A stretch of 64,000 bases of DNA from an uncultured delta proteobacterium (GCA_963816145.1 CAWFJP010000011.1:192001-256000); one strand, 5' to 3'. Shown: positions 1 to 64,000, counted from the first letter of the stretch. Translations and numbers: made by a program. The notes: generated by a model from the sequence alone, not told the origin.

Positions 1-1812
1 CCAACCGTTTAGCCCCGGAACCTGCCGGGCTTTCGACCAGAAGAGAATACCCACCGTCATCGTGAGGACTACGGCCGATAGCAGCAGCATGGTTTCGCCC
101 GTAATAAGCCCACGATCGCGGAGCAGGTTGCCGACAAAGATCAGCGCCAGCGCCGGCAACAACGCAGCTGCGGCGAGGAACAGTGGCCGGGGGATTGCGG
201 AAACCACATCAATTAGGGTCGGTTGCCAAAAAGCTTCCCGCACCGCTTCGGTGATCTCTGTCGGCGTCAGATTCGTGCCAGTCTTGCGCGGCGAAGCGCC
301 GTCCTCACTCGAGCCGCTCCAACGGTTTTCGGAGCCGCCAGTCGCAGCCGGGTCGAGAAGATTCAATCGCTCGTACGCGCGCTCTAGCGCCGCGGCAAGA
401 TTCCGATCTACCCGACGCACGCGATAGGCCGAAGCACCATCTTGAAATATCAATATCCCCAACCGCTGGCCATAAATTCTTTGCAACTGTCGTTGGACTT
501 CATCGATATCGGCGTCCGAATGGCAGGCGACCGCAACAGAACCACCGGCGATTTGCGCGCGCGCCAGCTCTTCAATTTCATACAGCCCAGCAAAATTTTC
601 CGGCGTATATATGAGTTCATCGACGGCACGCAGCCGGCCGGCGACATATTCCAGCAGATCGGCTTCCGACCAATGTCCGTAGTCCCTAAGGACGACTTCC
701 TGCCGCTGAAACTGTTTCAACATTGCCGCAGTGGATTGGAGCAGCTCCGGCGGCAGCGCGGTTAGGTCTTGGACATCGCTGCCGTGGGTATCGATAATAC
801 CTTGCGAGACGCAAAAGCGGCATGATCTTGGCGCGAGCTTTAGAGTCAGCGTTGATACGCAAGTGATTGAGAAGCACCCACAGGGCCAGAATCGTGTCTA
901 GATCGGCATCGTTTGCCAATACGGTCCAATCGCGCTTGCTGAGGTCGAGACCTTTGCGAACCAATACCATCGCCTGTTCGCAGGTGGCGATGGATCGAAT
1001 GCACCCTTATGATGATCGAGATTGTAGATTTCCTTCTGAACGTCGATGAACGGATCGCCTTGCGCTGCGCCGTCGAGAAAAATGGTTCCTGCTGGGTACC
1101 TGCGCGCCTGCTTGGCAGAGATCGCGAGCCGGCGCTCGACGCGGATCATGATGGTGGGCGCTTCCATGCAGGTGAGGACCCGGGCCTTGCCTTCTTGTCT
1201 GATGCAATAGCGATTCGGAACCGTTGAATTCTCAGTCCGAGCCAAGTTCTTGCCGTAAAATGATTCGGTTTTGCCGTTTCCCCGCGTCGCCTCGTCTTGA
1301 TTTTTTACATCCGGCGTTGCCGTCTTGGCTGATGGCTCATGCTGAGGATAATTTATTCCTAGCTCCCAGCCGTCGTTACTCGTGGCCGAACGCGGCTTGC
1401 TTCGCCTGAGGTCATCGGCAATTTCGCTCGTCGAGCTACTGGCCAGCTGTTCGCGCTGTAAAAGCAATCTTCGAGCATCCTCGATAGACTGGCATGGGAG
1501 CAGCGCGGCGCGGATATCATGAACGGAGTCATCGGAGTGTTCTGTTGCCGGCGAAAACATCGCGTTGAGCTTGTGGATATAGTCGCTGTAACCTCCGGCC
1601 CTGATCGGATTGTATTCCCAAACAGATTCCCATGGCACTAGACCACCTAACGCCAGGCGTACGAATTCAACCGAGGGCGCCGGCATCCCGGCGACTAAGA
1701 CAAGCGCTTGCTCACCACTGGCAAATTTCAGCTGACAGAAGCGTCGGCGTTCGATGAAATGACGAACGACCCGGATGGCGGGACCAATTCCGGTTTCTTT
1801 TCCGATGGGCAT
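1..1812 (-). CDS. Large hypothetical protein with a DHH-like soluble domain and C-terminal TM helices; two frameshifts; runs off the window end
   Basis: ORF 898-1812 (..FLDGAAQGDPF..YNLDHH) joins ORF 686-970 (ANDADLDTILALWVLLNH), then a third frame (QGIIDTHG..LNLLDP..FWQP..LFLAAAALLPALALIF) stays open to position 1. Confidence 0.6.
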
Positions 1813-2219
1813 CTTCGCGCCTCCTCCGGTTTGATTAAGCGCACCAAGTCAGTGAACCAACTTCTGTCAGAACCTCGAGGAAAGAAAACCGCTTTGCTGG
1901 AATTGTTTTAACTGTCACCGAATAATCGCCAGCAATGCTCATGCCTCAGATCGCCAGCTTTGACAGGGCTGGGTAAAATGCGCGCAGGAGCATCCATTCG
2001 GGGCCACGGCTGACTCCAGTCCATCGATACGACGAACGGATTAGTGAAAAATCGCGCGAAAATGTGCTCCCGTCGATCTCGGCTTTTGGGCCGTGTCTCA
2101 GCGCCGGTCAGAACTGAAGAAGGAGCGAAGATTGCGGAAGTCGCAAATTTACCTTGGCCTCATCACAAATGAACTGCTCGACGTTAAAGTGAGCCAGCCA
2201 ATCAAGATTTTCACTAGAT

Positions 2220-2680
2220 ACGCGCCGGTGATGGATGATCTTACCCTTGCCTCGATTGTGCTCGGGAGCGAAGCAGCGGGTCTTGATCCAATACCGGTCC
2301 GACGACCTGGGACGTGAAGAACAGAGCCTTAAGATTAGATTGAGCACGGTGTCTCAATCCTGTTCGGGGATTTCTACTGAAGGCTTGCGACGGTTGACGC
2401 CCGCCACGTTGACGAGAATATCGATCTGCCCCATGCGGTTGAGGACGTCGCGCACGAGCCCGGGAACCTCTGCGACACGCGAGATATCCGCGGCAAATAC
2501 TTCGGCACGTGCGCCCTGGCCTGATGAAGATCCGTTTGCGTGCGACTGCAAAGTGCCACGCTCGCGCCGGCTTCTGCGAGGCCGCGACCGATTGCCCGCC
2601 CTATGCCGCGGGAAGCGCCGACAACGAGCGCCATCCGCCCGGAAAGATCGAACAGAAGATGGCCGTCATGATTGCCTACC
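2220..2680 (-). pseudogene. Truncated SDR oxidoreductase (gluconate-5-dehydrogenase-like N-terminal half)
   Basis: LFDLSGRMALVVGASRGIG; frameshift; IDILVNVAGVNRRKP; in-frame stop; homology ends near GKGKIIH, no YxxxK motif. Confidence 0.75.
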
Positions 2681-2746
2681 AACCCTCTTTGCACTGTGGT
2701 TCTTAATGCTCATCTACGGCCCGCTGACACGGTGGGAAGCGCCACA

Positions 2747-3673
2747 CTATACGCCCGTTACGAATCGCCAGACCTCACCATCCCGTACCACGCGCCCTGC
2801 GGTCGGACCGGGAAAATGCGTTCCTATCACAAGCGTCGATTCGGTCGCCAACTGTGCCAACATTCGCCGCCGAGTCGACTCCGCTGCTTTTTGATAGGAA
2901 TCAGCCGTTGTGCACCAATGGGGACGCGCCATCTGGCAGGGTGAATGGATGAAGTCACCGGTGATGAGCGCCTGCTCACCCTTCGAGGCGATTCGCACAC
3001 TGACATGGCCTGGAGTATGCCCGGGTGTCGGCTCGATCCTTACTTCAGCGCACAATTTGTGATCGGCCTCGACACGATCCAGAAGTCCGGCGCTGAGAAC
3101 TGGTTCCACGCTATCCGCCATGTAATCGCCGAACTGCTGCTTTTCCCGATGCGAGGTCCAGTATTCGTATTCGCCACCGGGAACAAGGTAGCGCGCCTTC
3201 TTAAACGTAGGCTCCCATTTGCCGTCCACCAGTACCGTGTTCCATCCGACATGGTCGACGTGAAGATGGGTACACAAGACGTAATCGAAACTGCTCGCCG
3301 GAAACCCGGCCGCTTCCAGATCACGAAGGAACGAGCCGCGAAGCATATTCGACCGTTCATTCTCCCGCTTTTTGTCGTTGCCGAAACAGGTATCGACGAT
3401 GATGCGGCAGCTTGGCGTCTCGACCACGAGTGCATGAATCGACAAACGCAGTTCACCGTCTTCGGTCATGAAGTGAGGCTTGAGCCACTCGATGTCTTTG
3501 CAAGCTTCCGGGGTGGCATCCAACAAGAGAAAACGGTGCACGCTATCGGCAAATTCCTTCTCGACGAACTTGGAAACGCGAACATCCCCGATTTGCCAGT
3601 GACTCACGAGAACCTCCACCTGGGTTTTACCGAAAACCAGACCAGTGACACGCCAATGCTTCCGATGCCTCAC
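2747..3673 (-). CDS. MBL-fold metallo-hydrolase
   Basis: THLHVDHVGWN, TPGHTPGH, GDFIH and GTHF motifs; true start probably somewhat downstream. Confidence 0.9.
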   Translation of the reverse strand: MRHRKHWRVTGLVFGKTQVEVLVSHWQIGDVRVSKFVEKEFADSVHRFLLLDATPEACKDIEWLKPHFMTEDGELRLSIHALVVETPSCRIIVDTCFGNDKKRENERSNMLRGSFLRDLEAAGFPASSFDYVLCTHLHVDHVGWNTVLVDGKWEPTFKKARYLVPGGEYEYWTSHREKQQFGDYMADSVEPVLSAGLLDRVEADHKLCAEVRIEPTPGHTPGHVSVRIASKGEQALITGDFIHSPCQMARPHWCTTADSYQKAAESTRRRMLAQLATESTLVIGTHFPGPTAGRVVRDGEVWRFVTGV

Positions 3674-3691
3674 ATTCCTGCCGAGAACACA

Positions 3692-4192
3692 TCACGTTGT
3701 CAGCTCGCGATTTCGGTAATAGTACGCGTCCTCCGGCACCGCCTTGAGGCTGATGAGATCGCCTTTTCGGATCATGCCGCTTTCGACGATCTCCGCCACA
3801 AGACCGCCGCGATCGCTGAACGCTTCTAGGAACTTTTCCGTCTTGCCGGAGAGGCGGGTAGGCCGCAAACATGGATCACAGTAGTACTGTCCGCGAAAAC
3901 GCGCCTTCCCGATCTGAAACTCACGGCCAATGAGCCACATCAGTTCGACGCCCTGGATCACGATATTGCGCCGGCTCTCACCATATTCAAAGCCGCTATC
4001 CTGGAAGAAAACGGAATTGATGAGAGTCACTTGCCGCCTCCCCTGCCGTCTCCGGTTGAAGCTACCCTCGCCCATCGAGTAACGGTCACCCGCAAGACCG
4101 GCGCCAGCAATGGCTTCCGCACTTTGTACCTCTTCCATTTTCCCGCCGGCAACGGGCGAGATAAACATTGCGACGACATTTCCGTTTACCAT
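3692..4192 (-). CDS. MOSC domain protein
   Basis: GLAGDRY, RQVTLI, RRNIV, CDPC, RGGLVAEIVESGMIRKGD. Confidence 0.85.
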   Translation of the reverse strand: MVNGNVVAMFISPVAGGKMEEVQSAEAIAGAGLAGDRYSMGEGSFNRRRQGRRQVTLINSVFFQDSGFEYGESRRNIVIQGVELMWLIGREFQIGKARFRGQYYCDPCLRPTRLSGKTEKFLEAFSDRGGLVAEIVESGMIRKGDLISLKAVPEDAYYYRNRELTT

Positions 4193-4279
4193 GATGCCTC
4201 CAGTGCAGTCATTACGACGATAAATTTTTCTTTGCCGCTCGCGATGGATAGCTAATTGGATCACCTTCGTACTCCACTC

Positions 4280-4530
4280 TTACTGTTTGGTCCCGACACC
4301 AATGAGCACCTCGCCGGAAATCTCAAAGCCGTTCGGCTCTTCATACTGTTTAAACTTTTCCTCAATTTCGGCCCAAGCAATTTCCCGATCAGCTTGCTCC
4401 AACTGGGTCATGAGTTCCTTAAGATCACCCGCAGCTTTTCTCATGTTTCCAACAGCCGCGGCTGCGGAAGGAAACCCGCGAGGTATTGGCGCCGCATGGA
4501 CGGATACGTTCTGAAACCGCCTCGCGATAG
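4280..4530 (-). pseudogene. 3' remnant of a class I SAM methyltransferase
   Basis: Manual translation FQNVSVHAAPIPRGFPS..ADREIAWAEIEEKFKQYEEPNGFEISGEVLIGVGTKQ*; paralogous to 6236-6490. Confidence 0.6.
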
Positions 4531-4563
4531 AGTCATTCAGGAACCGGTCGGGAAAACGGCTCT

Positions 4564-4968
4564 TTACTTGGTGCCGAGCCAGCCATGCTCGGAAAGATCG
4601 ATGGTCACGCCGTCCGGGCCGGTGAATTTCACCTCGACATTGCCTCGTTTCGCCATCTCCTCAGTTCCGGGATAAGGACGGTGCACCGCTCCCGCTTTCT
4701 CGATCTGCGCCCTGGCCTCATCCATGTTGTCGATTTCGACGCCGAAGTGGTGCAGGCCGGCGTATCGGAGCATGCCTTCCGTAGTGGCGGGGTCGTCGTA
4801 TTTGAATTTCAGGATTGCGAGATTCACGTGACCGTCGCTCAGGTAGTAGCCTTCTGCGGTCGGAGAGTTGACCTTGCCGACCTCTTTCAAGCCGAGGCCT
4901 TCGATGTAAAACCGGGAAGTCGTCTCCGGGTCCCGTGTAGCGATTGCGATATGCCTGATCCTTGCCAT
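4564..4968 (-). CDS. VOC/glyoxalase family protein
   Basis: IRHIAI..FY..GLGL, GLHHFGVEIDN, EVKFTGPDGVTIDL. Confidence 0.9.
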   Translation of the reverse strand: MARIRHIAIATRDPETTSRFYIEGLGLKEVGKVNSPTAEGYYLSDGHVNLAILKFKYDDPATTEGMLRYAGLHHFGVEIDNMDEARAQIEKAGAVHRPYPGTEEMAKRGNVEVKFTGPDGVTIDLSEHGWLGTK

Positions 4969-5054
4969 TATTCACCTCCATCGTTCTGACTGATTTTCGC
5001 TTGGCGCAACGTCGCCGGCAGTTGAAGAAATGGTTCCTGACATTCCTTCCGCAC

Positions 5055-6164
5055 TCATAGAGCGCCGCCTGTGGCTTTGGCCCTGGCGATCTCGCCGGCG
5101 CTATATCTGTAAGCGCGAAAGACACGATTGTTTAGCCCGTTTGGCCCTTCATTGAAGTACGGATTGACGTACTCCCAAACCAATTCACCTTGGACCGTCA
5201 CTTCGAAGAGACGACCGAAGTCGGCCTCGCAGATCAGAGTGTTGCCGTTTGGCAATCGCTGTGCGTTTGACATGCGCGGGCTGAAAAATTCGTATTCCCT
5301 TCTCTCCTGGTACTTCCAAACGATCTGCTTGGTCGCCAATTCGACTTCGATTACGCGCGAGAACGGCATCGACTGGTCCAAGCGGTGCGGGCCGTTGTCG
5401 AAGAGCAAAAGATGGCCGTTGGGAAGGGGCGTCGGCGCATGTTGGCCCGATAACGGCGGCGCGCCGAGCTTCCAAATAATTCTCCCGGTCTTACGTTCGA
5501 TAATGATCACCGTCGAAATGTGGCGAAAACTCAAAGCGATGTCGCCGTTCGGCAGCTCCGCAAGACCGTTGGCATGCGTCCACGCCTCCCGTGGATCTTG
5601 CAGCGCCGTGATGCGATCTGTCTCGGGATCGAGATGCTCCCAGGCACGCCATTCCCACACGACTTGTCCGCCGGTAGTCATCTCGGCGAGATAATCTCCG
5701 TACATTGCGCCGTGATGTTCCGTACCGGACAATCCGCCTTTGATCTTGGAGATGAAATCGGGCGGCAACTGAGCGAGACAAATCAACAAGACGTTGCCAT
5801 TTCTCAGTCTGATGCCATCGTGATGATGGTCCGGATGGCGCACTTCCCAAAGGACGCGGCCGCTCCAGTCAGATTCCAATACCGCGCCGCCTTTCCACGG
5901 TTTGTTGGTTATGAAACGGGTCGAGTCTTCGGAGGTCTTGCCGTTATAGAAGTAGGTGCCTCTTTCGGTGAGATAGCCATAGTTCCCGGGCGGATAAGGC
6001 ATCTGCCAAGTATGAACAACCTCACCGTCGAGATCGATCAGGTAAACCTTGCCGTCACCGCTTAGCGGCGCGAACAGCGTAAAGCCATCGAAGGCTCGGT
6101 CGCGATCACAGACCCGCAGTCCAATACCCGAACGTTTTACCTTATTTTGTTCCACGGATGGCAT
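5055..6164 (-). CDS. Aryl-sulfate sulfotransferase (ASST) family beta-propeller
   Basis: HHHD, WTHAN, SFRH, GQHA, FDNG, AQRLPNGNTLI motifs. Confidence 0.85.
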   Translation of the reverse strand: MPSVEQNKVKRSGIGLRVCDRDRAFDGFTLFAPLSGDGKVYLIDLDGEVVHTWQMPYPPGNYGYLTERGTYFYNGKTSEDSTRFITNKPWKGGAVLESDWSGRVLWEVRHPDHHHDGIRLRNGNVLLICLAQLPPDFISKIKGGLSGTEHHGAMYGDYLAEMTTGGQVVWEWRAWEHLDPETDRITALQDPREAWTHANGLAELPNGDIALSFRHISTVIIIERKTGRIIWKLGAPPLSGQHAPTPLPNGHLLLFDNGPHRLDQSMPFSRVIEVELATKQIVWKYQERREYEFFSPRMSNAQRLPNGNTLICEADFGRLFEVTVQGELVWEYVNPYFNEGPNGLNNRVFRAYRYSAGEIARAKATGGAL

Positions 6165-6235
6165 AAGTCCCTGGCTCCTATCTTCCCCGGTTCCAAGTTG
6201 CTCTTATGGCTATCGGCGATAGCGCTAAAAGCGCT

Positions 6236-6490
6236 TTACTTCGTTCCGACTCCGATAAGCCACTCTCCGGGCGCCTCGAAACCGTTCGGCCCCACGAACC
6301 GGCTCAGTTGCTGCTCGATTTCATTCCAGACCAGCGCGCGGTCGGCGTCACTCAGTTTGTTCAGGACCGTTTGCAGGCGCGGAAAGGAATCCTTCATCGC
6401 GCTCATGGCTTCAGCCATGCAAGGAAAACACCGTTGCACTGGAACTGCGCGCACAACCACGTCGCGGAATCCGGCTTTCTTATAGTCCTT
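6236..6490 (-). pseudogene. 3' remnant of a class I SAM methyltransferase
   Basis: YKKAGFRDVVV..WNEIEQQLSRFVGPNGFEAPGEWLIGVGTK*; no SAM-binding N-terminus upstream. Confidence 0.6.
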
Positions 6491-6921
6491 ATTGCTTCTG
6501 TGAAAAATTGTCATCAACCGTTTCCCCCGAGAGATCTGCCTCCGAGATATAGCGCACCTCCTAAAGTTAAAGCGTCCAACCTGTGATTGACGAAACCGAA
6601 TTACGGGACTTGATGAAGTCCCATTGCCCCGCCATTGGCTCACCCTAAACGAGCCGGGAAGAGTCAGTCCGAGCAGATATGAAGCGGATCGATGATGTGA
6701 CTGGACCGAACGACCCAGCCGAATTGATGGGCGGACAATAAGCCGAATTCAGGATGTACGTCAAGGAGAAGATCCATTCGAGAAACCGACACTGACGTGC
6801 GATAGCGGAGTAGCCGAGCAGCGCGCTCGAACTACCGCCGTTGGAAGAATCACGACATCATCGATAAGGTAGTTCATGCTCGATCCTTGAAGCTGTTTTC
6901 CGATGCCGTTACTGTGAAAGC

Positions 6922-9900
6922 ATGAATCGGCCACGCAAGGCTCCACGTTCCTCGTCATTCCGGCGGGAATATCTATCGCTTCTTAAAAACAGCCCGTCCC
7001 CTGCGCTTGCCGAAGCCAATCTATCGCATCTCGTCGAATGCGGCGGCGCAAAGGCTTTGGACAAATTGTCGCGCGCCGAGTTGCCGGCGCTGTTCGCCGT
7101 ACTCGGCGGTAGCGGCTATCTGAGCAACATTTTGTTTCGCCAAGGAAAAGACTGGCCGGATCTTTTTTCCCGCCAGATTAAGATCAAGCACAAGCCCGGT
7201 CCGAGTCACCTGAAGGAACTTTCAACGGTCATCAATGGGGCTAAATCTTTCGAAGATTTCTGCGCCGCGCTGCGCCGTCACAAACAAAGCGAGTACCTGC
7301 GCATCGGCGGGCGCGATCTCATGCCTTCGGTCACCATGGAAGAAACCGTGCGCGAGTTGACCGCATTGGCCGAAGCTTCGCTCGAGGCCGCTTATCGCTA
7401 TTGCCGGGCGGAAGGTGAAAAAGACTTCGGACAACTCAATTTGCCCGGATCGGAGAGAGCCAATCGCTTTGTCGTCATCGGCATGGGCAAATTGGGCGGC
7501 GGCGAGCTCAACTTTAGCTCGGACGTCGATGTAATCTTCCTCTACGAGAACGACGAAGGCGAAACTAGCGGCGGGCTTAAAGGCAAAACCGGCGCGCGGG
7601 AGTTCTTCAGCGCCATCGGTCAGAAGATCATCCATGCCATGGGCGATGTCACCGAGGACGGCTTCGTGTTTCGCATCGATTTGCGCCTGCGCCCGCTCGG
7701 CGCCAACGGTCCGTTGGTGCAATCGCTGGACTCGGCGATGCTTTATTACGAGTCCTGGGGACAGTGTTGGGAGCGCGCGGCGATGATCAAGGCCCGGCCG
7801 GTGGCCGGCTCAATCGAACTCGGCACACAGTTCTTAAAAGAGCTCGAGCCGTTTATCTACCGCCGCTATCTTGACTATACGACGGTCGACGAGCTGCGCC
7901 ACATGAAGGAACGCATCGAGAACGAACTGCTCACCGGCGACGACAAAGCGCGCAATTTGAAGCTTGGTTACGGCGGCATTCGCGAAATTGAGTTTTTCAC
8001 CCAGGCGCTGCAACTGGTCAACGGCGGCTACGAGCCGGGCTTGCGCGGACCGAGCACGCTGCCGGCGCTAGCGGAACTGGCGAAGCGAAAGTTCATTTCC
8101 ATCGGCGAGCGCGACAAGCTGATCGAAGCCTACCGAGTTCTGCGCCAAGCCGAACACAAAGTGCAAATCGTCCAGGAAGGGCATGTGCACTCGATTCCCG
8201 AGGGCAAAGAAGAGGAACAGGCGTACGCCCGGCGCTTGGGCTACGCACGCAAAGGGAAGCTCGGCGAACGGGAGCTGTTCTGGCGCGATCACCGACGCTA
8301 CACCCATACCGTGCGCAACATCTTCGATCGGCTCTTTTATAGCGCGCAAAAACAGATCGAGAGCGAAGGCGCCAGCGCCGAGGGCGCGATCTGGAACGAT
8401 CTCGACAATGAGCTGGTCATCACCAAGCAATTGGCCGGCGTCGGCTTTGCCGATCCGGAAAAGGCTTACGAGAATCTTCTCGCCGTGCGCGACGGCGAAA
8501 GCTATTCGCCGCCGAGTCCGAAACGCTTGAAAGTCATGCGCAGCCTGGGCCCGGCGGTGATCGCCGAGATCGCCAAGTCCGGCGCGCCGGACCAGGCGCT
8601 GTTCAATCTCGCCAACTTCAGCCACCGCATCGGCGGGCGCACCGGCTTTCTCACGCTGTTAGCCGAAAAGCCTGAGACCCTGCGGTTGCTAATCACGCTA
8701 TTCGCCGATAGCCAGTTTCTCACCGATCTGTTCCTCAAGCGTCCAGAGCTCATCGACACTTTGATTCGCGTCGACCTGACACGCATCGACAAATCGAAAG
8801 ACGCTATGCTTGGCGAGCTGCGGGAAAACCTTGCCGCAGTCGACGACATCGAGGGTAAACTCAACGCGCTGCGCCGCTATAAGAATGAAGAATTCATCCG
8901 CATCGGCCTGCACGATCTCGGCGGATCGATCGAATTTCTCGCCGTGCTGCGCCAACTCTCCGATCTCGCCGTGGCCTGTCTGCAAGCCGCCCTCGATCTC
9001 ACCTTAACCGAGTTAAGCGAAAAATTCGGCGTGGTTCCCAACGGCCGTTTCGTGGTCATCGGCGGCGGTAAAATCGGCGCGCGGGAGATCGATTATAATT
9101 CCGATTTGGATTTGGTTTTTATCTACGACGCGGGCGAAGACGCGCAAACCCGCGGTGGCTCCCAAGGACGGCTATCGGCCCATGAGTTCTATGTGCGGGT
9201 TGGCCAGCGCCTGCCTACCTATCTTTCGGCGCCCACCGAGGAAGGCATCGCCTATAAGATCGATATGCAGCTGCGCCCGTCAGGTAAGGCCGGACCGATC
9301 GTCTGCTCGCTCGACGCCTATCGCGACTATCACACTGGTGCCGCGCAACTGTGGGAACGCCAGGCTTTGATCAAGGCGCGCTTCATCGCCGGCGAAACTT
9401 CCCTGGGCCGGGAGGTCGAGGCGGTCATTGAACAGTGCGCCTATGGCGTCGGGCTCACCCAGGAAGGGATCGGTGAGATTCATCACCTGCGCATGCGCAT
9501 GGAGCGGGAGCTCGCCGGCGAAGATGAATCGCGATTCAATCTCAAGAAGGGCCGCGGCGGGCTAGTCGACATCGAGTTCCTCACGCAAATGTTGCAACTC
9601 GCTCATGGCCACCGGATCGCCGGTGTCCGCCAGCGGGAAACTTTGGCGGCGCTAAAGGCGCTCGAAGCCGCGAAGATCTTAAAACCGCGGGAGTATCAGT
9701 TGCTCGCTGACGGCTATCTATTCCTGCGCCGGCTCGATCACCGGCTGCGGCTGGAACGCGATCAGTCTCTCGATGGCTTCGATACCGAGCCCGGCCGGCT
9801 CGACGGCATCGCCAAGGCTCTCGGCTACAGCAAGCCGAAGAACGCAAGTTCGAAGCGTGCCGGACAATCCGGCCAAAAGCTGTTACGCGACTACCAGCAG

Positions 9901-9978
9901 CGCCGCGAAAGAATCCGCGCCTGCTACGAGCGCTACTTCGTCGCCGAGCCAGAGCCTTCGCGGCCAATTCAGCGTTGA
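6922..9978 (+). CDS. glnE: Bifunctional glutamine synthetase adenylyltransferase/adenylyl-removing enzyme
   Basis: 1018 aa with two nucleotidyltransferase halves: GMGKLGGGELNFSSDVD/IDLRLRP/KLGYGGIREIEF and GKIGAREIDYNSDLD/IDMQLRPSG/GGLVDIEF. Confidence 0.95.
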   Translation: MNRPRKAPRSSSFRREYLSLLKNSPSPALAEANLSHLVECGGAKALDKLSRAELPALFAVLGGSGYLSNILFRQGKDWPDLFSRQIKIKHKPGPSHLKELSTVINGAKSFEDFCAALRRHKQSEYLRIGGRDLMPSVTMEETVRELTALAEASLEAAYRYCRAEGEKDFGQLNLPGSERANRFVVIGMGKLGGGELNFSSDVDVIFLYENDEGETSGGLKGKTGAREFFSAIGQKIIHAMGDVTEDGFVFRIDLRLRPLGANGPLVQSLDSAMLYYESWGQCWERAAMIKARPVAGSIELGTQFLKELEPFIYRRYLDYTTVDELRHMKERIENELLTGDDKARNLKLGYGGIREIEFFTQALQLVNGGYEPGLRGPSTLPALAELAKRKFISIGERDKLIEAYRVLRQAEHKVQIVQEGHVHSIPEGKEEEQAYARRLGYARKGKLGERELFWRDHRRYTHTVRNIFDRLFYSAQKQIESEGASAEGAIWNDLDNELVITKQLAGVGFADPEKAYENLLAVRDGESYSPPSPKRLKVMRSLGPAVIAEIAKSGAPDQALFNLANFSHRIGGRTGFLTLLAEKPETLRLLITLFADSQFLTDLFLKRPELIDTLIRVDLTRIDKSKDAMLGELRENLAAVDDIEGKLNALRRYKNEEFIRIGLHDLGGSIEFLAVLRQLSDLAVACLQAALDLTLTELSEKFGVVPNGRFVVIGGGKIGAREIDYNSDLDLVFIYDAGEDAQTRGGSQGRLSAHEFYVRVGQRLPTYLSAPTEEGIAYKIDMQLRPSGKAGPIVCSLDAYRDYHTGAAQLWERQALIKARFIAGETSLGREVEAVIEQCAYGVGLTQEGIGEIHHLRMRMERELAGEDESRFNLKKGRGGLVDIEFLTQMLQLAHGHRIAGVRQRETLAALKALEAAKILKPREYQLLADGYLFLRRLDHRLRLERDQSLDGFDTEPGRLDGIAKALGYSKPKNASSKRAGQSGQKLLRDYQQRRERIRACYERYFVAEPEPSRPIQR

Positions 9979-10174
9979 TGAATTACCTGGCATATTCTTG
10001 AATTTCGAATTCGGTTATAATTATTCATAATTGTATTTGAGTCTGTAGAATATGGGGGCAGCAACTCTAAAGCAGTTTCAAGACTGACAACCCGTATAGA
10101 CCCACGGAATAACCGAGCCATTAGGTCACAGAGATGGCAAAGGAAAATAGTTGGAAATTTTTAGAATATCTTTA

Positions 10175-10203
10175 TTGACAGTAACACAACCGTACGATAT
10201 GTT
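10175..10203 (+). promoter_or_regulatory. Sigma-70-type promoter
   Basis: TTGACA-17 nt-TATGTT, ending 6 nt before the ATG at 10210. Confidence 0.55.
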
Positions 10204-10209
10204 CAGGTC

Positions 10210-10605
10210 ATGAAAACTCAATTGCTCAAGGGCATTGCCCTGGCTTCAATGGTGACCGTGTTGTCGACTCCTTTGTATGCCCAGACGGCGGGTACGGAAA
10301 GCCAACCTGCTGAGCCGGTAACGGAAGAGTTGGGCTACGGTTTTGGCGCGGCTCTCGCCAGCGTGTTTTACATCCCGGCAAAGATAACCTATGCGGGATT
10401 GGGACTGCTCACCGGCGGCCTTGGTTTCGTGCTGACCGGTGGGAGAGCGGATGTTGCCAACAACATCATCTATCCTGCGGTGCGCGGCAACTACGTGGTG
10501 ACGCCGAGTAATCTGAAGGGCACGGAGCCGCTCTATTTCGTCGGCGCCGCACCCGATGTGGCGCAGCCCGAGACTTTAGCGGCGCAATCGGCGCCGCGGC
10601 CCTAG
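10210..10605 (+). CDS. Exported/membrane hypothetical protein
   Basis: Signal peptide (LYA-Q) and Gly-rich hydrophobic segments. Confidence 0.75.
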   Translation: MKTQLLKGIALASMVTVLSTPLYAQTAGTESQPAEPVTEELGYGFGAALASVFYIPAKITYAGLGLLTGGLGFVLTGGRADVANNIIYPAVRGNYVVTPSNLKGTEPLYFVGAAPDVAQPETLAAQSAPRP

Positions 10606-11378
10606 TCCTCGCCGAAGCACACCCCGCGCTTCGAAGAGTTGATAAATTCCAAGAGGGCCAACACATCGCTGTTGGCCCTCGCGTCCTTTTCTACCTCTTT
10701 GACCGCCAAGGCAAGATTTCTCCCGCTGCGAAACAGTACGCGGAATGCCTGGCGGATCGCTCGGATCCTTTTATCATCGAATCCCGCGCGTTTGAGCCCG
10801 ACCACATTCACTCCGCGCACGGTGTGCTGCCAGTCGATGATCGCGAACGGCGGCACGTCACGGCTGGTGCCGCTCAGACCGCGCAACAATGCATAATCGC
10901 CAATCCTGACGAACTGGTGCACCACGCAGTTGCCGGAAATGAACACGTTCTTGCCGACTTCCACATAGCCGCCGAGCAAAGCGCCGTTGGCGATAATCAC
11001 GTGATCGGCCAGCACACAGTTATGGCCGACATGGGACGTGGCCATCAAGAAATTGTCGTTGCCGAGCACCGTCGCCGATCCGGCAGCGGTACCACGATGG
11101 ATCTGGGCGTACTCGCGAATAATATTGCGGTCGCCGATGCGCAGATAAGTTTCCTGTCCTTTATATGCCTTGTCTTGTGGCGCGCCGCCGACAGCCGCGC
11201 CCGGATGAATCTCATTGTCTTCGCCGATCTCGGTTAAGCCGGTCAGGTATGCATGGGCCATCACCCGCGTGCCGCGGCCGATCTTGACTGCGCTGTCGAT
11301 CACGACGTAGGGGCCGATTTCAACCGATGGATCGATCTCAGCTTTAGGATCGATCACTGCTGTGGGATGAATGCTCAT
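10602..11378 (-). CDS. lpxA: UDP-N-acetylglucosamine O-acyltransferase
   Basis: Hexapeptide repeats, PQDKAY, IHRGT, HVGHNC, VHQFVRIG, GVNVVGLKRAGF. Confidence 0.93.
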   Translation of the reverse strand: MSIHPTAVIDPKAEIDPSVEIGPYVVIDSAVKIGRGTRVMAHAYLTGLTEIGEDNEIHPGAAVGGAPQDKAYKGQETYLRIGDRNIIREYAQIHRGTAAGSATVLGNDNFLMATSHVGHNCVLADHVIIANGALLGGYVEVGKNVFISGNCVVHQFVRIGDYALLRGLSGTSRDVPPFAIIDWQHTVRGVNVVGLKRAGFDDKRIRAIRQAFRVLFRSGRNLALAVKEVEKDARANSDVLALLEFINSSKRGVCFGED

Positions 11379-11404
11379 GGAGCTGGCAATCTCTCGGCAA
11401 TATA

Positions 11405-11565
11405 AAATCCGAAATTCGAATCCCTAAATCCGAAACAAAAACACAATCAAAAAAGTTTCAATTACGGAAAAACCAAAACAACGAATCCCAACGATGCTCG
11501 TTTGGAATTTTACCCTACTTGGGGTCATTTGAATTTGTTTCGGATTTCGTGCTGCGAATTTTTTT
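11405..11565. repeat. Intergenic inverted repeat built of heptamers
   Basis: AAATCCG AAATTCG AATCCCT AAATCCGAAACAAA ... TTTGTTTCGGATTTCG. Confidence 0.7.
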
Positions 11566-11591
11566 GTTATCGCCCTCGGCAGACCAGCCGT

Positions 11592-11783
11592 CTATTGAAT
11601 CTTTTTATCGTCATCCTCGTTGTCCAGGAGCAGCTCGAAGTCATCGCCAGGGATCTTGTAGCGCTCCTCGACCCACGCGCCCAGATCGATCGTCTGACAG
11701 CGCTTGGAACAAAAGGGCCGGTGCGGATTGTTCTCCCACGCGGTCTCGACACGACAAGTCGGACACTTGACCGTCAGCGGCAT
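11592..11783 (-). CDS. yacG: DNA gyrase inhibitor YacG
   Basis: [24 protein letters not shown]. Confidence 0.92.
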
Positions 11784-11806
11784 GGTTTTCCCAGTGTTTA
11801 TGCCGA

Positions 11807-12772
11807 TTACTTTTCGAAAAACAATTCTTCGACCGTGAGCCGCTTTTCCATCAACCCCTGATCGAGGGAATAACCGACAAAACGCTCGAGGTTAGCGCGG
11901 TTCTTCGCGATACCATGCGGCCAGGGATCGTCGCCGAAAGCGGCGCGCTCTTCTTCGAACAAATGGCGCCCCCAGACAAAGCGCGACCAGTTGGGATCGT
12001 CATAATATTCCATGCAAGCCGCTTTAGCCTTGTCGAACGCCGCAGTCACGGAATTTGCCAGCCAAGGATTTTTGTTTAACACCGGATCCTTGAAGGCGAC
12101 TACATGCATGATCGGGAAATAACCATTCTTGCGGAAATAATTCGCCTCTTCGGCCTTGGGATCGGCGAACAAGCGGCGAATCGGGCCGCCGCCGCGCAAA
12201 GCTTCGTCAGGCGGATGGGGCACCATCAATGCATCGATCTCACCCTTCTCCAACATCGCGCCGATCTTTTGGCCGCGCTGAAGCAGCTGCATTTTCACGC
12301 CAGTCACCGGCTTGAGCGGAACCGCCTCATCTTTGGAAATATACCAATCGATGTCGCGCCAGGGAACGTTATACTCGGCCTGCAAATCGCCCTTGGCCAA
12401 AACCGACAGCGTGGTTTGGAACGTGCTCAAGCCGACCTTCTTCCCGACCAGATCCTGCGGTGTCTTGATCCCGGCGTTCACGTTCACCCACATTTGCGAC
12501 AGGCTGAACAAACGGCGCGGAAAGACCGGGATCGCGGTGAATGGCATGCCGCGGCTCTTGGCGATCAGGTAGGACGACAACGACAGTTCACAAATGTCGA
12601 ATTCGCCTTTTTGTAGCATGCGCTCATGACGGTCCTGGCCATGCTTGAGCGGATGCGATTGACCGACTTCGAGCACCTGCAAATCCACTCCCTCCGCCGT
12701 CACCGAACCATCGAATAACGGCACATGCCGGTCGTAGTGCGACAGTGCCAATGTCAGAGACAAATTTGCCAT
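11807..12772 (-). CDS. 4,5-dihydroxyphthalate decarboxylase-like / PBP2-fold protein
   Basis: [39 protein letters not shown]. Confidence 0.75.
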
Positions 12773-12897
12773 ATCGGTACCTCTCTCGATTGCTGCCTAT
12801 TGCTTACTGCACTTTTCAAACGCTTTCCAGCCCGCAATGGGCGTATCGCAAAGACCTCGAACACCTATTATGACGATGATGGGAACCTCGGGAATTT

Positions 12898-12948
12898 TAG
12901 AGCGGGCGACCCGGGTCGAACCGGCGACGTCCAGCTTGGTAAAGTTGG
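12898..12948 (-). mobile_element. Degenerate 3' half of tRNA-Gly (att-site remnant)
   Basis: Minus strand reads CCAAGCTGGACGTCGCCGGTTCGACCCGGGTCGCCCGCTCTA: anticodon 3' strand, T-arm GGTTCGA and acceptor CGCCCGCT as in tRNA-Gly; no D-arm or 5' half. Confidence 0.65.
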
Positions 12949-13047
12949 ATTGAAGTCTAAAAACTTAGTCGATTATTTCTGGCTTAAGAACTTTTTATGA
13001 TCTTCATGAATTTCATTTAGATCTGCGTCCCAGACCGAAAACTTGGG

Positions 13048-14811
13048 CTAGTGGCGCAGATATAGGGCCATGCCGACACTGATCAGAATGATCGGGATTT
13101 GTAACAGCACGTCGGGATGTTGGTTGTAGAAGGTCCACCTGTCCTGAGCCTGGTGCTCTTCCCCAATCTGCCGGCTAGCCAGCAGCGCTTTGATGGAGAT
13201 TCCCAGAACGAGCGGTAAAGGATTGATCCACACGCCTTTTCGTAGAAAGAAGTTTGCAACGGCAAACATGGCCCAGGTCAATCCGGCGAGTATAATTAGA
13301 TTTAACACTAGAATGCCAAGGGAACGAAAATACGCCGGTGCCTTGACGAAGATTCCTCCCAGGGAACTTGCGGGCAGTTGATCCCTAGCTCGCCGCGCGC
13401 GCCCGTAGGCTTTCCAACTCCATGCGAACAGCACTCCGAGGAGCGAACCGAGCAAAACGTCAAGCCAGAATGCGATGACATGGTTGACACCAATGGCGCC
13501 ATGCACGTTGCTGTAATAGACAGCGCCATTAAAAGCGACCTCCGGGACATCCTTAGAGGTTAACAGATTCACACGGAGTAAATCATCACCGAGGAACACC
13601 ACTCTACCTTCTAAACCAGCCGGAATGATTTTGGCTATCGGTTCGTCCCGGCGAAGATTTGCAAGATCAAGGAATGCGATGTGGGCCAATGTCTCGTGGT
13701 ACTGACTGCTAATCGTGCCGATTCCCCCAAAGTCCCGCGGAAAAGTCATGAGGGCGATCTTCTCCATGAGCGCATTTATTTCTTCGCGAAGATTGCGCGA
13801 GCTTGACGGGCTACCGATCAGGCGAATAGCAAACGAATCCCGAAACAGCGTACAAGCGTCCAAGGCTGGATCGATAGCGTTCTGGATCTGTTGGATGTCA
13901 GGTTGCCGTTTGGGCAGCGCTCGTCGCGAGACCTCGTAAACAACATTCCCGAGCGTTGGGATACCTCGGTCGAAGATAACTCCGTCGCCTCGGCCGCTAT
14001 CACGCGGCGGCACGTCATAAGCGATATGCAGGTTTGGGATCCGACACAAGTCGACGATCCATTCCAGCCGCCTTAACAACGCGCGCTGTTCAAAGGCAGG
14101 GCCGTCGTTCAGGATCGCCTGAAACTCGCTGGCAATTAAGGGTAGCGGTGACGTTTTCACGACGACGGTGGTTTTTTTCGTCGCATCGGCTAGCGCCTGG
14201 CTGACGGCAGATCGAGCCTGCATCGCCTTACGTATGCTTTCAGCGGGGGGAGCCGTGTCATCGGGAAGCGAACCGCAGCCGCCTGGTGTGGCGGAGGTTG
14301 ATGGGATTTCAAACCCTGGGACGACAGTGCTGCGCGACGCCTCAACGTTGACGGCGCGGAGGTAGTCACATTCGGGATCATTCAGCCGAGGGTCGTCCCA
14401 TTTGGGATCGAGAGAATCCAAATTAATCGCCAACACACGAGGCTCTTGCGCTGCGGCGGCTTGAATGAGTAGTGCGGCTAAAGCAGCGGGATATAGCCGC
14501 TCCAACTTCGCCTGCGCAGGAAGCCGAGGAACGATTAATACGAGAGGACGATCTTTCGCGGCGTGGGGATTCCACTCCGGGCGAAATCCTTTGGCTTGAA
14601 TGTCTTTGCGCACTTTATCGTCCTCCTGCGCCTGAAAGTAAGTCATAAACATACGCGTGGCTAAATCGAACGGCTCAAACCAGCGCGTCTGCTCCAAAGC
14701 CACGGTCGCGGAAGCAAGGGTCATAGCCAGGAGCACATGGTGGACGAATGAATAAAATTTTGTCCACGTGAGGCGAAAAAAAGGGGCCTTTTCTTGGTTA
14801 ACCATAGTCAT
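13048..14811 (-). CDS. Membrane protein with a divergent CHASE2-like extracellular domain
   Basis: N-terminal TM, PRVLAINLD and LEGRVVFLG segments, several C-terminal TM helices, no cytoplasmic output domain. Confidence 0.55.
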   Translation of the reverse strand: MTMVNQEKAPFFRLTWTKFYSFVHHVLLAMTLASATVALEQTRWFEPFDLATRMFMTYFQAQEDDKVRKDIQAKGFRPEWNPHAAKDRPLVLIVPRLPAQAKLERLYPAALAALLIQAAAAQEPRVLAINLDSLDPKWDDPRLNDPECDYLRAVNVEASRSTVVPGFEIPSTSATPGGCGSLPDDTAPPAESIRKAMQARSAVSQALADATKKTTVVVKTSPLPLIASEFQAILNDGPAFEQRALLRRLEWIVDLCRIPNLHIAYDVPPRDSGRGDGVIFDRGIPTLGNVVYEVSRRALPKRQPDIQQIQNAIDPALDACTLFRDSFAIRLIGSPSSSRNLREEINALMEKIALMTFPRDFGGIGTISSQYHETLAHIAFLDLANLRRDEPIAKIIPAGLEGRVVFLGDDLLRVNLLTSKDVPEVAFNGAVYYSNVHGAIGVNHVIAFWLDVLLGSLLGVLFAWSWKAYGRARRARDQLPASSLGGIFVKAPAYFRSLGILVLNLIILAGLTWAMFAVANFFLRKGVWINPLPLVLGISIKALLASRQIGEEHQAQDRWTFYNQHPDVLLQIPIILISVGMALYLRH

Positions 14812-15061
14812 TTTGCCGATGCCAATGCAGGAAACTGTCTTCGGCGCACATGTTGATCGAGCGACGGGCCGGAAACGATCGGAGAATATTAACCGAGCTC
14901 ACCTAATGTCAAGCATAGATCCAGGATTGCGATCCTGAGCTCCAAATACACCGCCAGCGGAAAAGTGTCAGGCAAACTTTCGAGCACGATAGCCCCCGAT
15001 TATGCACACGGGATTCTCGCTCGAATGAGTTCGCCTTGCGGCTGACAAGAGAAACACCGCC

Positions 15062-16513
15062 TTAATTCTTACGCTTGCTCTTTGCTTCATTGATAAAAGG
15101 CTCAAAGCTTTTCTTTAACGCTGGATCAAGCTCGAAGGCTTTCTTGAAATCGCTCTCCGCCTCGGCGTCTCTGCGCAGATAGAGGTGGGATATTCCCCGC
15201 CCCGCGTAGGCCCGAGCGTACTGTGGATCAATGCGCAGGGCTGCATCGTAATCCTGGATCGCGCGCTGCTGTTGCCCAAGCATGTTGTAGGCACCACCGC
15301 GGTTGCTGTAAGCGCTTGCCGAGCGTGGGTTGATACGGATGGTCTCGTCAAAATCCTGGATCGCACGTTGATATTGGCTAAGAGTGCTATACGCGAGTCC
15401 CCGCCGGTAGTAGGCCTCGTCCATTCGCGGGTTGAGACGGAGCGCCTCGTCGTAATGAGAGATCGCCTCTTTATGTTGCCCTGCTAATTGGAGTCGTAAC
15501 GCCTCATCGAAGGGGTTCACTCCCCTCCTCTCGGGCTTGGCCGCAGGCTTGTTTTGACGCTTGGCTATCGCTTGCTTGATCAACGGCTCAAAAGTCTCCT
15601 CTAAATTCGGATCGAGATCGAAGGCTTTCTTGAAATCACTCCCCGCTTCAGCGTCTCTGCCGAGATCGAGCAAGGCTAACCCTCTGTCGGTGTAGGCACG
15701 AGCATAACGCGGATTTATCCGGATGGCTTCGCTGTGGTCCTGAATCGCCTGCTGGTACTGCCCAAGATTTCGGTAGGCAATACCCCGGTTGTGGTAAGCT
15801 GCAGCATCGCGGGGGTCGAACCGGATCGCCTCGCCATAGTCCTGGATCGCGCGCTGGTATTGCTCAAGCTTTCTATAGGCATTACCTCGGTTGAAGTAGG
15901 CCTTAGCGTAGCGAGGGTTGAGCCGGATCGCCTCGTCGTAATCTTGGATGGCACGCTGGTTTTGCCCAAGATCGTTACGGGCATTGCCCCGGTTGTAGTA
16001 GGACTCGGGTAAGCGGGGGTTCAACCGGATCGCCTCGTCGTAATCTTGAATGGCACGCTGGTTTTGCCCAAGATTCTTATAGGCACTTCCCCGATTGGTG
16101 TAGGCACCCGCATGGTGAGGGTTGAGTCGGATCGCCTCGTCGTAATCTTGGATGGCACGCTGGTTTTGCCCAAGATTCTTATAGGCAACACCCCGGTTGC
16201 TGTAGGCATCCGCATCGCGAGGGTTGAGTCGAATCACCTCGTCGTAATCTTGGATGGCACGCTGGTATTGCCCAAGATTTTTATAGGCGATACCTCGGTT
16301 GTGGTAGGCATCAACATGGCGCGGATTCAGCCGGATCGCCTCATCAAAACGCGAGATCGCCTCGCGGTTCCGTCCGGCTTTGAGAAGATCTGTGCCTCGA
16401 TTGTAGGCCTCAACCGCCGCGTTACTCGCTGTCTGCGCCCAAACGAGACCCGGCAGCGTGCGGCCAGTGACAATCACTACGAATAGGACAATGCCTGCTC
16501 GCGTAAGCTTCAC
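15062..16513 (-). CDS. Secreted TPR repeat protein
   Basis: Signal peptide plus about 12 repeats of 34 aa (AY.NRG.AY..LGQ.QRAIQDYDEAIRLNP). Confidence 0.92.
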   Translation of the reverse strand: MKLTRAGIVLFVVIVTGRTLPGLVWAQTASNAAVEAYNRGTDLLKAGRNREAISRFDEAIRLNPRHVDAYHNRGIAYKNLGQYQRAIQDYDEVIRLNPRDADAYSNRGVAYKNLGQNQRAIQDYDEAIRLNPHHAGAYTNRGSAYKNLGQNQRAIQDYDEAIRLNPRLPESYYNRGNARNDLGQNQRAIQDYDEAIRLNPRYAKAYFNRGNAYRKLEQYQRAIQDYGEAIRFDPRDAAAYHNRGIAYRNLGQYQQAIQDHSEAIRINPRYARAYTDRGLALLDLGRDAEAGSDFKKAFDLDPNLEETFEPLIKQAIAKRQNKPAAKPERRGVNPFDEALRLQLAGQHKEAISHYDEALRLNPRMDEAYYRRGLAYSTLSQYQRAIQDFDETIRINPRSASAYSNRGGAYNMLGQQQRAIQDYDAALRIDPQYARAYAGRGISHLYLRRDAEAESDFKKAFELDPALKKSFEPFINEAKSKRKN

Positions 16514-16706
16514 AGTTCGCCTCCGAATTCCTTCTAGCCAACTGAGTTGAAAGTCTCGTTACCTCAACGATAAGGAAATGTCTATCTCTGCCTGCGAGCC
16601 GACGCAAGTTTGACATCATACCGGTGATCGGAATATCTTCCTTCGGCTAAAACAGGTCCACCTTATCCCGTGATCACCGTCAACGAACACTAACCCATCC
16701 GCTATC

Positions 16707-17909
16707 GTGATGTTCCCCATGAGAATTCGGTTTTCTCTGTTCGAGGGCGATTGGGTCAACCGCCTCTTCGCGTCCATAGGGGTGGGAGGTCGGCGGGCCC
16801 GCGATCTAGCAGCGCGTTGTCTCATACTCGTAGGGATCACGTGGATCCCGCTCGCCGTGCTGGCATTTCTAGGCGGCGTAGGCAAAGGACCTGGAGGTGA
16901 GAATTTTTTCAAAGACATTGCGGCCTATATGCAGCTTATTCTGGGGCTGCCGCTGTTCGTCGTAGCGGAGCGCATCGTCTCAGCGCATACGCGGGAAGCG
17001 GCGAGCCAATTCGTGTCAACAGGAGTGATTAGGCATCAAGACGCGGCTCGGTTAAGTAAGTTTTACAGCACCATCGAACGGTTGAGAAAATCAATAACCT
17101 CCGATCTCGTGTGCGTAGCGATAGCCTACTTCTTGAGCGTCATGACCATTTTGCCGATGCTCGATGATGAAAAACAAACATGGCATGCGTACATAACAAA
17201 GGGAGGGATACATGAAACACTCAGTGCCGCCGGCTGGTGGGAGTTTCTTGTTGCCCTTCCATTGCTGAACTACTGGTGGCTGCGGTGGATTTGGAAGATC
17301 GTTCTGTGGTCCTGGTACCTGTTCCACTTGTCCCGATTCCGCCTCAGGCTGCTTGCTTCCCACCCCGATCGTACAGGCGGCATTGGGTTTCTCAGCGATG
17401 TGCAAACACGATTCGGCCTGGTGATTTTCGCTTACGGGATTACCAACGTGGCGTCAACCATCGCATACAAGATGGCATTCGAAGGCGCTACTCTCGCGCA
17501 TCATTCAGTCTGGGGTCCCCTCGTGGGATTCGTGATTGGCGCGCCGCTTTTATTCACGATACCGCTCCTCATGTTCACGAGACCGCTCCATCGCGCTAAG
17601 AAGCGGGCGGTTGAACGGTATCATAAAAGAGCCATCGAACGCGCTCTGGCCTTTGAACAAAAATGGTTAGAGCCGCGCTCACACGGAAGGTACGAACCGG
17701 TTGGAGACGCCGAGCTGATCGGTTTGAGTAACCTCAACGCTGTGTACGACCATATTAGAAAGATGCGCGTTGTCCCGATTGACGTCCGGTCGTTCTTGGA
17801 GTTGACGATGCAAACGGCCGGGTCACTGGCGCCCCTGCTGCCCTATCTTGATATCCCGGAACCAAACCTCAAGATGCTGGAGAGTCTGTACAAAGCGCTA
17901 ACGCACTAG
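16707..17909 (+). CDS. Polytopic membrane hypothetical protein
   Basis: About 7 hydrophobic segments; HPDRTGGIGFL and MRVVP motifs. Confidence 0.8.
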   Translation: MMFPMRIRFSLFEGDWVNRLFASIGVGGRRARDLAARCLILVGITWIPLAVLAFLGGVGKGPGGENFFKDIAAYMQLILGLPLFVVAERIVSAHTREAASQFVSTGVIRHQDAARLSKFYSTIERLRKSITSDLVCVAIAYFLSVMTILPMLDDEKQTWHAYITKGGIHETLSAAGWWEFLVALPLLNYWWLRWIWKIVLWSWYLFHLSRFRLRLLASHPDRTGGIGFLSDVQTRFGLVIFAYGITNVASTIAYKMAFEGATLAHHSVWGPLVGFVIGAPLLFTIPLLMFTRPLHRAKKRAVERYHKRAIERALAFEQKWLEPRSHGRYEPVGDAELIGLSNLNAVYDHIRKMRVVPIDVRSFLELTMQTAGSLAPLLPYLDIPEPNLKMLESLYKALTH

Positions 17910-18058
17910 ATTTGCGCGAACTTTAGGATCGCGCAACGCGCTTGCTGAGTGCTGCGAATGTTGGACTGGGCACAGAGCGGGTCTTCGGGCGGTTTGACTG
18001 AGGAAAGGTTTTCACCGGCCGACTGGATATCTTTAGCCGTCATGACGAGAGCAATTCC

Positions 18059-18481
18059 CTAGCCAAGCAAATTGAAGCCGGTGGCAAAGGTTGCGAGCAC
18101 CCAAGCAATACCGGCAAGCATCGCGGAGAAAAGTTTTACACGCAACAGGAGGAGCCATTTGAGGCCGAGCGCGATGACGCTCGCAACCGCAGGCGTTAGC
18201 ACGACCCAAACGAGCCAATCAGAGGGAGCACTAGACGCCGCGTCGAGCTTTCTTGCGAGCCAGTAACCTCCTGCACCGAATGAAAATACGTAAATCACTA
18301 TGCCGAGCCACGTGGCTTCTTTCCCGATGCGCCCGAGAGTATTGATAAAGGCGATGAAGATGCCTTTTATGAGGTCCGGTTTCCTGCTCTCGCTCTTGAG
18401 AGGCGTTTGAAGATGATCCGACGAGCTGAGGCAGGTTGGCAAACGACGCTCAAACCACGAGATTCGAGCACGATCTGGCAT
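18059..18481 (-). CDS. Small membrane hypothetical protein (start uncertain)
   Basis: Three hydrophobic helices in the C-terminal 100 aa. Confidence 0.5.
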   Translation of the reverse strand: MPDRARISWFERRLPTCLSSSDHLQTPLKSESRKPDLIKGIFIAFINTLGRIGKEATWLGIVIYVFSFGAGGYWLARKLDAASSAPSDWLVWVVLTPAVASVIALGLKWLLLLRVKLFSAMLAGIAWVLATFATGFNLLG

Positions 18482-18492
18482 CGCTTCGGCCC

Positions 18493-18541
18493 TCAGTGAT
18501 CACCCAAAACCGGCCATTAGTGATCACTTCAAAACCGGCCA
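18493..18541 (+). mobile_element. Isolated IS21-family terminal repeat
   Basis: Tandem AGTGATCACCCAAAACCGGCCA / AGTGATCACTTCAAAACCGGCCA, the reiterated end motif I recall for IS21 elements; no istA/istB. Confidence 0.6.
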
Positions 18542-18800
18542 ACGGTAGAAGGGTTCGAGACATTGACAGCGCAGCGAAGCCTTTTAGTTTTCCCGGTTAG
18601 ATTCAATTTGGTACTTTCTTGTTCCGCGGCAGTCATTGATGATGTTTGGGAAATGATCGCGTTCGATTCGATGGTCACAAACCGCAGGGGGCTGGGAACT
18701 TTTTCACTCACAGCCTATCTAAGCCAAAAGCGTGATCGAGTTGCCGCCCTCCGTTCGGAAGGCGAGGTTGGATAGAATAAGGATTCAAGGCTGATCGTAA

Positions 18801-19151
18801 TTGCCGATTCCTCATACCCCAATGGCACATGTTATGCCAAAGTTTCGAGCGTCAACGGCAACAATTTTGTTGCTCTCGTTGTCGGCGTCGGCGGCGGCCT
18901 GCCTGGGAACAAGCTCTGCGCAACCTCGCGCTGGTCAAAAACAACCGGTAGCCGAAGAGTCCATCGGGACCGCGATGATGAAAGACGATGGGACGATCGT
19001 CCTGCGACTCCGAGCGAAATCCTCCAGCGGCGCGTTGGGCGAGGGAGTCTTGACCTATCCCCCAAGTCATCCCGAATATAAGAATGTTCTTTCCCATATC
19101 GGCCCGATTCGTGTAGGTCAAATAGTCCCTGTAAGGCCGTGGCCGGATTGA
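18801..19151 (+). CDS. Secreted hypothetical protein
   Basis: Signal-like N-terminus; ESIGTAMMKDDGTIVLRLRA..YPPSHPEY..PVRPWPD. Confidence 0.7.
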   Translation: MPIPHTPMAHVMPKFRASTATILLLSLSASAAACLGTSSAQPRAGQKQPVAEESIGTAMMKDDGTIVLRLRAKSSSGALGEGVLTYPPSHPEYKNVLSHIGPIRVGQIVPVRPWPD

Positions 19152-19253
19152 TGTTTGGGTGATCTGTCTGAAACTGGTGACCAAGAACAGATGCGTAACT
19201 CGGTAGCGCAACTTGCGCCCTTCGTTAAAATAGTCCAAGCGGAGGTTCATACC

Positions 19254-20044
19254 ATGAGCAAACAATTTTATTGTCGCGTCATCGGATCAATCGCTCTTGC
19301 CGGGAGCATCGCGTTAGCGACGTCGGCGTCGGGCGAAACACCATCACCGGACCCCACCGATCGCATGACGCGGTATGGTCTGACGGTTCACGACGTTGAA
19401 GACGTTGACCGCGCGGTCCCCGACGCTTTCAAGAATTTATCGGAGATTTGGACCAAATTTTCACTGAGCATCGTCTCAATTATCGGAGCCCCACACTGAA
19501 ACGCTACGTGCGTGATCGTGTAGCGCGCTGCGAATCTCACTTTCTCTCCGTTGGCAACGCGTTCTACTGCCAATCCGACGACATCATTTGGTACGACCCG
19601 ATCTTTCTGGCTCGAGTAAAAAAAGTTGTCGAGAACCGCAGCAAGCAGCGTGCGGACTCCGTGCCGTCTCTGATTATTGCTCACGAGTGGGGACATGCGA
19701 TATCCGCGCGATTTGGATTTGGTAAGCAAACGACAGGAACTAATGTGGAAAACGATGCCGACTGCTACGCCGGCGCGGCGACCCGCGAGCTCATCAATGC
19801 GCGACGACTTCCCGCCACAGCAATCCGGCAAGCAGAGCAAATGTTCGAAGCGAAGGCAGAGCCGGACTCCTGGGCGACCGGGACGTTCACGGATATCCTT
19901 TCCCGATCGCACGGCGTCAAATCCGAGCGCAAGCTGGTTTTCAACTTTGGCGCGGAATTGGGAACCAAAAGTTGCCAAAACGAAAAACGCTATTACGACA
20001 GTCTGCGCAAAGTGCAGAAGCCAATAGTCAAGCAGACACTGTGA
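19254..20044 (+). CDS. Secreted neutral zinc metallopeptidase (YpfJ-like), frameshift near 19460
   Basis: Signal peptide in one frame; NAFYC, IAHEWGHAI, ENDADCYAG and SHG in the next. Confidence 0.8.
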
Positions 20045-20530
20045 ACTGATTAGAGGTGTACGCGATCTCCCCTCGCACAATCCCGATCGGTGCCCCCAGC
20101 AAAGAAAAATCGGCGATGGTCAACGGTTGCAACTCGGACAGTTCTTCTTGCGTCATGATCTCGACACACGCGCGCGACTCCATCAGCAACCGCCCCAATT
20201 GATTTTGACCGCTCAAGACCCCATCTTCTTGCTCGACCGCACCCCAGAAGCGGTCATTACGAGACTTTTCAACTATCGGTCTGTTTCCTGTCCCCCGCAA
20301 TAACCTGGATATTCGATGGTACTGCTGAGCAAGTTTTACGCTCAGTACCCAGTGCATCACTTCTACCTCGATTTCATCCCAATCCGATCTGGAGTGACAC
20401 TTTCGCCTGCCGTCTTTCTTTGATTTCGTCTTTCCCGCCATAGGGTTTTGCTGACTGATGATTTCTCGCTGCCACTCCGGTTGGCGCGGGAAGCGACAGG
20501 CTTGATACAACACTTCGTTGGCACCGAGAA
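20028..20530 (-). pseudogene. NADAR (YbiA-like) protein lacking its N-terminus
   Basis: EVLYQACRFP, RSDWDEI..VM..VL..K, IVEKSRNDRFWG, GQNQLGRLLM. Confidence 0.75.
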
Positions 20531-20542
20531 CAGTTCGGCCAG

Positions 20543-21139
20543 ATGCCAGGTTTTTCGGACAATCCGCGCGTCCAACAAAGCCTAGCCGCTGGTGAAGTGC
20601 GGGACTGGCGCGGGAAGGTTCGCAGCTACGCAGTATTACAATACGTGCCGGGCCTCGTGCTCGATGCCTGGCTGGAGACAGCACCGACAACTCGGTTGCC
20701 AGTTCAGAGTCTTCTGGAGCAGATTTTCATGGACATGGTTATTCCGTTGTGGAGCCTTGGACATCGAGGTTGGGATCTTCGCTCAGGAAACATGATTGTC
20801 GATCCGGGAACACAACAACTCACACTGATCGACACCGATTCCTACCAAAATACATTCGCCGAGGTGACCGGTAGCGACCTAGGCTGGGACAGGCGCGACG
20901 ATTTCGAGGGCAAATTCTTTCGCCGGGGAGTTGGCAGACTCGTAAACCGGATTCGCCAGGGCAAGCAAAAAACTGCCGTCCGCAAGAAAAGCGAGCTGCG
21001 AATTGTCAGCGTGTTGGAGGGTTCGGGATTTCGGGCCGCGTTGCATGACCTCGGACGACCGGGCACTGAGCCCGGCACAGCCGCAATAGCCCGGCAAGCT
21101 TGTGTTCAATTCCTGGATCAGTTGGAGATAATGATCTGA
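20543..21139 (+). CDS. Protein kinase-like fold fragment
   Basis: AVLQYVPG, HRGWDLRSGNMIV and LIDTD resemble a kinase hinge, catalytic loop and DFG-equivalent; N-lobe missing. Confidence 0.5.
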   Translation: MPGFSDNPRVQQSLAAGEVRDWRGKVRSYAVLQYVPGLVLDAWLETAPTTRLPVQSLLEQIFMDMVIPLWSLGHRGWDLRSGNMIVDPGTQQLTLIDTDSYQNTFAEVTGSDLGWDRRDDFEGKFFRRGVGRLVNRIRQGKQKTAVRKKSELRIVSVLEGSGFRAALHDLGRPGTEPGTAAIARQACVQFLDQLEIMI

Positions 21140-21156
21140 TCCAGAGTCACTGCAGA

Positions 21157-21654
21157 TCATTTTCGCCGTTCGTTTTCTTGCTCACGAAGGTATTTCAACA
21201 TTCTTATCGGACCGTTCTTGTCCTCGCCCGCGACAGCGACAACAGTCTCAATAAACCTGATAAACCCCGGCGGTGTCGTGTCCAGCACGTTACTGCCCTC
21301 ACATTTCATGCTGCAGTTTCCCTTTGAGACCGAGAGCTGCCAGTGCTGTCCACCGAGAACCTTGACCTTATCCGTCCAGGCGTAATTCCCGGCCCATTCC
21401 CAGGCCCGAAGCTCTTGCACGGTACTCCAGAACGATTGCCATTGAGCGGCCGACATCATGATCGCCATGCGCTTTTCGTTTGGCTTAAAACCGGGGGTTG
21501 GAAAGATCTCGATAGGCGGCAGGACTTGGCGGTAAATCAACTGATTGTCCTACCACTGTAAGGACCAACTGGCGCTTCGCGTGGCGGAGACCAGCTCAAA
21601 CAGCTCCGGCCACGGCTCACTTTTTCGCAGCAATCGCTTCATGGAGTCAAACAT
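21157..21654 (-). pseudogene. Hypothetical protein with an in-frame TAG at 21550-21552
   Basis: ATG at 21654 (MFDSMKRLL..SLQW*DNQLIYRQ) is in frame with ORF 21157-21540. Confidence 0.5.
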
Positions 21655-21866
21655 TGTCACCTTCCGTAAGTAAATCTTAGTCCGCCGCAACGTTCATGGT
21701 CGGCTAGAGAAATACGAAGGTGAGATCCCCTTGGGGCGCCATGGCCGACTCTTTCACGCGGGGCCGATGATTGACCGCAACGGGCAATCGAGACCTGCAC
21801 ATCATCGCCCATCAAAGTCGGCCACATGCGAGGCCGGCCTTACCTGCGCAACCATTATGTCGACCG

Positions 21867-22142
21867 CTATGAGGAAGTACAGCGCGTCGGCGCGAGATAT
21901 TCCCCCAGTGGTGTGTTTCCAGACCCAACATGCCGGAGGAAATCCGGCAGCCACAGCGCCACGGCAAGAATGAGATTCTCACGGCGAGCTACATGCTTTT
22001 CTCCGAGAAGGCTGTCGCAGGACTTACCACTGAAGGTTTGCACCAGGAATAGAATCACACCGATCCCAATGTAGCTGCCAACAATGCCTTGAATGATTTT
22101 ACCCATCTTGGTCATCGCCGCCTTTCTCGGTTGGGCGTACAT
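21867..22142 (-). CDS. Small membrane-anchored hypothetical protein
   Basis: TM helix, SC..ALWLP..GN..RC; paralog of 29791-30219. Confidence 0.6.
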   Translation of the reverse strand: MYAQPRKAAMTKMGKIIQGIVGSYIGIGVILFLVQTFSGKSCDSLLGEKHVARRENLILAVALWLPDFLRHVGSGNTPLGEYLAPTRCTSS

Positions 22143-22169
22143 GCTTTCAGCACTTCACCAGATCATGAC

Positions 22170-22817
22170 TTAAGGACGATAGATGTGTATTGTTCCGAGT
22201 TCTCCTACTTCGATTGACAACGTGTTCGTCGCATCATCATACGCCAACTCGGCCTGCATTGGCTCGGCCGGCGAATAGTCTCCGGATCGGTATACCTCCT
22301 GGCACATCAAACCGACACCATCACATTCAAAGAGTGCGTAGTTGTTGTCCATCAGAGCTGTAATGCCCGACAGATAGTAAACCCGCCCACGCGCCCTCAG
22401 ACTGTCCAAGGGTGTCATCAGTGAGATCAGGGCCGGGAAGCAAGCCCCGAGAAAAACTAGGCTCGCCAGCAAGAGCAGTCCGCTCGGCAGTGCCGCAGAC
22501 CGGGCCGACGATTCCCGCCGGACGAGTCGCACGAGCCAGACTGCTGAAGCGCTGAAGAAACCCGCGAAACTGACAATGGTCAGCGGCAAAACCGTCCAGT
22601 CCATCGCGACAAATAGCCAATACGGGCCCGCGCGATCGCCCCAAATAAAGGCACGTTTCCACAGCCAGGCGATGGCGAAATAAACGATCGCTAAAACGAA
22701 GACAATCCAGGGTAGGTACTTTGTGAATTGAACACGTGATATTGGTGATCGCATTGTGCTTTCGTGCGCCCAACGACCCGCGTGAGCGGCGCGGACCACA
22801 GTTGTAACAGGAGACAC
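22170..22817 (-). CDS. Membrane hypothetical protein
   Basis: Three TM helices followed by a soluble domain with a Cys pair. Confidence 0.65.
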   Translation of the reverse strand: MSPVTTVVRAAHAGRWAHESTMRSPISRVQFTKYLPWIVFVLAIVYFAIAWLWKRAFIWGDRAGPYWLFVAMDWTVLPLTIVSFAGFFSASAVWLVRLVRRESSARSAALPSGLLLLASLVFLGACFPALISLMTPLDSLRARGRVYYLSGITALMDNNYALFECDGVGLMCQEVYRSGDYSPAEPMQAELAYDDATNTLSIEVGELGTIHIYRP

Positions 22818-22908
22818 GCCACCGCCCCCCGCGTCCGCTCGACGCGAAAGTTGGGGGTTTACCTTGTGCCGATTAGATTGACTGGCGGTGAAAAAGTTCC
22901 TCGCGCGG

Positions 22909-23970
22909 TTAGCGAGCGCCGGGCTGTGCGGGAGCGTTACTGTTCGGCGCAGCGGGCGGCATCAACGTGACCAGGATCGTCACGAGATCGGACGACTGGA
23001 CATCGGACTTCGCTTGTCGGGTATCGCGCTCCGCAACCGATTCCACAGTTCCCATCGATGCCAAGTCCTGTCTGAATTGCCCATACCGATCACGCGCAAT
23101 TTCAAGCACCTCATGCTGCGCCTGACCGCTCTCGATGGCGCGCTGGCGCGCTTGGTCGAGCCGCCTTGCTTGATCTTCGGATAGCGAAGCGAAAACCGCT
23201 CTCAGCGATTCTGCACGGTCAGCGCTCGCCTCTTCTTTGCGCATTGAAGGTTGGACATGGAGGCGCACCGTCAGTCGATAGTCCGGAGCCGCTTCGCCGC
23301 CGGCGCGCGCGTATTCGCGGTTCTCGAAAATCGGCGCGCCCGGCACACCGAAGGGATGGGCAGCCGAAGGCGCCGGCGGTGCAGCTTTGCGCGGTAGCGG
23401 GTCCGCAAGCGGCCGCGTCGGCTGCGCTTCCAGACTGGGCGCTGGCTCTTTTCTCGGAGCTTGCAGCGCCAATTTTGGCGCCGCATCGCTCTCAGCTTTG
23501 CGCGCCGGCTCGACTGGCGGCGGTGCACTGGTTGGTTCGCTTTTTGAAGCCAACGAATCCGGCATTGGCACAGGAGTAGTCGGCCGCTGTTCCAGCGGGC
23601 GCTCTTGCTGATAGAGAAAGACCGCGAGAACTGCGACCAGAACTACGGCCGTCGCCTGGATCGGCACGCCCATCTGAAACGGCAGCGAGAGCCAGCCCCA
23701 GAGTTTGGGCTTCGCCGCTTGTTCTTGCACATGAGCCAGCACACGCGTTTGAAAGCCCAGCGGCGGCTCGACCTGGAGCATGGCGGCAAAAAGTTTGTTC
23801 ATGCGCTCGAGCCCTTCCACCCGCACGCGACACTCCGCACAAACTGCAAGATGTTCGTCGAGGGGTGCGCTCGTCATTGAATCGAGCCGCTTATCGATAT
23901 ATTCGGAGAAAAGCTCTTGCGCCTGGTGGCATTCCATCGCTAGCTCCACGCACGCAGCAGCGGCGCGCAC
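22909..23970 (-). CDS. Zinc-binding anti-sigma factor (zf-HC2) with a Pro-rich periplasmic tail
   Basis: HLAVCAEC, one TM helix, Pro/Ala linker; coupled to the ECF sigma gene. Confidence 0.85.
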   Translation of the reverse strand: MRAAAACVELAMECHQAQELFSEYIDKRLDSMTSAPLDEHLAVCAECRVRVEGLERMNKLFAAMLQVEPPLGFQTRVLAHVQEQAAKPKLWGWLSLPFQMGVPIQATAVVLVAVLAVFLYQQERPLEQRPTTPVPMPDSLASKSEPTSAPPPVEPARKAESDAAPKLALQAPRKEPAPSLEAQPTRPLADPLPRKAAPPAPSAAHPFGVPGAPIFENREYARAGGEAAPDYRLTVRLHVQPSMRKEEASADRAESLRAVFASLSEDQARRLDQARQRAIESGQAQHEVLEIARDRYGQFRQDLASMGTVESVAERDTRQAKSDVQSSDLVTILVTLMPPAAPNSNAPAQPGAR

Positions 23971-24533
23971 TCCTTCGCCAGCGCTTCGCGCGCCCGGTTC
24001 AAGCGCGATTTGACCGTGTTGATCGGAATCTCCAGAATCCCCGCCGCATCTTCATAGGAGGCGCCTTGAATCGTGATCAGCGTGATGATTTCGCAATGCT
24101 CGTGGCTCAGCCGGTTCAAGGCGGCCTGCAGATAGGTCCAGAACTCTTTCTTGGCCAATGAATCCTCGGGGTCGGAGGGATCGGGGATCTCAGGCACAAA
24201 GTCGCAGTCCCCTGGCGGGTCGCTGAAAATATTTTTCTCTCTGGCGCGATTTGCGCGCGCATCCTTGGCGTGATTGACGGCGATCCGATAGACCCAGGTC
24301 TTGAAGCTCGAATTGCCCTTAAACTGGCGGATCGATTTGTAAGCTAAGATGAACACTTCGTGCGCCACTTCGGCGGCTGCCTCTGGGTTGCCGCCCAGCA
24401 TGCGGTAAACCAGATTGTAAATCGTTTTCTGATGGCGTCGGACCAAGACTTCGAAGACATCAACCTGTCCCTTTTGAATTTTTTGGACACAATCCCAATC
24501 CGTAACGCCGGCCAAGGCTTCGGTCTCATCCAT
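23940..24533 (-). CDS. ECF RNA polymerase sigma factor
   Basis: FKTWVYRIAVN (region 2) and SYEDAAGILEIPINTVKSRLNRAR (region 4). Confidence 0.92.
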   Translation of the reverse strand: MDETEALAGVTDWDCVQKIQKGQVDVFEVLVRRHQKTIYNLVYRMLGGNPEAAAEVAHEVFILAYKSIRQFKGNSSFKTWVYRIAVNHAKDARANRAREKNIFSDPPGDCDFVPEIPDPSDPEDSLAKKEFWTYLQAALNRLSHEHCEIITLITIQGASYEDAAGILEIPINTVKSRLNRAREALAKECAPLLRAWS

Positions 24534-24638
24534 ATTGGACCCACAAATCGCAAAGATGTTCCCGGTCTTGACCGCAACATCTTCGGGGTGCTTCTAACCA
24601 ATTCAGCTAAGCCCGTCAACGGACCGCGCCGGAGCCAT

Positions 24639-25028
24639 CTATTCATTGCCGTCTGCGACTATCCTACGAAAATGGCCGATCCGCCCCTTGTCGAGATGGA
24701 CGGTTACAAGCTGATCTTCGCTCACCGCTACTCTAAGGGCGCTTTTCCTAACCACTCCTAAGCTTGCTCCGACACCCTTTTCTTGGAGCAGGTTGTTTAG
24801 CTCGCCGACCACATTCTCCGCCTCGGGCGACACGGAATCCCGCCAAGCCAGCTCGACCACATCCGGCTCGATGAAGCGGTAATAGCCGCCCATATGATAC
24901 GCGCCGCCGAACATCGCCATGCGCACGCTGCCATCGGCGCGATACTCCATGGTGTCCGCAGGATTACCGGACACCGGTGCCCATATACCGATGAGGAGAG
25001 TCTCGAAATTGTCGTTGGCGTTGACCAT
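24639..25028 (-). CDS. Hypothetical protein (lipocalin-like GxW start)
   Basis: AGGAG RBS; LLIGIW..MEYRADG. Confidence 0.65.
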   Translation of the reverse strand: MVNANDNFETLLIGIWAPVSGNPADTMEYRADGSVRMAMFGGAYHMGGYYRFIEPDVVELAWRDSVSPEAENVVGELNNLLQEKGVGASLGVVRKSALRVAVSEDQLVTVHLDKGRIGHFRRIVADGNE

Positions 25029-25084
25029 GAATTGTCTCCTTTCCTATGGCAGTTAGCGACGGCGCCTCGGCGACCTTATGGGTC

Positions 25085-25306
25085 CTACCTACTCTCGGCA
25101 AGGACAGCGAAATAGATCATCGCCGCGCCTGTATAGAGCGCGATCGCGCCCTTATCCAATGTCTGCAAACCCAATAGGCAATCTAAACCGCTGGCTACCG
25201 CAATGGCCCCAAGCCCGATGGCGTGGGCTTCCAGCCTAGAATACCTTTTTGCAAAATTCGCCAGCATAACAGGCGCAACCTTGCTCTCTAACGGTTGGTC
25301 ATTCAT
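25085..25306 (-). CDS. Small membrane protein
   Basis: GAGGAGG RBS, two hydrophobic segments. Confidence 0.5.
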   Translation of the reverse strand: MNDQPLESKVAPVMLANFAKRYSRLEAHAIGLGAIAVASGLDCLLGLQTLDKGAIALYTGAAMIYFAVLAESR

Positions 25307-25483
25307 ATCGTTCCTCCTCAAATTGTGTGGGCTTCCACGTCCGTTAGAGCGGTGCCGACTGGAAATGTTCCCGCTACCTAAGAATTATCGCAGTAGCGAT
25401 TTTGTCGCCCGATCAGGGAACATATTTGCTCGCTGCATCTCTAAGCGCAGTGACCGCAAATTGTCCAAATCGGAGGGAGCGCG

Positions 25484-25891
25484 ATGAATTTCAAACGCTT
25501 TATCGCCACTTGGCTATTGGCAGGGGCCAGCGTTGTGATGATTGCGCCGGCTGGTGTTCAGGCCCAGATGGCCGCAGACATAGAGTGGTTATGGTGCAAT
25601 CGCATGCGGGAGTCGCTGGTGCGCAACTATCGAGCCGTGGAACGCATGAGGGCCAGGCACCAGGCGGGCATCAACACTCTACGCGCCGAGCACCAATTGC
25701 CCGCAACCAGAAATCTAGAGCAGTGGTATTGGAAAAAGGTAGAGGCACTATTTCAACAGAGACGCGCGCTCGACGCCGAGTACAACGGGCTGAATATCCG
25801 TCCCGATGCACCGAGCCCAGGCCGAAAGGCTCCCCCTGCCGCAGCGCCCGCAGCCACGACCGAACGAAACTTGGCGCTATCCACCTTATGA
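25484..25891 (+). CDS. Secreted helical hypothetical protein
   Basis: GGAGG RBS, signal peptide VQA-Q. Confidence 0.65.
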   Translation: MNFKRFIATWLLAGASVVMIAPAGVQAQMAADIEWLWCNRMRESLVRNYRAVERMRARHQAGINTLRAEHQLPATRNLEQWYWKKVEALFQQRRALDAEYNGLNIRPDAPSPGRKAPPAAAPAATTERNLALSTL

Positions 25892-26100
25892 ACGTTATCC
25901 CGAGGCCACATGATCCTTTCCGTCCGGAGGCGCGAGGATAGGCATATGATGTCGCCGGTCAACGAGCGTTACAGATCTAACGTTGGGGGTAAAATTTCCG
26001 TGGCGTGGTTTGCCTGTTTGTCTTATGTTGAAACGAGTTGATTTGTGGCCTTGCTTAAAGACTGAGCCAGCTTTCGAGGCTTTAACTTTAGGGAAATCAT

Positions 26101-26478
26101 ATGTCGCTCATTGTTCTTTTCGGCGCTGTGGCAACGATCGACCTTGGCATTCTGATTATGGGCGGCCAGTGGATGCAGAGAGCGGTCATCGCCAATCTCT
26201 TTGGTCTTGCGTTCGGCGCAGGAGCGGCACTAGCTGTCGGCCTGCTCAACGCAGTGTCCGGTTGGGTGTGGAGTTCCTGGGCTCTACCCTGGATGCTGGG
26301 CTCAAGCTTCCTCGCTCTTATGGATATGGGTTATCGCTACTTGGGCATCCGACCCAAGCAGGCGCGGCCGGTGGATCAAGCGAATGAACCCTCAGGCGCC
26401 TTGCAAGAATTATTGGCTCACGCCCGCTCGAGGCGCCTCTGTGATAATTTTTTCCCGCATGGCTACTGGCAGGTCTGA
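26101..26478 (+). CDS. Membrane hypothetical protein
   Basis: Three hydrophobic helices. Confidence 0.55.
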   Translation: MSLIVLFGAVATIDLGILIMGGQWMQRAVIANLFGLAFGAGAALAVGLLNAVSGWVWSSWALPWMLGSSFLALMDMGYRYLGIRPKQARPVDQANEPSGALQELLAHARSRRLCDNFFPHGYWQV

Positions 26479-26555
26479 TGGCCGTCGTCTTTGCCGTGCT
26501 GAGCGTCCGTGACCTGCTGTGGCAGGCCACATAAGCCGTTCCTGGATGAAGGAGT

Positions 26556-26828
26556 ATGCTGATGAACCTCTGGTATATCGTCTTGCCGAGTCTATGCTTT
26601 ATCGCCTCAACTCAGTTGCCTGCATGGGCGGATATTGCCCGGCCTCCTCCCCCGGGCGACCAGGGGACCGCTATCGCGGCGATTCTAGTGCTGGCGGCTT
26701 GCGTCTTTGGGGGTCTTTGGGTTGCGCGCAGGATCAGGCGCAAAAATTCGCCAACGGACCACAAACTCGCTAAGGGAATACCGCTGGAGACCATTTCCGA
26801 TGCGCGGCCGCCCTCCGAATCAGTCTGA
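26556..26828 (+). CDS. Mini-protein: signal peptide, DIARPPPP, TM helix, basic tail
   Basis: AAGGAG RBS; AWA-DIARPPPPG; TM helix followed by RRIRRK. Confidence 0.65.
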   Translation: MLMNLWYIVLPSLCFIASTQLPAWADIARPPPPGDQGTAIAAILVLAACVFGGLWVARRIRRKNSPTDHKLAKGIPLETISDARPPSESV

Positions 26829-27853
26829 GTGGGGGAGCGTCACTTGCGGGTCTCGTATCGGATAACTCAGAGTCCGCGTAATTCCGCGATACGGTTCGCG
26901 CCAATCCTGGGACTTTCCGTGATGCTGTTGACCGCGAGCTTGGCCGCCTGGGCTCCGCTAAGTTTTTCCATCGCCATCGTCGGTTTATTTGCCGCGCCGC
27001 ACAACTGGATGGAAGCGCGCTATTTTTTAACCCGCCTGCCGAGTCGATGGCGCCCGCTGCGAGAATACTTCCTCGTGGCTATACAGGCGCTATTTGCTTA
27101 GGGGTCATTTTTGCGGCGCTGCCTTGGTTTGCTCAGGTCAACGAGTGGGACGACCGGAGTTTCACGACCTCGTGGACGGTGTGGAGCTGCGCCATGATCG
27201 CGTGGGTGGCGATGCTGATACAGATGCGCAGTCGGCAGAAACCGCGCCGGGATTGGACTTGGACAGTTCCGGCCGCTCTTGTTCTTGCCGGGATCGCGTC
27301 CTATGCGCCGGATCTTTGGGGCGTAGTGTTGGTTTATTTGCATCCGTTGATCGGGTTTTGGATACTCGATCGGGAACTGCGCCGACGAGCGGCGTGGCGC
27401 CGAGTGTTTCACCGTTGCCTGTTTTGCCTGCCCGCTGTTTTAGCGCTGATGTGGTACGCGCTGGCAGACGCACCGGCTCTCGGCGAGGTCAACGAAAATT
27501 TGTTGACCTTGAGGGTCGTGGAGCATGCGGGAGCGGCAGTGCTGCCGGCAATATCCTCGCATCTTTTAGTCGCCACTCACGCCTACCTGGAAGTACTACA
27601 TTATCTAGTCTGGCTCGTTTTGATTCCGCCCAGCTGCCGAGCTGCGCCTTTTAGTATGGCCGGCGTGCCACTGGCACGCCGTTCTCCGACCCTGTGCCGC
27701 GTGCTCGCAGCGCTGCTTGCCGCGGGCGTGCTGCTAGTAATATTTTTCTGGTTCGGGTTCTCGGTTGATTACGCGGCTACCCGCGATCTTTATTTCTCTC
27801 TAGCCATCTTTCACGTCCTCGCGGAAATTCCTTTCTTGCTGCGGGCATTGTAG
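26829..27853 (+). CDS. Polytopic membrane protein with conserved His motifs, frameshift near 27095
   Basis: APHNWMEARYFL, YLHP, HAYLEVLHY and FHVLAEIPFLL across two frames. Confidence 0.7.
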
Positions 27854-27930
27854 CGATCGCGCGAAGACTTCCAGCTCAGCGACATAGTTTCTTGGCGACT
27901 GGTTGCCAGACAATCGAACTAAACGCGCTC

Positions 27931-28737
27931 TTAACTGTTGCAGATAATGGCCAAAATTGCTTCAGGCGCTTGGTATTCGATTTGCTGTATGACTTTCCCG
28001 CATGGAATAGCGTCGATATGCCACGTCAGCGAATGGCGCCGGTCCCGGGCCCAATTGCCTTCGACGATCAAAGCCGAGTAGGTATTGGTTTTTTCGACGC
28101 GAGCCTCTTTCAGAAGAAACTTCTGAGCAGACTGTCGGTCGTTAAGATACGCCAACTCCGTGACAAGGGGAGTCACACGTTCTAAGTCAGGTTTTTTGAG
28201 GGATCCCGCAGGGGAGCTCAAGAGACCTTTGAACCGTTGCAAAAGCGCGTCATCGAGAGTGTCTCGCCCATCGCCATGCATGGAAAAACGCAGAAAGACA
28301 TCTTGTCGCGCGGGCGGCTTGAGAATGATGTAAGGACTTGCCGGGAATGATGTATCCATGTCTGGCCTTGAACTGGCATACCCCTGCCATGAGGTCCAAT
28401 CGGAGGGTATGGTTACACTGGCGATGCGGCCGCTGTCTCGCAGGACTGTGGTGCGCCGCGCTCGATCCTCGGATACCTGCCGGCACCATACCTCTTGCCA
28501 AACCGATGCGCCGTAACCGCTACAGACGTGACTGTAGCCCTGTTCAGCTAGCTGGTCACAGTCTTTACGCCCCTGGAAAGAGGAAGTGCAGGCGCGGCAC
28601 TCTTGTCCACGATTTTGGTGAGCTGGGATAGTGCATCGCTCGACATATCCCGGCCTCGGCGCAATGTCGCCGAAAGCGAGAGTAAATTCCATTGCTGTTA
28701 GAAACAGCCCGAGCGCAATAGGTCGCTCCCATCTCAT
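27931..28737 (-). CDS. Secreted protein with a Cys-rich N-terminal domain
   Basis: Signal peptide; DIAPRPGYVERC..ECRAC..DC..VC..EVWCR. Confidence 0.7.
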   Translation of the reverse strand: MRWERPIALGLFLTAMEFTLAFGDIAPRPGYVERCTIPAHQNRGQECRACTSSFQGRKDCDQLAEQGYSHVCSGYGASVWQEVWCRQVSEDRARRTTVLRDSGRIASVTIPSDWTSWQGYASSRPDMDTSFPASPYIILKPPARQDVFLRFSMHGDGRDTLDDALLQRFKGLLSSPAGSLKKPDLERVTPLVTELAYLNDRQSAQKFLLKEARVEKTNTYSALIVEGNWARDRRHSLTWHIDAIPCGKVIQQIEYQAPEAILAIICNS

Positions 28738-28746
28738 AAAACCTCC

Positions 28747-29217
28747 TCAAGGCCAGCCAAACAGAATCTGACAGATCAAACCGAGGGTATAACTGGAGCC
28801 GTTGGCAATCAGCGACCAGTTAAACGCTCGCGGCACGCCGAGCAGACGAAGGTAAAACCACTCGGCTACCACAGCGCCAGCTTCGGATATAGCTATCATT
28901 GCCCAGTAATGCTCCGAGCCAAAAGACGTGATCGACCACCAAACGAGCGGATGAGTCAGCAAGCTAGCGCCAAACGCGCCAACAAGGCGTACCGGCCAAC
29001 CGAAGCTCTGCAGCGCGAGGCTGTAAATCGGCACTTCGATCATCTCTGTCAGTAGAAAGGCTTGCAGCCATTGACGATCAAACCACATGATCGCTTTCGT
29101 CTGAGTTTCTCTTAAAATTTGGATGCGGCCCTGCAAATCTCGGTGGAGACTCTCCAGTTGCAGGGCACACTCCAAAGAATATGGGAAACGAAAATCCCGC
29201 TGCGCCGATTCGACCAT
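28747..29217 (-). CDS. Membrane hypothetical protein (start probably near 29089)
   Basis: AFLLTEMIEVPIY, ASLLTHP, SEAGAVVAE and SLIANGSS in four TM helices. Confidence 0.7.
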   Translation of the reverse strand: MVESAQRDFRFPYSLECALQLESLHRDLQGRIQILRETQTKAIMWFDRQWLQAFLLTEMIEVPIYSLALQSFGWPVRLVGAFGASLLTHPLVWWSITSFGSEHYWAMIAISEAGAVVAEWFYLRLLGVPRAFNWSLIANGSSYTLGLICQILFGWP

Positions 29218-29790
29218 GCTTTATACTATGACCCTCCTGCCAGACCACAGGTAATCACACTTGCTGATGGACTCTTCCTGGCTTAACTCGCTCTCGTGTG
29301 TCCATATCGCGTTATAGCAGCTAGTCGTCGTTGGACTCGCCAAGAGGGGAAATGTTCCCGACTTCTCTCCATTGCAACGCCTGTGACTGATGCCGGATGT
29401 GAGCGATGGCAGCATATCCGATCCAGGCAACTACGTCGAAAATTGGATCGGCGGCACGGCATCGCCCTGGTGCAGCGTCGACCTCGTCCACCCAAGAATC
29501 GCTCCGCAAACTATTCGAACTATTCACCGCCTAGTCAATCATTTAGCTTGGTTTTGTCATTCGCGCGATGCTCGTGATTTTGACGGACTAAGGATCGATG
29601 TGGCACATTATCGCCCGGCGGTTGCCTATTTAGCTATCTCGCGAACCGGGAATAATGAACCGCCGAGGAGCGAACAGAGACTTGAAGGTTTTTTAAGAAT
29701 TTGGTACTGCGCAGCCTCGTAATACCACAATAAATGGGGCCGCGAGCAGGCTAAACCTCTGAGTGTAAGCCATAGGTCAACGGAGGCACG

Positions 29791-30219
29791 ATGACACTGG
29801 CAAAAAAGATCGGATTGATTGTGGTCGGCTACCTGGCCATCGGAGGTTTAGTCGGGCTTACCCAACTAGGGATGTCAAGCCTTCTCGCGACGCCTTCCTG
29901 CAACGGAATCCCCGTTCATACCCTTCTGAACAATTTTCGCAGGAACATGGCTGTCGACGATCTGCCAAACAACCGCATGCAGCGGCCCGAGTCCCTAGTG
30001 AGTTACGCCCTCAGGTTTAGCCGCAGCCTGGCGCTGTGGCTGCCGAATCACCTCAAGGAGCTCAGCGCCGGCAATATGACTCTGCTGAACTATTCGGTCG
30101 GAGGGCTACGATGCATGAACTATCCAGGCACACCTTCGCCTGAAAGTTCGGCGTCGAAGGAATCAGAAAATAGCGCTCCAGGCGAGCCGGAGATCACCAA
30201 GCACGATGTTTGGAAATAG
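29791..30219 (+). CDS. Membrane-anchored hypothetical protein
   Basis: GGAGG RBS, TM helix; paralog of 21867-22142. Confidence 0.65.
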   Translation: MTLAKKIGLIVVGYLAIGGLVGLTQLGMSSLLATPSCNGIPVHTLLNNFRRNMAVDDLPNNRMQRPESLVSYALRFSRSLALWLPNHLKELSAGNMTLLNYSVGGLRCMNYPGTPSPESSASKESENSAPGEPEITKHDVWK

Positions 30220-30294
30220 CAAAATATTTCACGCGTCAAAACAGACAGGGGTTATGGCTGTAGTTTCGCAACTACAACAAAGAAAGGGAAAACC

Positions 30295-31323
30295 ATGATT
30301 AATCAAATTTTAACCTCATGCGCCCGAGTCCGGTGCAGCCAGTTGCCAAGGCGGCCCGCTTTTGGCGTCGACGAAACCCACGGGAGAGTCACGTCGGTCG
30401 CTTTGGCCATGCTGTGCACACTTGTAATCACCTTGACCGCTTCGTTATCGGCGGCGTTGGCACAGTCGCGTTATTCGGCTGAAGGCGCCAATCAGTTTGC
30501 CCGCGCACAGGACTGGAACGGACTTGGTCGGTACGCGACCGCCTGGACCAAGGCGGAGCCCAACAATCCAATCGCGTGGAACTACCTCGGCAACAACTAC
30601 GCGATAGGACTACGGCAGCCCGAGGCGGCGATCCCGGCGTTCCAGCAGGTCGTGCGACTCGACCCTAACCGGCACAGCGCCTGGGGAGCCCTTGGCGCGC
30701 AATTTATAAAGGTGAGGCGGTTCGAAGCCGCGATCAACGCTCTCAAGCGGGCGACCGAACTCGAACCACGTAAATCCTCCTATTGGAACAACCTCGCCGT
30801 CGCCTACCAGGAGACGAATAAGATCAATCTCGCGCTCGCCGCACTCGACAACAACATGAAGCTAGCAGCACCGCACGGAACGTGGACCGACTGGCACAAC
30901 CTGGGGATCGCGTACAGAAATCTAGGCAAAGAGCGAGACCGGCAAAACAAAGCCGTCATCGCGCTGGGCCAGTCCGTGAAGCTCAATCCGCGCAATGGCG
31001 AAGGCTGGAATAGCCTCGGCGTGGCTTACCAGACTTTGTCCAGGTATGACGAGGCGCTCCGGAGCTACAAGCAAGCGGAAGCCCTCGGGAATCGCTACGC
31101 ACGTGCGAACTACGATAATCTTAAAGCTGGCCTCGCCGCAGCGGCCGCAGCCGCGGCAAACATGGGAAGCGACAACAGTCCTAGTGATAGCGGCGGAAAC
31201 CCATGCTACGGCTATGAGGGTGGCGCAGCGGCCGCCTGCCGTGAAGGCAACAAAGTGGCAATGGACCGTTACCAGAACCATCAACAAACCGAGGAAGACA
31301 AGCGGAAGTATGGTGTCAAATGA
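30295..31323 (+). CDS. Secreted TPR protein with a small C-terminal Cys-pair domain
   Basis: Signal-like segment, 5-6 TPRs (AW.NLG), Ala/Ser linker, NPCYGY..AAC. Confidence 0.85.
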   Translation: MINQILTSCARVRCSQLPRRPAFGVDETHGRVTSVALAMLCTLVITLTASLSAALAQSRYSAEGANQFARAQDWNGLGRYATAWTKAEPNNPIAWNYLGNNYAIGLRQPEAAIPAFQQVVRLDPNRHSAWGALGAQFIKVRRFEAAINALKRATELEPRKSSYWNNLAVAYQETNKINLALAALDNNMKLAAPHGTWTDWHNLGIAYRNLGKERDRQNKAVIALGQSVKLNPRNGEGWNSLGVAYQTLSRYDEALRSYKQAEALGNRYARANYDNLKAGLAAAAAAAANMGSDNSPSDSGGNPCYGYEGGAAAACREGNKVAMDRYQNHQQTEEDKRKYGVK

Positions 31324-31394
31324 TCGGTTCGCAATCGTCCGACCGCCGACTGTGGTTTTTCGGTCATCTCGTGAGTACCCGAAGGAGGTGTCCC

Positions 31395-32846
31395 GTGACT
31401 CAAATAAGGACTTTGATCTTCGGTTTTTTCTTGCTGACCGGAGTAACCGGCGTTGTCTTACCAGACCATGCTGATGCCGCCTCCTGTGATGCCCTTGTCG
31501 GTAAATGGGCCTGGTTTATCGGCGGCGAAGTGACGGTCAATCCGGATGGAACATTCACGCAGCAGTCGGGTAATGCCGGAACCTGGCAATGTACAGATCC
31601 TGCCCGCGGAAGGTTCACTCTGCGGTGGCGAGACGGTGGCTTCGTCAATAGCTTAGCCCTCTCGCCGGATGGGCGAGGTCTCACCAGCACGGATCAATCC
31701 CAGTGGTATGTCACTGCACGAAGATCAGCTGCGGCGCCAACTCTCCCGCAGCTCGTTCGGAAAGACAATTGCTGCCAGGAAAATTACGGCTGCGAAACGA
31801 AGAGGATCGAAGCCGAGTTCACGAAGAAAATGGCAACCTGCCATTTTCCCGGTAACTCCGGCTGCATCTCGGAAGCTACGAGCAGGAAAGCCTCACAGCT
31901 TAAAGCGGCCAATGAACAGCTCCGCATGTGCAACCGCACGGCAAGCGGTGCGGTCACGCGTCAGGCACCGCCGACCGGCAGCGCGTCGTTCCCCGCGAGC
32001 GGCGACGAGTTCCATTCTACCGATGGAACTGGCGGCCCCGGCCAAATGTGTCAGCCGTGTGGATTCGGTACCGATCAGGCGGCGGGTGGCGATACTTTTG
32101 GCTCGAATTCACCAGGCTCGCCGCCACAAACGGGCATGCCCGGTAATAATCCGGTACCTGGACTTGGTGGAACGGATGGACCGTTGCCTTGGGAGCAGCC
32201 TGCGGAAGCCCAGACTCCTCAAGAACGCCCAATCGGTACTGTAAGTGTCGACATAAGTTGGGACTCACCTCCCAACGAGAACGAAGATGGTAGGCGGAGA
32301 ATCGGTTCGTGTGGTATGTCGATCGAATTTTACCGGAACGGCACGGCACTTGTCAGAAGTTACAGATACAAGAATCAAGACTTCTATCGAAGTACAGAAT
32401 ATCCGGACCAGAGGCGACGTGAGGACATTATAGGAGGTCCGGCAACTTTTCGGTTCCAAAGCGGCCTAAGCAGAGTTCCGAAAGGAGGCAGCTTGTATGA
32501 TATTTCATGGAACAATCCGTATTTGAATAGCAGTCGAGACAATTACAAGCGATTGGATGACCAGTCTCAATGGGAAGCTGTACCAGAGGACGGTTCGCCC
32601 GCATATCAAGCATACTGTGTTGGCCGCAACCTAGGCCCGGTAGGCAATACCCCGGCTGTTCGTGTCAGGCTTTTGAGTGTCGGTCTGGTGGACAGTTTAC
32701 TTCCCACATCGAATAACATGACGTCCACCATCAGTCTGAATAATTTGCAAAAGCAAGTTGCAAAGGCTAGCGTCACGATGCGCTGGAACTTTCAACAACC
32801 TCAGGTCGGTCAACAAAATATGCCTAGCACACAACCTCGAAGGTAG
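31395..32846 (+). CDS. Secreted multidomain Cys-rich hypothetical protein
   Basis: GGAGG RBS and GTG start, signal peptide, AASCDALVGKWAWF domain, Gly/Pro linker. Confidence 0.7.
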   Translation: MTQIRTLIFGFFLLTGVTGVVLPDHADAASCDALVGKWAWFIGGEVTVNPDGTFTQQSGNAGTWQCTDPARGRFTLRWRDGGFVNSLALSPDGRGLTSTDQSQWYVTARRSAAAPTLPQLVRKDNCCQENYGCETKRIEAEFTKKMATCHFPGNSGCISEATSRKASQLKAANEQLRMCNRTASGAVTRQAPPTGSASFPASGDEFHSTDGTGGPGQMCQPCGFGTDQAAGGDTFGSNSPGSPPQTGMPGNNPVPGLGGTDGPLPWEQPAEAQTPQERPIGTVSVDISWDSPPNENEDGRRRIGSCGMSIEFYRNGTALVRSYRYKNQDFYRSTEYPDQRRREDIIGGPATFRFQSGLSRVPKGGSLYDISWNNPYLNSSRDNYKRLDDQSQWEAVPEDGSPAYQAYCVGRNLGPVGNTPAVRVRLLSVGLVDSLLPTSNNMTSTISLNNLQKQVAKASVTMRWNFQQPQVGQQNMPSTQPRR

Positions 32847-33259
32847 GCAGGCTATATATCCCGTACCACACGCCGCGGGATAACCTCTTGTGAAAACAAA
32901 CGCCGCAGCTCTGGGTTTTATAGAGGAGATGTGGTGCTCCCCGCACCACAGATGTCGTGCGGGACCGGGACAACTTTGGCGCAGCTCGAAAGCCTCATGG
33001 GCGCCCATTTCGGCCCAATTGCAGAGGCGGCCCGAACCCCAGGCCCCATTTCTTCAATATCGTGAGGCACGGCGGCGATGTGATGCTGTCGGACGGACAG
33101 CTAGGACGCCAGCCTTCATGGGCAGAAATTGGTCGATATGGATTCACGCAATTTCAGTTGCTACGGACGAATTGAGAGTCAAGCCTCGCCGCTCGGCGAT
33201 AGCTGGAGATTGGCGGGGTACTGTCCAGAGTGCGGAGCACAGAAGGGGGCACTAAGTCT

Positions 33260-34407
33260 ATGACGAGAAAACTAACTGCAGGTTTTTCCTTGGTAGCTGC
33301 AATTGTTAGTCTTTCTTTGGGCCACGCTCATGCCGCTTCCTGTGACGCGATCCTCGGCAAGTGGACCTGGTTTACCAAAGGTGTGGTGACCTTCAATCGT
33401 GACGGCACGATGGTGCATGAACCGGGCAACGACGGCACATGGGAATGTACCGATCCGGCGCGGGGAAGGATTACGCTTCGATGGCGACAAGGAGGCTATG
33501 TTAATCAGGTTGCCGTGTCGGCGGATGGCAATGGGTTATCCAGCACCGATCCATCGCAACAATTTGTCAGCGCGAAAAAAATTGGTGCCACTGGAACGGC
33601 GCAGACTGCGAAGAACTCATCTCGCGCCAGTTGCGGCGACTTTGATCCTGACAACCCATGCGGATGGTGCGCGTCAGTTACCTAAAGACCTTCCGGAGCT
33701 GATGCATGCCGCGAGACAGCGCGCTCAGCAGTGGCGCGCGGATGCGATCCCTGTCGCGCTCAAATTCGAACATCGAGATGCGCCAAACCCGAAAATGCGC
33801 GGACCCGAAGTGACTATCTCTTTTTTCTCGCCCGCAGCAGGCAACGGCATGTTAGTGAGGGTAACCTCAGATGGCGCGCGCACGTCTGAATTCAACCAGC
33901 TTGTAAACTGGGGCAAGTTGCCATTGCCGCCGGTGTTCGTGGACCTTCCCGCGGCCCTGCGCATTGCGCGCAATAACGGCATGAAAGGTGCGGTAAATCG
34001 CGCTCGCCTGGACATCTGGAGCCCCTCCGGCGCGCCGCCGGTCGTTGCGTGGATGATCGGCGACAAAACAGTCAACGGCGCGACCGGGGAAATCATCGAT
34101 TACGACGTGACGGGTTACATCGCTCGCTACAATGCGCAGTGGCAGCATGCTGCCAAGGGATTGCTCGCGCTGATGCGCGCCGCGCAAGGAGGAAGATCGA
34201 ACGGCGCTTCTCCCACCATCGGAGGTGATAGTAGCTACCCGGGCTCAGGGTCCTGATAAACCCTATGACGACGGCAGCGCCGCCCGGCAGGAATACGATC
34301 GCAGGGCTGCGGAGAGCCGAGCCTACTGGAATGGCAGTGCAGATGATTACAATCGCATCAAGAACGGCCAGTGCACCTGGAGCGATTCATCCAGATTCGC
34401 CTGTTGA
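33260..34407 (+). CDS. Secreted paralog of 31395; frameshifted, or two to three overlapping ORFs
   Basis: AASCDAILGKWTWF domain; coding continues in ORFs 33399-34256 and 34225-34407. Confidence 0.6.
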
Positions 34408-34906
34408 GGCGCCTGATTGATTTACACCCTCAACAAGTGGCTCTGCACCAATGCATGCTGCCAGAATAAAGCGGTCGAAAACTACACTCGCCTTTGAGGC
34501 ACCACAAGATCCGAGGTCCAGAGAGACTTATACAACGTACTCATTCCACGCGAACAAAATTATACGAACTTACCGTGCGACCGCTGCTGCGCCCCTCCAG
34601 CGCAGAAGTGGCTGTCAGGTGAAGCGTCGTCTTGCCATTATATCGTTCATCGATTTACATGGAACATTTTCTGTCGGCGGCACTCTATCAACCAAATAAT
34701 GAATTCCAGATGGAGTTCAGCGACTGAATCGAGCACTTCGTGGATCGCGGATTGACAAACCTATTGCCGTGGAGGATACTCCGAGCTTTGCCGTTGAATA
34801 TTATCGTTAAGACGGCGTGAAAAAAGTGATAGCTGGGCGACCGACCACCTAGCCAGACCTCAAATACTAGCGGTGAATTTCTTAACTCAAAAACTTCGGT
34901 GAAGTT

Positions 34907-35188
34907 ATGAGCATGGAAGATATCGAGCCAAAGACAGCGGGGGTAGAAGCACCGGTCGATAGCGTTCAGGGTGCCGCTTGGTACAAAGGAGTAGCCGCCG
35001 GGGCAACGGTGGTAAGAATCGTCGAACTTAAGAATGGCGGCAGAGTTATATTGTTTTCTTCAGGCGATAAGGTCCTCAAATTACCAGGCCAATCGACCAA
35101 GACAGTGAAGCCGGATGGCCGTATCGTCGTCGAGCACAGCGACGGACAGGTCAGCGAGTCACGAATCAAGCAGCTTGATTCCGCTTGA
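34907..35188 (+). CDS. Small beta-hairpin-repeat hypothetical protein
   Basis: Repeated xxxxNG/SG/DG turns; TTGACA-17-GATACT upstream at 34752. Confidence 0.55.
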   Translation: MSMEDIEPKTAGVEAPVDSVQGAAWYKGVAAGATVVRIVELKNGGRVILFSSGDKVLKLPGQSTKTVKPDGRIVVEHSDGQVSESRIKQLDSA

Positions 35189-35652
35189 AGAGAAACCGCT
35201 CAACGTCGCCAGTGGCGCCGGGGAATCTGTTGGGAAGTTACTGTCCAATTTTGCCGTGCGACCGTTCGTAATGGATGGGAAACCTTACACCTCGGTGGAG
35301 GCTTTTTATCAGGGACTCAAATGGCCTGCTCCGGCAAAGCGATCCGAGATCGCCAGGCTTTCCGGCAAAGCCGCGAAAGTCAACGTCCCGGGGTGCGCCC
35401 AACTCCGACTGGTTCGAATATGAAGGTCGTAATTATTGATTTGGCAGCGGAGAACATCACCAGCTGATCAAACGAGCTATTCGTGCAAGCCTCGATCAGA
35501 ACAAGGAAATCCTTGATCAATTTGTTGCAACCCATCCGAGACCCATTGAGCACAAGACGGGCAGACCCGAGAACTCTCATTCCGCCTTTCCAGACACCGT
35601 GTTCACGCGTATTCTGACCGAGCTGAGAGCGGAATTCATGGCCGGCCTCTAA
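35175..35652 (+). pseudogene. NADAR protein of the T4 gp30.3-like type, frameshift plus internal stop
   Basis: LLSNFAVRPFVMDG..SVEAFYQGLK; then FEYEGRNY*FGSGEHHQLIKRAIRASLDQN..IEH..FTRILTELR*. Confidence 0.7.
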
Positions 35653-35936
35653 AAGCGTGGAAGGTTAGAATCCAACCGTTACACAAAAGCGAGGGTCCAC
35701 GTGACCGAAGCAAGATCTGTCGCTGACATATTGGGCTCCATCAAACCCGAACTGCCCACGGCCACCATCTAGATCTCTATGTGCGATTATTCGCTGATTT
35801 TCCGATGCGTGCCGGAGGATTGTCGCGAGCGGGTTGTCTTCGGGTAATCACGTATATGGAACTCTCCGTTTCGTGGGCTGCGGGCTAATGCCGGATTACT
35901 AATGTAGAAAGGTGTCTGATTGGCGTACGATACCTC

Positions 35937-36359
35937 TTATGATCTGATACGCCGATACATGATCGCGCGGTCACCAAAAATCACCAACTCATCGGCGTCT
36001 TTCCATTTGATCTTCACTCTCTGCTCCTCGTTAAGGCGCACATGCCGCGTGGGCGGAAGAACGTCTCCGCCGGCGCGATTTATCGTCAGCTTTTGCTCAA
36101 CCCACCAAAGCTGTTCTCCCTCCAAACGAAAGATGCCGGTGACCGTTGCGCGCGCTCCCAGCAATCGAAGCACCTCGGAGTAAGTGCCGTCGGCTCCAAA
36201 GGTCTTCACGCTGGTGCGGCGGGGATCGTTCGACCTCCAAGTGCCAATCAGGCGCTGTGCCGAGTCGTCAGACGGTTGACTAGCAGTCTGTACATCACTG
36301 GGTAATGATGTCGCGGGCCATAGCATAATCAGCAGAGCCAAAAAAAACCGAAACACCAT
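35937..36359 (-). CDS. Secreted lipocalin-like hypothetical protein
   Basis: GGAGG RBS, signal peptide, LIGTWRS..TFGADGTY. Confidence 0.65.
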   Translation of the reverse strand: MVFRFFLALLIMLWPATSLPSDVQTASQPSDDSAQRLIGTWRSNDPRRTSVKTFGADGTYSEVLRLLGARATVTGIFRLEGEQLWWVEQKLTINRAGGDVLPPTRHVRLNEEQRVKIKWKDADELVIFGDRAIMYRRIRS

Positions 36360-36951
36360 ACGGCCTCCGCTATGACACTGATCTGCACACGACGCCATAC
36401 TGCACCCATTCACCGCAAAATATGCCAACCAACTGCCCAAAGACTCATGGCAGTCGTATGCACGCTCTATTTACAAGCTGTTAGAGAACCGCGACGCTAA
36501 AATGTTCCTAATCTTGAAAAACTAGACCACAAGGGAGGCATGGAAAACTTGTGGGTGGGAGCATGTTCGGTCTCCATCGCCTTGCGCCAGGACCAACTTT
36601 TCGCACGGTAAGTCGATCACAAACCAATATTAGCTGACAGTTGTCTCAAACGTGAGAACATCAATGAGATTCCAAGCTTTGATAAAAACTTCGGATTGAC
36701 CGGACTGGTATCTAATTGGGCTTTTGAAAAATTGCAGCGGGCGACGGCGATCGAATTCGTGACATCCAACTTGGAAATTTTGTCGCGAATTTGATGTTTT
36801 CTTATCCGGTGACCAGAGGTTAACGGGCAATTTCTGCCATAAGAACCTTTTTTCGCTCTCCACTACTTTCAACTAGTTTGGCGATCTCCACTTCGGTCTT
36901 GGAAAGGCGGCACCGTTGCAAATCCAACGTTATCGTTTGCACGTCCCCAGT

Positions 36952-37313
36952 TTACTATTGGATCGCGTCGACATTTCAATTGCAGTTTGAGGTTTACGCT
37001 ATCACGCTCTCGCCAGCAAAGATGCTGGCGAATCGCCCGGCTTCATCCGACGCCGAGTTGTCGACCCGCGCAAAATTCGACTGCACCGCTTCGCGAAAAC
37101 CGAGCTCCACTCCCAGGTCCAGATAAGCACCAAAGAGATCAAGCGCTACCGCGCCGCAAAAGAAGACCCCGAGGAGTTGCTGGAGACCACGATCGCTCGG
37201 CTTGAGCGCACGCGCGCACAGCCAAGCGCTCAAATTTGGGCGTACGATCGCCGATCTAGCTGGCGCGGATAAGATCGAGTCGTCGGTTATCGCCGAAGCG
37301 ATCGAGCTACTGG
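36952..37313 (+). pseudogene. comM: 3' remnant of comM/yifB (Mg-chelatase-like AAA+ ATPase)
   Basis: LLDRVDISIAV*GLRYHALASKDAGES..IRRRV..EELLETTIARL, frameshift, LSARAHSQALKFGRTIADLAGADKIESSVIAEAI. Confidence 0.8.
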
Positions 37314-37399
37314 AGTTTGGATCTAAGCATGTAACCGCTCGTTGCGTAATGTCGCTCTCTAACGGACAAAGCGACTCGCGTTTGGGAGCAATATCTCTG

Positions 37400-38263
37400 C
37401 TAATAGCCTTTCTCCAAGCACCAGTTGGCGATTTCGATGCGCCGGGCGAACCAGACTTTTACAAAGCCCTTTACGTAACGGATAAACTCGTCGATTATTT
37501 TGGTGCGAAACGGCACACCGGATATGAACGGATGCAAGTTGAAGGCGAAAAACTTCGGCGCGCCTTGTTCGCCTTCCCAATAAAGATAGTCAAATTGATC
37601 TTTCATGATTTGCAGCAAATCGCGCGGTGTTCTGCCAGCGCCGTAAGTCGAGTAATCATTACAGCCGGGAACGTTGTACGGAACCACGACGACCTTTCTG
37701 CCGTTCGACTCTATCGTGTACGGGTTGTCCGAGTTGAGCGGATCGGCCCACCAGACAAATCCTGCCTCGGCTACCAACTCAAGCGTGTGCGGCGTCGAAG
37801 CGTGGCCAGGAGACAAGTAGCCGGTCGGCTTCTCGCCCAAGACCTTTTGAAAAGCCGCGACAGTTTTTTGGATCGATTCGCGCTCCTGATCGCGCGTGTA
37901 CATAAAGGAATACTCATGCTCGTAACTCTCCGACGAGAATTCGTGTCCCTGCGCTTGGAACGCCCGGCATTCGTCGGCAAATTGCTCGACCTTGAGACCG
38001 TTCATCAAAAACGTAACCTTTAGGCCATGGCGCTCGAACATATCCATGATGCGCCAAATACCGATGCGGTCGCCGTATTCTCTCTCGGTAACCGCCGCCA
38101 TATTTTTCTTAAACACCGCGTTGGCCGGCGGAATCGTGTGTGTGCCTTGGCGCTGCAGCGACTCGCGGGTGGCGAAATTTTCCGGCCAAACTTCCCACGG
38201 AATAATGAAAGTAACGCAAATGTTGGCCTTGTCGGGCCACTCGATAATTTTCGGTCTAGGCAT
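37400..38263 (-). CDS. Polysaccharide deacetylase family protein (PuuE-like)
   Basis: EYGDRIGIWRI, GHEF, GYLSP, NDY, FDYLYWEG, LHPFISGVPFR. Confidence 0.85.
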   Translation of the reverse strand: MPRPKIIEWPDKANICVTFIIPWEVWPENFATRESLQRQGTHTIPPANAVFKKNMAAVTEREYGDRIGIWRIMDMFERHGLKVTFLMNGLKVEQFADECRAFQAQGHEFSSESYEHEYSFMYTRDQERESIQKTVAAFQKVLGEKPTGYLSPGHASTPHTLELVAEAGFVWWADPLNSDNPYTIESNGRKVVVVPYNVPGCNDYSTYGAGRTPRDLLQIMKDQFDYLYWEGEQGAPKFFAFNLHPFISGVPFRTKIIDEFIRYVKGFVKVWFARRIEIANWCLEKGY

Positions 38264-38357
38264 ATAGAGTCACTCTCCTCGTTGTCAGGATACAGAGGTC
38301 GTTAGGCGATAATTAAATTTCTTCCTCCTGCTATACACACCGCTATCGGCGCCAACG

Positions 38358-38840
38358 CTACCTCCAAAGCCCAAATATTAAGCCGTCCGGGAAGGGGAGA
38401 TGGAGAAGTCTGGTGAAGAGGCCTTCCATGGAAAGCCAAGAAATTGCCGTTAAAACAATGGTGAGCGTCCAGGGTTCTCGGCCGGCTATTTTCAAATAAG
38501 CGCAAACAAAGATTGGCACTGCGAGAGGAAAGCCAACCAAAAGAATGAGCAGCAGAAAGCCCAGCATCCAGATAATTATTGCTATCGTTCTCTTCCTGGC
38601 CAAGGCAGGCTCAACGGTATCGGTGGGTTGGAAATCCACGGCATGACCCTCGCGTTCTCCTTCGATGCTCCAGACGCTCAGGGCCGATTCAATCAAGGCG
38701 AGGAAAAGAATGGGAAGCGCGATAACCCTTGGGAAGAGCGCGGTTCGGAACGGCCAGCTCCATGATGCGTAGAGAGCATACCCGGCAACACATGCAGTCG
38801 CTAAACTGAGAGCACAGCGAAGATTCAAGAGACGCCTCAT
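38358..38840 (-). CDS. tctB: Tripartite tricarboxylate transporter small subunit
   Basis: Four TM helices, LFP and LPFPDG motifs, adjacent to tctA. Confidence 0.85.
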   Translation of the reverse strand: MRRLLNLRCALSLATACVAGYALYASWSWPFRTALFPRVIALPILFLALIESALSVWSIEGEREGHAVDFQPTDTVEPALARKRTIAIIIWMLGFLLLILLVGFPLAVPIFVCAYLKIAGREPWTLTIVLTAISWLSMEGLFTRLLHLPFPDGLIFGLWR

Positions 38841-40348
38841 TGCTCGTTTCCCCCGGCCAACGGGCGCCGCTTAAAGCGCATAAAAGGAAAAAAAAGCACG
38901 ATTACCGACAAAGCGATGAGAATCAAAACCAACGGGCGCAGGGTCCAGGACGGGCCGTAGCGAATGGTTGAGATGTAAAAATTGTTCTCCGCTATCCTGC
39001 CCAAAACAAAGCCGAGAACCAGAGGGGCTCGAGGCCAGCCACAACTGATCATGAGATAACCGAGAAAGCCGAACGCGAGAAACACCAACAAGTCTCCTAG
39101 ATGATTGTTGGAGGTATAGGCCCCAATGAAAGCGAAGAACAGGATGAACGGGATCAGCACTGTGCCGCGGATCAGAGTGAGCTTGGCCAGGTAATTCAGA
39201 ATAAAAAGACTGACGGCCACGGTAATAATATTGGCGACGACCATCGTCCAGACCATCGAAAAGGTGAGAACGAGATGCTTATCCAACATGTCAGGTCCCG
39301 GCATGATCCCCTGAAGGAAAAACGCCCCCAGGAGAACCGCCATGGAAGAGCTACCGGGAACGCCAAACGCAATGGTTGGTATTAGGGACCCTCCTTCTTT
39401 GGAGTTATTCGCCGCGCCGGGACCCAATACTCCCCGGACGTCTCCGTTGCCGAACCCGGCTCGCTCCTCACTGGTGCGCGCGCTCTGCACCGCATGACCG
39501 TAAGCGATCCACTGCGCCACCCCGCCGCCTAAGCCCGGCATGATGCCGATGAAGGTGCCCACGAGGCTGCATCGGACGGTTAGCCAAAAATGCACGAAGG
39601 TATCTTTGACCCCGACCCAAACGCCGCTGCCAAGATTCCCAGGCGGCAGCTCGCCCGCGATGGACGTCCCTCTAACGGCGAGGTCAATGATCTCGGGAAT
39701 TGCGAATACACCCACTAACACTGGGACCAAGTCGAGCCCGTTCCATAGATAGAGCTGGCCGAAGGTGAAGCGCAGAACTCCCGCCTGGGGATCTTGGCCC
39801 ACGAGGGCGAACAGGAGTCCCAAAAGCCCGGCGAGAATTCCGCGCAACAGGGCCCGTCCCCCTTGTCCGCTCAACGACGAGATAAAGGCAATGCCGACGA
39901 TGGCAAGCATGAACAGTTCCGGCGCCCCAAATGAAAGAACCAACGGGCGCACGACCGGGATCGCCAGAGCCAGGGCAAAAGCACCAATCAAGGCGCCGAT
40001 AAGGGAGCTCATGAGCGCTGCCCCCAGTGCCCGTCCGGCCTCGCCTTTCTTGGCCATCGCGTGACCGTCCAAAACCGTTGCTGCGGTGGTCCCCTCGCCG
40101 GGAATTCCAAACAGAACCGACGTGATATCTCCGGTGGTCGAGACCACCGAGTGCATCCCCAACAGGAAAGCAAAGGCTTCCACAGGCGTCATCTGGTAAA
40201 TAAAGGGAAGCATCAGAGCGAGGGTGGTTGTGCCTCCCAGACCCGGGAGCAACCCCACCCAGAAGCCTAGAAAGACGCCCAACAGCATCACGAGAAAAGT
40301 GTGCCATTGAAGGACTACCAACAGTCCTTGGACAAATGCATCCAGCAT
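38837..40348 (-). CDS. tctA: Tripartite tricarboxylate transporter large subunit
   Basis: GLLPGLG, FGIPG, LDGHAMAKKG, AANNSKEGGSLIPTIAFGVPGS. Confidence 0.93.
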   Translation of the reverse strand: MLDAFVQGLLVVLQWHTFLVMLLGVFLGFWVGLLPGLGGTTTLALMLPFIYQMTPVEAFAFLLGMHSVVSTTGDITSVLFGIPGEGTTAATVLDGHAMAKKGEAGRALGAALMSSLIGALIGAFALALAIPVVRPLVLSFGAPELFMLAIVGIAFISSLSGQGGRALLRGILAGLLGLLFALVGQDPQAGVLRFTFGQLYLWNGLDLVPVLVGVFAIPEIIDLAVRGTSIAGELPPGNLGSGVWVGVKDTFVHFWLTVRCSLVGTFIGIMPGLGGGVAQWIAYGHAVQSARTSEERAGFGNGDVRGVLGPGAANNSKEGGSLIPTIAFGVPGSSSMAVLLGAFFLQGIMPGPDMLDKHLVLTFSMVWTMVVANIITVAVSLFILNYLAKLTLIRGTVLIPFILFFAFIGAYTSNNHLGDLLVFLAFGFLGYLMISCGWPRAPLVLGFVLGRIAENNFYISTIRYGPSWTLRPLVLILIALSVIVLFFPFMRFKRRPLAGGNEQ

Positions 40349-40430
40349 CGTTAAAGCAGCTTTCCCTTAAGGGGAAAGCGCGGATCAAGCCGCGCTCTCT
40401 CCGCCCCAAGTATCTAAATGATGCAAAGCC

Positions 40431-41477
40431 TCAATCGCCAAACTTGATATATTTCGCCAGAGTCTGGACTACGTCCGGTGGTTGGCTTAAGACCTCGGAG
40501 ACAACCTTCAGAGCATCGTCCGGCGAGACGAAATCGATGGTGATCTTGCCCTTCTCAGCCTCCGCAAGGAGATCTTTGTCCTTGAGGGCGTTGGCAAATG
40601 CGTCGCGGAGGATTTTTATGGCGTCCTTCGCTGTTCCCGGGGGTGCTACGAAAGGCCGGTAGATTTGCGTAGGGACAGCGTTCACGGCCATGATAAGCTT
40701 TCCTTGCTGAGTCTTTGCAAGACTTTCGTCAACCGCTAATTTTTCGATTCCCGGAGCCGAGGTCCGGTTGCGAATAATCGGACGCACGAGACCACGGTCG
40801 ATAAAGGGCTTTATCGAATCGTAAGAGCCCGCCCGGCCATCCACCTCTTTGCGCTCGAGGGCGAGCATAACATCGGCGCTCGATGAGTAACCAGGGACAA
40901 GTTTGAAGTCAAAACCAGCGAACTCCTCAAGCAGCGCGGGAAAATCGTGGGTCGAGCTTCCCGGTCCGGTGGTGCCGATGATAAATGGCTTTGCCTTTCG
41001 CAAGTCGTCCGCGGTCCTGTAGGGCAGATCGGAGCGCACGCTGAGAATCACCGCATCGCTGGCAGCACTGCCCAACCAAGCAAACTTGGTTATATCGAAC
41101 CGCACGCCCTCGACCTTGATCAATTGCGCGACGACCGTCGCATTGTTGAAAGTCCCGATCGTCAGACCATCCGGCTTGGCGACGCTATAAAGATGATTCG
41201 CCGCAATGACGCTGCTAGCTCCCGGCATGTTCTGAACAATGGCGCCAGGATTTCCCGGGATGTATTTGGGCAGATATTTGGCGATGAGGCGCGCATATCT
41301 GTCATAGCCCCCACCCGGTTTGTAGCCAACGACGATGGTGATTGTCTTGCCTTCGTATAATGAAGCGCCATAGGAAGGCGCGTTTGGAAAAAATAGGAGC
41401 AGAGAAATAAAAATGATCATTAACGTCTTCATAAGAACTCCTTTGCTAAAACACGCCTTCAGTCTGTTTAGATACAT
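40431..41477 (-). CDS. tctC: Tripartite tricarboxylate transporter substrate-binding protein (Bug)
   Basis: VGYKPGGGYD..AR, VQNMPGA, KPDGLT. Confidence 0.9.
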   Translation of the reverse strand: MYLNRLKACFSKGVLMKTLMIIFISLLLFFPNAPSYGASLYEGKTITIVVGYKPGGGYDRYARLIAKYLPKYIPGNPGAIVQNMPGASSVIAANHLYSVAKPDGLTIGTFNNATVVAQLIKVEGVRFDITKFAWLGSAASDAVILSVRSDLPYRTADDLRKAKPFIIGTTGPGSSTHDFPALLEEFAGFDFKLVPGYSSSADVMLALERKEVDGRAGSYDSIKPFIDRGLVRPIIRNRTSAPGIEKLAVDESLAKTQQGKLIMAVNAVPTQIYRPFVAPPGTAKDAIKILRDAFANALKDKDLLAEAEKGKITIDFVSPDDALKVVSEVLSQPPDVVQTLAKYIKFGD

Positions 41478-41549
41478 CGTCCTCCTGATCAGTTTATGCG
41501 GCGCCTATTGATGGACTGTCGTGTTGAGCAAGACCATCCTGAATCGGCT

Positions 41550-42131
41550 TTATCCCGTTACGCCTTCTAATTCTGCGGCGATCTTGAGAAATTTTTCATG
41601 CGCTCCAGCGCCCATCTCTTTGACCTCATGATTTTCGAATTCCCGCAGCAGCCGCTTCTGTTCATCCGCCGGGATCACTTCATCGGCCATGCGAAACAGC
41701 ACTTCATCTTCTTTTTGAATATGCTCGCGCAACAGCCGGAGATACTGCCCAGCGCTGTCGAACAGCCCGGCTTCGGCGCTATCGTCGCCCGCATCGATGC
41801 GCGCCAACGCGTCCATCATCCCCCGCACCAGAGATCTGCCCTCTTCATGCTCCTGCAACATCATGCCGACCGGCCCTCCCTCCGTCGGTATCCCATGCGC
41901 CTCCAGCGCCGGAAACAGCACCTGCTCTTCCTTGCAGTGGTGGCACTGGTCGGCAAAGCCGCGGATGAACTCGATCGCCTTTTGCCAATGCGGCAAATTT
42001 TGCCGCGCCGGCGCCGCGCTCAGCCGTTGCACGGCGTCGAGCACACGCTCGATGATCCGGTGCTCATCGCTGAGGATTTGCGTCGGGTTTTCCGCTTGGT
42101 GACCGAAGCCGTGGGCGCTGAGCTGTTCCAT
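41550..42131 (-). CDS. Hemerythrin-like (HHE) domain protein
   Basis: EH, HHCKEEQVLF, EHEEGR, HIQKEDEVLF. Confidence 0.9.
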   Translation of the reverse strand: MEQLSAHGFGHQAENPTQILSDEHRIIERVLDAVQRLSAAPARQNLPHWQKAIEFIRGFADQCHHCKEEQVLFPALEAHGIPTEGGPVGMMLQEHEEGRSLVRGMMDALARIDAGDDSAEAGLFDSAGQYLRLLREHIQKEDEVLFRMADEVIPADEQKRLLREFENHEVKEMGAGAHEKFLKIAAELEGVTG

Positions 42132-42158
42132 AATTGGCTCTCCTCTCCAATCGCTTGG

Positions 42159-43349
42159 TTAATGCAGGCCGGCAGCATAACTCTCGGCCTGTCGCCGGCG
42201 TTTTGCCGTCGCATTACGGTTGCTCCATGCAGCCGGCTGATAGACACAAAACGGATCGCTGCGCCAAACATCCCCGGTAAGCGCAAACGCCCGGGCCCGG
42301 CTGCCGCCGCAAATGTTTTTGAATTCGCACAGGCCGCATTTACCCTTGAGTTGCCCGTAGTCGCGCACGCGGCGAAATACCGATGAGTCGCGGTAAATGT
42401 CCGCCAATGTCTGAAAGCGGACATTGCCGCCGACGAGGTTGAGGAAACCGCTGGGCTGGACATCGCCCTGGTGCGAAATGAACAGGATCCCCTTGCCGTC
42501 GTTCACGCCAAGCGGCGCGCGCACGATGCGGGTAGCGCGCGCCGACGGCGCGACCTCTGTCGGCGTCGAGTGCTGCCGTTCGACCTCAGCGAGCAGGTCG
42601 GCAACGGGAATGGCGAGTTCGGCGGCGCGCCGCTGCAACAACACGCGCCGGTAGTGGTAACCTTCCCGCGGCGTGACATCGAAGGGCGCCGTTTTGGCCA
42701 GATCATAGAGCCAGTTAAACAGCGACTCCAATTGGCGCGCGTTGAGATTGAGCCGGCGCACCTCCGGCCGCGCCGCCCGCCCCACGGCGATCAGGAGAAA
42801 CAGCGCCCACAGTTTGATGCCGCGCGCGCCGATCATTTCGGCGATCGCGCCGAGATCGTTCAGCACATGGCGCGTCACGGTGGTGTGAATCTGGCTCTCC
42901 AAGCCACAGTCGCGGCACCAGTCGAGGATCTGCAGCGTGCGCTCGAACGATCCGGCAACGCCGCGAAAGCCGTCATGGCTCGCAGCATCCTTGCCGTCCA
43001 GGCTCAACGCCAAGCGCACCAGTCCGGCGTCGGCCAAGCGGCGCACCACCGCGGGCGTCATCAATGGTGTCGCCGATGGCGTCATCGCCACCCGCAGCCC
43101 TTCGCCGCGCGCGTAGGCGATAATGTCAAAGATATCGGAACGCTTCGCCGGATCGCCGCCGGTTAAAATAAAAATCGGATACGGCGGACCGAAAGCTTTG
43201 ATGTCGAACACCAGCTTCTGAGCCTCGGCAAAGGTTAGTTCTCCCGCGCTTCTTCGCGGATTCGCTTCGGCGCGGCAGTGCACGCAGGCGAGATCGCAGG
43301 CGCGGGTCGTCTCCCACACCACGGTAAAGGGTCGTTGATTGAAATTCAT
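42159..43349 (-). CDS. Radical SAM/SPASM protein (TIGR04053-like, AhbC/AhbD/NirJ-related)
   Basis: WETTRACDLACVHCRA, TGGDP, GVNDGKG, GKCGLCEFKNICGGSRARA..DPFC. Confidence 0.88.
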   Translation of the reverse strand: MNFNQRPFTVVWETTRACDLACVHCRAEANPRRSAGELTFAEAQKLVFDIKAFGPPYPIFILTGGDPAKRSDIFDIIAYARGEGLRVAMTPSATPLMTPAVVRRLADAGLVRLALSLDGKDAASHDGFRGVAGSFERTLQILDWCRDCGLESQIHTTVTRHVLNDLGAIAEMIGARGIKLWALFLLIAVGRAARPEVRRLNLNARQLESLFNWLYDLAKTAPFDVTPREGYHYRRVLLQRRAAELAIPVADLLAEVERQHSTPTEVAPSARATRIVRAPLGVNDGKGILFISHQGDVQPSGFLNLVGGNVRFQTLADIYRDSSVFRRVRDYGQLKGKCGLCEFKNICGGSRARAFALTGDVWRSDPFCVYQPAAWSNRNATAKRRRQAESYAAGLH

Positions 43350-43363
43350 TAGTGCTTTTTCTC

Positions 43364-43379
43364 AGCATGTTGCGTGCCA
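43364..43379 (-). promoter_or_regulatory. Sigma-54 promoter (radical SAM-hemerythrin)
   Basis: TGGCAC-GCAAC-ATGCT on the minus strand. Confidence 0.55.
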
Positions 43380-43424
43380 CCCACGCGGATCAAGAAACGG
43401 AGCTGTGGCTCGGTTAACTGAACA

Positions 43425-43620
43425 ACCCTCGGCTTTAACCCGAGGGGTTCTAAATTTGTCCACTGAAAGTCGATTCTTCGGGGTCGTCATTCCGGCGTAG
43501 AGCCTGCCCCGGACTCGATCCGGGGCCGGAATCCAGGTTTCGTTTAGCCTTGAAGCGCGCGCGAAGATGGATGCCGGCCTGCGCCGGCATGACAAACCCT
43601 CTCTTCGCCTCAAGGCGAGG
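43425..43620. repeat. Composite REP/MITE-like element, copy A
   Basis: CCCTCGG..CCGAGGGG hairpin plus GTCATTCCGGCG..GCCGGAATCC..GGATGCCGGC..GCCGGCATGAC. Confidence 0.8.
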
Positions 43621-43874
43621 GATTTCAACCATCCCCGAGAGCGACATTAATATTGACGACCGAGCGAGAAATTATTGGACTTGGGAAAACCACCGGGCGA
43701 ACTTCTTGTTTTCTAGAAACCGATCGGCTTCTTGACAGCGCGCGCCGTGCCCGGCGCTGACGGTCTTCGCGGGCAAGACAACCAACTATTCATCTGCGGC
43801 GATATTGGCGAAAGATCGAGCGCTTTGAACCAGCAGGAGATCACCATGGGCGAAGTTCTGCTCGAAAACTGAAT

Positions 43875-44046
43875 ACCCCTCAGTTCCAAGCCGAGGGGTT
43901 CGAATACGTCGACTGGAAGTCGACTCTTTCATGTCGTCATTCCGGCGTAGGCCGGAATCCAGGTTTTCTTTGGCCTTGCAGCGCGTCGAAGATGGATGCC
44001 GGCCTTCGCCGGCATGACAGACCTTACTCTTCGCATCGAGGCGAGG
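43875..44046. repeat. Composite REP/MITE-like element, copy B
   Basis: Collinear direct copy of 43425-43620 lacking the inner CCCCGGACTCGATCCGGGG hairpin. Confidence 0.8.
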
Positions 44047-44183
44047 CGCTTAAACCGTCTCCGTGAGAAACAGTAACCACGACTTGTCGCGAAAAATAGA
44101 ATCGGCCGACGTGATTTTCCTATTTTCAAAAAAGCCCCGCGCGTCCCGCCGCAATTTTCTCCGAGAACAGCGCCGTTTGTCCG

Positions 44184-44199
44184 TGGTATGCCGATTGCG
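44184..44199 (+). promoter_or_regulatory. Sigma-54 promoter (rrf2-nxr operon)
   Basis: TGGTAT-GCCGA-TTGCG, 46 nt before the rrf2 ATG. Confidence 0.55.
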
Positions 44200-44245
44200 T
44201 CGCGATTATGCCAAAGGACTAAATTCATCCGTTGACTCCGACACC

Positions 44246-44653
44246 ATGAAACTCGGCAAGGAAAGCCGCTACGCGATCGAGGGACTTGTGGTCTTAGCCA
44301 AAAAGCCATTCGGCACAACCATGCAATTGCGAGATATTGCCGCGGCGGCAGGAGTTCCCTCCAACTTTCTAGCGAAGATATTCCAAAAGCTCGGCCGGGC
44401 GAGCATCCTTGTCTCCTCCCGCGGCGCCGTTCGCGGCTACGCCATCGCTCGTCGGCCAAACGCCATCACGATGAAGGATGTCGTTGTCGCCGTCGAGGGC
44501 AGCGATGTTTTCGATCGCTGCATTTTTTGGCGCGATCGCTGCGCCGATCTGTCTCCCTGCCCGATGCATTCCGAGTGGAAACAGATGCGCCAAGCCATCG
44601 CCAGGCGGATGCATGGGATAACCTTGGCGGACTTAGCGAGAAAAAAACGGTGA
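44246..44653 (+). CDS. Rrf2 family Fe-S transcriptional regulator
   Basis: YAIEGL, FLAKIFQKL, SSRGAVRGY, CIFWRDRCADLSPCPMH. Confidence 0.92.
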   Translation: MKLGKESRYAIEGLVVLAKKPFGTTMQLRDIAAAAGVPSNFLAKIFQKLGRASILVSSRGAVRGYAIARRPNAITMKDVVVAVEGSDVFDRCIFWRDRCADLSPCPMHSEWKQMRQAIARRMHGITLADLARKKR

Positions 44654-44698
44654 AGCGCATTTGATCGATCCGACAACGATCCGGGGAGGGACCCTGAG

Positions 44699-46279
44699 AT
44701 GAAATTGTTTTTTGCTTCGATGATCGCGCTGGTTGTCGTTTTATGCGGCCTCGCAGTCATCAAATCCGCGGAAGTCAAATCACCTCCTGCTTCCTCTCAA
44801 CTCATTGCGGTCGGCAAGCAGCTCTACGGCCAGCAATGCGCCGCTTGCCACGGCACCACCGGCCGTGGCGACGGCGAAGCGGCTTATCTCTTGTATCCCA
44901 AGCCGCGCGATTTCGTTGCCGCCAGGTATCGCTTGGTTTCCACTTGGGAGCGCGTCCCGACCGATCAGGATCTGTACGACACCATCACTCGCGGCATGCC
45001 GGGTTCGGCCATGCCATCTTGGGGACATCTGACGCCCGAGCAACGTTGGGGCTTGGTCCACTACATCAAATCGCTGGCTGAGAAGCCGCTGGAAATTAAA
45101 CCGTCGAAAGCTCCCAACGCCGACGGCAGCGGCGGTCAGGGAGTCATTCAACCGCCGCCGCAACTGCCATTCGATAGCGCGGCTAGAACCCGAGCTTTGG
45201 AACTGTACAAAGAAGCCTGCGCTTCTTGCCACGGCGCGACGGCAAGAGGCGACGGCACAGAGAAGCAGGTCGACGAAGAAGGCTATCCAACCCGTCCGCG
45301 CGATCTCACCGCCGGTATTTTCAAAGGCAACCATGATCCGCTTTCGCTCTACCGCCATATCGTTGCCGGCATTCCTGGTAGCCCGATGCCGATGAGCGAC
45401 TGGGCCTGGGGCAATGACGCCTGGCATCTGGTCAATTACGTGCGTTCTCTTTCCAGTGACACGCAGCGTGCGCGTGTCGAGATGAAAAAATTCATCATTC
45501 AGGCAGAGCGCGTCAAAACTCTTCCCGATCATCCCGAGTCCGGTATCTGGCGCAGCGCGCCGCCGGTCAATCTTCACCTGATGCCGCTTTGGTGGCGCAG
45601 CGAAAGACCGGAGGAAGTGACCGTGCGTGCCGTCCACGATGGCAAAGAGCTGGCGATCCTGATGGTCTGGCGCGATGATACCAACGACCAGACCGCTGTG
45701 CGTCCGCAGGATTTTCGCGATGCCGCCGCAATCCAATTTTCGTTGACCGCAAACCCACCGTTTTTCGCCATGGGCGCCACCGGCGCGCCGGTGAATATCT
45801 GGATGTGGAAATCCGAGCGGCAAGCCGATCTGGATCTCGCCTTTCAGGACATCGAGAGAGCTTATCCAAATATCGGTATCGATTCCTACCCCAATTCGAT
45901 GCGCTCAGCCGTCGAACAGCCGTCTCGACACGCTCTGACGTTGCAATCGGACCCGACATTCGTCACCGGCTGGGGCGCAGGGAATATCGTTTCTGATCCG
46001 CAGCGAAAAAGTGCTGTCGAAGATCTTGCGGCCCAAGGATTCGGCACATTACGAGCAAGACCGAGGATCGAACAAAAGATTGACGCCCATGGAGTCTACG
46101 GACTGGGTTCCTATGCGGTCATGTTCCGCCGAACGCTGACACCGACCGGTGAAGGAGCCGTGGCACTGAAACCGGGCTCGACCCTGCCCGTCGCCTTTGC
46201 CGTCTGGAACGGCAGCGCGGGAGATCGCGACGGCAAGAAATCGGTGACTATTTGGCAGGATCTGAAGATTGCTAAGTAG
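44699..46279 (+). CDS. Diheme cytochrome c fused to an EbdC-type heme b domain (NxrC/gamma-like)
   Basis: Sec signal, CAACH and CASCH, FRDAAAIQF, FFAMG, VNIWMWK, AFAVWNGSAGDRDGKKS. Confidence 0.85.
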   Translation: MKLFFASMIALVVVLCGLAVIKSAEVKSPPASSQLIAVGKQLYGQQCAACHGTTGRGDGEAAYLLYPKPRDFVAARYRLVSTWERVPTDQDLYDTITRGMPGSAMPSWGHLTPEQRWGLVHYIKSLAEKPLEIKPSKAPNADGSGGQGVIQPPPQLPFDSAARTRALELYKEACASCHGATARGDGTEKQVDEEGYPTRPRDLTAGIFKGNHDPLSLYRHIVAGIPGSPMPMSDWAWGNDAWHLVNYVRSLSSDTQRARVEMKKFIIQAERVKTLPDHPESGIWRSAPPVNLHLMPLWWRSERPEEVTVRAVHDGKELAILMVWRDDTNDQTAVRPQDFRDAAAIQFSLTANPPFFAMGATGAPVNIWMWKSERQADLDLAFQDIERAYPNIGIDSYPNSMRSAVEQPSRHALTLQSDPTFVTGWGAGNIVSDPQRKSAVEDLAAQGFGTLRARPRIEQKIDAHGVYGLGSYAVMFRRTLTPTGEGAVALKPGSTLPVAFAVWNGSAGDRDGKKSVTIWQDLKIAK

Positions 46280-46285
46280 CGACGG

Positions 46286-46394
46286 TTCAACCCCCACCTC
46301 TTTCCTCCCCCGCGGCGCGGGGGAGGATGAAGGAGGGGGATTGAACGACTGGAACCACTGGAACGATTGGAACGCGAGCGACGACAGGAGCGAG
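46286..46394. repeat. nxr-operon intergenic palindrome, copy 1
   Basis: CCTCCCCCGCGGCGCGGGGGAGG hairpin, TGGAACNNN 9-mers, CGAGCGACGACAGGAGCGAG. Confidence 0.9.
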
Positions 46395-46398
46395 AAAA

Positions 46399-49300
46399 AT
46401 GAACGACGATGAAGCCAGAGCGATGAGCGCGAATCACCCGCCGTGATTTTCTCAAGTGGATGGGCATCGGCACCGGCGCAGCGGCCATCGCTGCCGGTTC
46501 TTTGCACTATTTCAGACCGGCAGACGGCGGCGACAATCCCCTTGCCCGATCGATCAATCGAGAATGGGAAAAGATTTACCGGGATCAATACAAATTCGAT
46601 AGCGCTTTTGACTGGGTCTGCTCGCCAAACGACACCCATGCGTGCCGAGTGCGCGCTTACGTGCGCAATGGCATCGTCACCCGCATGGGAGCCACCTACG
46701 ATTACCAAAACTACGCCGATCTTTACGGCAACAAAGCAACCGTCAATTGGAATCCGCGCCAGTGCGCCAAGGGCTACACTTTTCATCGCGTCATCTATGG
46801 CCCCTACCGGCTGCGCCATCCGATCGTGCGCAAAGGTTGGAAGGCTTGGGCGGATGCCGGCTTTCCCGAACTCACGCCGGAGAACAAAACCAGATACATG
46901 TTCGACGCCCGCGGCCAAGACGAGTTCGTGCAGATTTCCTGGCCGGACGCCTTCGACAACATCGCCAAGGCGCTGGTCGCGATTTCTACCCGTTACAGCG
47001 GCGACGCCGGAAAGAAACTTCTCCTGGCACAAGGTTACCAACCGGAAATGGTCGAAGAGATGGGCGGCGCCGGCACGCGTACGGTAAAAATGCGCGGCGG
47101 TATGGGCTTGCTTGGCGTGATCGGCAAGTACGGCATGTACCGCCTCAACAATTCACTGGCGCTGCTCGATGCCAAGATCCGCGGCGTCGGTCCCGAGAAG
47201 GCCCGCGCCGGGCGCAATTTTTCGAACTATACCTGGCATGGCGATCAAGCGCCGGGCCATCCCTGGGTGCACGGCCTGCAGGCGTCGGAGTGCGACTTCA
47301 ACGATTTGCGTTTTTCCAAACTCATCATCATGGACGGCAAGAACCTGGTCGAAAACAAGCTCACCGACTCGCACTGGTTTATCGAGTGCATGGAGCGCGG
47401 CGCGAAGATCGTGGTGATCGCGCCGGAATACGGCCCGCCGTCGACCAAAGCCGACTACTGGATTCCGATTCGCCCGCAGACCGACGCCGCGCTTTGGCTC
47501 GGCGTTACTAAGCTGATGATCGACAAGCAATGGTACGACGAAACTTTCGTCAAGCGCTTCACCGATTTCCCGCTGCTCGTGCGCACGGATAATTTGAAGC
47601 GGCTGCGCGCCCAGGAAATTTTTGCCAATTACAAAACCAGTCTGTCGGCTGACGGCCCGTCGATGAAGGTGCAAGGTCTGACCGCCGAGCAGCACGCCCA
47701 GCTTGGCGACTTCGTGATTTGGGATGGGAAGACGAACGGCCCGGTGGCAATCACGCGCGATGATGTGGGCGAGACTATGGCAAAAAAAGGCTTGGACCCA
47801 GCGCTCGCCGGCACTTTCAAGGTCAAACTCACCGACGGCAAAGAAGTCGAAGTCGCAACGCTTTGGACGCTTTATCAAACCCATCTGAAGGACTACGACC
47901 TCGATACGGTAGCCGAGATCACCCAGGCGCCGAAAGCGATGATCGAGCAGCTGGCGCAAGATATCGCGACGATGAAACCGGTGGCGATTCATCAAGGCGA
48001 GGGCATCAACCACTGGTTCCACGCCACGGAAATGAACCGCGCAGCATACTTACCGCTGATGCTGACGGGCAACATCGGCAAGCCGGGCGCCGGCTGCCAC
48101 ACCTGGGCGGGCAACTACAAAGCGGCCCTCTTTCAGGGCTCGCCCTGGACCGGTCCTGGCTTTAAAGGCTGGGTAGCGGAAGACCCGTTTGAGATCAACC
48201 TCAATCCGAAGGCTGACGGCAAAGAGATCCATGCTCATGCTTACACCAAAGACGAAGAGCCGGCTTATTGGAATCACGGCGATCTCGCTTTGATCGTCAA
48301 CACGCCGAAGTTTGGCCGCAAAAACTTTACCGGCAAGACCCACATGCCGACGCCCACCAAAGCCCTGCTCTTCAACAACGTCAACCTGATCAATAACGCC
48401 AAGTGGGCCTACGGCATGATCAAGAACGTCAATCCCAATGTGGAAATGATCGTTTCGATGGACATTCAGATGACCGCTTCCATCGAGTATGCCGACCTCG
48501 CGCTGCCGGCCAACTCGTGGCTCGAATTCGAAGGATTGGAAATTACCGCGAGCTGCTCGAATCCTTTCCTGCAAATTTGGAAAGGCGGTATTGCGCCGGT
48601 CTTCGACAGCAAAGATGACCTCGACATCATCGCCGGCATCGCCAATGCGCTCGCCAACGTCACCGGCGAGAAACGATTCCGCGATTACTTTGCCTTTGCC
48701 GCCGCCGACAAACGGGGCGTTTACATCCAGCGCCTGCTCGACACCTGTACGACGACGGCCGGTTACAAGCTCACCGATATCATGGCCGGCAAGTACGGCC
48801 CGTCGGGCGGCTGCTTGCTGAACTTCCGCACCTATCCGCGCATTCCCTTCTATGAACAGGTGCACGACAGCGAACCGTTCCATACGGACACAGGACGGAT
48901 GCACGCCTACGCGGACGTGCCGGAAGCGATCGAGTACGGCGAGAACTTCATCGTGCATCGCGAAGGGCCGGAAGCGACACCCTATTTGCCCAACGTCATC
49001 GTCAGCTCCAATCCGCTCGTGCGACCCGAGGACTATGGCATCCCTGCCAAGGCCGAGCACTGGGATGAGCGCACCATCCGCAACATCAAGATGCCCTGGA
49101 GCAAGGTCAAGCAGAGCAAAAACTTTCTCTGGGAAAAGGGCTTCCAGTTTTACTGCTTGACACCGAAGACGCGCCACCGGGTGCATAGCGGCTGGTCGAA
49201 CGTCGATTGGCACATGCTGATGGACTCCAACTTCGGCGATCCCTACCGCCTGGACAAGCGCGCCCCCTGCGTCGGCGAACATCAACTGCACATGAATCCC

Positions 49301-49868
49301 CAGGCAGCTCGCGATCTTAACATCAACGACGGCGACTACGTTTACGTCGACGCCAACCCGGCCGATCGGCCCTACCTCGGCGCGAAACCAGATGATCCGT
49401 TCTATCGCGTGTCGCGCCTGCATGCTGCGCGTGACCTATAACCGCGCTTATCCGTACAACATCGTGATGATGAAGCATGCACCGTTCATCGCCACGGAGA
49501 AAAGCGTCAAGGCGCACGAAACCCGGCCCGACGGCCGCGCGTTGTCGGCGAACACCGGCTACCAGGCCAATCTGCGCTACGGCTCGCAGCAATCGATCAC
49601 GCGCAATTGGCATATGCCGATGCATCAGACCGACACGCTGTTTCACAAGTCGAAAGCTTTCATGAGCTTTATTTTCGGCGGCGAAGCCGACAATCACGCC
49701 GTCAACACCGTGCCCAAAGAAACCCTCGTCCGCGTCACCAAAGCGGAAGACGGCGGCATGGGCGCCAAAGGCATCTGGAAACCAGCGACGTCGGGACACT
49801 CGCCGGATAACGAGAACGATCTGATGAAACGATATCTGGCGGGAGATTTGACCAAGGTGAAAACATGA
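46399..49868 (+). CDS. nxrA: Periplasmic nitrite oxidoreductase/nitrate reductase alpha subunit (type II DMSO reductase family, anammox/Nitrospira clade); indels near 46430 and 49420
   Basis: Tat motif ITRRDFLK, FS0 CSPNDTHAC..C, GGMGLLGVIGKYGMYR, Mo-ligand NYTWHGDQAPGHP, HREGPEATPYLPN, RYGSQQS, NTVPKETLV. Confidence 0.92.
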
Positions 49869-49876
49869 AGCGAGAC

Positions 49877-50021
49877 CGTTCCACAAGTTCCAACCGTTCC
49901 AATCGTTTCAGCCCCCACCTCTTTCCTCCCCCGCGTCGCGGGGGAGGACGAAGGAGGGGGATTGAACTTCTGGAACAATTGGAACCTGGAACGACTGGAA
50001 CCCGAGCGACGAAGGAGCGAG
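49877..50021. repeat. nxr-operon intergenic palindrome, copy 2
   Basis: GTTCCA 9-mers, core hairpin, TGGAAC 9-mers, CGAGCGACGAAGGAGCGAG. Confidence 0.9.
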
Positions 50022-50023
50022 AG

Positions 50024-50455
50024 ATGCCCTTTAAAGACCCCGATCCCACCGATCCGAACATGCTCGTCGGCGTGATGTTGCCGGCGGACGCGGAAGCGAC
50101 CCGCGATATGGCCTATGTCTTCGCTGAAGAATTCGCGCGCATGGGTTACAACCGCGAGCAGTTGCTCTGGCTGTTCAAGAATCCCTTCTACGGCGGCGCC
50201 CATGGCGCGTACCGGGCGCTCGGCGAACAAGAAACTCTGGCGATCATCGATGAATGTCTGAACGTTTGGGGAAACATTCGGGTTCGGTTCTGGATTTTCG
50301 ACGTTCAAGCGATCAAACTGCCAGCCTCCGACCTCCCCCGCGACGCGGGGGAGGATGAAGGAGGAGGCTTGAACGGAGCGCAGCGTGTTGAACGGAATCG
50401 AATGATCGAACGATTGAACGGAATCCAAATTCGAGCGACGAGAGGAGCGAGATGA
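50024..50455 (+). CDS. Small protein between nxrA and nxrB (tail runs through repeat copy 3)
   Basis: AAGGAG RBS; MPFKDPDPTDP..FAEEFARMG..LFKNPFYGGAH. Confidence 0.75.
   Translation: MPFKDPDPTDPNMLVGVMLPADAEATRDMAYVFAEEFARMGYNREQLLWLFKNPFYGGAHGAYRALGEQETLAIIDECLNVWGNIRVRFWIFDVQAIKLPASDLPRDAGEDEGGGLNGAQRVERNRMIERLNGIQIRATRGAR
50332..50451. repeat. nxr-operon palindrome, copy 3 (partial)
   Basis: CCTCCCCCGCGACGCGGGGGAGGATGAAGGAGG..TTGAACG..CGAGCGACGAGAGGAGCGAG. Confidence 0.85.
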
Positions 50456-51721
50456 TGAGCTAAGGTTCACAACTGGCAGATCGGCCGGGAAATGAATTAT
50501 CCCTACCCGCAAGCATTCCCGCGCCAACAATTCGCCTTCGTCTTCAACATCAACCGCTGCATCGCCTGTCAGAGCTGCACGATGGCCTGCAAGTCCACCT
50601 GGACCTTCAATAAGGGCCAGGAGCATATGTGGTGGGCCAACGTCGAGACCAAGCCCTACGGCGGCTACCCGCAATTCTGGGACGCCAAGATTCTCGACCT
50701 CCTGGAACAAGCCAACCCCGGCAACCAGCAATGGTCGGGAAAACCGTCCAACGATAAAAACAAACCTTACGGCCAGTTCGACGGCAAGACGATTTTCGAA
50801 GCGCAAAACATGCTGACGCCGGACAGCGCCCGCGTGCTCGGCTATCTGCCGACCGACGAAGAATGGAACTTGCCGAATATTTTCGAAGACAATCCGGTCG
50901 GCAAACGAGGGGTGCGCAACGAGATCGACAAGGAAGGCACGGCGCTGCCAGAGCATAAGACCTGGTTCTTCTATCTAGCGCGCATCTGCAACCACTGCAG
51001 CTATCCGGCCTGCCTGGCCGCCTGCCCGCGCAAAGCGATCTACAAAAGGCCCGAAGACGGCATCGTACTAATCGATCAGAAGGAATGCCGCGGCTACCGC
51101 AAATGCGTTGAAGCCTGCCCGTACAAAAAGTCCATGTACCGCGGCAACACCCGGGTGTCGGAAAAATGCGTCGGCTGTTATCCACGCGTCGAAGGGAAAG
51201 ATCCGGAAAGCGACGGCCAACCGATGGAAACCCGTTGCATGGCCGCCTGCATCGGCCAGATCCGCATGCAGGGTCTGGTCAAGATGAACAACGACGGCAG
51301 TTGGGCCGAAGACCGCTACAACCCGCTCTACTATATGGTCAAGGTCGCCAAAGTTGCCCTGCCGCTTTATCCGCAGTTCGGCACCGAGCCCAATGGTTAT
51401 TATATTCCGCCGCGTTGGGTGCCGCGGGAATATCTGAAGCAGATGTTCGGTCCGGGCGTCGACGAGGCGATCGAGCGCTACAGCTATCCCGATCGCGAAT
51501 TGTTGGCGGTCTTGCAGCTATTCCGCCGCTCGAATCGGATTATTTTCCGCTACGAAATCAAAGAAGGGCCGAAAGTCTACGAAGCGACGCTCAGGGGGCG
51601 CAAGGTCACCCTGTATAACGACACCGTGATCGCCTACGGCCAAGACAATAAAGAGATCTTCCGCACCCAGATCGAAGAGCCGGTGCACGTGCGGCCGAAC
51701 AAGCATGCGAACTCCATATGA
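50455..51721 (+). CDS. nxrB: Nitrite oxidoreductase/nitrate reductase beta (Fe-S) subunit; one extra base after the ATG
   Basis: (M)AKVHNWQIGREMNYPY, CIACQSCTMAC, CNHCSYPACLAAC, CRGYRKCVEAC, CVGC..CMAAC, PQFGTEPNGYYIPPR. Confidence 0.93.
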
Positions 51722-51730
51722 ATCAAACGC

Positions 51731-51856
51731 GTTCCAGCCGTTCCACCGCTGCGCTCCGTTCCAGTCGTTCAACCCCCTCCTTCATCCTCCCCCGCGACGC
51801 GGGGGAGGAAAGAGGTGGGGGTTGGATCGATTGGAACGATTGGAACCACTGGAACC
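51731..51856. repeat. nxr-operon palindrome, copy 4 (core inverted)
   Basis: GTTCCA repeats, CCCCCTCCTTCATCCTCCCCCGCGACGCGGGGGAGGAAAGAGGTGGGGG, TGGAAC repeats. Confidence 0.9.
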
Positions 51857-51878
51857 AACCGAGAAATGAGGCAACTCC

Positions 51879-52685
51879 ATGAACATTAACGAAGAAGATT
51901 TCGCTCAAGCGACTAGCGACACTGATCTGAGTTATTGCCGCGCGGCAATTTACAGCGTGCTGTCTCTGGGTTTTCAGCCGCCAACCGAGCAAATTTTATC
52001 TCGGCTCTTGACACCGGAAAGCCGAGCTTCGCTGGCGCATGCCGCGACGTTGCTTTATCCCGAGCAGAAAACCGATCTCGTCACCAGCATCGAGGCATTG
52101 GCCCAGGCCGGCGAAAACGATACCGCCGCGCTGGCTTCCCGTTATCGCTTCCTGTTTGGCCACACCGCCCGCGGCGAGATTACGCCGTATGAAACCGAAT
52201 ACGGCAACGAAGCACTGTTTCAGCAACCTCAAGAACTCGGCGACCTGATGGGCTTCTATCGCGCCTTCGGTCTGGACATGCGAGCCGGCACACATGAACG
52301 GCCCGACCACATTAGCTGCGAGTTCGAGTTCTTGATGTTCTTGGCGCTCAAAGAAGCCTATGCCCTGGAACACAACGACCGCGACATGCGCCAGGAAACC
52401 AGCAAGGCTGAAGTGCTATTCATGCGCGATCACCTCGGCCGTTTTCTGCCCGCATTCGTCGGCCTACTGCAGCGAGAAGATCGATCCGGTTTCTATGGGA
52501 ACCTCGGTGAACTCTGCCGCCGCTTTGTCAGCGCTGAGGCTGACCGGCTGCAAGTTCCGCTGGGTGCAGCAAACTTGGGGTTGCGGCCGGCGGACGACGG
52601 GAGCGTCCCTATGGCCTGCGGCAGCGGTGCGGAATGCGCCGCCATACCCGGCGCCGATACGCCGGAAGGAGCAGAATCGGCATGA
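51879..52685 (+). CDS. TorD/DmsD family chaperone (NxrD-like)
   Basis: PYETEY, GFYRAFG, ERPDHISCEFEF, FMRDHLGRF. Confidence 0.9.
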   Translation: MNINEEDFAQATSDTDLSYCRAAIYSVLSLGFQPPTEQILSRLLTPESRASLAHAATLLYPEQKTDLVTSIEALAQAGENDTAALASRYRFLFGHTARGEITPYETEYGNEALFQQPQELGDLMGFYRAFGLDMRAGTHERPDHISCEFEFLMFLALKEAYALEHNDRDMRQETSKAEVLFMRDHLGRFLPAFVGLLQREDRSGFYGNLGELCRRFVSAEADRLQVPLGAANLGLRPADDGSVPMACGSGAECAAIPGADTPEGAESA

Positions 52686-53650
52686 GCGAAGGGTTGAGCG
52701 TTAAATTCGATCCGAAGCTAGTTGAAGACACGGTGTTCTACTCTCAGGGCGCCAGCGATATTGCGCCGGAGCTCGCCAAGCAGCGCGACCGCATTTATGA
52801 CGTAGCCAAGCCCGAAGCGCGCGACGAACTATTTCGTGAACTCTATCGGACTTGGTTCAACCGTCTCGGTTTGGGAGAGCCGATCCACCGAGCTTTGCGC
52901 GAACAGGCGCTGGTCACGACTCGGGTAAATAACTGTTACGTCCTCTGCGCTACCCATGCGAAACAAGAAGGCGCCGAGCTCTTCGTCGCTACAGACCCGG
53001 CTTCGCGAGAGATCCAGCAGCGCAATTTGCGCATCTTGATCCGCCCCGCAACCTTGCTTCGAACCGAGGCGGTGATGGAGTTTCTCCGTCATGAACTATT
53101 TCATATCGCCGACATGCTCGACCCAGCGTTTGCCTACGAACCGACTTTGCCGAAGGCCGAGGGCGGGCCGACCTACGATACGCTGATCATCAACCGCTAT
53201 CGCGTGCTCTGGGATGTGACGATCGCCGGCCGCATGCTGCGGCGCGGCTGGTGTGCCGCCACCGTTCGCGATCAAGAGCTCAATAACTTCGTCCAAGCCT
53301 TTGCGATGCTGAACGGCCAGTACGAAGAACGTTTTCAGCGCTTTTTTGATGCAGCGGAGCCGCGCCATGCGGAACTCGCCGCGTTCGCCTTCGCTCCCCG
53401 AGCAGCCACGGACAATCTCTCGAACCAAGGGGTCGCTGGTACGCACTGTTCGTTGTGCCGATTTCCCACCCACGCTTTTGCATCCGAGCCCGCGCGCCTC
53501 GGCGCTGAAGTCTTAGCCGCGATCAATGAAGACTTCCCCGACTGGACCCCGGCAAAGGGACTCTGCGTCCAGTGCGCCGATCTCTACCGCGGCCGGCAAA
53601 TGTCGTTGGAGGCTTTGCGACTACTACCGGGATACATATCGTCGAGATAA
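52682..53650 (+). CDS. Hypothetical protein with HEXXH and two CxxC motifs
   Basis: LRHELFHIADMLDP; CSLCRFP..CVQCAD; ATGA overlap with the chaperone gene. Confidence 0.8.
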   Translation: MSEGLSVKFDPKLVEDTVFYSQGASDIAPELAKQRDRIYDVAKPEARDELFRELYRTWFNRLGLGEPIHRALREQALVTTRVNNCYVLCATHAKQEGAELFVATDPASREIQQRNLRILIRPATLLRTEAVMEFLRHELFHIADMLDPAFAYEPTLPKAEGGPTYDTLIINRYRVLWDVTIAGRMLRRGWCAATVRDQELNNFVQAFAMLNGQYEERFQRFFDAAEPRHAELAAFAFAPRAATDNLSNQGVAGTHCSLCRFPTHAFASEPARLGAEVLAAINEDFPDWTPAKGLCVQCADLYRGRQMSLEALRLLPGYISSR

Positions 53651-53708
53651 ATTAATTTCACGCCAGGAGTCGCCATATCCGATCAAAAACCGAAGGGAAC
53701 AATCTACA

Positions 53709-54803
53709 ATGCGAAGTTTCGACGAACTGCTTAAAGAGACGTCGACCATCCACGGCCACCAGTGCGCCGGGCAAATCTTGGGCGTCCGCATGGCGATGCT
53801 GGGATGCCGCGAAGTTGGCATCGACGAGCCGCGCGGCTGCAAGAAGCTGATCGTTTACGCTGAGATCGACCGCTGCGCCACCGATGCCGTGCAGGCGGTC
53901 ACCGGCTGCTCGCTCGGCAAACGGACGTTAAAGTTTCTCGACTACGGCAAGATGGCGATAACCTTCCTCAACACCGAGACCGGGCAAGCGGTGCGAGTGT
54001 TGGCGAAAGACGACGCGCGCAAGCTGGTGCCGCTGTATGTCCAGGACAGCGCCAATCCGCGAGAAGCACAAAAACAAGCCTATCGAATCATGCCTGAAGA
54101 AGCGCTCTTCGCCGTTAAACCGGTAACTATGGAAGTATCCCCGCAAGAGATGCCCGGCTATCGCGGCAAACGGGTAGAGTGCACCCGGTGTGGCGAGGGA
54201 ATAAACTTCAATCGCGAAGTCGAGCTCGCCGGCCTTGTGCTCTGTATTCCCTGCTCACAGGAAGAATTGCGCTCGAACGGTCATGGCAGTGGAGCAAAAA
54301 CAGCCGACGCTAAAGTCCTATTGATCGTCGGCTATAAGAAAGTCGGCAAGACAACCTTGATTGAGAGACTGATCCCGGAGCTCTCTCGGCGTGGCTATCG
54401 AGTCGGCACGGTGAAGCATCATCACTCGGACTTTCCGGTGTCAGTCGATACCGTGGGTACGGACACCTGGAGACATCGCCAAGCCGGGGCCGCCGGTGTC
54501 GCCCTGGTGACACCAACCGATGTCACGCTGTTCCGTAACGGTGAGAGTTCGGTTCCCCTCGATGACATCGTCGCCGGGTTGGGCGCAACCGATATTGTCT
54601 TAGTCGAAGGATTTCACCAGGAACCACGCGCTAAAATCGAAGTGCGATCGGCTCACATCGATGCAGCGTTGTGCGGCAACGACAAAAACCTGCTCGCGGT
54701 CGTCGGGCCGAATGCGCAGCAAGGCTCGATACCGACCTTTGCGCCCGGAAGCATCCAGCCCATCGCCGATTTCATCGAGCGCGAGATTTTGGTGCGAGCC
54801 TAA
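53709..54803 (+). CDS. mobB: FmdE-family domain fused to MobB (Mo-bis-PGD synthesis adaptor)
   Basis: HGHQCAG..G.RM, CATDAVQ..TGC, CTRCGE..CIPC; then VGYKKVGKTTL, VKHHH, DTWRH..AGA, VEGF. Confidence 0.85.
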   Translation: MRSFDELLKETSTIHGHQCAGQILGVRMAMLGCREVGIDEPRGCKKLIVYAEIDRCATDAVQAVTGCSLGKRTLKFLDYGKMAITFLNTETGQAVRVLAKDDARKLVPLYVQDSANPREAQKQAYRIMPEEALFAVKPVTMEVSPQEMPGYRGKRVECTRCGEGINFNREVELAGLVLCIPCSQEELRSNGHGSGAKTADAKVLLIVGYKKVGKTTLIERLIPELSRRGYRVGTVKHHHSDFPVSVDTVGTDTWRHRQAGAAGVALVTPTDVTLFRNGESSVPLDDIVAGLGATDIVLVEGFHQEPRAKIEVRSAHIDAALCGNDKNLLAVVGPNAQQGSIPTFAPGSIQPIADFIEREILVRA

Positions 54804-54833
54804 AGACCGCGCATCGAAGCGCGATCAAATCCT

Positions 54834-55403
54834 CTAAACCGCCTTGCGCTTGCCGGCGGTTCGCCCCTTGTCGCGTAGTTTTCGCCGCAGGAACTCGAGG
54901 ATACCGATGTGTTTGTGCGAGTCGTGAACCATCGTCGTGTAGAGCAATGCAAACACGTCACGATAGTGTCCTTGGCTCTCTTTTTTCAGCCGTTCGTATT
55001 CTTTGATCCCCTTGCGCTCAGCCTCAAGAAAGCGCTCAACGGATGCCAGCAGCTGGGCGCGCTTCTCCCCCTTTTCATAAACGCGCCGGGCCAGCCCTTC
55101 GGCGCGCGTCCACGCCAGCTCATCTTTGAGTTTCGTAATCATTCGGCGCGTCAGCTCGTGATGGCGCTGTTCGTCGGCGACGATCAGATCGAGGAGAAAG
55201 CGGATCAGTGGATCGCTCGACTCCTTGGCGATCACTTGATAATCCGTCAGCCACTGCTCCTCATGAGTCGCATGGGTTTGGAATTCGTTCATCAAACGCT
55301 GCACCGAGGAGAATTCCGGCGACTCAGGGACTCCCCACATCGCATCTTCCGCCCAGTAGTTGGCAATCGCTTTAATCGCTGACGACCGCGGGCTTCGTGC
55401 CAT
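54834..55403 (-). CDS. Ferritin-like domain protein
   Basis: E..Y, DEQRH, E..GIKEY and DSHKH four-helix diiron-type pattern. Confidence 0.75.
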   Translation of the reverse strand: MARSPRSSAIKAIANYWAEDAMWGVPESPEFSSVQRLMNEFQTHATHEEQWLTDYQVIAKESSDPLIRFLLDLIVADEQRHHELTRRMITKLKDELAWTRAEGLARRVYEKGEKRAQLLASVERFLEAERKGIKEYERLKKESQGHYRDVFALLYTTMVHDSHKHIGILEFLRRKLRDKGRTAGKRKAV

Positions 55404-55448
55404 GGCGTTCTCCCTTCAACGGCTAATGCTGTGTTGACAATTGAAATC

Positions 55449-55464
55449 AGCAAGGCGTATGCCA
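55449..55464 (-). promoter_or_regulatory. Sigma-54 promoter (ferritin-like gene)
   Basis: TGGCAT-ACGCC-TTGCT. Confidence 0.7.
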
Positions 55465-55580
55465 TGAGCTATTCGATGGAAGGGTCCGGCAATTTTCTGA
55501 TTATTGAGAATCAGTCGCCACGGCTTTCCGATTGTTGGGAAGGTTGCCAGTGAGATCTGCCGTTATCCCTTGGAAAATCC

Positions 55581-55596
55581 TGGCATTACGATTGCG
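55581..55596 (+). promoter_or_regulatory. Sigma-54 promoter (bcr operon)
   Basis: TGGCAT-TACGA-TTGCG, 37 nt before the bcrC ATG. Confidence 0.65.
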
Positions 55597-55633
55597 TTGA
55601 TCCTATTGCCAGAACTATGAAATGGGGTGGTCA

Positions 55634-56792
55634 ATGACAACTGTCGAGAATATCGTTTCTCGGTATCGCGAGCCTTTGGAAAACTCTCCCCTCGATCTCG
55701 TCCAAGATTGGAAACGGACCCACCCTGAAACAAAGATCGTCGGCTGCTATCCGGTCTACACCCCGGTCGAACTCATCCATGCCGCCGGCATGCTGCCCGT
55801 GGGCGTCATCGGCGCGGGCAACCGGTTGGAGATCGCCCACGCGGATTCCCGTTTCCAATCTTTCGTCTGCTCCATTGTGAAAAGCACCTTGGAGCTGGGT
55901 CTCACCGACAGACTGAAATTTCTCGACGGCATGGTGTTCCATTCGATTTGCGATCCGGCGCGCAATCTCGGCAGCGTGTTCACCCGCAACTTCCCCGATC
56001 TCATGGTGGAGTATATTCACTTTCCGCAAAACATGACTTCGCCTCACACCGTTGAGTATTTGCTCGCTGAATACAAAAGGATCGCCGTCAGCTACGAGCA
56101 ACTGGCGCGCCGGAAAATCACCGACGAAGCGCTGCGAACGAGCATTGCGCTTTACAATAAGCAGCGGCGCTTGATGCGAGAACTCTACGCCATCCGCAAA
56201 GCGACGCCGCAGAATCTTTCCACCGTCGAGTGCTACGTCCTGACCCGCATCGGCACGCTACTGCCCGGCCGAGGAACATATCGCGATCCTCGAGACGGCG
56301 ATCCCGCAACTGCGCCAGCGCAACGAAAAACCCAAGGACCGGATTAGAGTGGTCCTGGAAGGCTCGTTCTGTGAACAGCCGCCCCTCGAACTGCTGGAAG
56401 GATTGGAGGCAGCGGGTTGCTACATTCTCGATGACGATTTCGTGATCGGCTGGCGCTGGTTTTCCGAGGATATCCCCACCGACGGCGACCCCATGCGCAA
56501 TCTCGCCAACGCTTACCTCAACCGCAGCGTTTATTCCGGCGTCAAACACGATACCCGCGAGCCCAAATCCAAACACCTGATCGACAAATTCAGGGATGCC
56601 CGCGCCGACGCGGTATTGATCCTCGCCGCCAAGTTCTGCGAGCCGGCGCTGTTCGACTACGCGCTCTATAAACGGGCGCTCGAGAAAGAAGGAATCCCGC
56701 ATCTCTGCCTCGAGTTCGAGGAAAAGATGTGGATCTTCGATAAAGCGCGCACCGAGGTCGAAACTTTTGTCGAATCGATGCTCTTCGATTAG
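55634..56792 (+). CDS. bcrC: Class I benzoyl-CoA reductase subunit C (HgdB-fold); extra base near 56268
   Basis: ELIHAAGMLP, QSFVCSIVKSTLELGL, SICD..RNL, GSFCEQPPLEL, KFCEPAL. Confidence 0.85.
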
Positions 56793-56801
56793 GAGACAGT
56801 T

Positions 56802-58103
56802 ATGGCCGAAACAGCAGCAGCAGAAAAAACTCAGTATCAGGGTCAGATGCATCTTCTGCAGAAGGAAATGATGGGCCGCTACTTTGACCGCGTCACCCGT
56901 GCCGCGGAACAGGGCGAAGGCAAAGCCGTCTACATGCTGATCAGCGGCAATCCGGTGGAGCTCATCCAGGCCTTCGATCTGATTCCGGTCTATCCTGAAA
57001 TTGACGCCCTGCAGCTGGCGGCGAAGAAGAGCGCCCTGCCCTTCATCCTCAAGGCCGAAGAGTTGGGCTACTCGATGGACAACTGCGCCTATGTGAAAGC
57101 CGATGTCGGTCTGTTTCTCGGCGACCGCAAGACCCCGTTCGCAACCATCCCGCTGCCGTCGCTGATTCTCTGCAACTATGTCGGCTGCAATGTCTACTTG
57201 CAGTGGTTCGAGCACCTGGCCGAATACTGCGATGGGCAACTCTACAACCTCGACATCCCGTTCTTGCGCGACCCCTCCGGCGTGCCGAGCGCGGCGGACG
57301 TCACCTACGTCGTGCGCCAGCTCGAAGAAGTGATCGAAGTCTGCGAGCGATTGACCGGCAAGAAACTCGACTACGCACGGCTCAAACAAATCGTCGGCCG
57401 GTCGAGCGAAACCGGCCAAATGTGGGCGCGGATCAAAGCGCTGACCAAGAATCTGCCGTCACCCTTCGACGCCTATTTCGACTCGGTGACCATGATGGCG
57501 CCGCTCTATTGTCTGCGCGGAACCGAAGAAGGCGTGCGCTTCTTCGAGACCGCCCTCAAGGAGATGGAAGAGAAAGTGCGCCTGGGCCAGGGGCCGTTAC
57601 CCCAGGAGCGCTTCCGCTTCGTCATCGAAGGGCCGCCGCCTTGGGGCCATCTGCGAACCTTTAGAGATATGTTTTCCAAATGGGGCGCGGTGGCGGTGGC
57701 GTCGACTTACTCCACCGTCGGCGGCCTGTGGGAATTCGGTTTTCACCACGACTCCAATCACCCCTTGGAATCCATCGCTCAGCATATGCTCCAATGGAAC
57801 GTGACCAACCGCAACTTCCTGCAACGCTACCAACAGATTCGCCGCTACGTCGAAGAGTGGCATGCCGACGCGCTGGTGATTCACTCGGTGAAGAGCTGCC
57901 GGCTTTTCTCCGCCGGCCAGGGCGACATGCGGGAATATTTCACCAAAGAGCTGAACGTTCCCACCCTTTTGATCGAATCGGATCTTGAAGATCCGCGATA
58001 TTTTTCCGAAGCCCAGCTCAAAAACCGGGTCGACGCATTTTTCGAATCGTTGGAACACAAGAAAATGGTCCGTGCCGGCGCGGAAGCGGGAGGCGCAACA
58101 TGA
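56802..58103 (+). CDS. bcrB: Class I benzoyl-CoA reductase subunit B
   Basis: [53 protein letters not shown]. Confidence 0.88.
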
Positions 58104-58933
58104 TTTACGCCGCTGGCATCGACGTTGGTTCGACTCAGACCAAAGGGATTATCCTCAACGACAAGTTCGAGATTGTCGCCCGGGCTTTGACCGACACCGG
58201 CGCTTACGTGACCCGGGCCGCTGAACGGTGCTTCGTCGAAGCGCTGCAGGCATCCGGCGTCAAGCGCGAAGATGTCGCCTATGTCGTCGGCACCGGTTAT
58301 GGCCGCTACAAGGTGACCTTCGGCGACGCGCAGATTACCGAAATCAGCTGCCATGCGCGCGGCGCCAGCTACCTCTTTCCCAAAACCCGCACCGTGATCG
58401 ACATGGGCGGCCAGGACGCCAAGGGCATCAAGATCGGCGTCGACGGCGATGTCAAAGACTTCGTCATGAACGATAAATGCGCCGCCGGCACGGGAAGATT
58501 TCTCGGCAGCGCCGCCGACGCTCTGGCGATTCGCCTGGACGATATCGGCGACATATCCCTCAAGGCCAAAAACCCGGTGCGCCTCACCACCGTGTGCACG
58601 GTGTTCGTCGAGTCGGACATCATGTCTTACCTCGCCCAGGGCAAGAAGACCGAAGACATCCTCGGCGGCGTGCACAGCGCCATCGCCGCTCGGACCATCT
58701 CCTTGATTCGCCGCGTCGGCATCGAGCCGGAGGTGACTTTTACCGGCGGGGTGTCAAAAAACATCGGCATGGTGCGCGCCCTCGAAGAAAAACTCGGCAT
58801 GAAACTCAACGTCAGTCCGGATTCCCATTTCGTCGGCGCCCTGGGCGCGGCCATCTTCGCCCTGGAGCGGGCAACGAAGTCGATGGGCGAAATGCAAAGA
58901 GCAACAGGAGGCGAGGCGGGCCCTAGTGCCTAA
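58100..58933 (+). CDS. bcrA: BCR ATP-dependent activase subunit (short BcrA/BzdQ-like)
   Basis: [48 protein letters not shown]. Confidence 0.8.
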
Positions 58934-58961
58934 TGCCTATTGCCTAATTTAAGGAGGCATC

Positions 58962-59789
58962 ATGACATTTGTCGCGGGCATCGACATGGGCGCCAAATCG
59001 ACCAAGGCGGTGGTCTTGGATGGGGAGAAACAAATTTGTGGCAAGGCCGCGATCAAAACCCGTCCGGATTTCGCCGCGGTTGCCAAGGAGGTGCTCGACT
59101 TGGCGCTGCAGCAGGCTGGGCTCAAAGAGAATGACCTGAACTACATCGCCACCACCGGCTTCGGCCGCTACAATGTGCCGTTCCGCGACGTTCAGATCAC
59201 CGACATCACCTGCGTCGGCCGCGGCGCGGTTTTTCTCTTTCCCAAGACCCGCTGCGTGCTCGACATCGGCGCCCAGAGCACGCGGGCGCTGCGGGTCAGC
59301 GACACCGGCAAGGTGCGCGAGTTCCGCACCAACGATAAGTGCGCCGCCGGCGCCGGCGGCTTCATCGAGCGCGCTTGCAAATATCTCGAGGTCAAGATCG
59401 ATCAGGTCGGCGATCTCTCCATCCAGGCCACCAAGCCGCAAACCATCAGCAGCGTGTGCGCCGTGTTGGCCGAATCGGAGATCATCAATCATGTCTCCAA
59501 CGGCGAGACCATCGAAAACATTCTGCGCGGCGTGCACAACTCGCTCGCTTCGCGGGCGCTCGCCTTGCTCAAGCGCTCGGGCATGGAAGACGAAGTCACC
59601 TTCGTCGGCGGCGTGGCCCGGCAAAAAGGCATGGTCAAAGCCCTTGAGGAAACGCTCAAGCGCAAGGTCAACGTCAGCGACGAGCCCGAGTTGGTCGGCG
59701 CGCTGGGCGCGGCCCTGCTGGCGCTGCGCCGGCTGGAAAAACTCCGCACCGAGAAAGCAAATCCTGTCGAAGAAGCGAGGGTGGCATAA
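58962..59789 (+). CDS. bcrD: BCR ATP-dependent activase subunit (BcrD/BzdP-like)
   Basis: GIDMG, TTGFGR, LDIGAQ, NDKCAAGAG, SSVCAVLAESE. Confidence 0.8.
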   Translation: MTFVAGIDMGAKSTKAVVLDGEKQICGKAAIKTRPDFAAVAKEVLDLALQQAGLKENDLNYIATTGFGRYNVPFRDVQITDITCVGRGAVFLFPKTRCVLDIGAQSTRALRVSDTGKVREFRTNDKCAAGAGGFIERACKYLEVKIDQVGDLSIQATKPQTISSVCAVLAESEIINHVSNGETIENILRGVHNSLASRALALLKRSGMEDEVTFVGGVARQKGMVKALEETLKRKVNVSDEPELVGALGAALLALRRLEKLRTEKANPVEEARVA

Positions 59790-60551
59790 TGGATCTTCAA
59801 AACAAGTCCGCATTGGTGGCCGGCGGCGGCGGCGGTATCGGCCGGGCGGTGGCGTTGGCGTTGGGGCGCGCCGGGGCGAAGGTAGCCGTCGCCGACATCG
59901 CCAAGGACAACGCCGAGAAAGTCAAATGCGGAAGTCCAAGGCCTCGGCGTGGGCGCCATGGCCTGCCCGGTGGATCTGACTCGCAAGGCCGACGTCGACC
60001 GCATGGTCGGCGAAATCATCGAGCGCTTCGGTCAGATCGATATCCTGGTCAACTGCCAGGGCTGGGATCGGCTCGAGCCCTTTGTCGAAAGCGACGAAGC
60101 GACTTGGGAAAAACTCTTGGCGATCAATTTCAAATCGGTGCTGTACACGGCCCGCGCGGTCTTGCCGAACATGATCTCCCATAACTTCGGCAAGGTCGTC
60201 AACATCAGCTCCGACGCCGGCCGGGTGGGATCGAGTTGGGAAGCGGTCTACGCCGGCGCCAAGGGCGCGGTCATCGCATTTTCGAAAACCATCGCCCGCG
60301 AGGTCGCGCGCTACCACATCAACGTCAATGTCGTCTGCCCAGGGTTGACGGAAACGCCGCTACTGCAAGCCGTGCGCAGTCAATCGGAACAGACCGCGAG
60401 AATCATCGATGCGGTGACCAAGGCGACCCCCTTCCGCCGTCCGGCGCAACCGGAAGAGATCGCCAACGCCGTTCTGTTTCTTACCTCGCCAGAGGCTGGT
60501 TTTATCACCGGCCAAACGCTGAGCGTGAGCGGCGGACTGACGATGGTGTGA
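59789..60551 (+). CDS. SDR, BadH-like (2-hydroxycyclohexanecarboxyl-CoA dehydrogenase-like); extra base near 59926
   Basis: GGGGGIG, LVNCQGWD..PF, SSDAGRVGSS.EAVYAGAKG, SVSGGLTM. Confidence 0.8.
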
Positions 60552-60562
60552 AGGGAAGTTAC

Positions 60563-60614
60563 CAGAACTCAGAAGTCAGCATTCAGAATATTCTGGCTCC
60601 TGACTTCTGAATTC
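60563..60614. repeat. Heptamer-based intergenic hairpin
   Basis: CAGAACT CAGAAGT CAGCATT CAGAAT / ATTCTG GCTCCTG ACTTCTG. Confidence 0.7.
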
Positions 60615-60637
60615 CCAATGACAAGGAGACGAATTCC

Positions 60638-61492
60638 ATGCGTAACGGAATCAACGCCATCGACATCATGTACTACGTCGCCACGCCGGAGTTTATTCAG
60701 CGCTGGAACGATGCGAAAAAAGGCGAGCTGATTTGCCGCATGGAAAAAGCCATCGGCGGCCTGCCGCAGTTCGACAGCTTCGACGCCATGCTCGCCAAAA
60801 TGGACGAAGCCGGCGTGGCAAAAGTTTTTATCACCCAGACCAAGATGTGGTCGTACCGCAACAAGTGGATGTACATGGACACCCAACTCGAAGAAGTCGC
60901 CCAGTACACCCGGCGTTATCCCGACCGCTTCGTCGGGCTCGCCGGCTACAACCCCTTTCGCATCAAAGAGTCTCTCGCCGAAATCGACTGCGCGGTCAAA
61001 GAGCATGGCTTCAAGGGCGTCTACGTGCACATCTACGGTTTCGATATCCCGCTGCACGACGCGAAAATGTATCCGCTCTACGCCAAGTGCGACGAACTCA
61101 AGATTCCCGTCTCGCTGCAAGTCGGCCATGTGTTGGAAGCGATGCCGAGCGAACATGCCCGGCCGATCTACTTGGACCGCATCGCCAGCGATTTTCCCGA
61201 ATTGAAAATCGTCGGCGCCCACACTGGCTGGCCCTGGGTCGAGGAGCTGATCTCGGTTTGCTACAAGTGGGACAATGTCTATTTCGGCGTCGACGCCTGG
61301 ATGCCCAAATACCTGAAGCCCGAGATCATTCACTACATCAACAGCCGTATGGGCCAGGACCGCTGCCTGTGGGGCACCAACGGTCTGCCCTGGAAAGAGA
61401 GTCTGGACCAATGGGACGAGATGGGGCTGAAGGAAGCGACCAAGAAAAAACTGCTGCACGATAACGCGGCTGAGCTGTTTGGATTGAGCTAA
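60638..61492 (+). CDS. Amidohydrolase_2 family protein
   Basis: YPDRF, YPLYAKC.EL..PV, DFPELKIVGAHTGWPW, WGTNG. Confidence 0.88.
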   Translation: MRNGINAIDIMYYVATPEFIQRWNDAKKGELICRMEKAIGGLPQFDSFDAMLAKMDEAGVAKVFITQTKMWSYRNKWMYMDTQLEEVAQYTRRYPDRFVGLAGYNPFRIKESLAEIDCAVKEHGFKGVYVHIYGFDIPLHDAKMYPLYAKCDELKIPVSLQVGHVLEAMPSEHARPIYLDRIASDFPELKIVGAHTGWPWVEELISVCYKWDNVYFGVDAWMPKYLKPEIIHYINSRMGQDRCLWGTNGLPWKESLDQWDEMGLKEATKKKLLHDNAAELFGLS

Positions 61493-61512
61493 CCCGCAGG
61501 GAGGAGAACGCC

Positions 61513-61761
61513 ATGATGTGCCGATTCCTAAACGCCGATTTCGAACTCTCGCTCCAATGTCCGGTCGACAAGCGTAATCATAGCGTCCGGTTCCAAGCTT
61601 ATCCCCAGTTGCGCGACCATGCGTTGGACGTGGTTGCCTGCGATGCCGCGCCCGAGGTCGAAAAGCTGACCTGTGGCAAAAATTGCCGGGCACTGATTGA
61701 GAGCGGCCTCTACTGGCAAAGGATTTATCCCGAGTCGGCGATTTACACGCAAGACCAATGA
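61513..61761 (+). CDS. Small Cys-rich hypothetical protein
   Basis: GGAGGAG RBS; CP..VVACD..LTCGKNC. Confidence 0.65.
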   Translation: MMCRFLNADFELSLQCPVDKRNHSVRFQAYPQLRDHALDVVACDAAPEVEKLTCGKNCRALIESGLYWQRIYPESAIYTQDQ

Positions 61762-61806
61762 AGAGTTTTCTATTGGCTGAGCGAACCGGAAGCTGGCGCA
61801 ACTGGA

Positions 61807-62598
61807 GTGAATGATTCCATGTACCAAACTCTGCAATATCGAGAAGACGGCGCGGTGGCGACCATTCGACTGAACCGGCCACAGAAAAAGAATTCATTCA
61901 ATGGCGAGATGCGCCAGGAGCTCGAGCAGGCGCTGCAAGCAATCGCGGACCAAACCGAATTACGAGCGGTGGTCATCACCGGCGGCGACGAGATTTTTTG
62001 CGCCGGCGCCGACATCGGCGAGATGGGCGGCGACCCCAACGCCGAATCCTCGTACCGCCACGCGCGCGAGTTCCAGATTCTGTTCGATCAAGTGGAGTCG
62101 CTGCCGCAACCGGTGATCGCCGCGGTGTCCGGTTATGCGCTCGGCGGCGGCTGCGAGTTGGCCTTGGCGGCGGATTTTCGTATCGCCTCGGAGAGCGCGC
62201 GCTTCGGTCTGCCGGAAATAAAAATCGGCGCCTTTCCCGGCGGCGGCGGGACGCAAAGATTGACCCGTTTGATCGGCGCCGCCAAAGCCAAAGAATTGAT
62301 CCTCCTCGGCGATCCGATCACGGCCGAGCAGGCGCTCGCTCTCGGCTTGGTGATGAAAGTCGCGCCCAAGGACAAGTACATGGCGGAAGCCATGGAACTC
62401 GCCGTCAAGCTCGCCGCCCTGCCCCGCCTGGCGCTGCAAGCCTCGAAAATGTTGATCAACCGCAGCCAGGATGTCGACCTGGCCACCGGCCTGGAGTTCG
62501 AAGCGCGCACCTTCGGCGCCATCGCGCACTCACATGATTTGGCCGAGGGCACCCGAGCGTTTTTGGAAAAGCGTAAGCCTAATTTCACCGGCCATTGA
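61807..62598 (+). CDS. Enoyl-CoA hydratase/crotonase
   Basis: FCAGADI, GGGCELA and FGLPEI (both catalytic Glu present), AFLEKRKP. Confidence 0.92.
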   Translation: MNDSMYQTLQYREDGAVATIRLNRPQKKNSFNGEMRQELEQALQAIADQTELRAVVITGGDEIFCAGADIGEMGGDPNAESSYRHAREFQILFDQVESLPQPVIAAVSGYALGGGCELALAADFRIASESARFGLPEIKIGAFPGGGGTQRLTRLIGAAKAKELILLGDPITAEQALALGLVMKVAPKDKYMAEAMELAVKLAALPRLALQASKMLINRSQDVDLATGLEFEARTFGAIAHSHDLAEGTRAFLEKRKPNFTGH

Positions 62599-62657
62599 AA
62601 GCGCCGGCAGAGAAGTTACCGTCAGGACAATACCATCAATCGGAGGATACCCAGAGC

Positions 62658-63453
62658 ATGACCTACAACAGCTTCGTTTTCGAAAACAACGACGGCGTGG
62701 CGACGATCAGACTGAACGACCCGGAGCATCTCAACGCGCTGACCTTCCAAGTCTATGGCGATCTGGAAAAGATCTTCGCCGAATTCGCTCATGACACGTC
62801 GGTCAAGGTCGTTGTCTTGACCGGCACCGGCAAAGGTTTTTGCTCCGGCGGCCGGGTCGACGACATCATCGGCCCGCTGCTGAAAATGAAAGGCGACGAG
62901 CTCTACAAGTTTACGCGCATGACCTGCAACGTCGTCAAGAACATGCGCAACTTGAAAAAGCCCATCATCGCCGCGGTCAACGGCATCGCCGCCGGCGCCG
63001 GCGCCATGTTGATGCTGGCGTCCGATCTGCGGATTTTTTCCGACAAGGCGCGCGCCGCTTTTCTCTTTGTCAAAGTCGGCTTGTCCGGCGCCGACATGGG
63101 CGCGCTCTACCTGCTGCCGAGGATCGTTGGCCTGGGCAAAGCCACCGAGCTGGTCTACTTCGGCGATACCATCGACGCCCAGGAAGCCCACCGCATCGGC
63201 TTGGCCAATCGCGTCGTCGCCGGCGAGACCTTAATGGAGGAAGCTTACAAGTGGGCCAATCGCCTGAAAGACGGGCCTTTGTACGGGCTCGGCGTCACTA
63301 AAGAGCTGCTCGAATACGAGGCCAACGTGAATTTGGAAACGGCCTTGGAAATGGAAGCAGCCGCGCAGGCGCGCTGCATGGAGACGCCCGGATTTTATCG
63401 AGGGCTACAACGCGTTTGTCGAAAAGCGACCGCTGCGCTTTAACCGCGGCTGA
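62658..63453 (+). CDS. Enoyl-CoA hydratase family protein; extra base near 63390
   Basis: NALTF, FCSGG..DIIGPL, FLFVKVGLSGADMGA.YLLPRIVG; corrected tail DFIEGYNAFVEKR. Confidence 0.88.
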
Positions 63454-63476
63454 GAGCGGCACAGGAGGAAAACAAC

Positions 63477-63926
63477 ATGGCAAAAAATATTCACATCAGA
63501 AGCCTCGAAAAAGGCGATCTGGCGGCGATCGTCAACATGGAAGAACGCCAAACCGGCGTAGCCCGGCTCGACTATTGGGAGAAGCGGTTCGAAATCTCCG
63601 AAGCCATAAGGCCGCACTGGGCATCACTTGTCGCCGAATTCGATAACCGGGTCGTCGGATTTATCCTGGGCCGGGCCGGTGAACAGGAATTCGGGCTGCC
63701 TGGTACGGTGGCATGGGTCGAGATGATCGGTGTCGATCCAGCCTACCGCCGTCGCGGCGTTGCCGAAGAGCTGATGGAGCAATTCACCGAGTCGGCTGAA
63801 GACCACGGCATTAAGACCATCTTCACGTTGATCGATCCGAACCGATCTGATTTGCAGCATTTTTTCAGCAAGCTCGGTTTCGAGCACGGCAAGATGGTGC
63901 ACTATCAGAAGGATCTGTCGACCTAA
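63477..63926 (+). CDS. GNAT family acetyltransferase
   Basis: VVGFILG, IGVDPAYRRRGVA, FFSKLGF. Confidence 0.9.
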   Translation: MAKNIHIRSLEKGDLAAIVNMEERQTGVARLDYWEKRFEISEAIRPHWASLVAEFDNRVVGFILGRAGEQEFGLPGTVAWVEMIGVDPAYRRRGVAEELMEQFTESAEDHGIKTIFTLIDPNRSDLQHFFSKLGFEHGKMVHYQKDLST

Positions 63927-63971
63927 CTCGGCATCGTTGCGGGCTCACCGCCGAGTAAAAGGAATCAACCG

Positions 63972-64000
63972 ATGGATTTCGAATTGTCGGAGGAATTGGC
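63972..64000 (+). CDS. Probable acyl-CoA dehydrogenase N-terminus (truncated by the window end)
   Basis: MDFELSEEL is a typical ACAD start; only 9 codons visible. Confidence 0.45.

Follow-up and report, generated by a model that had tools for sequence, protein, structure and literature searches.

Does a nitrite oxidoreductase (NXR)-type enzyme make nitrate or consume it when its host is a heterotroph? This question is raised by a complete operon (44246-54803, + strand) for a periplasmic nitrite/nitrate-converting molybdenum enzyme of the anammox type in an uncultured soil/wetland heterotroph of the Binatia. The operon lies in a 64,000-nucleotide stretch of DNA (GCA_963816145.1, CAWFJP010000011.1:192001-256000), hereafter the window. 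It is an intact-in-life copy of a widespread six-gene periplasmic NXR-type cassette, in the order gamma (dihaem c plus haem b), alpha, small protein X, beta, TorD-like chaperone and 322-aa protein Y. The Binatia lineage adds an Fe-S Rrf2 regulator at the start and an FmdE-MobB cofactor gene at the end. The features are as follows.

44246..44653, + strand: Rrf2-family regulator, first gene of the cluster (PF02082, 99 bits; TIGR00738, 99 bits, cut-off 73)
44699..46279, + strand: gamma subunit, NxrC type (PF09459, EB_dh, 93 bits; PF00034, 77 bits)
46399..49868, + strand: nxrA, catalytic Mo-bisMGD subunit, 1155 codons with two insertions read through (7B04_B, 1786 bits)
50024..50455, + strand: small conserved cytoplasmic protein X, between nxrA and nxrB (position kept in 78/80 loci)
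50492..51721, + strand: nxrB, iron-sulfur subunit (7B04_A, 588 bits over residues 1-409; PF13247, 85 bits)
51879..52685, + strand: TorD/NarJ-family assembly chaperone, NxrD (PF02613, 69 bits, cut-off 22)
52682..53650, + strand: 322-aa conserved cytoplasmic accessory protein Y (found in 58/80 loci)
53709..54803, + strand: FmdE - CxxC...CxxC - MobB fusion, a molybdopterin guanine dinucleotide synthesis adaptor (PF02663, 117 bits; PF03205, 131 bits)
46283..46364, unstranded: 82-nt palindromic intergenic repeat (further copies at 49904-49985, 50311-50392 and 51765-51846)

The repeat search returned four copies of the palindrome (63-100% identity), each of the first four genes being followed by one. 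Read depth in three DNA runs was 260-348 over 46300-46420, compared to ~2-17 in the adjoining nxrA bin (46421-46541).

We compared the predicted subunits with the structure of Kuenenia stuttgartiensis NXR-ABC (PDB 7B04; Chicano et al. 2021, PMC8387239). All three were similar to their Kuenenia counterparts (1786, 588 and 102 bits for alpha, beta and gamma), with scores well beyond those to PcrAB, EbdABC and NarGH. NxrA aligned with Kuenenia NXR-A (KsNXR-A; 7B04_B) over its full length (query residues 11-1153), and 64 of 100 columns were identical in the one alignment block counted. Scores to PcrA, EbdA and NarG were only 192, 176 and 116 bits, which places the alpha subunit with the Kuenenia-type periplasmic NXR, as an earlier note made from the DNA had proposed. 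Identity as NarG was ruled out by the score against the NarG equivalog (TIGR01580, 150 bits, cut-off 1084) and by the presence of a Tat motif. E. coli NarGHI (PDB 1Q16) shares the superfamily, performs the same chemistry in reverse and aligns around the Mo ligand, but its score to NxrA is low. NarG is described as cytoplasm-facing, with a His-ligated FS0 and a quinol-oxidising NarI (in part from PMC8387239).

The same note had listed a Tat motif, an FS0 site, a WHGDQ segment, and beta, gamma and chaperone genes, and we located every one of them. The Tat motif (T-R-R-D-F-L-K-W, 46436-46459) is in frame with the main nxrA ORF, is column-matched to the same motif in seven homologues, and is cut off from the ATG only by an extra base near 46425. 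The FS0 site reads C-x3-D-x3-C at 46619-46645, with a further Cys within 46751-46774. These columns are shared with KsNXR-A, where FS0 has 3Cys/Asp71 coordination (PMC8387239). The W-H-G-D-Q segment, at 47234-47263, bears the Mo-ligand Asp. It is one of three segments quoted earlier as anammox-like (with 47096-47143 and 47747-47773), all of which were letter-identical to KsNXR-A in the alignment. A tblastn search with a homologue (P0001, 96% identical to the NxrA of the window) identified nxrA as the sole gene of its type in the genome; own-clade members are 74-97% identical to P0001. Relatives of the 50%-cluster representative of NxrA were unnamed or non-nitrifier MAG proteins.

NxrB scored 588 bits to 7B04_A, compared to 198 bits to PcrB, 187 bits to EbdB and 167 bits to NarH. 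The gamma subunit begins with a hydrophobic signal or anchor, has CxxCH haem-c motifs at residues 47 and 174, and ends in an EB_dh haem-b domain. Its residues 36-252 matched the dihaem cytochrome 6H5L_B (130 bits), and residues 307-523 matched NXR-C (7B04_C, 102-104 bits). Haem b of KsNXR-C is ligated by a Met and a Lys (PMC8387239), and gamma has a Met and a Lys in the aligned positions. As in the Kuenenia enzyme, there is no NarI-type membrane subunit. The enzyme here differs from that of Kuenenia in that its gamma subunit has a dihaem cytochrome c domain at the N-terminus; this half and the haem-b half adjoin each other in 68/68 loci having both.

We also assessed the accessory genes. The Rrf2 regulator has three C-terminal cysteines (Fe-S type) and scores below the equivalog cut-offs for IscR and NsrR; a same-strand Rrf2 gene lies upstream of the cassette in 10/80 related loci. 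Protein X has a conserved core of ~95 aa, and its tail runs into the hairpin repeat. Its alignment comprises 37 sequences. In the AF2 model the core is helical (pLDDT 93-98). Neither the sequence (Pfam, NCBIfam, PDB) nor a fold search with the model gave a match. The NxrX gene of Nitrobacter likewise lies between nxrA and nxrB, but these searches linked protein X to it neither by sequence nor by fold. The chaperone scored 96 bits against TIGR03482 (below the cut-off of 152) and was found in 64/80 loci. The start of protein Y overlaps the chaperone stop. Protein Y has an E-x2-H...D motif and four invariant Cys (CxxC...CxxC); E138, D144, C256, C259, C295 and C298 were invariant among 38 aligned sequences. 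It has no family in Pfam or NCBIfam, and its AF2 model (pLDDT 91.9) gave weak, zincin-like fold matches. The FmdE-MobB fusion (TIGR00176, 118 bits, cut-off 76) is a lineage-specific addition, with both halves downstream in 8/80 loci.

Rarity of the operon, as the earlier note had implied, was not borne out. A relative is encoded in each of 596 species-representative genomes, which span over a dozen phyla. Hosts of the cassette include uncultured Methylomirabilota/Rokubacteria, Acidobacteriota, KSB1, Gemmatimonadota, Planctomycetota, Latescibacterota, Hydrogenedentota, Omnitrophota, Verrucomicrobiota and others. Probes that were present were colinear in 80/80 loci examined, with all eight present and colinear in 51/80. 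The cassettes of other phyla share the gene order and both unnamed accessory genes (X and Y), whereas Binatia-type copies add the FmdE-MobB gene. Whether NXR-type genes in heterotroph MAGs denote a nitrite oxidiser or a nitrate reductase is a question already raised in print (PMC9306079). Because of this spread, the colinearity and the prior papers, the operon is an ordinary member of a known cassette group, with a gene order standard for its clade.

We then asked what kind of host carries this copy. The genome bears Binatia labels and is rated 99.5% complete, with a contamination estimate of 6.7%. Hydrazine synthase (PF18582) had no matches in it, and RuBisCO and acetyl-CoA synthase (CdhC/ACS) had none above threshold. 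The ATP-citrate-lyase Citrate_bind domain also gave none, in a search that was silent in every control genome as well. These data fit the earlier suggestion of a host outside the anammox bacteria and the known nitrifiers: by these searches it is no anammox organism and is not recognisable as an autotrophic nitrifier. The periplasmic NXRs of Nitrospira and Nitrospina are of the same lineage as the anammox enzyme. Those hosts are by description autotrophic nitrite oxidisers, in contrast to this one, which has no carbon-fixation marker among those searched. As the host, unlike Kuenenia, also has no anammoxosome, the location of the enzyme would be periplasmic.

NarG, NapA, NirK and NrfA gave no match above threshold in the host genome; Cytochrom_D1 gave only a partial match of 30 bits and NrfA a match below its cut-off. 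Across the genus, NarG was found in 0/31 genomes and NapA in 1/31, so the cassette appears to be the only dissimilatory nitrate/nitrite enzyme recognisable there by sequence. The genome also encodes two haem-copper oxidases (COX1) and five other unassigned molybdoenzymes. Directly downstream of the cassette lies a benzoyl-CoA-reductase-like cluster of the ATP-dependent type (genes 55622-58933), an adjacency kept in two relatives. The best matches of its genes were benz_CoA_red_C, _B and _A, all below cut-off (197+120 vs 421, 305 vs 487 and 210 vs 578 bits), and a single ATPase gene was seen. This cluster and an upstream radical-SAM gene are the common chromosomal neighbours of Binatia-type copies. 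ATP-dependent benzoyl-CoA reductases are sensitive to oxygen and occur typically in facultative anaerobes that respire nitrate.

By analogy with the enzyme family, the beta-bound alpha subunit would receive Mo-bisMGD and Fe-S clusters in the cytoplasm, aided by the chaperone and probably also by X, Y and MobB. The alpha-beta pair would leave via Tat and meet Sec-exported gamma in the periplasm. Electrons would pass between Mo, FS0 (3Cys/1Asp), four Fe-S clusters, haem b and the two haems c. The haems c would exchange them, in either direction, with soluble or membrane c-type cytochromes, there being no quinol-oxidising membrane subunit. Under anoxia, a complex III-type enzyme would take electrons from the quinol pool and hand them via cytochrome c to the NXR-type enzyme, which would reduce nitrate to nitrite.

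Catalytic direction cannot be read from sequence, as the earlier note had said, and enzymes of this type are reversible; catalysis in both directions is described for KsNXR (PMC8387239). We give an even chance to the reading that the cassette mainly reduces nitrate to nitrite under anoxia in this heterotroph, and we lean towards it over nitrite oxidation. Three observations argue for it: the status of the cassette as the only recognisable enzyme of its kind in the genus (31 genomes), the lack of matches in the three carbon-fixation searches (the last silent in controls), and the conserved adjacency to the reductase-like cluster. Unique peptides of a Binatia 'NarG', a putative counterpart of the NxrA described here, were also detected in river sediment and read as nitrate reduction (preprint 10.1101/2022.03.11.484050). 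Against this, nitrate need not be the sole anaerobic acceptor, given the five other molybdoenzymes, and the adjacent reductase-like genes do not reach the cut-offs for benzoyl-CoA reductase, with a single ATPase gene seen among them. To our knowledge, all biochemically characterised members of the clade oxidise nitrite in their own physiology (PMC8387239).

The main alternative, a tenable one that we favour less, is that the same enzyme runs in reverse. It would oxidise periplasmic nitrite to nitrate, and the electrons would leave by the fused dihaem-c domain for cytochrome c and then the haem-copper oxidases, either in lithoheterotrophy, giving the heterotroph some additional energy, or in nitrite detoxification. 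Clade membership with Kuenenia NXR and an electron exit to c-type cytochrome in place of a quinol site are consistent with this. We examined 50 other carriers and found COX1 in 49, NarG in 7 and RuBisCO in 2. The two oxidases here and those in 49/50 carriers make electron flow from nitrite to oxygen possible, but the 49/50 count covers carriers only and may merely reflect soil bacteria at large. Also in favour of oxidation, and against nitrate reduction, no nitrite-consuming reductase was found above threshold here, and NirK, NirS or NrfA exceeded threshold in only 10 of the 50 carriers (none in 40). Co-occurrence with NarG in 7/50 suggests that in those genomes the cassette does more than stand in for NarG. 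Nitrite oxidation is disfavoured by the lack of matches to the CO2-fixation markers searched in the host, the rarity of RuBisCO among the carriers (2/50) and the adjoining anaerobic-type aryl-CoA reductase cluster. In soil, nitrite is usually scarcer than nitrate. The broader proposal, that heterotrophic Binatia and hundreds of non-nitrifier carrier species oxidise nitrite aerobically via the fused cytochrome-c exit and haem-copper oxidases, is in our judgement doubtful. If true, lithoheterotrophic nitrite oxidisers would make up a large, hidden guild that helps to form nitrate in soils, wetlands and aquifers.

The direction matters because annotation pipelines for metagenomes call the cassette either 'nitrate reductase' or 'nitrite oxidoreductase', and making versus consuming nitrate alters the nitrification/denitrification potential read from soil and wetland metagenomes. 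With 596 species-representative genomes, the cassette is among the most widely spread nitrogen-cycle gene sets without a physiological assay. The window adds little new on direction: one more host lineage and a conserved association with an aryl-CoA reductase-like cluster of the anaerobic type. Nitrate reduction, the reading we prefer, and its reverse might both be approached by transcript and isotope work in this genus, potentially a clean natural system with the cassette as its only recognisable nitrate/nitrite enzyme.

As assembled, nxrA is broken. The indels that the earlier note had flagged were traced to two +1 single-base insertions, near 46425 and near 49420. Upon their removal, nxrA reads 1155 codons, equal in length to P0001; the P0001 tblastn changes frame at residue 1007, and frames were also compared with seven homologues. 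Near-identical contigs in 4/4 public runs have one letter fewer at 46425/46427 and at 49420. The insertions are most likely assembly errors, because frameshifts also affect no fewer than two other window genes, the unrelated BcrC-like and BadH-like neighbours. We consider it improbable that this strain really has both frameshifts, its nxrA being a pseudogene in decay. In favour of that reading, neither insertion lies within a long homopolymer, 10/31 genomes of the genus have a cassette-type nxrA, which makes the cassette accessory there, and no public run matches the window exactly (best word share 0.69), so the insertions could be strain-private. On the other side, the repaired gene has 95% protein identity to intact homologues and no in-frame stops, the remaining cassette genes are open, and a same-genus genome assembled in few contigs shows an nxrA split of the same kind. 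rpoB is a single open frame of 1367 codons.

A different substrate (chlorate, perchlorate, selenate or the like), as in some type II DMSO-reductase relatives, is even less probable. In its favour, the function of this subclade is predicted from sequence, and the best NCBIfam match of NxrA is only the general type II subfamily model (TIGR03479, 345 bits, below the cut-off of 985). The full-length alignment with KsNXR-A, including the Mo-ligand and FS0 segments and the identity in the counted block, argues against this, as does the low perchlorate reductase score.

That the operon is foreign to the host, on a mis-binned or chimeric contig, is scarcely credible: despite the genome contamination estimate, the 530-kb contig has even G+C (operon 0.58, window 0.56), and flanking genes on both sides are identical in kind across several independently assembled same-genus genomes, with synteny reaching, in window coordinates, to 41.5 kb on the upstream side and to 57.7 kb on the downstream side.

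The operon comprises eight genes on the forward strand between 44246 and 54803, with a palindromic repeat recurring among them.

Genes and repeats of the periplasmic NXR-type operon (window coordinates, strand)
44246-44653, +, Rrf2 regulator
44699-46279, +, 526-aa gamma protein: N-terminus hydrophobic, CxxCH twice, EB_dh haem-b domain
46399-49868, +, nxrA
50024-50455, +, small ORF
50492-51721, +, nxrB
51879-52685, +, TorD/NarJ-type chaperone
52682-53650, +, 322-aa ORF, its start overlapping the stop of the chaperone gene
53709-54803, +, FmdE-MobB fusion
46283-46364, 49904-49985, 50311-50392 and 51765-51846, 82-nt palindromic repeat (G/C-rich hairpin between short tandem units), after the stop codons of the first four cassette genes

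Depth across 46300-46420 reached 260-348 in three metagenome runs, compared to about 2-17 in the adjacent nxrA bin (46421-46541), so the 82-nt repeat is highly multi-copy in nature. A separate duplication lies in the roughly 850 nt of non-coding sequence that precede the Rrf2 gene, where three adjacent blocks (48, 36 and 37 nt) at 43453-43598 recur at 43903-44023 (spacing about 425-450 nt, 81-95% identity).

We performed the solved-structure search for the alpha subunit using P0001, an intact homologue 96% identical to the window NxrA. It matched Kuenenia NXR-A (7B04_B) with 1786 bits over residues 11-1153, compared to 116 bits for NarG, which upholds the earlier note's assignment to an anammox-type NXR over NarG. 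The NCBIfam model for NarG gave 150 bits on alpha (cut-off 1084). Alpha and Kuenenia stuttgartiensis NXR-A (KsNXR-A) shared 64 of 100 columns in the single alignment block counted. The motifs and segments quoted in the earlier note were all found at the positions it implied, and in the alignment they agree letter for letter with Kuenenia NXR-A. The FS0 pattern of the window alpha, C-x3-D-x3-C, corresponds to the 3Cys/1Asp coordination of KsNXR (Chicano et al., PMC8387239). The beta subunit scored 588 bits with NXR-B, compared to 198, 187 and 167 for PcrB, EbdB and NarH. The C-terminal half of gamma matched NXR-C (102-104 bits), and its Met and Lys align with Met155 and Lys305, reported as the haem b ligands of KsNXR-C (PMC8387239). 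Its N-terminal half matched 6H5L_B (130 bits), a dihaem cytochrome c chain from the structure of a HAO-type complex of Kuenenia. The operon architecture includes no membrane quinol-oxidising subunit, so electron exchange would be expected with c-type cytochromes.

We then assessed nitrogen, carbon and respiratory genes in the host genome (7.82 Mb in 31 contigs; estimated completeness 99.5%, contamination 6.7%). No hydrazine synthase alpha, RuBisCO, CdhC/ACS or NirK was found in this genome, in agreement with the suggestion of the earlier note that the host is neither an anammox organism nor a known nitrifier. The ATP-citrate-lyase domain search was uninformative, being silent in all control genomes too. 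NarG, NapA and NrfA fell below threshold, as did a partial 30-bit match to Cytochrom_D1. The genome encodes two haem-copper oxidase subunit I genes. Eight other molybdoenzyme-like ORFs were present, including one formate dehydrogenase over cut-off, one NuoG and one FDH/NasC-like protein just below cut-off. The remaining five (753-942 aa; host loci L086-L090) scored 200-357 bits with PhsA, DmsA, type II DMSO-reductase or FDH models, in no case over cut-off, and are unassigned, possibly respiratory enzymes.

KsNXR is reported to be active in both directions in vitro (PMC8387239). The earlier note had held that the sequence is silent on direction, and nothing in it decides the matter. We put the chances as evenly balanced that the cassette mainly reduces nitrate in this host. 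Nitrate reduction is favoured by the lack of any other nitrate reductase above threshold and of an autotrophy marker in the host. It is also favoured by the genes directly downstream, an ATP-dependent benzoyl-CoA-reductase-like cluster, a BadH-like dehydrogenase and enoyl-CoA hydratases; the adjacency of the operon and the benzoyl-CoA-reductase-like cluster is kept in two relatives. Binatia ‘NarG’ peptides reported from river sediment alongside aromatic-degradation genes (preprint 10.1101/2022.03.11.484050) point the same way. That the host instead oxidises nitrite is a serious possibility, if a somewhat doubtful one. The enzyme lies in the NXR clade, with a cytochrome-c exit. Among 50 cassette-bearing genomes of other lineages (carriers only; MAGs without completeness figures), oxidases were near-universal (COX1 in 49) and nitrite reductases rare (NirK in 4 over cut-off and 7 at 1e-30, NirS in 1, NrfA in 7), both of which speak for nitrite oxidation. 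The same census gave NarG in 7 and RuBisCO in 2.

The nxrA gene is split over three frames. The ATG at 46399 opens a frame with a stop after 15 codons, the second frame holds the Tat motif and the next 993 codons, and the third holds the last 148 codons. Seven homologues read through both junctions uninterrupted, so each break is one extra base. Logan contigs from four runs (three of DNA, from wetland and soil, and one of soil RNA) were aligned to 46300-49900. At 46425 (46427 for the RNA contigs) and again at 49420, near-identical contigs in all four runs had one letter fewer. The letter was missing in 16.3/16.3, 7.66/7.66, 12/12 and 13.8/13.8 of the depth at the first site, and in 17.8/17.8, 12.1/14.5, 13.5/13.5 and 19.1/23.8 at the second. 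The indel repair proposed in the earlier note thus comes down to two single-base insertions, both lacking from the seven homologues and from the near-identical contigs of the four runs. The closest run shares 0.69 of the window's words, and none reproduces the window exactly; runs X16-X24, whose word shares were small, were left out of the alignment. In the RNA run (X15), 84 of 846 aligned contig pieces were at least 99% alike; these are Logan contigs and no proof of transcription by this organism.

At least two further genes in the window are frameshifted. The BcrC-like gene (55622-56792) switches frame before 56250, and the BadH-like short-chain dehydrogenase gene (about 59780-60551) is broken near 59925, with its Rossmann N-terminus in one frame and the remainder in another. 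The 64-kb window therefore holds at least four breaks, two of them in nxrA. A split nxrA was also observed in a same-genus genome of about 50 contigs. Given the four runs without the extra bases, the other frameshifted genes and the split nxrA in the same genus, the nxrA breaks are very probably assembly errors. That nxrA is a pseudogene, as its split frames would have it, is very unlikely.

A substrate other than nitrate or nitrite is very unlikely. In its favour, the alpha, beta, gamma and chaperone proteins match only general ‘type II DMSO reductase’ subfamily models of NCBIfam, all below cut-off. Against it, alpha in the structure search scored 192 bits with perchlorate reductase and 176 with ethylbenzene dehydrogenase, compared to 1786 with Kuenenia NXR-A.

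The operon is native to the host lineage, judging from its flanks and composition: independently assembled same-genus genomes have the same genes upstream (41.5-43.4 kb) and downstream (to 57.7 kb), and the operon's G+C is 0.58 compared to 0.56 for the window. The shared flanks on both sides also answer the earlier note's concern about a chimeric contig, and mis-binning of the operon, in a genome rated 6.7% contaminated, is extremely improbable. Host RpoB was 93-98% identical to MAG proteins; the 12 matches listed with an organism name comprised ‘Candidatus Binatia bacterium’ (8) and Verrucomicrobiae, Deltaproteobacteria, Betaproteobacteria and Eisenbacteria (1 each). Same-genus genomes correspond to loci that bear the titles Binatia and ‘uncultured Syntrophobacter sp.’

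The cassette is an accessory element in this genus. Of 31 genomes, 10 (host included) had nxrA of the cassette type, at 89% identity or more, and several near-complete, few-contig genomes lacked it; it was found in none of 16 genomes from the order's other families. NarG and NapA were found in 0/31 and 1/31 genomes of the genus. Replacement of the cassette by NarG or NapA in members without it was rejected, as no genome has NarG and the sole NapA genome also has the cassette. Two same-genus genomes carry other NxrA-like paralogues (G014:C3:208712-212167, G014:C5:1030615-1034046 and G006:C429:3-2138; 58%, 41% and 43% identical to cassette-type NxrA), so more than one NXR-like clade circulates in the genus.

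The protein database yielded 3029 NxrA relatives among 7999 scored candidates, and the best 120 were 81-96% identical, all close clade members. P0121, which represents the 50% cluster of the window NxrA, was 62% identical to it, and the relatives of P0121 were MAG proteins of Pirellulales, Gemmataceae, Omnitrophica, Phycisphaeraceae and Anaerolineae only. Of 597 stretches matched in species-representative genomes, 596 encoded a relative (best 80: 74-97% identical to P0001). Carrier titles there include Binatia, Deltaproteobacteria, Syntrophobacter, Acidobacteriota, Methylomirabilota/Rokubacteria, Planctomycetota/Phycisphaerae, Gemmatimonadota, Latescibacterota, Hydrogenedentota, Omnitrophota, Verrucomicrobia, Eisenbacteria and Marinimicrobia.

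We probed the best 80 of the 596 loci with the window's proteins. All eight probes were present and colinear in 51. The probes present were colinear on a single strand in 80/80, the missing ones lying mostly at contig ends, and the dihaem and EB_dh halves were contiguous in 68/68. An Rrf2 gene preceded the other genes on their own strand in 10 loci, and the FmdE-MobB gene followed them in 8. With colinearity in all probed loci and relatives in 596 species-representative genomes, a layout that might look odd is simply the usual one for a portable cassette.

Seven heterotroph MAGs have been reported to encode periplasmic Nxr from the NOB/anammox group, with direction stated as unknown and non-autotrophic nitrite oxidation raised (PMC9306079), so the window operon is a further case of a known cassette. 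NAR/NXR is also described in non-methanotrophic Methylomirabilis MAGs (PMC11264602). To this the present analysis adds the Binatia host, the appended FmdE-MobB gene, the conservation of the neighbourhood and the census across the genus.

In the small protein (78/80 loci), about 95 residues form a conserved core, and there is no signal peptide. The core is predicted to be a helical bundle (AF2 pLDDT 93-98); it has no family, and the fold search gave no match at E ≤ 0.001. In the 322-aa protein (58/80 loci; AF2 pLDDT 91.9), a Glu, an Asp and four Cys are invariant and a His is nearly so across a 38-sequence alignment. Its fold search returned weak zincin-like rows only (Foldseek E 0.07 for 4L7A; VIA Z 5.0-5.2 for M1 aminopeptidase, YbeY and 4L7A, under the tool's meaningful level). 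We do not adopt a metalloprotease reading; the first His of H-E-x-x-H is not conserved in the alignment. Complex prediction for the two proteins scored 0.00, which counts neither for nor against binding. Their fixed gene positions beside the chaperone gene (64/80 loci) suggest that both are assembly helpers.

Three further features adjoin or precede the operon. A radical SAM/SPASM protein upstream (42159-43349, −) matched TIGR04053 with 438 bits (cut-off 395) and haem b synthase AhbD with 311 bits, below cut-off; its gene is kept upstream in three same-genus loci (L003, L006 and L011). A 102-aa ORF (35115-35423, +), in a region of short unannotated ORFs, gave a weak Phage_30_3 match (39.6 bits). 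A 189-aa ORF (54834-55403, −) of no Pfam or NCBIfam family directly follows the FmdE-MobB gene and occupies the same place in 4 of the 80 loci (L002, L009, L011 and L023).
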